Origin: Nostoc punctiforme PCC 73102
GTDB lineage: Bacteria; Cyanobacteriota; Cyanobacteriia; Cyanobacteriales; Nostocaceae
NCBI RefSeq assembly: GCF_000020025.1
Contig: NC_010628.1
Span: 6,450,001-6,482,000, forward strand
Direction: 5' to 3'
Length of the DNA: 32,000 nt
The position numbers and the translations under genes are program-made. The notes under the pieces were generated by a model. That model made no database searches, was not told the DNA's origin, and saw only the letters and a list, made by a program, of their open reading frames with translations. This document shows, piece by piece, positions 1 to 32,000 of this stretch; position 1 is the first letter of the stretch; every line of letters starts with the position of its first letter.

Positions 1-283
1 CTTTGAGGAGATTTAGTGAGTCTACAAAGAGCGATCGCCTAGTAAAAAAGCTCTGACTGTAAAATATTCTACTAGTAACTTCAGTTAACACAACTAAAAA
101 ACCAGCTACCACAATGTCTAATTCTGCCCGTTGACCAGCTGTAGTGGAAACTGCGTTTCCCAGAAAAAAACCAAACAAAAAACTAATTATCAGCAACGAT
201 AATCGCCGCCAAGGATTTAAAAACCATTGCCCCAAGCGTGTAGCAATGGCATCCAACAAGTTATTCAGACGAGTGTTTTGCAT
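1..283 (-). CDS. DUF565/Ycf20-like small membrane protein (5' part only; the gene runs off the left edge)
   Basis: Absent from the ORF track because it is truncated by the window edge. A reverse-strand ATG at 283-281 opens a frame that stays open to position 1: MQNTRLNNLLDAIATRLGQWFLNPWRRLSLLIISFLFGFFLGNAVSTTAGQRAELDIVVAGFLVVLTEVTSRIFY...DSLNLLK. The NPWRR motif, the hydrophobic GFFLG helix and the LNxxK tail fit my memory of the Ycf20/DUF565 family. Confidence 0.5.
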   Translation of the reverse strand, partial: MQNTRLNNLLDAIATRLGQWFLNPWRRLSLLIISFLFGFFLGNAVSTTAGQRAELDIVVAGFLVVLTEVTSRIFYSQSFFTRRSLFVDSLNLLK

Positions 284-834
284 CAGATAGACTTCTGGGA
301 AAAAGTCAAGATATCTTGAAATATCTTTATATTATTAAAAAATATATTGGTTGTAGCCTAAGCTTATTTGTTAATATTATAGATATATGCTGGGTTTCCA
401 GCGTTGATTTAAATTTCACATCCTATCATCTTTAAGGAAGCACAAGCGGTTTCAAGGCTGCTTGTTCTAACCCAAGATGAAATATATTTATCATCTGGAC
501 TGGCAAAAGACACTTTGTTGTCTGTGCTAGTATTCTCACGATATTTTTATTTTTCTATACAAATACATTAGCTGGTTCGGTATCTAATTTTCTTGTTTTT
601 ATCCAAGCCTACGGTTAATACACAAAGCAATTAGTGTCTGTAACTGTTGTTTTTCAGTCATCAATGAAATAATTCCGTCCAAATATTTTCTACCCAAAAT
701 GATATTTATAATACATTGATGTGTCTAATCTGAATAAAATCTATCTTAAGCTACTTTTTATAATTGCCTTTCGTGATAATAGGCTACTATTTGGTCAAGC
801 CTAGACAAAATATTTATTTCTAAAAACTATCAAT

Positions 835-1458
835 ATGAAATCTTTAGTGTATCGTAACGTCGGTGTTACAGCTTGTTGCTTGGGACTACTTGTTACTCTG
901 GTGGGATGCTTTGGAGTGAGTGTATCCTTGGAGTCCACAAACCCAGATACATCTTCACAACTGCCAACTGAAACTCAAGAGTGGGAGACAACTTCCTCTA
1001 AACCTGTTTCACCTGAAAAAAGCATTTCCGCTAATCTATCTACTCCAACCAATAAAGTAGAACATAGTAGTAAAGAAAATACTTATCCTGTCTTAGCAGA
1101 GCGTGATAAATCAGCAACCAAAGCTAAGAATCAAGGGACTTTGCGGATGAGTAATCAAACAAATCAACCTGTACGCCTGACTCTACTGGCGCGACAGTCG
1201 GTAGCAAAAGGCTCTGGTACCAAACAGACTCAATATGATGTACCGGCACATTGGGATTTTGCTCCCCAAGAAGGTAGTGAGAAGGGACTGGTTCTATCCC
1301 TACCTCAGAATAATTTAAAGCTGGAAAAGGGAGATATTTTAGTTGCCTTCGCAGAAGATGGCTCCCGTCGTTATTGGGGTCCCTATGTTGTCGGTGAAAC
1401 TCAATTACCTAAATGGAATTCCCAAAACAGAGAATGGCAACTAGTGCTGAGTCCATAA
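835..1458 (+). CDS. Hypothetical secreted lipoprotein
   Basis: 207-aa ORF. The N-terminal hydrophobic signal ends in a lipobox-like LVGC. A Ser/Thr/Pro-rich linker follows, then a globular C-terminal half. I recognise no family. Confidence 0.6.
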   Translation: MKSLVYRNVGVTACCLGLLVTLVGCFGVSVSLESTNPDTSSQLPTETQEWETTSSKPVSPEKSISANLSTPTNKVEHSSKENTYPVLAERDKSATKAKNQGTLRMSNQTNQPVRLTLLARQSVAKGSGTKQTQYDVPAHWDFAPQEGSEKGLVLSLPQNNLKLEKGDILVAFAEDGSRRYWGPYVVGETQLPKWNSQNREWQLVLSP

Positions 1459-1528
1459 TCTATAGCAATCAGAATTGAATTTTCTGTTTGAAAATGCGCT
1501 TATTAAGAGTTATGAAAAACTACAACCT

Positions 1529-1555
1529 GTAGGAGCAATTTATGTATTGCCCTAC
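1529..1555. repeat. Small GC-rich hairpin of the dispersed Nostoc type (gtaggagcaat...attgccctac)
   Basis: Inverted repeat gtagg(a)gcaat / attgccctac read directly. It resembles the small dispersed hairpin repeats common in Nostocales intergenic DNA. Confidence 0.45.
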
Positions 1556-1850
1556 GTAAATCAAGCACAGCTTCAAATAGAATCGATATTAGGATTGCTA
1601 AATAGTTACCATAGATAACTTTTGCATTTAGTCTTGTAGATTGACTTTTGTTTCATTTATTTTTACTATTAAACCCCATTATGGTATAGGGCTAGAGTAA
1701 ATACGCTCATCTGATGTTGCTAATAAATAGAGCAATCGGGGCAATCTCGGAAAAACAACTTATTAAGCGTGCTCATTACATTGTTTGAAGTTATGTAGCC
1801 TTTTGATTACGGCCTATCAAACACTGCGGTAAACTATGCGTTGATTATGA

Positions 1851-2138
<288 letters not shown>

Positions 2139-2148
2139 AAAGCTGGTG

Positions 2149-2229
2149 CCGAGTGCTGAGTGCTGAGACAAAAAGAAGTAAATCAAAAAAACTAATTTCT
2201 TGATTCTTCACTCAGAACTCGGAACTCGG
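2149..2229 (+). terminator. Long heptamer-repeat stem-loop 3' of psaC (probable terminator or mRNA-stabilising structure)
   Basis: ccgagtgctgagtgctgag (2149-2167) pairs with ctcagaactcggaactcgg (2211-2229). That gives 19 positions with 2 mismatches and 1 G-U, around an A-rich loop of about 43 nt. Both arms are built from 7-nt tandem units. Confidence 0.55.
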
Positions 2230-2434
2230 AACTCAAGACTTTGAAGTGTGTCAATATCAAGCACCTTTAGCATCGTAGAGTGGACACTACCTGCTTTACG
2301 AAATTTTAATTTTAGATTGGGGATAAAAATCTCTGGGTACTTAAATCCTAGAAGCGTATTTGTACTGTCAGGTCAAAAGCTGACTGTGAATCTGCTTTAA
2401 AAGCCCAAAATCCATAACAATACCTAGTGGTAGA

Positions 2435-2458
2435 GGGAGTAATATTACTCCCTTTTTT
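2435..2458 (+). terminator. Rho-independent terminator (gggagtaat/attactccc followed by T6)
   Basis: Perfect 9-bp palindromic stem at 2435-2452, immediately followed by tttttt at 2453-2458. The T-run follows the stem only on the + strand. Confidence 0.7.
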
Positions 2459-2530
2459 CTTTGCAAAACGTCGAGTTTGTGCTAAACACTATACTGGATT
2501 TAATTATCCTGAAAAAAAGCGGTGTGAACA

Positions 2531-4411
2531 ATGTGCGGAATCGTTGGATATATAGGCACTCAAGCGGCGACAGACATTTTATTGGCTGGGCTGGAAAAAC
2601 TAGAGTACAGGGGCTACGATTCTGCTGGAATCGCCACTGTTTGGGAAGGTGAAGTTAATTGTGTACGGGCAAAGGGCAAACTGCATAACCTACGCTCTAA
2701 ACTAGAACAAATAGAAGCTCCTGCCCAGATTGGTATTGGTCACACTCGGTGGGCAACTCATGGTAAGCCAGAAGAATACAACGCCCATCCCCATTTAGAT
2801 ACGGCAAAGCGAGTGGCGGTGGTGCAAAATGGCATTATCGAAAATTACCGCGACTTACGCGAAGAACTCAAAGCAAAAGGACACCAGTTCGTTTCTGAAA
2901 CTGATACTGAAGTAATTCCCCATCTCATAGCCGAATTTTTAAAGAATATTTCCCCCTCATCTTCCTCATCTCCCTTCTTGGAGGCAGTTCGCCAAGCTGT
3001 TAACCACTTACATGGGGCATTTGCGATCGCAGTTATTTCTGCTGACTACCCCGATGAATTGATTGTTGTCCGTCAACAAGCGCCTTTGGTAATTGGTTTT
3101 GGGCAAGGGGAATTCTTTTGTGCATCTGACACGCCAGCGATCGTTGCCTACACCCGTGCGGTGCTACCTTTAGAAAATGGCGAAATTGCCCGTCTCACTC
3201 CTTTAGGCGTTGAGATTTACAATTTTGCTGGCGATAGGTTGAAAAAACAACCCCGGCTGCTTAACTTCAATCCTGCAATGGTAGAAAAGCAGGGATTCAA
3301 ACACTTCATGCTCAAAGAAATTCATGAGCAACCAGGAGTAGTAAGAGCTAGTTTAGATGCTTACTTTAATCCAGCCGAATCTACCGAATCGCCAATCAAT
3401 CTTGGTTTACCTGCGGATTTATACAACGATTTAGAACAAATTCAGATCCTCGCCTGTGGTACCAGTTGGCACGCAGCATTAATCGGAAAATATTTAATCG
3501 AACAATTAGCAGAAATTTCAACTCAAGTACATTACGCTTCTGAATATCGCTATGCACCATCACCCGTGACGGCTAACACGTTGATTATCGGTGTTACCCA
3601 ATCAGGCGAAACAGCCGATACTCTAGCAGCTTTGACGATGGAAAAAGAACGTCGCCAAGGGAGAGAACCTAAATATCAAGCGCGACTACTGGGTATTACT
3701 AATCGCCCCGAAAGCAGCCTTGGTCATCTAGTGCCCCATGTCATCAGTACCTTAGCGGGAATTGAAATTGGGGTAGCGGCGACAAAAACTTTTACTGCTC
3801 AACTGATGGCATTTTATGCTTTGGCATTGGATTTAGCCGCCCGTCGTCAGACCGTTTCAAAAGACACATTAGATAAAATTATTAACGGGTTGCGGCAGAT
3901 TCCCAAAGAAATTGAGGCAACTTTGGAAAGTCAGGAACGTTTAACTGAACAGCTAGCCCATGAATTCGCCGAAACCCAAGATTTCATTTTTGTGGGAAGA
4001 GGAATTAACTTCCCTATTGCTTTAGAAGGGGCGTTGAAATTAAAAGAAATCAGCTATATTCACGCCGAAGGTTATCCGGCTGGAGAGATGAAGCATGGCC
4101 CGATCGCACTTTTAGATGCGAAAGTACCAGTAGTTGCGATCGCAATTCCTGGTAGTGTGTACGAAAAGGTTATTTCTAATGCCCAGGAAGCCAAAGCTAG
4201 AGATTCTCGCTTAATTGGCGTGACTCCTGTCAACGATGGCGAAGCTGCGGAAATCTTTAACGATCTTCTTCCCATCTCTCATGTAGAAGAATTACTTTCT
4301 CCGATTTTGACAGTAGTTCCCCTGCAATTATTGGCTTATCACATTGCCGCCCGTCGCGGTTTGGATGTCGATCAGCCTCGTAACCTTGCTAAAAGTGTTA
4401 CTGTAGAATAG
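2531..4411 (+). CDS. glmS: Glutamine--fructose-6-phosphate aminotransferase (isomerising)
   Basis: 626 aa. It has the N-terminal MCGIVGY Ntn-amidotransferase nucleophile, two SIS-domain regions (GTSWHA, GVTQSGETADT) and the canonical C-terminal KSVTVE. Confidence 0.97.
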   Translation: MCGIVGYIGTQAATDILLAGLEKLEYRGYDSAGIATVWEGEVNCVRAKGKLHNLRSKLEQIEAPAQIGIGHTRWATHGKPEEYNAHPHLDTAKRVAVVQNGIIENYRDLREELKAKGHQFVSETDTEVIPHLIAEFLKNISPSSSSSPFLEAVRQAVNHLHGAFAIAVISADYPDELIVVRQQAPLVIGFGQGEFFCASDTPAIVAYTRAVLPLENGEIARLTPLGVEIYNFAGDRLKKQPRLLNFNPAMVEKQGFKHFMLKEIHEQPGVVRASLDAYFNPAESTESPINLGLPADLYNDLEQIQILACGTSWHAALIGKYLIEQLAEISTQVHYASEYRYAPSPVTANTLIIGVTQSGETADTLAALTMEKERRQGREPKYQARLLGITNRPESSLGHLVPHVISTLAGIEIGVAATKTFTAQLMAFYALALDLAARRQTVSKDTLDKIINGLRQIPKEIEATLESQERLTEQLAHEFAETQDFIFVGRGINFPIALEGALKLKEISYIHAEGYPAGEMKHGPIALLDAKVPVVAIAIPGSVYEKVISNAQEAKARDSRLIGVTPVNDGEAAEIFNDLLPISHVEELLSPILTVVPLQLLAYHIAARRGLDVDQPRNLAKSVTVE

Positions 4412-4440
4412 TATAATTTTATACTTGGCATCAATGTATA

Positions 4441-4482
4441 ATGGCTTCTGAAGAAGTTCTATGGCTTGCAGAAGCCATTTTT
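4441..4482 (+). terminator. Rho-independent terminator after glmS
   Basis: atggcttctg (4441-4450) pairs perfectly with cagaagccat (4469-4478) and is followed by a T-run (tttt g t). Confidence 0.65.
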
Positions 4483-4676
4483 GTGGCAATGAATTATAAG
4501 TATAATATATTTATCACTACTTAAGTAAGTATTCGCTGGATTTGCAGTAAAGGGTAAAATTATCCAAATGCGATCGCAAAAACCCGAATGTATATTTTTA
4601 CAACGTCTTTATACTACAGACAAGTCTGTAAAAATTTGAACCGATAACATCCAAGTTAATTACATCTACCAACATT

Positions 4677-6350
4677 ATGAGTGAAATCCACCTACGTCAA
4701 ATAAAGTCATACCTTCAAAAAACATTTAATGGTTTGATTGACTTATCAGATTACCAAAATAAATCTGAAACAGACAGAGAGTTAATTTTTTTAACAAGAA
4801 GTCTAGCTGCATTTACTTTGATGGTTTTAGCTGATATCTCTCCTCAAGAAGCATCAAAGTCGATAATTGATGGTGGACAGGATAATGGAATAGATTCGCT
4901 TTATTTTGACAGGCGAGAAAAAATAATGTATGTATTACAGTCAAAATGGAAGCAAGACAGTAAAGGTAGTGTTAAAACAGATGAGGTAATGAAATTTACT
5001 AGAGGTTTTAAAGACTTGGTAAATGCTAGATATGACAGATTCAACTCAAAATTTAATAATAAAACTCTAGATATTGAAGAAGCGTTGAATGATGCAGGAA
5101 CAAGATTTGAAATAATTCTTGTCTATTCAGGTCAAACTCCCTTAGCAGATGAACCAAAAAGAGAATTGGATGATCTATTAGGTGAGATGAACGATTCATC
5201 AGATATTGTTAGTATGAGAGTTTATAATCAGGCAAATATATATAATATTATATCTCAAGGAGCATCTGGCAATCCTATAAATTTAGATGTTTGCCTGTTT
5301 GAGTGGGGACAAACAAAAGAACCCTATCAATCATATTATGGACAAGTATCTGCTAGGGAAGTAGCTGATTGGTGGACTAAACATTCTCCTAAATTGTTCT
5401 CTTCAAATATTAGGCTTTTTGTAAAAGATAGTGAAGTTAATGAAGGTATTATCAATACACTAAAAAAAGAACCGGAAAAATTTTGGTATTATAACAATGG
5501 CATAACAGCTTTGTGTTCTAGTATTGGGAAAAAACCGCTTGGCGGTAGTGGAAGAGACACGGGCATATTTGAATGTAAAGATGTCAAAGTAGTTAATGGC
5601 GCTCAGACTGTTGGATCGATAGCAAGAGCATATCAAAATTCTCCTGAGCAAGTTGAAAAAGCAAGAGTTCTTATTCGTTTTATCTCCTTAGAAAATTGTC
5701 CTGAAGAATTTGCTACAGAAATTACTCGATTCAACAATACTCAGAACCGAATTGATCGTCGAGAATTTGTAGCTCTCGATCCAGATCAAGAAAGAATAAA
5801 AAATGAACTTCACTTAGAAGGAATTATTTATACTTATAAGTCAGGTGAATCAATCCCAGATGGAGAAAAAGGTTTTGATTTAAATGAAGCTACAATTAGT
5901 CGAGCGTGCAAACAGAATGAAGTTTCTTTCGCCACGCGAGTTAAAGATAAAATTGGTGTTTTATGGGAAGATATAGAAAAACCTCCATACAAAACTCTCT
6001 TTAATAGATCAGTAAATGGTTCTAACCTTTGGAAATTAGTTCAAATCTTAAGAGTAGTAGAGAATAAATTATCAGAAGTACAAAAACAACGAGATGGAAG
6101 AGAAAAGTTATTTGCTACTCATAGTAATCGTCTCATACTACACCTGGTTTATAAAGCCTTACCAGAGAATTTTTTTAGCATATCATCTGATTTAACCCCA
6201 GTACAAATTGATGATATTCAATCCATGACCTCAGAGTTTTTGGGTAGTATTATGAGTGAAAGTAGCAACCTATTCCCAACTTCCTATCCGGCAAATATAT
6301 TCAGAAATGTCACAAAATGCCAGGAAATTGTGGAAAAAATTTTAAATTGA
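4677..6350 (+). CDS. AIPR-family (abortive-infection phage-resistance-like) protein with an N-terminal Mrr-type PD-(D/E)xK-like motif
   Basis: 557 aa. The N-terminal IIDGGQDNGIDSLYFDRREKIMYVLQSKW resembles the D-x-G-I-D ... Q-x-K core of Mrr-like nucleases. The central YYNNGITALC and VVNGAQTVGS motifs match my memory of the AIPR domain (PF10592). The gene is visibly more AT-rich than glmS. Confidence 0.6.
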   Translation: MSEIHLRQIKSYLQKTFNGLIDLSDYQNKSETDRELIFLTRSLAAFTLMVLADISPQEASKSIIDGGQDNGIDSLYFDRREKIMYVLQSKWKQDSKGSVKTDEVMKFTRGFKDLVNARYDRFNSKFNNKTLDIEEALNDAGTRFEIILVYSGQTPLADEPKRELDDLLGEMNDSSDIVSMRVYNQANIYNIISQGASGNPINLDVCLFEWGQTKEPYQSYYGQVSAREVADWWTKHSPKLFSSNIRLFVKDSEVNEGIINTLKKEPEKFWYYNNGITALCSSIGKKPLGGSGRDTGIFECKDVKVVNGAQTVGSIARAYQNSPEQVEKARVLIRFISLENCPEEFATEITRFNNTQNRIDRREFVALDPDQERIKNELHLEGIIYTYKSGESIPDGEKGFDLNEATISRACKQNEVSFATRVKDKIGVLWEDIEKPPYKTLFNRSVNGSNLWKLVQILRVVENKLSEVQKQRDGREKLFATHSNRLILHLVYKALPENFFSISSDLTPVQIDDIQSMTSEFLGSIMSESSNLFPTSYPANIFRNVTKCQEIVEKILN

Positions 6351-6453
6351 GGAGAATTACTGCGATCGCATCCCTCGCAAACTCAGGCTGTTGATTCAGC
6401 TTTGCACTTGGAATGCGATCGCACTCAATTAACGATCCCATCAAGGTCTATAA

Positions 6454-7749
6454 TTATTGATTTTGATTATTTGAGACTACAGTACTAGTTTTGTCATTTT
6501 CTAGTTCTCTCATTAGAGAATCAAAACCACTAGCATTGTTTCCACCTTTAGACAATAAAGACTGAATTTTATTTATTATTGCACTCATATTGTCAGAGAA
6601 AAATCTACCAAGATTATTCACAAAGTTTTTCAGTTTCTCAAATATACTAATTTCTACAGTTGAGTACTTATTCACAATTGGATATACAACTTTTCCTTTT
6701 TCTGTTTCATAGTACTCTTGTTCAGGCATCAACATAGATGTAAGTGGTTGCACCTGTTTTGCCATATCTGCTTCAGTTCGTTTATGGCTGAGAAATAAAA
6801 CATCGTAAACCTTTCCGTTCCAGCTAGCCCAATAATGGTTTTGGAAAAACCACCGCTTACCATCATCACAATTAGGCTTTTTGCCTTGGTATGGTGTAAC
6901 TCCAGCTTCACTCAAAAAAGGTTTGGCAATGCTTTCAACTGTTATTTTCTCGATGCCAAAATATTCTTCTGCAACTTTTTTAAATGCACGGGCTAATGTC
7001 TGACAATCTCCTTCTGGAGAGCCTTTCAAGAGAGTTTCTTGGCTCTTGCTCACCATTGTGTATTGAAATTGGATATTGCCAAAGTTTTTGAATAGTTGTT
7101 CCAGGATTTTATCTTCTGGTAATGTGTCGTCTATACTATTTACTAGTGTTTTGGCTAGTGAGTAATCTTGTAAAAATTTTTGTTTTTTATCTGCTGAGTT
7201 ATTTGCTGCTAATATTCCTTCAGAGCTTGCTTGGATGTTTCTGCTACCTGCTAAGGTCGTCTGCTGTCCTTCTTGGTTTTGCAAAGTAGCTGCATTAAGT
7301 TGGCTGACAACAGAAGTAGCTACTCTATCAGCTTCTTGCTCATACCGATCTCCTGGTTGGCCAACAGTGAGTTTTGGCTGTATTAGTGGTTCCTGAAGGG
7401 GTTGCATTTGTGCCAGCGATACAGTATCAGCACGTTTGATCGCCATTTTGTCAATGTTATGACCAAACTGAAAAGAGTGTTCCTTCCCTTGCTGCAACGA
7501 CTCATTCATTTTTGCCTGTAATACAGTGAGTCGTTCCTGTCCGTCTGGCGTGATCGTGCCATGCTTGGCTTGGATTTGGAGTTTTGTTGCCTCAAATTGA
7601 TACTCTTGAAATTTCTGATTCTCTACTTTTGCCTGTACTATAGGCTTCTTGGAGCCAAGTTGAGAGTGAGTAGTTAAAAGGTGCTGACCTTGCTCTGACT
7701 TAGAAGCGGATGAGTCAGCTTTTTTGTGGATTTGTAGCCGTTCTTTCAT
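6454..7749 (-). CDS. DUF4157-leader protein with a putative Cys-His-Asp (papain/transglutaminase-like) C-terminal effector domain
   Basis: The ORF track starts at a TTG (7761); I prefer the ATG at 7749 (MKERLQIHKK...). LTVGQPGDRYEQEADRVATSVVSQL is the signature motif of DUF4157, the eCIS-associated toxin leader. Downstream come GDCQTLARAF, about 57 aa later FQNHYWASW, then GKVYDVLF. Confidence 0.6.
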   Translation of the reverse strand: MKERLQIHKKADSSASKSEQGQHLLTTHSQLGSKKPIVQAKVENQKFQEYQFEATKLQIQAKHGTITPDGQERLTVLQAKMNESLQQGKEHSFQFGHNIDKMAIKRADTVSLAQMQPLQEPLIQPKLTVGQPGDRYEQEADRVATSVVSQLNAATLQNQEGQQTTLAGSRNIQASSEGILAANNSADKKQKFLQDYSLAKTLVNSIDDTLPEDKILEQLFKNFGNIQFQYTMVSKSQETLLKGSPEGDCQTLARAFKKVAEEYFGIEKITVESIAKPFLSEAGVTPYQGKKPNCDDGKRWFFQNHYWASWNGKVYDVLFLSHKRTEADMAKQVQPLTSMLMPEQEYYETEKGKVVYPIVNKYSTVEISIFEKLKNFVNNLGRFFSDNMSAIINKIQSLLSKGGNNASGFDSLMRELENDKTSTVVSNNQNQ

Positions 7750-7963
7750 CGCTGGTTTCAAAAGTCAATAGTGGTTAATCTATATATTATGTCACTTCAG
7801 ATTGCTTGATTACTTATACTTAAGTCAAATACTGTTAAAACGTATCATCCATTTTTTCTACAAGACTGACGCAAACCATAGCTAAAACCTTCATTTTCAG
7901 CTAAGAGCAATTCATGTAGACGCAAAGTCTCTTCCCGCAGGGTATTGCCCAGTTTTGCGTCGG

Positions 7964-8884
7964 TTAAGAACGCCGTACATTCAAGCAACACCATTCTTTT
8001 CGTTTCCACAGGGTAGCAACGACCCAACCATTTTGTTCTAAAGCGTCGGCAACAGCTTTAGATTGTTCTAGTAAAATACCACTGAAGATCGCCCAAGTTT
8101 CAGGTTTAGCGATCGCACTCATTTCTGGAATCAACTCAATAATTACATGAGCCAAAATATTGCATACAATACCATCCACTGGTTTCTCAAGCAGTTTTGT
8201 CAAAACATCTACACTTCCCAGTGCTGGTAGTAAACGTTCTGAGCTAATGTCATTTAGGAGACCATTACTGATAGTTGATTGCACCGCTAAAGGGTCATTA
8301 TCTACTGCATAGACTTTTTCGGCTCCCAGTAGCAGCGCTCCAATGGAAAGGATACCAGAACCACAACCAATATCTGCAATTACCAGATGTTTATGTTTGC
8401 CACTATTACCTACAAATGACTGAGGAACTTCACTCAGCCGCATTTCTAGGGATTCCAAACATAGCTGAGTGGTGGCATGGTTGCCCGTACCAAATGCTAC
8501 ACCTGGGTCAAGACGAATTACCAACCGTTCTGTTGTTTCTGGTAATGGTAGCCACGCGGGGTTAATTAGGAAGCGATCGCCGATTTCTTGGGGATGCCAA
8601 TATTGTTTCCAGCTAGTTGCCCAATCTTCCTCATCAATTAACTGCCATTGCAGAGAGGGAGATGAAACTCCTACACAAAGGGCATCTTGACGCAGCCACA
8701 GCGATAGCGCTGCCAAATCTAGTAGCTGTGTTTGAATTGTCGATAAATAAGCCCTAACTAAAGATGAATTTCCTTTGTTTTCACTAGCTGTTCCACGACA
8801 GCCAAAATCTTCCAGTCGCCAAAAGATCGAATCTTCTAGGTCTGGCTCACATAAAATCTGTAGTTCCCACCAGGTGTTTGCCAT
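7964..8884 (-). CDS. prmA: Ribosomal protein L11 methyltransferase
   Basis: 306 aa. It has an [10 protein letters not shown]-type N-terminus, [13 protein letters not shown] and the SAM motif [11 protein letters not shown]. It sits next to serA, as in other cyanobacteria. Confidence 0.9.
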
Positions 8885-9071
8885 CTTTTAGTGCTGAGTG
8901 CTGAGTGCTGAGGAGTGCTGAGTGCTGAGTATGAGAGAGTTATGAGTTTTAAGTTATGAGTTAGGAGTTTTCGTTTTTAACTTTTAACTCCTCACTATTC
9001 ACTCCTAACTTTTCTTGACTCAGCACGGGCTAAACCTTAGCTATCCGCTAACGTTACTCAGCACTCAGAAC
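8885..9071. repeat. Heptamer tandem repeats (gtgctga/tcagcac family) forming a long imperfect hairpin in the serA-prmA spacer
   Basis: tagtgctgagtgctgagtgctgaggagtgctgagtgctgagt at the left end is complementary to actcagcactcagaactca at the right end. The inner aactcct/aggagtt arms also pair. Confidence 0.7.
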
Positions 9072-10652
9072 TCATAGTGTTACTGTATATGCGTCCCGAA
9101 TACCAGGGACTTTTATAATCTCATCTAAAATGCCCTCTGGTAAAGGGTCATCTATACTCAGAGCCATTACCGCATCACCACGGACGATTTTACGGCCTAC
9201 TTGCATACTGGCAATATTCACATTAAAACTGCCGAGTAAAGAACCAAGTTTGCCGATAATCCCTGGCATATCGCGGTGCAGGGTAAACAGCATATATTTG
9301 CTGGGTGGGACGTTAATGGGGAAACCGTCAACATCAGTTAGGTGGATTTCCCGTTCACCCAGCAAAGCACCTGTGACAGAATGAGTACCCAAAGTACCCG
9401 TGGCTTCTAGATGAAGCGTTCCGGCATAGTCTCGAATAGAAGCATCGCGGGTTTCAATTACCCGAATTCCGCGTTCTTTGGCTTCTATGCTGGCATTAAC
9501 GTAATTTACCCGTTCCCGCAAAGCTTGGTAAAGTAATCCTTTGAGGGCAGCTACTACCAAAGGCTGACTTTTGTTGGTTGCGAGTTCGCCTTGCAGACGA
9601 ATATTGAGTACTTCCACCCGTCCGCCAGCTAGCTGTCCTACTAGATTACCTAGAGTTTCTGCTAGTTGCATGTATGGTTTGAGTTCTTCCAACACATCGG
9701 GGCCGAGTCCGGGAATGTTGACGGCTGAACGCGCTGGTAGTCCTAAAAGTACATCCCGAATTTGTTCGGCAACATCAATCGCCACATTTACTTGAGCTTC
9801 TGCGGTAGAGGCTCCCAAGTGGGGGGTGAGGATAACTTCTTTGCCTAGCGATCGCAATTCTGATTCACCCAGTGGTTCTGACTCGAACACATCCAGGGCT
9901 GCACCGCCTATTTTTCCCGCTTTTAGAGCTGCTGCTAAAGCTACTTCATCAATGATCCCACCACGAGCGCAGTTGATAATCCGGGCTGTGGGTTTCATTT
10001 TTGCCAGGGTTGTGGCATTGATTAAGTGGGTAGTCTCTGGAGTTTTCGGGATGTGTAGGGTGATATAGTCTGCTTGCTGGAAGAGTAAATCTAGCTCCAC
10101 CAACTGACAGCCAATTTGTTCAGCTCGTTCTGTAGAAATAAAAGGGTCATAAGCTAAGAGTTTCATCCCCATTGTCTTAGCTACAGCCGCAACATGGGAG
10201 CCAATTTTACCCAAACCGACAACGCCGAGAGTTTTTTTGTAGACTTCCGCGCCGACAAAGCTATTGCGATCCCACGCGCCGCGTTTCACCGAAGCGTTAG
10301 CATCCGGGATGTGGCGAGACAAAGCCAAAATCATTGCTAGTGCGTGTTCGGCGGCGGCAATTGTGTTTCCCTCTGGAGAATTGACTACTACAATTCCCCG
10401 GCGTGTGGCTGCGGGAACATCCACATTATCCACACCCACGCCAGCACGACCGATGATTTTTAGCTGAGTGCCGGCTTCAATGATTTCTTGAGTGACCCGC
10501 GTACTAGAGCGAATCATCAGTGCGTCATATTCACCAATAATTTCGAGCAGTTGGGCTGGTTTTAGACCTATTTTGACATCAACAGTAGCAACTTGCGAAA
10601 GAATGTCAATTCCAGCTTGGTCAATAGAATCAGAGACAAGAACCTTAGACAT
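9072..10652 (-). CDS. serA: D-3-phosphoglycerate dehydrogenase
   Basis: 526 aa. It has the NAD-binding motif GVVGLGKIGSHVA, a 2-hydroxyacid dehydrogenase catalytic region, and a C-terminal ACT domain (MLFTLHRDMPGIIGKLGSLLG). Confidence 0.95.
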   Translation of the reverse strand: MSKVLVSDSIDQAGIDILSQVATVDVKIGLKPAQLLEIIGEYDALMIRSSTRVTQEIIEAGTQLKIIGRAGVGVDNVDVPAATRRGIVVVNSPEGNTIAAAEHALAMILALSRHIPDANASVKRGAWDRNSFVGAEVYKKTLGVVGLGKIGSHVAAVAKTMGMKLLAYDPFISTERAEQIGCQLVELDLLFQQADYITLHIPKTPETTHLINATTLAKMKPTARIINCARGGIIDEVALAAALKAGKIGGAALDVFESEPLGESELRSLGKEVILTPHLGASTAEAQVNVAIDVAEQIRDVLLGLPARSAVNIPGLGPDVLEELKPYMQLAETLGNLVGQLAGGRVEVLNIRLQGELATNKSQPLVVAALKGLLYQALRERVNYVNASIEAKERGIRVIETRDASIRDYAGTLHLEATGTLGTHSVTGALLGEREIHLTDVDGFPINVPPSKYMLFTLHRDMPGIIGKLGSLLGSFNVNIASMQVGRKIVRGDAVMALSIDDPLPEGILDEIIKVPGIRDAYTVTL

Positions 10653-11276
10653 GATTACTTCATTTAAAGCTACAGGTTTTGCTGCACAAGACTTTTTAGT
10701 TTAGTCTTTATCTGTCGCAATTCAGCAAAAATTATTCGTTTTAATATCAACTTAACCTTTACTTACGCTACGTGCTGATGGTATCGAAGCGTAAGTTGCT
10801 CCCGGTGGGTACGGCCTCCTAAGTATTTGAAGATGAGTGGCTGTTTGCACAACCCTGTCGCTAAATATAAAGCATTAATAGCACTAAGCACTTATATATT
10901 TATTAATAGTTAAGAGTTACTCAAATCTTATCAGCTTCAGCAATTTTCTTGGTGGGGTAGAAACGCTTGCATTGTTGGCTGGGCTGCAACTTTAGCTGAG
11001 GCAATGCTCTGCACAACTAAGAAATGAGCTAGTAACTATTTTATCTGTAGAATCTTAGTTATTTATCAATACCACAAGTGGTATCACTTAGTCAAAATAA
11101 AATATTTACATCATCAAGATTATCGGATCGGAATAAGTAGGTAGACGTAAATCCTAATCATTAATCTACGTGCGTTACCAAACAGCCCTTTTGTAGATAT
11201 TGCTAGTGGAGAAATCGCTATAATTCTGATGAGCCAAATAGAGCCAAATATCCTTTGATTTTTGGGGAAACCAGCG

Positions 11277-12080
11277 ATGTTAAACTACAACTTGCCAAGG
11301 CACTTGCCCTCAGCCGAGGAACTACCAGATTCTGATGAAACGCCCGTGGATAATGAACTGCAAGAATTGATACCAGGTTTGCTGAAGGCGATCCTGCTGC
11401 TACTTTGGGCAGAACGTATGGACTGGCTATTTGCCATAGATATGGGTATTTATTATCACCCCGATAAACCGCCCATTGTGCCAGATGGGTTTTTGAGCTT
11501 AGGGGTAGAGCGGTTTTATGATGAAGAGTTGCGTCCCAGTTATGTACTGTGGGATGAAAATGTTGTACCGATTTTCGTGCTAGAAGTAGTTTCTCAAAAT
11601 TATCGCAAGGAATACACGACTAAATTGGATGAATATGAGGCTTTGGGTGTACTTTACTATGTGATTTATTCCTCTCGTCGCCGCCGCAAACCTCATCTGG
11701 AAGTACATAAGTTAGTTAATGGTAAGTATGAATTGCAAGAGGGAAACCCCGTTTGGCTACCAGAAATTGGTTTAGGAATTGGTTGCGAAAGAGGAAATTA
11801 TTGTGGCGTAACGCGGGAATGGATGTATTGGTATGATGAGCAAGGACAACGATATCTCACGCCCGCAGAACAAGTAAAACAAGAAGTACAACGCGCTCAA
11901 CAAGAAGCACAACGCGCTCAACAAGAAGCACAACGCGCTCAACAAGAAGCACAACGCGCTCAACAAGAAGCACAACGCGCTCAACAAGAAGCGCAACGCG
12001 CTAATGTCGCAGAACAACGGGTTCAACAGTTGGCGGAACAATTAAGAGCGCTGGGAATAGATCCAGATAATCTGGTCTAA
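11277..12080 (+). CDS. Uma2/DUF820-family (PD-(D/E)xK fold) protein with a C-terminal heptad-repeat tail
   Basis: I prefer the ATG at 11277 (MLNYNLPRHLPSAEELPDSDETPVDNELQ) to the track's TTG at 11262. LPDSDxxPVDN, PDGFLSLGV and FVLEVVS match the Uma2 core. The tail is KQEVQRA followed by 5 x QQEAQRA, ending LRALGIDPDNLV. Confidence 0.8.
   Translation: MLNYNLPRHLPSAEELPDSDETPVDNELQELIPGLLKAILLLLWAERMDWLFAIDMGIYYHPDKPPIVPDGFLSLGVERFYDEELRPSYVLWDENVVPIFVLEVVSQNYRKEYTTKLDEYEALGVLYYVIYSSRRRRKPHLEVHKLVNGKYELQEGNPVWLPEIGLGIGCERGNYCGVTREWMYWYDEQGQRYLTPAEQVKQEVQRAQQEAQRAQQEAQRAQQEAQRAQQEAQRAQQEAQRANVAEQRVQQLAEQLRALGIDPDNLV
11877..12002 (+). repeat. 21-bp in-frame tandem repeat (about 6 units; 4 identical, 1 with a synonymous change, 1 degenerate)
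   Basis: caacaagaagcacaacgcgct repeats head-to-tail from 11898. A degenerate unit lies at 11877-11897, and the last unit has gcg in place of gca. Confidence 0.95.
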
Positions 12081-12103
12081 CTGAAATATTTTGCAATATT
12101 TTC

Positions 12104-12130
12104 AACAAAACCTAAAAATTAGGTTTTGTT
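12104..12130. terminator. Bidirectional hairpin between convergent genes (aacaaaaccta/taggttttgtt)
   Basis: Perfect 11-bp stem with a 5-nt loop. Flanks are A/T-rich on both sides. It lies between the Uma2 stop (12080) and the cyclase stop (12179). Confidence 0.6.
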
Positions 12131-12178
12131 AGATTTCTGTATTTTTTCATAAATGATTGTTGAAATTTCTACATCTCA

Positions 12179-13789
12179 TCAATTAGATTGCACACGCTTG
12201 ATGCAATTGCGCCCATGTAATTTAGCAGCATATAGCGCTTGATCCACTACTTGCAATAACTCATCAGTGGTTTTTCCATGATCTGGAAACACACCCACTC
12301 CACCCGAAACTGTTGTATGTATTTGTTTACCTCCAGATTCCAACTGTGCAGCTTGAAAGGATAACCGGATCTGTTCGGCGTGCTGATATGCTTTCTCCTG
12401 TGTTAGTCCAGGTAAAGCCAATACAAACTCCTCACCACCATATCTACACACAATGTTTTGAGAATCACTATAGTTGCGAAGAAGGTCTGCAAATACCTGA
12501 ATGACGCGATCGCCAGCTTGATGACCGAATGTATCATTAATATTTTTAAAATAATCAATATCCATAATTATCAAGGCAACTCGATCGGAATCCCGCATTG
12601 CTCGTATTAGTTCTTTTGGGAATATCTCATCAAAATAACGCCGATTAAACAAGCCTGTCAGTCCGTCCCGCATAGCCTGTTCTCTTAACTGAACCTGTAA
12701 TGTTTGAATTTCAAGTACCTGTTTGTGCAAATATTCATTCGCCTGTCGCAGTTCCGATTCAGCCTGATAACGTTGAGTAATGTCACGCAAAACAAGTAAA
12801 CGGCCTGTTAACTGCTTGCGTCGATTGTGTAATGAGGTAATTAGTAACTCTACATAACAAGGAGTTACCGAATCTATGAATATCTCTATTTTGACGCTTT
12901 CATAAGTATGGTACAGTCTGACTATTTCTGGCCATTGTGCCAGAACTTGAGCAGCAGGCTGTCCAATATCCTGTTTTTTCACCCCAATCAGATGTTTTAA
13001 AGCCAGATTAAAGTCAATAATCCGGTTTTTGGCATCCAATACCAGCACACCGTCACTCATATTCTCAATCAACGTGTCTCTAGCTACAGGAACGAGGTCA
13101 AACATTCGAAAGCGAGAAAGGCTAACAAAATAGAACAGTCCGGCCAGCATAAAACTCATGGGAGTAATATTTAGACCAGGCGGAGTGAGGCGGAGCATAT
13201 ACAAGCTAGCGCCTAATATTGGTAATACTGCACCGACTAATGCCATGCTTGACTGCCGACGAGACAGAACTGATGGCACTAAGGCTTTCTGAATAAGCAT
13301 TACTACCCCTGTAAGCGTGTAGAGGTAAACACAGATCATGATCCAAAAAAAACCAAGATTATGTTGATAAATCACAAAATTAGTTCCTTTGGGATCTGGC
13401 AAAAAGCCAGACCAGACTAAACCATGCCATTCGTTTGTTGCCACCAAAATCATATTGAAGGTAGGGATAGCCCATAGCAACGCTGTATTTCGAGGCGTTA
13501 ACCAACGATTTTTATTCGTGAAGTGCATTGCAAATATGAGGAAGAGTGTAATTACGCTGCCGGAGCCGACATACTCCAGCTTTGACCAAAATATTTTTTC
13601 TCGGAGCATAATTGCTCCTGCTTCCATTGCTGCAACTGTAGCGTATCCTGCGATCGCTAACATCATCGAAATAAAAGGCTTGCTAGCCAAAGAAATTGAG
13701 CGACGTTGCCAAGCTGCAAACGCAACAGTAACTGAGATGATTACAGTAATGCTCAGAATAACAAAGTAGAGATTGTACTGAAAAAGCAT
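12179..13789 (-). CDS. Membrane sensor diguanylate cyclase (N-terminal 7TM sensor region, PAS, coiled coil, GGDEF)
   Basis: I prefer the ATG at 13789 (MLFQYNLYF...) to the upstream TTG. There are about 7 hydrophobic helices, then a PAS-like LIENMSDGVLVLDAKNRIIDFN. The GGDEF domain has DIDYFKNINDTFGHQAGD and RYGGEEF. I see no RxxD I-site five residues upstream of GGEEF. Confidence 0.9.
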   Translation of the reverse strand: MLFQYNLYFVILSITVIISVTVAFAAWQRRSISLASKPFISMMLAIAGYATVAAMEAGAIMLREKIFWSKLEYVGSGSVITLFLIFAMHFTNKNRWLTPRNTALLWAIPTFNMILVATNEWHGLVWSGFLPDPKGTNFVIYQHNLGFFWIMICVYLYTLTGVVMLIQKALVPSVLSRRQSSMALVGAVLPILGASLYMLRLTPPGLNITPMSFMLAGLFYFVSLSRFRMFDLVPVARDTLIENMSDGVLVLDAKNRIIDFNLALKHLIGVKKQDIGQPAAQVLAQWPEIVRLYHTYESVKIEIFIDSVTPCYVELLITSLHNRRKQLTGRLLVLRDITQRYQAESELRQANEYLHKQVLEIQTLQVQLREQAMRDGLTGLFNRRYFDEIFPKELIRAMRDSDRVALIIMDIDYFKNINDTFGHQAGDRVIQVFADLLRNYSDSQNIVCRYGGEEFVLALPGLTQEKAYQHAEQIRLSFQAAQLESGGKQIHTTVSGGVGVFPDHGKTTDELLQVVDQALYAAKLHGRNCIKRVQSN

Positions 13790-13927
13790 GGTGACGATGC
13801 ACTTAAGAGATGATCTCAACCTTATGAGATAAGTTTGAGCAAGTCATGATGTTCCAGTAATTTTTATAATTACTTGAAAGTGGTTAAGTTACAGCAGAAT
13901 TTGGAATCCTGCATAATTACAGAAAAA

Positions 13928-14824
13928 CTATTGTTTTTTAGGAATAACGTTCCTGATTCCACTTTTAGCAGAGACAGTATCACCTTTGTAGCGAGGGATG
14001 ATATGAATACTGGCGTGCATAATATTTTGACCTGCGGCTCTATTGATGTTCATTCCTACATTAAAGCCATCAGGCTCAAATTCACTTTTGATAATTTCTT
14101 GTACTTTGTTCACCATAAACCAGCAAGCAGATTGCTCTTTAAATGGGAGTTCAAAATAGCTGCTAACATGACGTTTAGGAATAATTAGAACATGTCCTTT
14201 AATTATTGGATAGCCATCAAAAATAGCATAAGCAGTTGCTGACTCAGTTAATAGTCTGAGAGTTTTATGGGGATTACAGAATATACAATAGTTAGATGAA
14301 TTTCGCTGATGATTATAGTGGACATACTCATATACTTCCCGATATTCATCTAAGCAAATTGAAGTAAAGGGAAGTTTTGCAATACACTGATAAGTAGGTT
14401 TTTTATGAATATAATGTTCTCGAAACCCTTCTTTTCTAATATCCCTTCTCACAGCATAATAAGCTTTTCCTCCTGGTTTTAATAAGTGCGATATTTCCAT
14501 TAAGACATTAGTTTGTTCTTCGGGAAATAAAACATTTAAAACATAAAAGCAAATTATTGTATCAAATTTATTATCAGGATATTCTGGAAAATAATAAGGG
14601 TCATAGCCTGTAATATCACAACCTTTTTGGCGCAATATTTTAACATCATTACCAAAGCCACAACCAAAGTCTAGTATTTTGCCTTGGAGAAGGTTTTGAT
14701 TTAATAAAAACTGTGCCGGAAATGATAGATAACTTCTTTCGATCGCAGTAAGATGACTGAACTGATTTTTTTGCTGTTTCATAGAATTTTGGTGCTGATG
14801 TCCCAAAATTATTATTCCCAGCAT
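13928..14824 (-). CDS. Fusion protein: class I SAM-dependent methyltransferase (N-terminal) + HIT-family domain (C-terminal) with a variant H-x-S-x-H motif
   Basis: SAM motif I is ILDFGCGFGNDV, followed by GYDPYYFP and FYVLNVLF. The C-terminal half reads GHVLIIPKRHV...NRAAGQNIMHASIHIIPRYKGD...GIRNVIPKK, which is HIT-like. The start may instead be the internal ATG 14 codons downstream (MKQQKNQ). Confidence 0.75.
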   Translation of the reverse strand: MLGIIILGHQHQNSMKQQKNQFSHLTAIERSYLSFPAQFLLNQNLLQGKILDFGCGFGNDVKILRQKGCDITGYDPYYFPEYPDNKFDTIICFYVLNVLFPEEQTNVLMEISHLLKPGGKAYYAVRRDIRKEGFREHYIHKKPTYQCIAKLPFTSICLDEYREVYEYVHYNHQRNSSNYCIFCNPHKTLRLLTESATAYAIFDGYPIIKGHVLIIPKRHVSSYFELPFKEQSACWFMVNKVQEIIKSEFEPDGFNVGMNINRAAGQNIMHASIHIIPRYKGDTVSAKSGIRNVIPKKQ

Positions 14825-14844
14825 CTCTTTAGGTTATGCGATGT

Positions 14845-15666
14845 CTACAACGCGCTATTCGGTGTCGCATCAGGGTCAATACCTAGCTCACGTAACTTAG
14901 CTGCTAATATATCAGCACGTTGACGTTCCTGTTCAGCACGTTGGCTTTCCTGTTCAGCGCGTTGACGTTCTTGTTCAGCGCGTTGACGTTCTTGTTGGGC
15001 TTGTTCGCTGCTCCACAACAGCAAATTCCCTTTTGTATCCCACCAGCGCAGCCAATTCATGGTTTGACATAATCTTTCACCTTGCCAAATTCCCAGAAAT
15101 AACTCTAACTCAGGAATCCAGTAACGTCCATTAGCGTCTCCTTGCTGCAAAGTATATTGTCCATTTTGCAAGCACCGTAATTCTATGCTTGGTTCGTAAG
15201 GGTCGTAGGTTACGTAGGTTGGAACTTGGAGAATCTTTTCGTAATAATAGAGTTTACCGTAAGGCGGAGTTGAACGGACTGATAATTCTCCACCTTCTGT
15301 ATCTGAGAGAAATTCCATCACTACAGCCACAGCAGCACCTTCTAAATTTGGGGTGTAGCTACGACGAACTACATTTGTTCCCACAGACTGCACTTGAGGA
15401 ACGTAAAACCAGTCTGGGGCTTTGACAACGATTTTTTTGTTGACTGTGGCTACAAGCCCAAAATTAGAGCCAATCAGCATTTGAGGTTGGATGCGTCCTG
15501 CGGTTCCCAAAGCATCAGTAAGCGCAGCAGCGATCGCAGGTTGTTGAATATTTTCCACTGGATCGTCAGGTAAAATGAAGTCGGCTGGCAGTGCTTCCCA
15601 AGTAACAATTGGTTCTTTTTGGATGGGGTTAACTTGTAGAACCATAAAATTATTCCTAATATCCAT
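14845..15666 (-). CDS. Uma2/DUF820-family protein with a C-terminal heptad-repeat tail (paralog of 11277..12080)
   Basis: 273 aa. LPADFILPDDPVENIQQ, APDWFYV and AVVMEFLS match the Uma2 core. The tail is EQERQRA-type heptads ending LRELGIDPDATPNSAL. Its stop lies 20 nt upstream of the methyltransferase-HIT start on the same strand. Confidence 0.8.
   Translation of the reverse strand: MDIRNNFMVLQVNPIQKEPIVTWEALPADFILPDDPVENIQQPAIAAALTDALGTAGRIQPQMLIGSNFGLVATVNKKIVVKAPDWFYVPQVQSVGTNVVRRSYTPNLEGAAVAVVMEFLSDTEGGELSVRSTPPYGKLYYYEKILQVPTYVTYDPYEPSIELRCLQNGQYTLQQGDANGRYWIPELELFLGIWQGERLCQTMNWLRWWDTKGNLLLWSSEQAQQERQRAEQERQRAEQESQRAEQERQRADILAAKLRELGIDPDATPNSAL
14913..14996 (-). repeat. 21-bp in-frame tandem repeat, 4 units (imperfect)
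   Basis: The four units are cagcacgttgacgttcctgtt, cagcacgttggctttcctgtt, and cagcgcgttgacgttcttgtt twice, read directly. Confidence 0.9.
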
Positions 15667-16031
15667 GCACAGTATATAGTTATTTTTAACAAATCTTCAG
15701 TTTGCACATCTGTGCGATCGCAGCATATAAATTCAGATAATCTTAAGTTTTGGATGAATAGACTCGCACTGCCTAAAAACCCAGAAATCTAGAAAGATTT
15801 CTCAGACTGGTGTATATACTCTTATTCAAGCACTTAGCAAGCGTGAATATTATGCTGGAATGGTTTATTGGCTGGATAGCAAGCAATGCCTTTCTGCATC
15901 GGAAATTTTTAGAATATTTCTGTACTTGGGAGTTTGTCTGGCAGTTTGAGAAGGAAGGCAGTATTTCAATTGAGGATCTCAAAACTGAAGTTTTTGGCAA
16001 ACACTGGCAAGATGAAACTTGGCATGAGGTA

Positions 16032-17221
16032 AGCTAATCGGCACTAAAGTTGCATAATAATAATGTGAAGTAGTATAAAAGCAGCTATGCCGCCACCAGC
16101 CAAAGACTTTTTAACGCCGTCACAAGTCGGCAAGCTACAGCAGGCTTTAAAAGAAAGCGGCCAACCACACGTCAGGGAAAGAATTTTAATTATTCTTCTA
16201 CAAAATGATGGGAAGCCGCAACACGAAATTGCTAAATTTTTAGGCTGCTCGCCTAGAACCGTGGCGTATTGGTGTATGCATGGAGATCCAGACAATTTAG
16301 AAACCCTGCATAATAAAAGAGAGTACGAACATTATCGAAAAGCTACTCCTGAATATATTGAACTGTTATTAAAAACTGTTGACCAAGAACCATCAGATTT
16401 AGGGTATGAATTTGGCAAATGGACGGCAGAGAGATTAACCACATATTTAACCGAAAAAACAGGGATAGATTTAAGTAGCTCTCAAGTAAGGAGGATATTA
16501 AAGCGAAAAAAGTATAGTTATATCTGGGCTAAATATGATCTGGAAGATAAACAAAAACCCCAAGAAAGAGCCAAGTTCAAGGAGAAACTTACTCAATATT
16601 TATCAATAGCGCGAGAAGAACCAGACCGTTTGCAGGTATGGTTTTGGGACGAGAGTGGTTTTAGTTTACGAGTGATTCGCCGAAAGAACTGGGGTAAAAA
16701 AGGAAAACGCAAAAATGTTCTATTGCTTCGGCGCTGTGGTCGCGTTAATGTGATGGGAGCAATCAGAGAATCAGACCGAAAACGGGTATGCTTTTTTGTC
16801 AAAAAAGGTAATGCAGATATTTTTTATGAGCAATTACAACAATTGAATGAATTAATTAAACAAGAGTGGGCTAGTATTGGGAACCTTGGTAAAGATTTCT
16901 CCAAGCATGGGCCGAAGATTATTTTAATTTTAGACAATGCTAGTTTTCATAAGCGCAAAGATATTATAGCTAAAATATCTGAAGAATTTCCAAACTTTGT
17001 TTTAGAATTTTTGCCTGCTTACAGCCCTGATTACAACATTATCGAATTAGTTTGGCACTCATGTAAAGAATATATTGCTCACCGCCTGTTTAAATCAGTA
17101 GATGAATTGCAAGCACTGCTAGATAAACTATTAAACCAAGGTGAGTTACTGATTAAGTGGCATCGGAAAATCAAAAATAAAGGCAATGTCAACTATGTTG
17201 CAGCTTAAATGCTGATTAGCT
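16032..17221 (+). mobile_element. IS630-family insertion sequence, apparently intact, flanked by a TA target-site duplication
   Basis: Left end agctaatcggcactaaagttgcataataat and the reverse complement of the right end, agctaatcagcatttaagctgcaacatagt, form imperfect terminal inverted repeats (about 22/30). TA lies at 16030-16031 and again at 17222-17223. The element carries a single DDE transposase ORF. Confidence 0.85.
16087..17208 (+). CDS. IS630-family DDE transposase
   Basis: 373 aa. It has an N-terminal HTH region, then WFWDESGF (D), LILDNASFHK (D) and PAYSPDYNIIELVW (E). This is the IS630/Tc1-mariner-like DD(35)E layout. The stop codon lies inside the right IR. Confidence 0.9.
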   Translation: MPPPAKDFLTPSQVGKLQQALKESGQPHVRERILIILLQNDGKPQHEIAKFLGCSPRTVAYWCMHGDPDNLETLHNKREYEHYRKATPEYIELLLKTVDQEPSDLGYEFGKWTAERLTTYLTEKTGIDLSSSQVRRILKRKKYSYIWAKYDLEDKQKPQERAKFKEKLTQYLSIAREEPDRLQVWFWDESGFSLRVIRRKNWGKKGKRKNVLLLRRCGRVNVMGAIRESDRKRVCFFVKKGNADIFYEQLQQLNELIKQEWASIGNLGKDFSKHGPKIILILDNASFHKRKDIIAKISEEFPNFVLEFLPAYSPDYNIIELVWHSCKEYIAHRLFKSVDELQALLDKLLNQGELLIKWHRKIKNKGNVNYVAA

Positions 17222-17797
17222 TATTGTGGCTAATTGCCGGAATGATTGATGCGAAATCTGTTGGTGAAATTCTTGATTACTTGATGGTGCAAGATGGCGA
17301 AGAGGAAAAATTTATCAACTTGTTTTTAGCAGCTAAGTGTCTTGCAGAAGTGAGAAATCGTTCGGTAATTGCGTCAGTGGCTAATAAATTATTTGGCAAG
17401 GTAAAAGACTTAACCAAATATGACCTCTGGTATTATTACACCTATGACAATGCAGAAGAAACTCAGCTAGTTCAGACTCTCAAAATTCCTCAAGAACTTT
17501 TAGATATATTGAATGAATCATCTTGAGCAGATTTTCATGGTGAACTGTTACCCAAGCTGAAAACATGAGAACAGTAAAAAGTAGCATAACTCCAAAAAAG
17601 CGATCGCTAGACATCTACCCAAATTCTCATAAATTATTCTCGAAAATTACGCACCCAGAACACCGTAAGCATTGCCCGTAATATCGTCTAGCGGTAGTTG
17701 CAGTAAACAAAGCCGACTTTGATCGCAACAATCAGATAGAAAGTAGTTTTTCAATCCACTTAATTTAGTGTTAACAGCTAGATCAGAGGTGGCATGA

Positions 17798-18883
17798 ATG
17801 CAATTACAACAGACACAACTTTTAGAGGAAACTCTCTGGAAAGCCGTTCTCAACCGAGATGCCACAATTGACGGCAAGTTTTTCTACGGTGTTCGTTCCA
17901 CAGGCATTTATTGCCGACCTATTTGCCCTAGTCGCAGACCAAATCGCAATCAAGTTTGTTTTTTCCAGTCAGCAAAAGAGGCTCAAAACGCAGGTTTTCG
18001 ACCTTGCAAGCGCTGTCAGCCACAATTTGAAACAGTTCCAAATCCAGCCAAAGCGAAAATCTTAGCAGTATGTCGATACATTGAAGCACAAAGCGATCGC
18101 ATCCCCACCCTCTCAGAATTATGCTCTCAGGTGGAAATGAGTCCTAGTTATCTGCAAAAGGTATTCAAGCAAATAATTGGTGTATCCCCTTTTCAATATG
18201 CAGATGCACTGCGTAGCCAACGATTAAAGCAGCGTCTCCAGTCAGGGGAGGAAATTGCTCATGCAGTTTATGACACGGGGTATGGTTCAAGTAGTCAAAT
18301 TTATGAAAAAGCACCGAAGCAACTGGGAATGACACCAAAAATTTACCAACAAGCTGGAAAGACAATCAACATTGTCTATGCGATCGCTCCATGTCCGTTA
18401 GGATATTTACTGGTGGCAACAACAGACAAGGGGATTTGTGCCGTTAAACTAGGTGATGAAGCAGACAAACTTGAACACATCTTGAATCAAGAATTTCACC
18501 AAGCGCACATCATACGTGATGACCACATACACAAAGAATGGATACAAGGAATCCTCGACTTGATTGCGGGAGATGAAACACATCTCGATTTACCACTCGA
18601 TATCCGTGGAACAGCATTTCAGAAACAGGTTTGGCAAGTATTACAAAAAATTCCCTATAGCGAAACTCGTACCTACACTGATATTGCCCGTGATATTGCC
18701 AAACCCCAAGCAGTCCGGGCGGTAGGAAATGCTTGTGGAGCTAACCCGATCGCAGTGATTATACCCTGTCATCGGGTGCTGCGGAGTGATGGCAGTCTTG
18801 GTGGTTATCGTTGGGGGATTGAGCGCAAACAAAAACTGCTTGTACAAGAATCGAAATTGAGCAAAGATGACTCAAATACCTGA
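17798..18883 (+). CDS. ada: Bifunctional Ada: methylphosphotriester-DNA methyltransferase / AraC-type regulator / O6-methylguanine-DNA methyltransferase
   Basis: 361 aa. It has the N-terminal Ada Zn-binding motif FFYGVRSTGIYCRPICPSRRP, an AraC-type HTH (SPSYLQKVFKQIIGVSPFQY) and the C-terminal MGMT active site IIPCHRVL. Confidence 0.9.
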   Translation: MQLQQTQLLEETLWKAVLNRDATIDGKFFYGVRSTGIYCRPICPSRRPNRNQVCFFQSAKEAQNAGFRPCKRCQPQFETVPNPAKAKILAVCRYIEAQSDRIPTLSELCSQVEMSPSYLQKVFKQIIGVSPFQYADALRSQRLKQRLQSGEEIAHAVYDTGYGSSSQIYEKAPKQLGMTPKIYQQAGKTINIVYAIAPCPLGYLLVATTDKGICAVKLGDEADKLEHILNQEFHQAHIIRDDHIHKEWIQGILDLIAGDETHLDLPLDIRGTAFQKQVWQVLQKIPYSETRTYTDIARDIAKPQAVRAVGNACGANPIAVIIPCHRVLRSDGSLGGYRWGIERKQKLLVQESKLSKDDSNT

Positions 18884-19505
18884 ACTAGAATCATTGACTG
18901 AAGAAAGTCTCACCCGTGGTTTAATGGTGCTTGCCAATATTGACAGCGATTTGGCTCGGATTTTAGAAACACTCGGGCCTCCACCAATATGGTCAAGAGA
19001 ACCGGGTTTTGCAACGCTTCTGTGCATAATTCTGGAACAGCAAGTTTCCGTAGCAGCTGCGAGGGCTGTATTTAACCGTCTATGTGGGGTTATTGTACCG
19101 CTAACGCCAGAAAATTTTCTGACATTGGATGATGTTCAATTAAGAGGGATTGGATTCAGTCGGCAAAAGATTCTATACTCTCGTGGATTAGCGAATGCGA
19201 TCGCAAGCGATCAGCTTGACCTCAGCAAGCTGGAAAGAATGGACGAAACTACTATCAGAACTGAGTTAAAGCGCCTCAAAGGTATAGGAGACTGGACAGT
19301 TGATATTTATTTACTCATGGCGCTGCAACGTCCTGATGTCTTTCCTAAAGGCGATTTAGCAATCGCGATCGCTTTACAAAAACTCAAAAACTTGGCGACA
19401 CGTCCAACACCAGTTCAACTGGAAGGAATGACACAGCACTGGAGACCGTGGCGAGCAGTTGCGGCAAGACTTCTATGGCACTATTACCTAAGTAATCCCA
19501 AATAA
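18867..19505 (+). CDS. alkA: DNA-3-methyladenine glycosylase II family (HhH-GPD)
   Basis: 212 aa. It has the helix-hairpin-helix LKGIGDWTVDIYLLMAL followed by PKGDLAI. Its start overlaps the ada stop by 17 nt. Confidence 0.8.
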   Translation: MTQIPELESLTEESLTRGLMVLANIDSDLARILETLGPPPIWSREPGFATLLCIILEQQVSVAAARAVFNRLCGVIVPLTPENFLTLDDVQLRGIGFSRQKILYSRGLANAIASDQLDLSKLERMDETTIRTELKRLKGIGDWTVDIYLLMALQRPDVFPKGDLAIAIALQKLKNLATRPTPVQLEGMTQHWRPWRAVAARLLWHYYLSNPK

Positions 19506-19518
19506 TTGCTCCTTTTCC

Positions 19519-19544
19519 CTTGGCGCACTTGGCGCACTTGGCGG
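19519..19544. repeat. 9-bp tandem repeat cttggcgca x3 (the last unit degenerate)
   Basis: cttggcgca cttggcgca cttggcgg read directly, just after the alkA stop. Confidence 0.8.
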
Positions 19545-19567
19545 TTCGTATAATAAATATAAACTAA

Positions 19568-20566
19568 ATGGTAGAAAATCAATTAATCCTAACAACAGAA
19601 AAGTCTGATAAAACTTTAAACATCCTGCCGATAATCATAGTAATAATTGCATTATTAGCTTTATCTTCAACAGCAATATTGATTAAAATTGCTCTTAGAG
19701 AAATGAGCGCTACTGCTACATTCTTTAATCGTTTATGGATAGCGACTATTATCTTTGGATTCTGGAATGGAATTAACCAAGCACGGACTCAGATTAAAGA
19801 TGATCAACCTGTATTACCACAGCAGCCTTATCCAATCAAAGAGATAGCGTTTTTAATAGCAGTGGGTCTAGTTCATGTATTAGGTAGATTATCTTGGACT
19901 TGGGCGCTAACCCAGACTGGTGCTGCGAATGCTAATGCGTTAGGTAGTCTTAATCCGCTATTTACTACATTAGGAGGATGGCTATTTTTTAATCAGATTT
20001 TTGGGCGCAAATTTATCATCGGTCTGATCTTAGCCATAATCGGCGCGATCGCAGTTGGGTTTGAAGATTTATTACGTTCTAATAATAATTTTACAGGTGA
20101 TGCTGTTGCCTTGATCTCGTCGATATTTTATGCAGCAAACTTTTTACTAATCGAGCAAATCCGCAATAAGTTTTCAATTATTACTATCCTTCTGTGGCGC
20201 TGTGTCATCGCAACTTCATTAATGGTTCCAGTAGTACTAATCTTTGAAAAACAACCTTTTCCAGTTTCCTTGTCAGGGTGGTTAGTAGTATTTGCACTAG
20301 CTGCTATTTGCGAATCTTTGGGTCATGGGCTAATTGTATATAGCCTGAAAACTTTTTCTTCAGGATTCATCTCTTTACTTTTGTTACTCAATCCAGTGAT
20401 TGTTGCTATTCTTGCTTGGATACTTTTCTCGGAAAACTTGAGTATTTTTAACTTGCTAGGGTTGGCATTAATTGTAGGGGGTATATATTTAGCGATTTCT
20501 AATAAAGAATCTATCAAATCTAGCGTTAATCCCCCCATACAATCTCTACAGAAAAGTGAATTTTAA
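19568..20566 (+). CDS. DMT-superfamily (EamA-like) transporter
   Basis: 332 aa with about 10 predicted hydrophobic helices in two similar halves. The sequence character is typical of EamA-type transporters. Confidence 0.75.
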   Translation: MVENQLILTTEKSDKTLNILPIIIVIIALLALSSTAILIKIALREMSATATFFNRLWIATIIFGFWNGINQARTQIKDDQPVLPQQPYPIKEIAFLIAVGLVHVLGRLSWTWALTQTGAANANALGSLNPLFTTLGGWLFFNQIFGRKFIIGLILAIIGAIAVGFEDLLRSNNNFTGDAVALISSIFYAANFLLIEQIRNKFSIITILLWRCVIATSLMVPVVLIFEKQPFPVSLSGWLVVFALAAICESLGHGLIVYSLKTFSSGFISLLLLLNPVIVAILAWILFSENLSIFNLLGLALIVGGIYLAISNKESIKSSVNPPIQSLQKSEF

Positions 20567-20574
20567 CAAGTTCG

Positions 20575-20621
20575 TAGTAAGGACTTTAGTCTTTATTTTC
20601 TAAATACTAAAGTCCTTACTA
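20575..20621. terminator. Perfect 16-bp hairpin between convergent genes (tagtaaggactttagt/actaaagtccttacta)
   Basis: The left arm at 20575-20590 and the right arm at 20606-20621 are exact reverse complements, with a T-rich 15-nt loop. It lies between the transporter stop and the dapF stop. Confidence 0.7.
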
Positions 20622-20671
20622 TAAACCCTCAAAATAACTCTAATACTTGCGTAATGCCAGTGATAAGTCGG

Positions 20672-21511
20672 TTACAGTTTCCCCGTGAAGACTCGTTCAG
20701 CCGGGCCTGTCATGTAAACCCGTTGGTCGATTTCTGACCATTCAATTTGCAAGGGACCACCAGGTAATTCTACAGTGGCAGTGCGATCGCATTTCCCGGT
20801 TAACACACCAGCCACTAAAGAAGCGCAAGCACCAGTCCCACAAGCTAATGTAATCCCAGCACCCCGTTCCCACACCCGCATTTTCAAATAGTCACGGCGT
20901 ACCACTTGAATAAATTCAGTATTTATGCGTTGGGGAAAAGCTGGGTGATGCTCAAATTTCGGGCCTATGCTTTCTAGTTCAATTGCTGCTACATCTTCCA
21001 CAAAGGTAATGCAGTGAGGATTTCCCATATTTACACAAGTTACTTCCCAAGTTTTCCCCGCCACTTCCAACGGCACAGAGATTACTTTTTCTTCAACAGG
21101 TGCAAGAGTAGTAGGAATTTCGCCAGCGAGTAATCTGGGTAAACCCATGTCTACTTTAACTAGACCATCAGATAAGAGTTGGGGAGTCATTACACCACCC
21201 AAAGTATGAATGCGATATGAATCTTTATTTCGGGATTGACCTTCTAAATCTGCCAAAAAGCCAGCTAAACAGCGAATGCCATTGCCACACATTTCTGGTT
21301 CTGAACCATCAGAATTAAAAATCCGCATGGTATAGTCAGTGCCGTTTTCTCCAGGTAGAGCAAAAATGACACCATCAGCACCGATACCAAAATGGCGATC
21401 GCATAATTGGATAGCTTGCTCTGGAGTCAAAACGGGCAAAGATGACGAGCGATTGTCAATCAGAATAAAATCATTGCCCAGACCATGATACTTAGTAAAT
21501 TCGATTGCCAT
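20672..21511 (-). CDS. dapF: Diaminopimelate epimerase
   Basis: 279 aa. It has [19 protein letters not shown] and both catalytic Cys motifs (EMCGNGIRC and [10 protein letters not shown]). Confidence 0.95.
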
Positions 21512-21580
21512 TTTCTCAAGGATGAATTATCAAGGATTAGTTACTCTTTATTTTGCCTTGTAGGTTCATCTTTACTAAAA

Positions 21581-21799
21581 ATGCTTACCGAATTTGACAC
21601 CACTTTACCCAGTATTAGACAAGTCCAAAACCTGATTAAACAAACAACGCCAGTTGAGTTAAAGCTGGTGACTCAGGATGTACTCACAGGAAAGGTTGTA
21701 TGGCAAGATCCACAGTGTATCTGTATTGCTGATGAAAACAGTCAGCAAACCACCGTTTGGAAACAAGCGATCGCATACATCAAACCGAAAACAAGTTAG
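21581..21799 (+). CDS. hfq: Cyanobacterial-type Hfq
   Basis: I use the ATG at 21581. The track's upstream start would overlap dapF. The 72-aa MLTEFDTTLPSIRQVQNLIKQTTPVELKLVTQDVLTGKVVWQDPQCICIADENSQQTTVWKQAIAYIKPK closely parallels the roughly 70-aa Synechocystis/Anabaena Hfq as I remember it (LPSVRQVQ...PVE.KL..G....G...WQD). Confidence 0.8.
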   Translation: MLTEFDTTLPSIRQVQNLIKQTTPVELKLVTQDVLTGKVVWQDPQCICIADENSQQTTVWKQAIAYIKPKTS

Positions 21800-21947
21800 A
21801 AATAGAATTTTGCTTGCGATCGCTATAAGATTTTGGTTAGCGATCGCTAGTTTGTATACAATACACCCTGGTATCATGATTCATTCTGTTAGCGATAGCT
21901 AGGGTTTAGCCTATTCTGACTCTTGAATTCTGCTTGATAAGAGAGAA

Positions 21948-23150
21948 TCAATGCAAAAGTTCCCAATCTTGCAGCATTAAAATAGCATCTCTATACAACG
22001 ACAAATCCACCTGGTGGACTTCTATTCCTTGCCCAATTCCTTCTAGAAGGGTAATTGTCAAATTTCCTCCCAAGTGTTCGCGAAACTCGGTTAGCCCCCT
22101 AAATAGACAATCGGGATGGTCTAGTCGATCTAATTGCTCTGTCAGCGCCGGCACGTATAATGTGAATCCTAGCTTACTGAGCGTATATAGAACACTTTGC
22201 CACTCAGATTTCAAGAGTTGACCTGTTAAATATGAATAGGTCGTATCCAAAGCAATGCCGATCGCTACAGCTTCGCCGTGACGTAAACTGTAATTAGTTA
22301 AATGCTCCAGTTTATGAGCAGCCCAGTGTCCAAAATCCAAAGGACGCGATGAACCCATTTCAAATGGATCGCCGCCACCAGCAATATGCTCTAAATGCAA
22401 TTGCGAACAGCGATAGATCAATCTTTCCATTATGTCCATATCCCGATTAGCCAATTTATCGGCATTAGTCATAATGAAATCGAAGAAATCTGCATCTTTA
22501 ATCAGCGCTACTTTCACCGCTTCTGCAATACCCGATCGCCAATCTCGATCGTCAAGGCTAGTCAGAAAATCAAAGTCATTTAAGACAGCATAAGGCGGCA
22601 TGAATGTACCCAAAAAGTTTTTCTTGCCGAAAGCATTGATTCCGTTTTTTACCCCTACACCCGAATCGTTTTGCCCTAATACTGTTGTCGGTACTCGTAG
22701 CAGCCGAATTCCTCGATGAGCCGTTGCTGCTGCGTATCCTACCATATCTAGGACGGCTCCACCTCCAATTGCTAAAACGTAGGAGTGACGGCACAATCCA
22801 GCTGCATTGATTCGCTGATGAATTTGTTCTATAAATCTAGAATGGTTCTTGACTGCTTCTCCACCAAGAACTACTATCGGCTCACCGCTCAGTGTTAGTA
22901 CATTTTCATAATACTGAGCATAGACTGATAATTTTTTTAGTAAGCCATCTTGGTACTGTAAAAATCCTCCATCTACCACTGCTAGTACTTGCTTTGGGGT
23001 TGTTTCTCCATCTGCGGCAATCACTTGTGCAAATAAAGGATTATCTAACTGAAACAGACCTCTAGTGAAGTGAACATCATAGTTGAAGGTCACGCGGACA
23101 CATTGGTTAATCGGTTGCAGATTAAGAGCGGTTTTTTGTTTAATAGCCAT
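21948..23150 (-). CDS. eboD: DHQS-like sugar-phosphate cyclase (sedoheptulose-7-phosphate cyclase family), EboD-like by context
   Basis: 400 aa. It has GGGAVLDMVGYAAATAHRGIRLLRVPTTVLGQNDSGVGVKNGIN and HGEAVAIGIALD, typical of the 3-dehydroquinate-synthase superfamily. It is divergent from eboA-B-C-E-F. No mys or aro partner genes are adjacent. Confidence 0.75.
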   Translation of the reverse strand: MAIKQKTALNLQPINQCVRVTFNYDVHFTRGLFQLDNPLFAQVIAADGETTPKQVLAVVDGGFLQYQDGLLKKLSVYAQYYENVLTLSGEPIVVLGGEAVKNHSRFIEQIHQRINAAGLCRHSYVLAIGGGAVLDMVGYAAATAHRGIRLLRVPTTVLGQNDSGVGVKNGINAFGKKNFLGTFMPPYAVLNDFDFLTSLDDRDWRSGIAEAVKVALIKDADFFDFIMTNADKLANRDMDIMERLIYRCSQLHLEHIAGGGDPFEMGSSRPLDFGHWAAHKLEHLTNYSLRHGEAVAIGIALDTTYSYLTGQLLKSEWQSVLYTLSKLGFTLYVPALTEQLDRLDHPDCLFRGLTEFREHLGGNLTITLLEGIGQGIEVHQVDLSLYRDAILMLQDWELLH

Positions 23151-23623
23151 TTAAAGTATTATTTTTTAGTAACTGTGAATACATCCACTATTGCAATTAA
23201 AATTGAAACTAAATTCAACAGAATTAAGTCATCAAATACTTCAGCATTTAAATGATTTACTAGACAGCCAAAATTATTAAATTAATCATAATTTTCAATT
23301 GTATTTATCCTAAACTACAAAGTTGACAATAACATTAATTTACAACTTTATTGATGCCTATCGTTTATATCTGAAGTTAGCAATGGATATTCTTATTTAG
23401 ATAAGATTCTAATTTTTTTCCGTAAGTTAATTCTAGAGTTTATCTAATTAAAATAGCATCTTTACAATATCTTCTCTAAAATCGGGAAAAGTTTATAGAT
23501 TCAGTAAAGTTACGAACACAGTAGTATATTATTAGCTGTTTTAAACACAAAGTATCAAGTTTAGTGGTAGATTTTATACTTAGTTGTCACAAAAAAGTTG
23601 GGCAACTTCTCCTGAAATTCATC

Positions 23624-24487
23624 ATGAGTAAAGTAAACAAGTTACTGCATCACTGGCTGTTAAAGTCTGTTTCAGAGAAAGCTTTTGCTTGGCTGGAGCA
23701 TAAGCAGGCACAAATTTCTAGCGGCGCTGCTGAAAGAGTTTTTTTCACGGCATTTAGTGCTGTACCGCGTTATCTAGGTAAACAGGATTTGCAGCTAACA
23801 TTCCAGGACTTGGAAGCAGCAGAAGATGTGATTCCCGGTTGGTATCCTGGTAATTGGAGTGTAGATCAAGCAGGTCGCACACTCTTGCTTCTAGCTTTGC
23901 CCCACGATGATGCCCAGGGGTATGTGCGATCGCTCGATCAAGTCTTCTCCACTGCTGATATGGGAGAGTTAGTTGCTCTTTATCAAAGTTTGCCGTTATT
24001 ACCACATTCAGAGTTACATCGCCAGCGCGCTGCTGAGGGAATTCGCAGCAATATGAGTAATGTATTCCAAGCCATAGCACTACGTAACCCTTATCCAGCA
24101 AATTATTTAGACAATGCTGCTTGGAATCAGATGGTGCTGAAGGCTGTGTTTGTCGGCAGTCCGTTGCATCTAATTTGGGGACTAGACCGACGTGCTAACC
24201 CAGAATTAGCGAAGATGTTAGCAGACTATGCCCATGAACGTTGGGCAGCTAAACGCTCAGTTACGCCAGAACTTTGGCGACCTGTAGGGCGGTTTGCGGA
24301 TAGTGCGATCGTTACGGATTTGGAAAAAGTACTGGCTAATGGCGATACAGCCGAACAAGAAGCCGCAGCATTAGCTTGTGCCGAGTCTCCTTTACCCCAA
24401 GCGCAAGCATTACTTTCTCGTTACCCAGATTTACAGTCATCTATCCAACAAGGTAATCTGACTTGGAACAATTTTAGCCGCAAGTGA
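23624..24487 (+). CDS. eboA: EboA-like protein
   Basis: I prefer the ATG at 23624 (MSKVNKLLHHW...) to the track's GTG. AAEGIRSNMSNVFQAIALRNPYPANYLDNAAWNQMVLKAVF and YAHERWAAKRSVTPELWRPVG fit my memory of the EboA family. It sits in the first position of an ebo-type operon. Confidence 0.6.
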   Translation: MSKVNKLLHHWLLKSVSEKAFAWLEHKQAQISSGAAERVFFTAFSAVPRYLGKQDLQLTFQDLEAAEDVIPGWYPGNWSVDQAGRTLLLLALPHDDAQGYVRSLDQVFSTADMGELVALYQSLPLLPHSELHRQRAAEGIRSNMSNVFQAIALRNPYPANYLDNAAWNQMVLKAVFVGSPLHLIWGLDRRANPELAKMLADYAHERWAAKRSVTPELWRPVGRFADSAIVTDLEKVLANGDTAEQEAAALACAESPLPQAQALLSRYPDLQSSIQQGNLTWNNFSRK

Positions 24488-24534
24488 GTGGGGAGTAGCA
24501 GTGGAGATAAGGGAGATGAGGAGAATAACCCATT

Positions 24535-24578
24535 CCCAATGCCCAATGCCCAACAATATCCAATGCCAAATACCCAAT
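24535..24578. repeat. Heptamer tandem repeats (cccaatg family) in the eboA-eboB spacer
   Basis: cccaatg cccaatg cccaaca atatcca atgccaa ataccca read directly. This is STRR-like 7-nt periodicity. Confidence 0.7.
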
Positions 24579-24588
24579 TATTAAAACC

Positions 24589-25497
24589 ATGATGTATATC
24601 GATCCTCACATTCACATGTGTTCCCGTACTACTTACGATTACTTAGTAATGCGGGAATATGGTATTGTCGCCGTTATTGAACCAGCCTTTTGGTTAGGAC
24701 AACCCCGAACTAATGCTGGCTCATTTAAAGACTACTTCAGTAGTCTTGTAGGCTGGGAACGCTTTCGTGCTAGTCAGTTTGGCATCCAACACTACTGCAC
24801 AATCGGCCTAAATCCGAAAGAAGCTAACAATGAAGCACTAGCAACAGAAGTTATGGAACTGCTGCCACTTTATGCCTGTAAAGAAGGAGTTGTTGCCATT
24901 GGTGAAATTGGCTATGACGACATGACAGAAGCAGAAGATAAGTACTTTTGTCAACAGTTAGAATTAGCCAAAGAACTCGATATGTTAGTACTAATTCATA
25001 CGCCCCATCGGAATAAGAAGGCGGGTGCTATTCAAAGCATGGAACGCTGCATTGAATATGGCTTAGATCCTTCACAAGTAGTTATCGATCACAACAACGA
25101 AGAAACTGTTGAAGAAGTATTAGGACGGGGCTTTTGGGCAGCTTTTACGATTTACCCACAGACGAAGATGGGTAACGCCCGGATGGTTGAAGTTGTCCGT
25201 AAGTATGGATGTGATCGCATCATTGTAGATAGTAGTGCTGATTGGGGCATCAGCGATCCTTTGGCAGTTCCAAAAACGGCTCAGTTGATGTTAGATAGGG
25301 GCATTCCTGAAGAACACGTGCGAGCAGTTTGTTATGAAAACGCCTTAGCTGCTTATAGCCAAACTGGGCAGATGAAAGCGTCAGACTGGCTCAATCCTCA
25401 ATCTATCGATCAGCGTCAGCTGTTCAGTGGTAATTCTGTGTTGCGGGGACAGGAACCAGGAATCAAATCAGTTTCAGATTTTGTGTTGATTGAGTAG
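24589..25497 (+). CDS. eboB: TatD-family metal-dependent hydrolase (EboB-like)
   Basis: 302 aa. It has the N-terminal YIDPHIHM HxH metal motif, GEIGYD and LIHTPH, typical of the TatD/amidohydrolase fold. Confidence 0.8.
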   Translation: MMYIDPHIHMCSRTTYDYLVMREYGIVAVIEPAFWLGQPRTNAGSFKDYFSSLVGWERFRASQFGIQHYCTIGLNPKEANNEALATEVMELLPLYACKEGVVAIGEIGYDDMTEAEDKYFCQQLELAKELDMLVLIHTPHRNKKAGAIQSMERCIEYGLDPSQVVIDHNNEETVEEVLGRGFWAAFTIYPQTKMGNARMVEVVRKYGCDRIIVDSSADWGISDPLAVPKTAQLMLDRGIPEEHVRAVCYENALAAYSQTGQMKASDWLNPQSIDQRQLFSGNSVLRGQEPGIKSVSDFVLIE

Positions 25498-25576
25498 GAA
25501 ATTAAGATTGGTATGGGGATTACAAGAGATATTTTCATCTTAATTTTGAGAAATTAGTAGACACGGAGGTAGATAA

Positions 25577-26509
25577 GTGAATGTTGCAAGCTTAAATTTT
25601 CAAAGCTGGCGGGGTTATCTGGAATTGATGCGTCCTGCTAATATTGTTACTGCTTGGGCGGATATTCTTGTAGGTTTCGCTGCTTCCGGCTCTGGGATTA
25701 TTTTTGCTCAATTAATCAATGGAGAAGCAAGTTTTAACATACTAATTCCATTAGCTTGGTTGTTGTTAGCTACAAGTGGTTTATACGGCGGCGGTATAGT
25801 TTTTAATGATGTTTTTGATGCAGAATTAGATGCAAAAGAGCGACCAAATAGAGCAATTCCTAGCGGTCGGGTATCTCGTGAAAATGCTACTTTGTTGGGG
25901 AGTATACTGTTTGCGATCGGGATTATAGCTGCTTTTCAAGTATCGTTGGTGAGTGGTGCGATCGCTATATTCATCACTCTTTCATCTCTTTTGTATGATT
26001 CACTCGCCAAACATCATCCTTTTTTCGGCCCTTTAAATATGGGTTTGTGTCGTGGCAGTAACTTATTATTAGGCGTAAGTGCTGTACCTGCAATCATTGG
26101 AGAACGTTGGTATTTAGCACTAATTCCTGTTCTTTATATTGCTGCTATCACCGCAATTAGTCAGGGTGAAGTTCACGGTGGTAAGAAGATTACGGGAGTT
26201 TTAGCAGTACTGCTGATTGCAATAGTTCTGACGGCAATTTTGGCTTTAGGATTATTGGATGAGTATACAGCGATCGCAGCACTACCATTCGCTATTTTCT
26301 TAGCTATCAGAATCTTACCTAATTTTATCAAAGCGGCGCGGGAACCGATAGCCGGAAATATCCGAAATGCGGTAAAAATAGGCGTTTTATCTCTAATAGT
26401 ATTAGATGCAACGGTTGCATCTGGTTTTGCTGGTTTGTATTACGGTTTATTAGTTCTAAGCTTGCTACCCATTTCGATGAAGTTAGCAAAAGTATTTGCT
26501 GTTACTTAA
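25577..26509 (+). CDS. eboC: UbiA-superfamily prenyltransferase (EboC-like)
   Basis: 310 aa. The GTG start is preceded by ggagg 8 nt upstream. It has the Asp-rich motif NDVFDAELDAKERPNRAIPSG and about 8-9 hydrophobic helices. Confidence 0.85.
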   Translation: MNVASLNFQSWRGYLELMRPANIVTAWADILVGFAASGSGIIFAQLINGEASFNILIPLAWLLLATSGLYGGGIVFNDVFDAELDAKERPNRAIPSGRVSRENATLLGSILFAIGIIAAFQVSLVSGAIAIFITLSSLLYDSLAKHHPFFGPLNMGLCRGSNLLLGVSAVPAIIGERWYLALIPVLYIAAITAISQGEVHGGKKITGVLAVLLIAIVLTAILALGLLDEYTAIAALPFAIFLAIRILPNFIKAAREPIAGNIRNAVKIGVLSLIVLDATVASGFAGLYYGLLVLSLLPISMKLAKVFAVT

Positions 26510-26548
26510 ATTTGAATGTATACACCCAGTAATACCATTAATCGGCTA

Positions 26549-26574
26549 TAGGGGCGCATAGATGTGCGCCCCTA
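26549..26574. repeat. Perfect 10-bp GC-rich hairpin (taggggcgca tagatg tgcgccccta) in the eboC-eboE spacer
   Basis: Exact inverted repeat read directly. No T-run follows, so it is not a classical terminator. It is of the small dispersed hairpin-repeat type. Confidence 0.7.
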
Positions 26575-26656
26575 ACTATGAATATCTAGCAAGTATTTTG
26601 TGAAATAGTTTAAGCCAAAGAAAATAGATTACATATACAAGGAATAAAGCTAGAAA

Positions 26657-27880
26657 ATGAAAATTAAAAACAACAATTTTCACTTAACTTATTGCAGCAA
26701 TATTCACCCTGGTGAAAGTTGGCTAGAGGTTTTCGCTAATTTAGAAAAGTATATTCCCGAACTCAAATCACGTTTATCGCCTAAAGAACCTTTTGGTATT
26801 GGCTTGAGGTTAGCTAATGTTGCTGCAAAACAACTTTTAGAAAGTAATAACTTAGCTAAATTTCAAACTTGGCTAACTCAACAAGATTTATATGTTTTCA
26901 CCTTAAATGGATTTCCTTATGGTGGATTCCATCGGCAAATTGTAAAAGACCAAGTTTATGCACCAGATTGGTCTACACAAGAACGGGTTAATTATACATT
27001 AAACTTGGCACACATTTTAGCTAGTCTATTACCCCAAGGACTTGATGGCGGAATTTCTACACTACCATTATCCTATAAACCTTGGTGGGTAAAAGACCAA
27101 AGAACTTTCGAGGCTGTTCTGAAAAAGAGTTCTTTGAACATAGCATCAGTTGTTGTAGAAATGATTCGCATCAGCGAGAAAACAGGAAAGATACTCCATA
27201 TTGATTTAGAACCTGAGCCTGATGGTTTAATTGAAAATACCTCAGAAGTAATTGATTTTTATCAAAATTGGTTATTGCCAATTGGCAGTAACTACTTATC
27301 AGAAAAATTAAATATAGAACAGAATTTAGCAGAAACTAAATTGCTAGAACACGTTCGTATTTGCTATGACACATGCCATTTCTCAGTTGAATATGAAGAA
27401 CCACAATCTGTGTTTGCGCGTTTTCAATCAGCAGGAATTAAAATTGGTAAAATTCAAATCAGTGCAGCAATTCAAGTAAAAATACCTGCTGATGTTGAGA
27501 AGCGTAGTTTAATAGTTGAGCGCTTACGCCCTTTTGCAGAATCTACTTATCTCCACCAGGTAATAGAACGTCGCACTGATGGTACACTGCATCACTATCC
27601 TGACTTAATAACTGCACTACCACATTTAGAGCAATCTTTAGCTGAAGAATGGCGGACTCATTTTCATGTCCCAATTTTTATTCATGATTATCAAATTTTG
27701 CAGTCTACCCAAGATGACATCGCTACTGTTTTAAATCTACTTCAGACAAACAATGCTTGCTCACATTTAGAAATTGAAACTTACACTTGGGATGTATTGC
27801 CATCAGAAATGAAGATAGATTTACTAACTTCTATTCAGCGTGAGTATGAGTGGGTATTAAAAGAATTTGCCGCAAATTAA
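26657..27880 (+). CDS. eboE: Xylose-isomerase-like TIM-barrel protein (EboE-like)
   Basis: 407 aa. The size, the position in the cluster, and motifs such as HIDLEPEPDG and ICYDTCHF are consistent with the EboE / sugar-phosphate isomerase-like family. Confidence 0.7.
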   Translation: MKIKNNNFHLTYCSNIHPGESWLEVFANLEKYIPELKSRLSPKEPFGIGLRLANVAAKQLLESNNLAKFQTWLTQQDLYVFTLNGFPYGGFHRQIVKDQVYAPDWSTQERVNYTLNLAHILASLLPQGLDGGISTLPLSYKPWWVKDQRTFEAVLKKSSLNIASVVVEMIRISEKTGKILHIDLEPEPDGLIENTSEVIDFYQNWLLPIGSNYLSEKLNIEQNLAETKLLEHVRICYDTCHFSVEYEEPQSVFARFQSAGIKIGKIQISAAIQVKIPADVEKRSLIVERLRPFAESTYLHQVIERRTDGTLHHYPDLITALPHLEQSLAEEWRTHFHVPIFIHDYQILQSTQDDIATVLNLLQTNNACSHLEIETYTWDVLPSEMKIDLLTSIQREYEWVLKEFAAN

Positions 27881-27895
27881 CAGGAAATTAATTTC

Positions 27896-29269
27896 ATGCA
27901 GAAAACAGTTGTTCTAAATATCGTGGGATTAACGCCCAGTTTACTAGGAGAAAGTACACCGTTTTTATCTTCTTGGGCTACGAAAGGACAGGTAGCGTCA
28001 ATTGGAAAAGTGTTACCTGCTGTGACTTGTTCGGTTCAGGCTACTTATTTAACAGGAAAATTGCCTGATGAACATGGGATTGTCGCTAATGGTTGGTATT
28101 TCCGCGATGAATGTGAAGTGAAGTTTTGGCGACAATCTAATAAGCTAGTACAAGCTCCCAAAGTTTGGGAAATAGCTAAATCAATTGATCCAAATTTCAC
28201 TTGTGCCAACCTTTTTTGGTGGTACAACATGTATTCCTCAGTAGATTATGCGATTACGCCGCGCCCGATGTATCCCGCAGATGGGAGAAAATTACCTGAT
28301 ATTTATACACATCCTAGTGATGTGCGATCGCAAATTCAATCTGATTTAGGAAACTTCCCTCTGTTCGATTTCTGGGGGCCAAAAACTACTATTAGTTCTA
28401 GCCAATGGATTGCCAATTCCGCAAAATGGATTGAGGAACGCTACAGCCCGACATTATCACTAGTTTATCTACCACATTTAGATTACTGTCTGCAAAAATT
28501 TGGTAACAATCAAACACAGATTCAAGCAGATTTGCGAGAAATTGATGCTGTTTGTGGCGATTTAATTGAATATTTTCAAGTACGTAATATTCAGGTAATT
28601 ATTCTTTCTGAGTATGGGATTACGCCAGTTTCTAAAGCTGTGGATTTGAACCGCGTACTACGGGAAAACGGTTTAATTGCTGTGCGGGAAGAATTAGGGC
28701 GAGAACTGCTCGATTTTGGTGCTAGCATTGCCTTTGCTGTTGCCGATCATCAAATTGCTCATGTGTATGTGAACGATCCAGCATACATCCCGAAAGTGCG
28801 ATCGCTTTTAGAAGCGACTGAAGGCGTGGCGCAGGTATTGGATGAAGAGGGTAAACAAGCCTACCATCTCGATCATCCTAGATCGGGAGAGTTGGTGGCG
28901 ATCGCTAAATCTGACGCTTGGTTTACCTATTATTATTGGCTTGATGATGCGAAAGCGCCTGATTTTGCTAGAACTGTAGATATCCACCGCAAACCTGGTT
29001 ACGATCCTGTAGAACTTTTCCTCGATCCGCAAATAAAATTTCCTCAAGGAAAAATTGCTCTCAAGTTACTTAAGAAACAACTGGGTTTTCGCTATTTAAT
29101 GGATGTGATTCCTCTGGATGCTTCCCTGGTGCGTGGCTCTCACGGTAATATCACCACTTCTCCAGATGAAGGGCCTCTATTTATCACCCATCAAACTCAC
29201 CTAATTAACGAACATCAAATTGAAGCGACAGATGTTTGCTCGTTGATTCTCAAACATTTAAATACCTGA
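27896..29269 (+). CDS. eboF: Alkaline-phosphatase superfamily / nucleotide pyrophosphatase-phosphodiesterase-like protein (EboF-like)
   Basis: 457 aa. It has VVLNIVGLTPSLL, LPAVTCSVQATYLTG (the NPP-type nucleophile region) and VRGSHGN. It starts 15 nt after eboE. Confidence 0.8.
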   Translation: MQKTVVLNIVGLTPSLLGESTPFLSSWATKGQVASIGKVLPAVTCSVQATYLTGKLPDEHGIVANGWYFRDECEVKFWRQSNKLVQAPKVWEIAKSIDPNFTCANLFWWYNMYSSVDYAITPRPMYPADGRKLPDIYTHPSDVRSQIQSDLGNFPLFDFWGPKTTISSSQWIANSAKWIEERYSPTLSLVYLPHLDYCLQKFGNNQTQIQADLREIDAVCGDLIEYFQVRNIQVIILSEYGITPVSKAVDLNRVLRENGLIAVREELGRELLDFGASIAFAVADHQIAHVYVNDPAYIPKVRSLLEATEGVAQVLDEEGKQAYHLDHPRSGELVAIAKSDAWFTYYYWLDDAKAPDFARTVDIHRKPGYDPVELFLDPQIKFPQGKIALKLLKKQLGFRYLMDVIPLDASLVRGSHGNITTSPDEGPLFITHQTHLINEHQIEATDVCSLILKHLNT

Positions 29270-29276
29270 AAGGCAG

Positions 29277-29302
29277 TATAGAGGCTGTATATTGCCTCTA
29301 TA
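29277..29302 (+). terminator. Hairpin after eboF (tatagaggc/gcctctata)
   Basis: Perfect 9-bp stem with an 8-nt loop, 8 nt after the eboF stop. It has no clear T-run. Confidence 0.4.
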
Positions 29303-29330
29303 TCCTCCTACAATACAAAAAAATTTATGG

Positions 29331-29387
29331 TAATTCATAATCATATCGAGTATGATTTATATATAAACTCATTATGACTATGAATTA
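29331..29387. promoter_or_regulatory. 20-bp imperfect inverted repeat (17/20) with a 17-bp spacer, about 90-150 bp upstream of the catalase start; candidate operator
   Basis: taattcataatcatatcgag (29331-29350) compared with the reverse complement of ctcattatgactatgaatta (29368-29387), which is taattcatagtcataatgag. The arms contain an inner aatcata/tatgatt dyad and Fur/PerR-box-like ATAAT/ATCAT hexamers. Confidence 0.35.
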
Positions 29388-29477
29388 AATTGTTCTATTC
29401 AGTAGGCAACCGTCAATCTACTGACTAAAATCTACTGTGGCCAATCTGAGTAACTTACATGGAGAGCTTCTTTACGC

Positions 29478-30971
29478 ATGACTGAACCCCAAAACTTGAC
29501 AACTGCTGATGGTATTCCAGTTAGCGATAACCAGAACTCACTCACTGCTGGAGCGCGTGGCCCTGTATTAATCCAGGATTTCCACCTTATAGAAAAGCTG
29601 GCTCATTTCAACAGAGAACGTATTCCTGAAAGAGTTGTTCACGCTAAAGGTGCTGCTGCTCACGGCACTTTGACTATTACCAATGACATTACCCGCTACA
29701 GTAAAGCCAAACTTTTTTCTGAAATTGGCAAGAAAACGGAACTTATCTTGCGTTTTTCTACAGTTGGCGGAGAAAAAGGTTCAGCAGATGCCGAGCGTGA
29801 CCCTAGAGGTTTTTCCCTCAAGTTTTATACTGAGGAGGGTAACTGGGATCTTGTAGGTAACAATACCCCTATTTTCTTCATCCGCGACCCTTTGAAGTTT
29901 CCTGATTTTATCCATACCCAAAAGCGCAATCCGCAAACCAATTGCAAAGACCAGAATGCAAAGTGGGATTTTTGGTCACTCAGTCCAGAATCGCTTCACC
30001 AGGTGACGATCCTCTTTTCAGACCGGGGAATTCCCAAAACCCATCGACACATGGACGGTTTTGGTAGCCACACCTTCAGTTTAATTAATGCCGAGGGCGA
30101 TCGCGTTTGGTGTAAATTTCACTTTAAGACGCTGCAAGGACATCAAACCTTGACAGAGGAAGAATCCGCTAAGATTAAGGGCGAAGATCCCGATCATGCG
30201 ACTCACGATTTGTTTGAAGCGATCGCTAAAAAAGACTATCCTAAGTGGCGGATGTGTATTCAGGTGATGACCGAGGAGCAAGCGGAAAAACATCCTGACA
30301 ATCCTTTTGACTTGACCAAAGTTTGGAAACAAGGCGAATATCCTTTAATTGAAGTCGGGATATTAGAGCTAAATCGTAACCCAGAGAATTATTTTGCCGA
30401 AGTTGAGCAAGCCGCTTTTAGCCCTAGTGCAGTGGTTCCTGGCGTTAGTTTCTCTCCAGACAAAATGCTGCAAGCTCGAATTTTTTCTTACCCAGATGCT
30501 CAACGGTATCGCTTGGGTGGTAACTATCAGCAACTACCCGTTAACCAGCCCAAATGTCCAGTGATGCATTATCAGCGAGATGGCTTTATGGCATCGGGGA
30601 ACAACGGCGGTAGCGTTCCTAACTATGAACCGAATAGTGCTGAGGGTACGCCCAAAGAAAATCCAGCTTATGCAGAACCACCTAGTCATTTGGGCGATGT
30701 CACAGTCGATCGTTACAGTCATCGTGAAGGAAACGACGATTATACTCAAGCAGGTAATTTGTATCGGTTACTAACTCCTGAGCAGCAGGAGCGTCTTGCT
30801 AAAAATATTGTCGGCAGTCTCTCTCAAGCAAGAGAGGACATCCAAATGCGTCAACTTTGCCACTTCTTCCGGGCAGATGTTTCTTATGGTCGTCGTGTAG
30901 CTGAAGGATTGGGCATTGCGATCGATCCTTCAATGTTTTCTCATGATGCTCAACCTGTAGGTAACTGGTAG
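29478..30971 (+). CDS. Monofunctional heme catalase (small-subunit type)
   Basis: 497 aa. It has the distal-His motif [20 protein letters not shown] and the proximal-Tyr motif [14 protein letters not shown], with the typical catalase core throughout. Confidence 0.95.
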
Positions 30972-30987
30972 CCTCGTAGTTTCGTCG

Positions 30988-31015
30988 GGTGTGTTATGCC
31001 GTAGGCTAACGCACC
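30988..31015 (+). repeat. Hairpin after the catalase (ggtgtgtta...taacgcacc)
   Basis: 9-bp stem with one G-U, plus an inner gcc/ggc pairing. It is of a Nostoc dispersed-hairpin type and may act as a transcript 3' end. Confidence 0.4.
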
Positions 31016-31056
31016 GAAAACCTAGATGGTGGGTTACATACTTAAGCTAAATTTAG

Positions 31057-31085
31057 ATCCCCGATTTCTTGAAGAAGTCGGGGAT
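31057..31085. repeat. Dispersed hairpin repeat atccccga-tttcttgaagaag-tcggggat
   Basis: Perfect 8-bp stem. This sequence class (translating as RFLEEVGDL / PDFFKKSGI) is a recurrent non-coding hairpin in Nostocales genomes as I recall. Confidence 0.5.
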
Positions 31086-31103
31086 TTGATAAATGAAAAC
31101 AAA

Positions 31104-31343
31104 CTCGTTAACGGAGATAAAAGACTCATTAATGGAGTTCAAAGGCTCTTTAATGAGTATCAAAGACTCATTAATGGAGTTCAAAGGCTCATTAATGGAG
31201 TTCAAAGGCTCATTAATGGAGTTCAGAGGCTCATTAATGGAGTTCAGAGGCTCATTAATGGAGTTCAGAGGCTCATTAATGGAGTTCAAAGGCTCTTTAA
31301 TGAGTATCAAAGGCTCATTAATGGAGTTCAGAGGCTCATTAAG
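31104..31343. repeat. 21-bp tandem minisatellite, about 11.4 units, three unit variants
   Basis: The unit types are ctcattaatggagttcaaagg (A), ...cagagg (G) and ctctttaatgagtatcaaag(a/g) (B). The order is degenerate-A-B-A-A-G-G-G-A-B-G-partial. Repeat-spanning ORFs appear on both strands, a repeat artefact. Confidence 0.95.
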
Positions 31344-31585
31344 TAGATAAACAAAAAAATTTACAGTTATTACGATCGCACCCTTCGCAAAGCATATCCT
31401 AGAGAAGTAGTTGTAGGGGTTGCGATCGCATTATTTTGCTTCACTGCATTTGCAATGACATTGTGTAATTAATTATCTTGCCTACTTATGAGACTGGGAT
31501 TTGAATCCCAGGCGGGTAATGCAGCCGATGCAGATTACCTAAATTACTGAAACCAATGGGAGACAAAAGCCACCATTCTCTTGAA

Positions 31586-32000
31586 TCAAGACTGATGATT
31601 CCGCCGCAAGTCTTCCAGATTTTCACGAATGGTTATTGTATCGGGATGATTTGTCCCCAAGCATTGTTCAGCGATCGCCAAAGCTTCAATGCACAAAGGT
31701 TGGGCTTCCCTGTAAATTCCCTGTGAATAATAGAGTAATGCCAAATTGTTCAGGCTAGTTGCCACATCGGGGTGTTCATCCCCCAGCAGGCGTTTTCTCA
31801 TGGACAAAGCTTCGATGTACAAAGGTTTGGCTTCGCTGTACCTTCCCTGTGAATCGTAGAGGAGTGCCAAATTGTTCAGGCTACTTGCCACATCTGGGTG
31901 TTCATCCCCCAGCAGGCGTTTTCTCATCGACAAAGCTTCGATGTACAAAGGTTCGGCTTCGCTGTACCTTCCCTGTAAATAGTAGAGGAGTGCCAAATTG
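31586..32000 (-). CDS. TPR-repeat protein (kinesin-light-chain-like 42-aa TPR units), C-terminal part only; the gene continues past the right edge
   Basis: It has repeating LLGDEHPDVA(S/T)SLNNLALLY.SQGRYSEA.PLYIEALSMRKR units. The frame is still open at position 32000. Confidence 0.85.
   Translation of the reverse strand, partial: NLALLYYLQGRYSEAEPLYIEALSMRKRLLGDEHPDVASSLNNLALLYDSQGRYSEAKPLYIEALSMRKRLLGDEHPDVATSLNNLALLYYSQGIYREAQPLCIEALAIAEQCLGTNHPDTITIRENLEDLRRNHQS

Follow-up and report, generated by a model that had tools for sequence, protein, structure and literature searches.

The methyltransferase-HIT fusion encoded in the 32,000-nucleotide stretch of Nostoc punctiforme PCC 73102 DNA analyzed here (the window) is, on balance, probably a stand-alone cyanobacterial derivative of a two-gene unit of other bacteria, in which an HNH nuclease gene precedes a methyltransferase-HIT gene, and its HIT half would serve only to bind nucleotides. 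Compared with these relatives, the cyanobacterial fusions lack both the HNH gene and the central histidine of the HIT triad. The first-pass annotation of the window had instead paired the fusion with a co-directional Uma2 gene, as a candidate two-gene immunity module; this pairing is not conserved.

Organization of the locus

The positions given in the first-pass annotation for the fusion, both Uma2 genes and the cyclase agree with the ORF listing, and each of the respective domain assignments (Uma2; class I SAM methyltransferase plus HIT; 7TM-PAS-GGDEF) is backed by Pfam. The relevant features are:

13928..14782, minus strand: methyltransferase-HIT fusion gene, 284 aa counted from Met15; 298 aa in the longest ORF, which reaches 14824
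14318..14755, minus strand: class I SAM-methyltransferase half, residues ~24-169 in the 298-aa numbering
nt 14651-14674, minus strand: SAM-binding motif I, LDFGCGFG, in the methyltransferase half
13976..14299, minus strand: HIT-fold half, residues ~176-283; Pfam HIT 60.8 bits (residues 191-280)
nt 14276-14287, minus strand: CxxC (C180, C183) of the HIT half
14003..14017, minus strand: degenerate histidine triad H270-A-S272-I-H274, with Ser at the central nucleophile position
14845..15666, minus strand: upstream Uma2 (PD-(D/E)xK-like) gene with a C-terminal heptad-repeat tail, 273 aa; Pfam Uma2 34.2 bits
11262..12080 (alternative start 11277), plus strand: second, convergent Uma2 paralog with a QQEAQRA repeat tail; Pfam Uma2 57.7 bits
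12179..13819, minus strand: 7TM-PAS-GGDEF diguanylate cyclase gene, downstream of the fusion; Pfam HisKA_7TM 208 bits, GGDEF 154 bits, PAS
16087..17208, plus strand: IS630-family (DDE_3) transposase, upstream of the Uma2 gene; Pfam DDE_3 146 bits plus HTH domains

Most of the best 120 homologs of the fusion are 282-289 aa long and begin at the residue equivalent to Met15. Since the majority measure 284 aa, the commonest length, Met15 (nt 14782) is probably the true start. The 20-nt gap previously reported between the Uma2 gene and the fusion holds for the longest fusion ORF, and becomes 62 nt from the probable Met15 start; likewise, the 138-nt gap between the fusion and the cyclase applies to the first cyclase ATG, and a TTG start gives 108 nt. 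As reported previously, the second Uma2 gene is convergent with the other genes, and the fusion is AT-rich, with a GC content of 0.333 (GC3 0.24) compared to 0.405 for the window and 0.42-0.48 for its neighbors. Pfam searches of the remaining large ORFs indicate that the rest of the window consists mostly of housekeeping genes. Neither PADLOC, applied to the fusion, both Uma2 genes and the cyclase, nor Pfam, applied to the other large ORFs of the window, detected dnd, ssp or Pbe genes. A promoter and terminator scan of the locus returned sites that were no more numerous than in shuffled controls.

Both Uma2 paralogs belong to the Uma2/DUF820 family (PF05685), as their scores exceed the cutoff of 27 bits, and the PD...E-x-x-S...K pattern can be read by eye in each sequence. 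The two are ~30-37% identical. The upstream gene carries a 21-nt repeat in 4 copies (14912-14996), while the second gene, which is syntenic in most Nostoc loci, carries a 21-nt repeat in 6 copies (11878-12002). The cyclase is full-length in only ~5-6 of 80 Nostoc loci, the remainder containing fragments or nothing, and lies outside any conserved unit. The IS630-family transposase, which was present at the matching position in 0 of 80 related Nostoc loci, marks a rearrangement-prone spot. Two distant IS630-like matches (23-27% identity) were seen at other positions, in loci L065 and L074.

Anatomy of the fusion protein

The N-terminal half has the attributes of a class I SAM-dependent methyltransferase, namely a Rossmann-like fold, a glycine-rich motif I and an acidic residue following strand 2. 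Pfam matched residues 38-126 to Methyltransf_23 (51.8 bits, cutoff 27), as well as to Methyltransf_11/25/12, and an AlphaFold2 model of the fusion based on 46 diverse sequences (pLDDT 86, pTM 0.85) gave this half an alternating strand/helix topology. Residues D52, G54, C55, G56 and G58 are invariant among cyanobacterial and canonical homologs (the latter being those with an HxHxH triad), as are the DFGCGxG and GYD motifs across both clades. Foldseek matched the methyltransferase half to the small class I methyltransferases 3h2b, 7wzg and 1y8c; these matches were generic to class I and gave no hint of a substrate. This half had earlier been likened to TIGR04096, the 'DNA phosphorothioation-associated putative methyltransferase' family. 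An N-terminal match was indeed obtained (67.3 bits), but it falls below the cutoff of 150 and spans only positions 5-82 of the 478 in the model. With neither a full-length score above the cutoff nor a dnd/ssp neighborhood in the window, the fusion does not belong to TIGR04096.

The C-terminal half belongs to the HIT superfamily (PF01230; cutoff 21.5 bits). A PDB profile search matched it to 3imi and 1y23 (E ~1e-17), and Foldseek matched it to 1y23, 3imi, FHIT and Rv2613c at a probability of 1.00. When aligned by profile to the HxHxH motif of 3imi, 1y23, 2eo4 and 3l7x, the fusion has a serine in place of the central histidine, and S272 lies opposite FHIT His96 in a gapless alignment. Among the best 120 cyanobacterial homologs, which are 76-96% identical, the central residue is Ser in 99, Asn in 17, Thr in 3, Gly in 1 and His in none; across the histidine-less clade as a whole it is S, N, T, A, G or V. 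The central His is present in 118 of the 120 top matches to the non-cyanobacterial profile. The Nostoc fusion thus lacks the HxHxH triad with central nucleophile of a catalytically competent HIT protein. It retains H270, H274, N259/N261, Q266 and, where the HIT domain begins, the CxxC motif of the zinc-binding subgroup, which occurs in 119 of 120 homologs and whose cysteines, C180 and C183, are invariant in the alignment.

The fusion follows an HNH nuclease gene in other bacteria

Beyond the cyanobacterial clade, 120 canonical members were 50-65% identical to the Nostoc fusion over ~95% of its length, a homology that spans the full-length protein. Those with names come from Bacteroidales, Ignavibacteria, Actinobacteria and Salinibacter. 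A ~360-aa HNH nuclease gene, which often overlaps the canonical fusion, lies directly upstream of it in ~61 of 63 informative metagenome loci and also in four independent lineages, with a 13-nt overlap or a 5-nt gap in the latter. An HNH gene accompanied 0 of 7 histidine-less fusions among the metagenome loci, and an HNH profile that scored 365-714 bits on positive controls detected no homolog, either in the window or among 91 cyanobacterial loci totaling 1.04 Mb. When a profile built from 14 HNH-partner sequences was searched against PDB and Pfam, only the HNH core (Cas9-like) was recognized, and the ~200-aa N-terminal domain matched nothing in either.

The canonical pairs lie beside SspB, SspC, PbeA/TIGR04095, CBASS, SpbK-like, DRT and Mokosh genes, and some canonical relatives sit inside Ssp/Pbe loci (e.g. 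L099); the PADLOC survey of the 118 ORFs flanking HNH-fusion pairs had no matched control and is descriptive rather than an enrichment test. Widespread, tightly coupled and located in defense islands and phosphorothioation loci, the ancestral pair represents a reasonable candidate for phage-defense assays. It appears to be undescribed: neither the fusion nor the HNH pair nor TIGR04096 was described in the papers found by a literature search, which included PMC10853773, PMC12839542 and PMC8565338. The architecture itself, for which the first-pass annotation knew of no described system, is nonetheless catalogued by NCBI. The name already in use there is 'bifunctional class I SAM-dependent methyltransferase/HIT family protein'.

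The idea of an immunity module built from a nuclease, a methyltransferase and a nucleotide-handling domain therefore suits the non-cyanobacterial relatives, albeit with HNH rather than Uma2 as the nuclease. It does not suit the window copy, in which the nuclease partner and the catalytic histidine have both been lost. Their coincident loss suggests that HIT catalysis was needed only in a nuclease-coupled setting, and provides a concrete handle on the activity of the ancestral pair.

Descent, selection and mobility

The histidine-less fusions grouped tightly as a single clade within the canonical fusions in an NJ tree that was effectively unrooted (distant outgroup, no bootstrap); a direction from canonical to degenerate is the one favored by parsimony. 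Loss of the histidine and loss of HNH represent one evolutionary event, as opposed to 7 or 120 independent ones, and their correlation is suggestive rather than statistical proof. Both halves of the fusion are under purifying selection, with a dN/dS of ~0.13 across 80 Nostoc orthologs (0.136 for the methyltransferase half and 0.125 for the HIT half) and mean pairwise identities within the clade of 83% and 82%, respectively.

The fusion is AT-rich relative to its flanks in 8 of 8 cyanobacterial genomes (the window plus 7 loci; GC ~0.33 compared to 0.41 in most), its GC content being close to that of the canonical relatives, and toxin-antitoxin genes (HicAB or ParE) adjoin it in 3 of 8 non-Nostoc contexts. 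These two attributes are more in keeping with a mobile or accessory gene than with one settled into a housekeeping role. The neighborhood of the fusion differs in every genus sampled, an IS630 element lies nearby in the window, and the distribution is patchy, with named members mostly from filamentous lineages. One might thus view the cyanobacterial fusion as a mobile, single-gene defense or addiction-type element that spread horizontally among filamentous cyanobacteria, rather than as a domesticated host gene. We consider this unlikely given the low dN/dS, the short branches, a clade topology that roughly parallels taxonomy and a synteny with serA that is stable across Nostoc. In addition, defense models gave only a weak HIT match, and the full-length fusion was found in none of 72,556 plasmids, 50,697 phage records and viral contigs, which yielded only generic stand-alone HIT domains.

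Loss of the catalytic histidine

Because the catalytic histidine has been lost, the label 'HIT nucleotide hydrolase/transferase' is probably void for the window copy, whose HIT half, judging from its alignment, probably no longer possesses either activity. Since the HIT nucleophile is missing in every protein examined, the name 'bifunctional methyltransferase/HIT' is likewise probably wrong for several hundred cyanobacterial proteins. A truly bifunctional protein would require that the HIT half still act as a nucleotide hydrolase or transferase by a non-canonical mechanism, such as water attack assisted by H270/H274 or a CxxC metal. This is distinctly unlikely, despite the equal conservation of the 2 halves, the retention of the flanking histidines, N259/N261, Q266 and CxxC, and the fact that the closest solved relatives (Bacillus Hit and the Ap4A phosphorylase Rv2613c) are active enzymes. 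The residue at position 272 is variable (S, N, T, G, A, V), not merely changed, a pattern that speaks against a replacement catalytic residue at this site. Moreover, the equivalent FHIT mutant, His96Asn, binds its substrate but does not hydrolyze it, and its structure (PDB 2fhi) was among the Foldseek fold matches.

The adjacent Uma2 gene

The best 80 loci in a profile scan of genome contigs were all Nostoc-type (Nostoc/Desmonostoc) and hence inform on shallow synteny only; wider lineages were sampled through exact-protein look-ups. Whereas the fusion was full-length at 80 of 80 Nostoc-type loci, Uma2 was intact at 57, fragmented or a remnant at ~8, absent from 11 and not assessable at 4. It was therefore intact at 57 of 76 informative loci and missing or broken at 19, all of which kept the fusion. 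Where intact, Uma2 displayed a dN/dS of 0.087. The gap between the 2 genes, 62 nt here, ranged from 39 to 235 nt among Nostoc-type loci, in contrast to the short fixed spacing or overlap of operon-like coupling. A direct scan found an adjacent Uma2 gene in 0 of 8 cyanobacterial lineages outside the Nostoc-type group (Crinalium, Symploca, Fischerella, Nodularia, Nostoc sp. PCC 7524, a Leptolyngbyaceae MAG and two further cyanobacterial lineages). Symploca and PCC 7524 each have an unannotated ORF ahead of the fusion (226 and 117 aa, respectively). Both were considered as cryptic Uma2 genes and rejected, the former for want of a Pfam or iterative Uma2-search match and the latter for want of an iterative Uma2-search match.

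The proposed Uma2-fusion module is thus not conserved across lineages and is broken in a quarter of the informative Nostoc-type genomes (19/76). The first-pass annotation had itself reasoned that finding the fusion without an adjacent Uma2 gene would reduce the adjacency to a reflection of Uma2 abundance, and such fusions were found. The adjacency is no greater than expected from descent plus Uma2 abundance; it is common to close relatives only and absent elsewhere. Confined as it is to Nostoc and the relatives nearest to it, the pairing of the 2 genes is probably not a functional one. A functional link specific to this lineage is unlikely, although the adjacency is kept in ~75% of Nostoc species and Uma2 is under purifying selection.

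When the two Uma2 genes, the fusion and the cyclase were run through PADLOC (PADLOC-DB v2), no known anti-phage system was matched. Matches for the fusion were limited to the HIT domain of ThsC, weakly at 35 bits, and to a mad2 motif, the second Uma2 matched candidate family PDC-S03 (31 bits), and the upstream Uma2 and the cyclase gave nothing. A functional immune pair of Uma2 and the fusion in Nostoc, restriction/modification-like or nucleotide-signaling in nature and with Uma2 perhaps replacing the ancestral HNH, is very improbable: the shared strand, the adjacency in most informative genomes, purifying selection on both genes, the nuclease-coupled relatives and the weak PDC-S03 match are outweighed by the broken loci, a spacing unlike that of the overlapping HNH-fusion pairs, the 8 lineages devoid of adjacent Uma2, the lack of a PADLOC system match, a window that is otherwise mostly housekeeping and a histidine loss that, from the tree, appears older than the Nostoc-specific adjacency. 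We advise against following up the Uma2 adjacency as a defense module, and it reveals nothing new regarding Uma2 function.

Proposed origin and function

We propose that the ancestor was a two-gene unit, an HNH nuclease gene followed by methyltransferase-HIT, residing in variable defense-type regions of other bacteria. The lineage that gave rise to the cyanobacterial clade would have shed the HNH partner and exchanged the central histidine nucleophile of the HIT triad for a small residue that varies (S/N/T/A/G/V). With every SAM-binding motif retained in one half, and the fold, CxxC, two flanking histidines and nucleotide-pocket residues in the other, the protein may work as a methyltransferase whose HIT-like domain forms no nucleotidyl-histidine intermediate, and instead would bind a nucleotide-containing ligand uncleaved, in the manner of FHIT His96Asn. 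The bound ligand could be the methyl acceptor or a regulator; candidate substrates are nucleotides, dinucleoside polyphosphates and nucleic-acid ends that are nucleotidylated or capped. The co-directional Uma2 gene would be a neighbor through recent shared ancestry in an Uma2-rich genome family.

A more specific and rather doubtful extension holds that the fusion is an exapted, nuclease-free descendant of a hitherto undescribed immune module, made up of the HNH nuclease and the methyltransferase-HIT enzyme and frequently located within phosphorothioation loci, and that in cyanobacteria its HIT half acts as a substrate-trapping binder that steers the methyltransferase to a nucleotide-type target. 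If true, examples of such targets would be dinucleoside polyphosphates or NpnN-capped RNA, for which we know of no assigned bacterial methyltransferase, and the fusion would represent a defense-to-housekeeping domestication like that of orphan Dam and CcrM, with a nucleotide in place of a DNA base as its target.

Comparison with known systems

Thoeris type II ThsC is a HIT protein associated with a defense system (PMC8565338). The fusion resembles ThsC in having a HIT-family domain that recurs in defense neighborhoods, as echoed by the weak PADLOC match. However, ThsC has no methyltransferase and neither ThsA nor ThsB lies near the Nostoc fusion; the match reflects generic HIT similarity only. 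With TIGR04096 the fusion shares ~80 residues at the N-terminus, among them SAM motif I and the signatures GYDP and YVLNV, but the remaining ~400 model positions are unmatched and the window is without dnd or ssp genes. TIGR04096 is itself uncharacterized, and its accession was mentioned in no paper found by the literature search.

Dam and CcrM are orphan DNA methyltransferases derived from restriction-modification systems. By analogy, the fusion may be a modification enzyme that has outlived its nuclease partner under purifying selection; unlike Dam and CcrM, it lacks the motifs of a DNA methyltransferase, and its fold matches that of class I enzymes acting on small molecules or peptides. The resemblance to FHIT His96Asn (PDB 2fhi) lies in the fold (Foldseek TM 0.71 to the target) and in the mutated residue, which aligns with S272, a position at which 17 of 120 cyanobacterial homologs have Asn. 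Whereas FHIT His96Asn is a laboratory-made variant of an Ap3A hydrolase that stands alone, the change in the Nostoc fusion is natural and clade-wide, and the domain is fused to a methyltransferase.

The HNH_4 plus methyltransferase-HIT pair differs from the window copy in that its fusions keep HxHxH and occur with the upstream ~360-aa HNH gene in defense-gene surroundings, while the window copy has no HNH gene, a Ser at the nucleophile position and housekeeping surroundings. Fusion family, domain order and SAM motifs are nevertheless common to both, at 50-65% identity.

Genes at the locus

ORF calling confirmed the gene positions proposed in the first-pass annotation, and Pfam backed all of its domain calls. 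Repeats and additional ORFs are included below.

Features at the fusion locus and in the rest of the window
4677-6350, plus strand: AIPR gene, abortive-infection-type (PF10592, 139 bits)
6454-7761, minus strand: 435-aa ORF without Pfam match, convergent with the AIPR gene
8890-8947: AGTGCTG heptamer repeats, between prmA and serA
11262-12080, plus strand: second Uma2 gene, convergent (ORF and Pfam)
11878-12002: 21-nt in-frame tandem repeat, 6.0 copies, end of second Uma2 (heptads QQEAQRA)
12179-13819, minus strand: 7TM-PAS-GGDEF gene (ORF and Pfam)
13928-14824, minus strand: methyltransferase-HIT fusion (ORF, 298 aa)
14845-15666, minus strand: upstream Uma2 gene (ORF and Pfam)
14912-14996: 21-nt in-frame tandem repeat, 4.0 copies, end of upstream Uma2 (heptads ERQRAEQ)
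16087-17208, plus strand: IS630-family (DDE_3) transposase, between the Uma2 gene and ada/alkA
17209-17526, plus strand: 105-aa ORF without Pfam match, directly after the transposase
31104-31342: 21-nt tandem repeat, 11.4 copies
31674-32000: 126-nt repeat within a TPR gene that crosses the window end

Since the majority of fusion homologues are 284 aa, their commonest length, Met15 (nt 14782) is the most likely translation start. Thus, the 20-nt gap previously reported between Uma2 and the fusion holds for the longest ORF, while the probable start places the Uma2 stop 62 nt away. A PADLOC scan of the 7TM-PAS-GGDEF gene, the fusion and the two Uma2 genes detected no system; its hits were limited to weak ones, of ThsC-type HIT in the fusion and of PDC-S03 in the second Uma2. 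Housekeeping genes dominate the remainder (glmS, prmA, serA, ada, alkA, dapF, a DHQ-synthase-like gene and catalase, by Pfam), the exceptions being the AIPR gene ~8 kb off, which is the sole clear defence-type gene within the window, and the IS630 transposase adjoining the Uma2 gene. The AIPR gene sits in a patch of low GC (0.31-0.36). The 105-aa ORF may be what is left of a disrupted gene; in 2 Nostoc/Desmonostoc loci (L029 and L037), ada-alkA lies ~2.7 kb from Uma2.

Domain anatomy and composition of the fusion

An AlphaFold2 model of the fusion (pLDDT 86, pTM 0.85) resolved 2 halves in fold searches: the N-terminal half resembles generic small class I methyltransferases, and the C-terminal half resembles Bacillus Hit, FHIT and the Rv2613c Ap4A phosphorylase. 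The suggested likeness to the 'DNA phosphorothioation-associated putative methyltransferase' family is real but partial, as TIGR04096 matched only at model positions 5-82 of 478, scoring 67 bits where the cutoff is 150. No DNA-methyltransferase signature was found in the fusion. The database holds 2763 relatives; the best 120 of these are 76-96% identical, cyanobacterial wherever named, and carry the NCBI name 'bifunctional class I SAM-dependent methyltransferase/HIT family protein'. The SAM motif and the CxxC are kept in the 120 cyanobacterial homologues, and the methyltransferase is presumably active.

As noted earlier, the fusion is AT-rich (GC 0.333, GC3 0.24, versus 0.405 for the window). 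It was likewise richer in AT than its flanks in each of the 8 cyanobacterial genomes examined (the window and 7 loci), in most of which its GC was ~0.33 and GC3 ~0.23, with flanks at ~0.41. HicAB or ParE-type genes adjoin the fusion in 3 of 8 non-Nostoc contexts, and its neighbourhood differs from genus to genus. Together these features keep alive the explanation that the fusion is a mobile solo defence gene, or an accessory that is occasionally mobile. A search of plasmids, phage records and viral contigs found no full-length fusion, and we consider this explanation unlikely. The AT-richness persists despite a history that appears old and mostly vertical.

The HIT half lacks its nucleophile

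Hint, Fhit and GalT form a covalent nucleotidyl intermediate on the central histidine of the HIT triad, and FHIT His96Asn binds substrate without hydrolysing it. Alignment to solved HIT proteins set the motif AGQ-NIM-H270-A-S272-I-H274-IIPRY of the fusion against AGQTVFHFHLHLIPRY. In a gapless alignment S272 lies opposite His96 of FHIT, whose histidines are at 94, 96 and 98, in agreement with the literature; PDB 2fhi, the FHIT His96Asn structure, was among the fold matches of the model. The catalytic histidine is missing throughout the cyanobacterial clade: the central position is S in 99, N in 17, T in 3 and G in 1 of 120 homologues, and H in none. Purifying selection acts on both halves, and the HIT domain is not decaying, since its mean pairwise identity (82%) and its dN/dS among Nostoc orthologues (0.125) match those of the methyltransferase half (83% and 0.136, respectively). 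That the HIT half is still catalytic is unlikely in view of the missing histidine; we suggest instead that it now just binds a nucleotide-type ligand, which may serve as methyl acceptor or regulator. Two representative proteins of other architectures, P0175 and P0162 (297 aa with an N-terminal HIT; 266 aa), carry HxSxH or HxNxH for the triad, so nucleophile loss may have occurred more than once within this HIT subfamily.

Uma2 is not a conserved neighbour

The first-pass annotation proposed that Uma2 and the fusion form a two-gene module. The gene order Uma2, fusion, (GGDEF), Uma2, serA is mostly preserved across 80 species-level Nostoc/Desmonostoc loci, and the fusion is always full-length, with a Uma2-to-fusion gap of 39-235 nt. 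An intact upstream Uma2 is present in 57 loci and a fragment or remnant of it in ~8, while 11 have none and 4 could not be assessed. Its repeat segment and that of the second Uma2 vary in length among the 80 loci, which suggests that heptad copy number is variable. The 7TM-PAS-GGDEF gene, intact in the window, is full-length in just ~5-6 of the 80, indicating recurrent decay; the remaining loci hold GGDEF fragments or nothing between the fusion and the second Uma2.

Outside this group, the fusion neighbourhood differs in each of 8 lineages (Crinalium, Symploca, Fischerella, Nodularia, Nostoc sp. PCC 7524, a Leptolyngbyaceae MAG and two further cyanobacteria), and Uma2 adjoins the fusion in none. 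The sole Uma2 detected, in one of these loci, lies 2.8 kb away on the opposite strand, and an iterative Uma2 search of all their ORFs likewise found no adjacent copy. The fusion thus occurs without Uma2 beside it, the very finding that the proposal itself had named as its refutation. Conserved linkage is absent, Uma2 is very probably not the functional partner of the fusion, and a module specific to Nostoc is highly improbable.

Canonical relatives are coupled to an HNH nuclease

An exhaustive search covering 1.84 billion representatives returned full-length fusions at 36-56% identity, together with many stand-alone halves. One stand-alone HIT-half homologue (34% identity) lies in Streptomyces phage phiSASD1 (NC_014229, 21221-21652) beside a gene annotated phosphoadenosine phosphosulfate reductase, another adjacency of HIT and sulfur/PAPS-reductase-type genes. 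The more distant fusions bear the canonical HxHxH. The best 120 matches to a profile built from them are fusions that share 50-65% identity with the window protein, 118 with HxHxH; those with names stem from MAGs of Bacteroidales, Ignavibacteria and Actinobacteria, and a Salinibacter fusion (45% identical) was identified separately.

In four independent lineages an HNH_4 gene (356-370 aa) lies directly upstream of the canonical fusion, overlapping it by 13 nt in 3 and separated by 5 nt in 1. This linkage is conserved: among 80 metagenome loci, an HNH homologue lies immediately upstream of canonical fusions in 60 by distance rule, plus locus L243, which that rule misassigned; 2 lack it, and in 4 the upstream sequence is too short to tell. 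None of 7 informative metagenome loci with histidine-less fusions has an upstream HNH, and no homologue was found in the window or 1.04 Mb of cyanobacterial loci (controls 365-714 bits). The partner has an invariant D-H...N...N core and an N-terminal domain (~200 aa) with an invariant T-Y-K motif and no match in Pfam or PDB.

Canonical relatives sit in defence-type surroundings. Neighbours of the pairs include SspB, an SspC fragment, PbeA/TIGR04095 'dnd restriction enzyme', an SpbK-like protein, Schlafen/AlbA_2 proteins and variable CBASS cargo. Large flanking ORFs match PbeA, SspB/C, DRT UG5-nitrilase, Mokosh MkoA and PADLOC candidates S05 and S06, matches that are descriptive because they come without a control set. 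Across loci outside cyanobacteria and from metagenomes (L092-L100, L181-L260), the pair is widespread and tightly coupled, often inside Ssp/Pbe phosphorothioation loci or beside CBASS, DRT or Mokosh genes. We infer that the ancestral pair was an immunity or restriction-like unit.

Evolution of the fusion

A neighbour-joining tree groups all histidine-less fusions in a single tight clade with short branches, nested among longer-branched canonical sequences. Its members, which include metagenomic fusions with A, G or V at the nucleophile site, all share 76% identity or more with the window protein. Because they form a single clade, losses of the nucleophile and the HNH partner fall together and probably took place once, and their correlation counts as one event. 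Under the most economical account, a nuclease-coupled methyltransferase-HIT gene would have entered an ancestor of these mostly filamentous cyanobacteria, then shed its nuclease and HIT chemistry, and may have been retained for its methyltransferase together with a nucleotide-binding HIT fold. The whole explanation, a solo methyltransferase with a binding-only HIT half derived from an HNH pair, is one we hold with moderate confidence.

Our literature search found no description of fusion function, HNH pairing or TIGR04096; the methyltransferase-HIT architecture itself is already catalogued by NCBI. In the window gene, a class I methyltransferase is fused to a HIT domain that is probably a pseudoenzyme, and the gene is orphaned from its nuclease partner. 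The object of greater interest lies outside the window: the HNH and methyltransferase-HIT pair, a candidate new defence module.

Follow-up and report, generated by a model that had tools for sequence, protein, structure and literature searches.

The window analysed here, a stretch of 32,000 nucleotides of Nostoc punctiforme PCC 73102, contains the published ebo locus of this strain, i.e., Npun_R5231 and Npun_F5232-F5236, and this identification is essentially certain. The locus may represent a small-molecule biosynthetic cassette making a meroterpenoid of the saccharoquinoline/thallusin type, a reading to which we assign a probability of about 0.6 and whose mechanism is drawn from the literature on homologues. 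Both the locus and the divergent position of its eboD gene are already known; the additions made here are small and consist of the counts of divergent eboD genes and of catalase neighbours in the Nostoc clade, and of the contig breaks found in the spacer.

Identity and organization of the locus

The features of the locus are reported in Table 1. All seven proteins encoded from eboD through the catalase gene are 100% identical to the N. punctiforme PCC 73102 proteins ACC83559-ACC83565. Primers published for the deletion of Npun_F5232-F5236 were placed on the window, 17 out of 26 exactly and the remaining nine in the expected genes with 3-4 errors each, mostly letters absent from the table text. 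Their positions return the published deletion sizes, that is, 5364 bp for the whole cluster (23771-29134; PMC6282210, Table S1), 606 bp for eboA (23771-24376), 720 bp for eboB (24638-25357), and 768 bp for eboE (26937-27704). The identification is based on the protein identity, the primer placement, the matching deletion sizes, and the name Npun_R5231-Npun_F5236 given to the cluster in the literature.

Table 1. Features of the ebo locus and its surroundings, with positions counted from the first nucleotide of the window, accessions of the corresponding proteins, and scores in bits against the profile models (cut-off in brackets).
Feature	Position	Strand	Accession	Profile match	Description
eboD (Npun_R5231)	21948-23150	minus	ACC83559/WP_012411511	NCBIfam NF004852, 606 (333); Pfam DHQ_synthase and DHQS_C	DHQS-like sugar-phosphate cyclase, 400 aa, divergent from eboA
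Divergent intergenic region	23151-23623	.			473 bp, 25.2% GC, presumed promoters of eboD and eboABCEF
eboA (Npun_F5232)	23624-24487	plus	ACC83560	NF035937 EboA_family, 380 (320)	287 aa, ATG start, soluble, no known catalytic domain
eboB (Npun_F5233)	24589-25497	plus	ACC83561	Pfam PF01026 TatD_DNase, 64.9 (gathering score 27)	TatD-family metal-dependent hydrolase, 302 aa
eboC (Npun_F5234)	25577-26509	plus	WP_041565644	NF035940 prenyl_rel_EboC, 411 (250)	UbiA-like membrane prenyltransferase, 310 aa, GTG start
eboE (Npun_F5235)	26657-27880	plus	ACC83563	NF035939 TIM_EboE, 521 (250)	TIM-barrel protein, xylose-isomerase-like, 407 aa
eboF (Npun_F5236)	27896-29269	plus	ACC83564	Pfam PF01663 Phosphodiest, 220	Alkaline-phosphatase/nucleotide pyrophosphatase-phosphodiesterase family, 457 aa
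Hairpin	29276-29303	plus			Putative 3' terminus of the operon's transcript; 10-bp stem, 8-nt loop, 7 nt past the eboF stop
Catalase gene	29478-30971	plus	ACC83565	Pfam Catalase and Catalase-rel	Neighbour; membership of the system not implied

The first-pass annotation of this DNA had described an ebo-type cluster, complete and with eboD in divergent orientation, flanked by hfq/dapF and a catalase gene and with no scytonemin genes nearby. The family models and the arrangement of the open reading frames agree with this description, and the coordinates of the six genes and the gaps between them (473 nt between eboD and eboA, then 101, 79, 147, and 15 nt between successive plus-strand genes) coincide to the base. 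The flanks indeed encode an Hfq-related protein, DapF, and the catalase, and no scytonemin, trp, or tyr gene is present within the 32-kb window. Rather than six co-directional genes in the order A-B-C-D-E-F, the locus shows an inverted eboD upstream of eboA, an arrangement already published in 2016 as a "satellite five-gene cluster" with a second eboD paralogue, reversed, upstream of eboA (PMC5133447). The inverted eboD is a known Nostoc-type variant and does not affect the membership of the locus in the ebo family as defined in the literature.

In the species-representative genome collection, relatives of EboE are encoded in 574 stretches. Eighty loci were retrieved, and in nearly all of them eboE lies among other ebo genes and the eboE-eboF order is kept. 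The eboD gene is divergent in all the 42 Nostoc-clade loci where it was found, and the loci numbered L052-L080 retain the A-B-C-D-E-F order. Of the 44 Nostoc-clade loci whose sequence extends far enough, 29 have a catalase gene directly after eboF, as against none of the 25 non-Nostoc ebo loci; this linkage may be just synteny inherited inside one genus.

The EboD cyclase and the plus-strand proteins

As judged from its sequence, EboD is an EboD-clade cyclase, distinct from AroB, EEVS, and DDGS, and is no bona fide AroB or DDGS, in keeping with the first-pass annotation. Its score against the aroB equivalog TIGR01357 (218 bits) lies under the cut-off of 305, whereas the model that it does pass, NF004852, is also matched (603 bits) by the eboD gene located inside the ebo operon of [Scytonema hofmanni] UTEX 2349 (locus L080). 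The identity with the in-operon eboD products of other cyanobacteria is 65-77%, while the comparison with solved cyclases (DHQS, EEVS ValA 4P53, DDGS 5TPR, and DOIS 2D2X) gave only 85-145 bits. EboD belongs to the same fold family as AroB and the other sugar-phosphate cyclases, and its metal ligands and catalytic Lys/Asn/His core are conserved; its "DFGH" motif is as in EEVS, whereas DHQS has "NLGH". The active-site comparison proposed in the first-pass annotation revealed that the substrate-contact positions of DHQS are altered: in the alignment, K250, R264, and N268 of DHQS are replaced by L253, S268, and D272, and the DKK motif by R358-E359-H360 (REH). We take these DHQS residues to be the carboxylate and phosphate contacts, with the roles that the literature on A. 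nidulans DHQS assigns to them. A tree of the EboD cyclase clade has been published (PMC5133447). In the literature, EboD is reported to be a DEI synthase using mannose-6-phosphate as substrate.

The profile search suggested in the first pass placed the plus-strand proteins in the Ebo families, since EboA, EboC, and EboE pass curated NCBIfam cut-offs and EboB and EboF match Pfam families. NCBIfam has no dedicated EboB model, and the orthology of EboB is supported by its conserved position and by an identity of 76-98% with the eboB products of about 75 ebo loci of cyanobacteria. For a protein identical to EboA, the Pfam family PF28008 (EboA) is recorded; the Pfam copy used in our profile scan gave no match for EboA. 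A longer, GTG-started open reading frame of eboA begins at 23564. Multiple hydrophobic segments are present in EboC, which carries the Asp-rich motif NDVFDAELD at residues 77-85, and the other five Ebo proteins have none.

Spacer and transcription

The AT-rich spacer noticed in the first pass was confirmed (Table 1). Its per-column conservation among 45 Nostoc-clade sequences is 0.8-0.94 in the eboA-proximal half (about 23400-23623) and 0.5-0.7 in the eboD-proximal half, and a conserved, imperfect inverted repeat (AGTTGTC-N12-GGCAACT) is located at 23582-23607. Scanning the spacer for promoters against the consensus was uninformative, and an Rfam search of the spacer returned no match. Public contigs 100% identical to the window end inside the spacer; on the eboD side, the ends fall at 23253-23278 (five contigs), 23373, and 23393, and on the eboA side, six out of 11 contigs start at 23541-23560 and the others later. 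From about 23541 these contigs are unbroken through eboF, and most of them extend from the leader of eboA across the catalase gene. We infer from these positions that the contig ends might be transcript boundaries.

A consensus scan between the plus-strand genes disclosed no terminator-like site. The lack of such internal sites, the short gaps, and the continuity of the contigs suggest that eboABCEF probably forms one transcription unit, under the control of the conserved spacer half next to eboA, with eboD transcribed divergently. The hairpin located after eboF has a predicted folding energy of -20.2 kcal/mol (z = -3.7 relative to shuffled sequences), and one public contig ends nearby, at 29319; it is a weak candidate for the transcript end, since it has no adjacent U-tract and was not called by the consensus terminator scan.

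Possible function and relation to known ebo systems

It is known that deleting any one of eboA, eboB, eboC, eboE, or eboF in N. punctiforme gives a scytonemin-less phenotype, with the scytonemin monomer accumulating in the cytoplasm (PMC6282210). According to the primer placement, the published deletions of the whole cluster, eboA, eboB, and eboE fall within the DNA of the window, the phenotype being that described in the same paper. The first-pass annotation had regarded this locus as a clean, scytonemin-independent copy of ebo and had proposed to knock out its genes; the locus is, on the contrary, the very copy genetically tied to scytonemin, and deletion mutants lacking eboA, eboB, eboC, eboE, or eboF already exist. 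The absence of scy genes does not imply an independent copy, since the ebo cluster of N. punctiforme is known to be located far from the scy operon, next to which the genome carries a second eboD; no physical linkage to scyA-F or to trp/tyr genes was found in the 32 kb, as published for the strain. The two-component regulator of scytonemin does not control the N. punctiforme ebo cluster, and for eboE no UVA induction was reported at 48 h.

The product and the enzymology of the cluster had been described in the first pass as unresolved, a statement that is out of date given the report on EboD and a 2026 preprint (bioRxiv 10.64898/2026.05.21.724671), a single, non-peer-reviewed source, which ties the ebo genes to the biosynthesis of the meroterpenoid thallusin/saccharoquinoline. 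In that work, the ebo genes and thallusin production are perfectly correlated across 35 strains, deletions of eboB, eboC, eboE, and eboF in Stieleria abolish thallusin, labelled aspartate is incorporated, and EboC from three phyla farnesylates a 6,7,8-trihydroxyquinaldate ester. Thallusin was also reported from both ebo-carrying cyanobacteria examined, including N. punctiforme (printed as "PCC 71302"). The thallusin core set eboB, eboC, eboE, and eboF is present in the window, and production by N. punctiforme is reported only in the preprint.

On these bases, the soluble EboB, EboE, and EboF proteins would produce a hydroxylated quinoline carboxylate from L-aspartate and the EboD product; this intermediate would then be farnesylated, and possibly also cyclised, by the membrane protein EboC. 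The resulting saccharoquinoline/thallusin-type meroterpenoid would be released from the cell, with EboA acting as an accessory protein. The conversion of saccharoquinoline into thallusin would be an oxidative step. The scytonemin loss of the ebo mutants might be an indirect effect of the missing metabolite, the Ebo proteins not acting on scytonemin.

The same mutants can be read differently. According to a proposal of Klicki et al. (2018), the ebo enzymes build a carrier in the cytoplasmic membrane, a prenylated cyclitol resembling a glycolipid, which would accompany the monomer of scytonemin, with no covalent bond, into the periplasm, perhaps through a capsular-polysaccharide ABC exporter; the membrane-anchored carrier lipid suggested in the first pass is essentially this model, which is retained here as an unlikely alternative. 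The cytoplasmic monomer of the five deletion mutants of this locus (PMC6282210) speaks in its favour, as do EboC, the sole membrane protein of the set, whose nearest relatives are lipid prenyltransferases of the DGGGP-synthase type, EboF, whose phosphodiesterase/phosphatase type suits phospholipid-like chemistry, and the location of ebo within the scy operon in other cyanobacteria. However, HPLC-MS found no lipid-conjugated intermediate (Klicki et al. 2018), ebo occurs widely among organisms lacking scytonemin, and the Nostoc cluster is outside the control of the scytonemin regulator. Moreover, in the preprint the EboC acceptor is an aromatic quinoline and a soluble, secreted product needs eboB, eboC, eboE, and eboF. 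The monomer trapped in the cytoplasm also points to a defect of transport rather than of chemistry, which argues against a direct catalytic role of the Ebo proteins in the late steps of scytonemin synthesis, i.e., oxidation and dimerisation. This idea goes back to the original "satellite cluster" proposal, based on UVA induction and on the presence of ebo in scy operons elsewhere; the predicted chemistries of a sugar-phosphate cyclase, a prenyltransferase, and a phosphodiesterase are unsuited to oxidative dimerisation and ebo is common in non-scytonemin organisms, so that it is largely refuted and highly improbable.

A cyanobacterial product different from thallusin, i.e., a related DEI-derived prenylated metabolite whose function is linked to UV or oxidative stress (such as a cofactor, redox-active or iron-binding, required by the periplasmic scytonemin enzymes), appears still more doubtful than the lipid carrier. 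A cofactor role was raised by Yurchenko et al., the preprint suggests "related ebo-associated metabolites" in stress responses, and the Nostoc layout is peculiar in its inverted eboD, in the further eboD beside the scy operon, and in its frequent catalase neighbour. Yet thallusin was reported from both cyanobacteria examined in the preprint, the Ebo proteins of this locus and those of other lineages pass the same equivalog models, and the catalase linkage may be inherited synteny. Lastly, a chance juxtaposition of an ordinary AroB with unrelated neighbours might be suspected from the NCBI protein name "3-dehydroquinate synthase", which is also the name of the best model, NF004852. It is already refuted, with a negligible residual probability, by the aroB score, by the replaced DHQS contact residues, by the match of NF004852 to an eboD lying between eboC and eboE, and by the co-occurrence of the same six genes in about 80 loci.

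As regards the known systems, the locus is the same DNA as the ebo "satellite" cluster of N. punctiforme ATCC 29133/PCC 73102 (Soule 2009; Yurchenko 2016; Klicki 2018, 2022), with no difference. The genes of [Scytonema hofmanni] UTEX 2349 are orthologous (61-82% identity over the six proteins, with the same EboD model), but they are embedded on one strand in the order scyE-scyF-eboA-B-C-glycosyltransferase-tyrA-eboD-E-F-trpE-C-A-B-D, unlike the window, where scy, trp, and tyr genes are absent. The EDB ("edible") cluster of Pseudomonas fluorescens NZI7, likened here by description, contains the full ebo set; in its mutants a bioactivity that is secreted or associated with the capsule, namely nematode repellence, is lost, and it differs in its three extra genes and in its phenotype. 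Finally, in Bacteroidota and eustigmatophyte plastids the canonical eboABCDEF operon, described in the preprint as the thallusin biosynthetic genes, encodes the same six protein families, with EboA, EboC, and EboE passing the same curated models, whereas in N. punctiforme eboD has left the position between eboC and eboE and lies inverted upstream of eboA, and a catalase gene follows eboF.

The ebo cluster and its identity with Npun_R5231/Npun_F5232-F5236

Six ORFs form the cluster, and their re-derived coordinates coincide exactly with those of the first-pass annotation (see the table below). The intergenic regions, in order from eboD to eboF, are 473, 101, 79, 147 and 15 nt long, and the first of them has a GC content of 25%. 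The profile-HMM search proposed earlier places EboA, EboC and EboE above the cut-offs of the respective NCBIfam models, and EboB and EboF match the Pfam families TatD_DNase and Phosphodiest, respectively. The NDVFDAELD motif occupies residues 77-85 of EboC; among the six Ebo proteins, hydrophobic segments occur in EboC alone. The cluster is flanked by genes for an Hfq-related protein, DapF and a catalase; the remaining genes of the window code for GlmS, PrmA, SerA, a GGDEF protein, an IS630 transposase, Ada, an AlkA-like glycosylase and an EamA transporter. The 32-kb window contains no scy, trp or tyr genes, in agreement with the earlier statement that no scytonemin genes lie nearby.

Coordinates of the ebo genes, of the adjacent catalase gene and of the published deletions within the window
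Feature	Positions	Strand	Length	Basis and remarks	NCBIfam curated model
eboD	21948-23150	-		ORF	
eboA	23624-24487	+		ORF, ATG start; longer GTG-started ORF from 23564	NF035937, 380 bits (cut-off 320)
eboB	24589-25497	+		ORF	
eboC	25577-26509	+		ORF, GTG start	NF035940, 411 bits (cut-off 250)
eboE	26657-27880	+		ORF	NF035939, 521 bits (cut-off 250)
eboF	27896-29269	+		ORF	
catalase gene	29478-30971				
Whole ebo cluster deletion	23771-29134		5364 bp	primer positions	
eboA deletion	23771-24376		606 bp	primer positions	
eboB deletion	24638-25357		720 bp	primer positions	
eboE deletion	26937-27704		768 bp	primer positions	

EboD reaches 606 bits on NF004852, a model bearing the legacy name "3-dehydroquinate synthase", and 218 bits on the aroB equivalog TIGR01357, under its cut-off of 305. 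The eboD gene of [Scytonema hofmanni] UTEX 2349, which lies between eboC and eboE, scores 603 bits on NF004852, and the identity between EboD of the window and the products of such in-operon eboD genes is 65-77%. Against solved structures, EboD scores 145 bits with DHQS (5EKS), 125 with the EEVS ValA (4P53), 94 with 5TPR and 90 with DOIS (2D2X). In the alignments, EboD retains the metal ligands and the core residues (D162, K168, N178, E210, K213, H275, H279 and H291), and K250, R264, N268 and the DKK motif of DHQS are replaced by L253, S268, D272 and REH in EboD. The motif "DFGH" is common to EboD and ValA, whereas DHQS has "NLGH". The functional roles of the aligned DHQS residues are those given in the structure papers on A. 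nidulans DHQS and ValA. On the basis of the model scores, of the comparison with the in-operon orthologs and of the published tree, EboD as either AroB or DDGS is ruled out, and since the cyclase belongs to neither, the assignment of the whole as an ebo cluster stands.

EboD, EboA, EboB, EboE, EboF and the catalase are 100% identical to the PCC 73102/ATCC 29133 proteins ACC83559-61 and ACC83563-65, and EboC is 100% identical to WP_041565644 of the same strain. The 26 deletion primers listed in Table S1 of Klicki et al. 2018 (PMC6282210) were mapped to the window: 17 match perfectly, and the other nine, with no match at two or fewer mismatches, fall at the expected genes with up to four errors, mostly letters lost from the PDF-derived text and not sequence divergence. 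The published deletion sizes are exactly recovered from the primer positions, and therefore the locus in the window is Npun_R5231/Npun_F5232-F5236, a designation explicit in PMC9127174. It is thus the already known reference cyanobacterial ebo locus, whose layout was described by Yurchenko et al. 2016 (PMC5133447). Deletion of the whole cluster, or of eboA, B, C, E or F singly, yields scytonemin-less cells in which the monomer is kept in the cytoplasm (PMC6282210). The idea that this copy offers a clean, scytonemin-independent setting is consequently wrong, because the scytonemin-linked copy is this very one; the suggested knock-outs have already been made in N. punctiforme. The observation is confirmed and its first interpretation partly supported. 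As a discovery it has little value, locus, layout, knock-outs and scytonemin link having been published and a candidate product having now been reported; its value is corrective, in that the window is not to be taken as a scytonemin-free ebo copy.

The eboD-eboA spacer and other elements of the window

Among 45 Nostoc-clade sequences, per-column conservation is 0.8-0.94 in the eboA-proximal half of the spacer (approximately 23400-23623) and 0.5-0.7 in the eboD-proximal half. The sole conserved element in the last 95 nt before eboA is an imperfect 7-bp inverted repeat, AGTTGTC-N12-GGCAACT (23582-23607), with a near-invariant TTTTATACTT immediately before it (23572-23581). The repeat may serve as an operator or form a leader hairpin; among Nostoc species one of its pairs is U-G, U-A or C-G, too little variation for a call. 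RNAalifold retrieved no consensus structure from these 95 nt in 44 distinct Nostoc-clade sequences, and a search of the whole window against Rfam, at gathering thresholds, was negative, hence no known riboswitch or leader in the spacer. A scan for consensus promoters and terminators over 21500-31400 was uninformative, with fewer sites than in shuffled sequence (14 vs 24 promoter-like and 4 vs 8 terminator-like). In six Nostoc loci (L001, L026, L030, L031, L042 and L043) the spacer measures 623-836 bp vs the usual 475 bp or so, which implies insertions in the divergent promoter region, possibly small mobile elements.

Public assemblies from approximately 90-120 blocks of sequencing runs carry the exact Ebo and catalase proteins. 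The 22 contigs retrieved are all at least 99.97% identical to the window, 19 of them 100%. A 13,955-bp contig, found in eight samples, covers 17194-31148, its ends lying at the IS630 element and at a 21-bp tandem repeat, which is what genomic DNA would give; since it runs across the spacer, the latter can be assembled. Most other contigs break within it, those on the eboD side ending at 23253-23278 (five contigs), 23373 and 23393, and those on the eboA side starting at 23541-23560 in six cases out of 11 and later in the others; most of the eboA-side contigs run on across eboF and the catalase gene. Such breaks would fit RNA-seq assemblies, and might then reflect a promoter core of some 260 nt that is not transcribed, with a single transcript over eboABCEF. 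The eboF stop codon is followed, 7 nt further on, by a 10-bp hairpin (29276-29303; z = -3.7), and one public contig ends at 29319.

Most public contigs stop at about 31148-31196, within the 21-bp tandem repeat at 31104-31342 (11.4 copies, 90% match; ORF 31026-31346, plus strand), which encodes the heptad NGVQRLI, matches TIGR03057 (X-X-X-Leu-X-X-Gly heptad repeat) and leaves several frames open on both strands. Those of genomic type stop at 17194, inside the IS630-family transposase gene (16087-17208, plus strand; 291 bits), which also limits the synteny with other Nostoc genomes and is followed by a 105-aa ORF (17209-17526). A 126-bp tandem repeat (31674-32000; 2.6 copies, 91% match; ORF 31586-31996, minus strand) is embedded in a TPR-repeat protein gene running off the window end. 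Two further in-frame 21-bp repeats, at 11878-12002 (6.0 copies, 98%) and 14912-14996 (4.0 copies, 90%), belong to ORFs without NCBIfam match (11262-12080, plus strand, and 14845-15666, minus strand). The heptanucleotide AGTGCTG, repeated about five times between prmA and serA (8890-8947), is similar to the STRR elements (short tandemly repeated sequences) of heterocyst-forming cyanobacteria. Between glmS and prmA, the region 4677-7761 is low in GC (0.34-0.37 over 4001-7000) and might represent a small defence or mobile island. It encodes a protein of 557 aa whose AIPR/MzaE-like match is weak (55 bits, far under the cut-off of 1050) and, on the opposite strand, a 435-aa ORF without family match. 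Lastly, the ORF of an Ada-type methyltransferase/regulator (17798-18883) overlaps that of the AlkA-like glycosylase (18867-19505) by 17 nt (18867-18883), suggesting translationally coupled alkylation-repair genes.

The putative product of the ebo locus

The statement that product and enzymology are unresolved is dated, since a preprint of May 2026 (10.64898/2026.05.21.724671) links ebo to thallusin: ebo genes occur in 27/27 producers and 0/8 non-producers, Stieleria maiorica mutants lacking eboB, C, E or F make no thallusin, labelled L-aspartate is incorporated into the quinoline core, and EboC of three phyla farnesylates a 6,7,8-trihydroxyquinaldate ester. We consider it probable (about 0.6), on enzymology drawn from homologs and from this one preprint, that the ebo locus is a biosynthetic cassette for a thallusin-type meroterpenoid with an indirect effect on monomer export. 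EboD, a reported DEI synthase, would form the cyclitol DEI; EboB, EboE and EboF would use it with aspartate to give a hydroxylated quinoline carboxylate; and membrane-bound EboC would carry out the farnesylation, and perhaps the cyclisation, leading to a saccharoquinoline/thallusin-type compound, whose absence might indirectly block the export of the scytonemin monomer.

The carrier lipid envisaged by the first-pass annotation is the model of Klicki et al. (PMC6282210); the scytonemin phenotype is read as indirect in the preprint (10.64898/2026.05.21.724671), and we judge a lipid carrier unlikely. Still more doubtful is a related product specific to this lineage, the preprint reporting thallusin from N. 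punctiforme itself and from one other ebo-carrying cyanobacterium. A function of its own for ebo fits two regulatory facts: the cluster is outside the control of the scytonemin two-component system (PMC9127174), and eboE is reported not to be induced by UVA at 48 h. With the thallusin-type cassette as the preferred reading, the question shifts from the ebo product to how a DEI-derived pathway governs scytonemin monomer export in Nostoc.

Flanking genes and gene order in other cyanobacteria

The comparison included 51 Nostoc-clade loci (L001-L051, EboE identity 80-94%) and 29 loci from other cyanobacteria (L052-L080). There is no conservation of the upstream flank: hfq/dapF occurs in only two of the 39 loci that offer 1.5 kb or more of sequence upstream of eboD. 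The possibility of scy genes in the upstream flanks of other Nostoc genomes was considered; in L004, this flank contains genes for a glycosyltransferase, CtpB and HigA instead.

Downstream, the gene next to eboF encodes a catalase in 29 of the 44 Nostoc-clade loci with sufficient room (L001-L050), mostly at a distance of 207-670 nt, vs none of the 25 non-Nostoc cyanobacterial ebo loci; ebo and the catalase gene are contiguous in public contigs. This linkage may be plain inherited synteny and is kept as a lead only. It seems highly improbable that the haem catalase is a lineage-specific ebo partner, acting in, or clearing peroxide from, the oxidation of a saccharoquinoline-type compound to thallusin, for which no enzyme is known, with this metabolite, and not a lipid carrier, being needed for scytonemin monomer export.

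As for gene order, eboD is inverted upstream of eboA-B-C-E-F in all the 42 Nostoc-clade loci in which it was found (51 retrieved), whereas the loci L052-L080 show the order A-B-C-(insert)-D-E-F on a single strand; the window is therefore no special case, the divergent layout being a rearrangement common to the genus. As an example of the one-strand arrangement, in [Scytonema hofmanni] UTEX 2349 (L080) the ebo block is located between scyE-scyF and trpE-C-A-B-D, with a glycosyltransferase gene and tyrA inserted.
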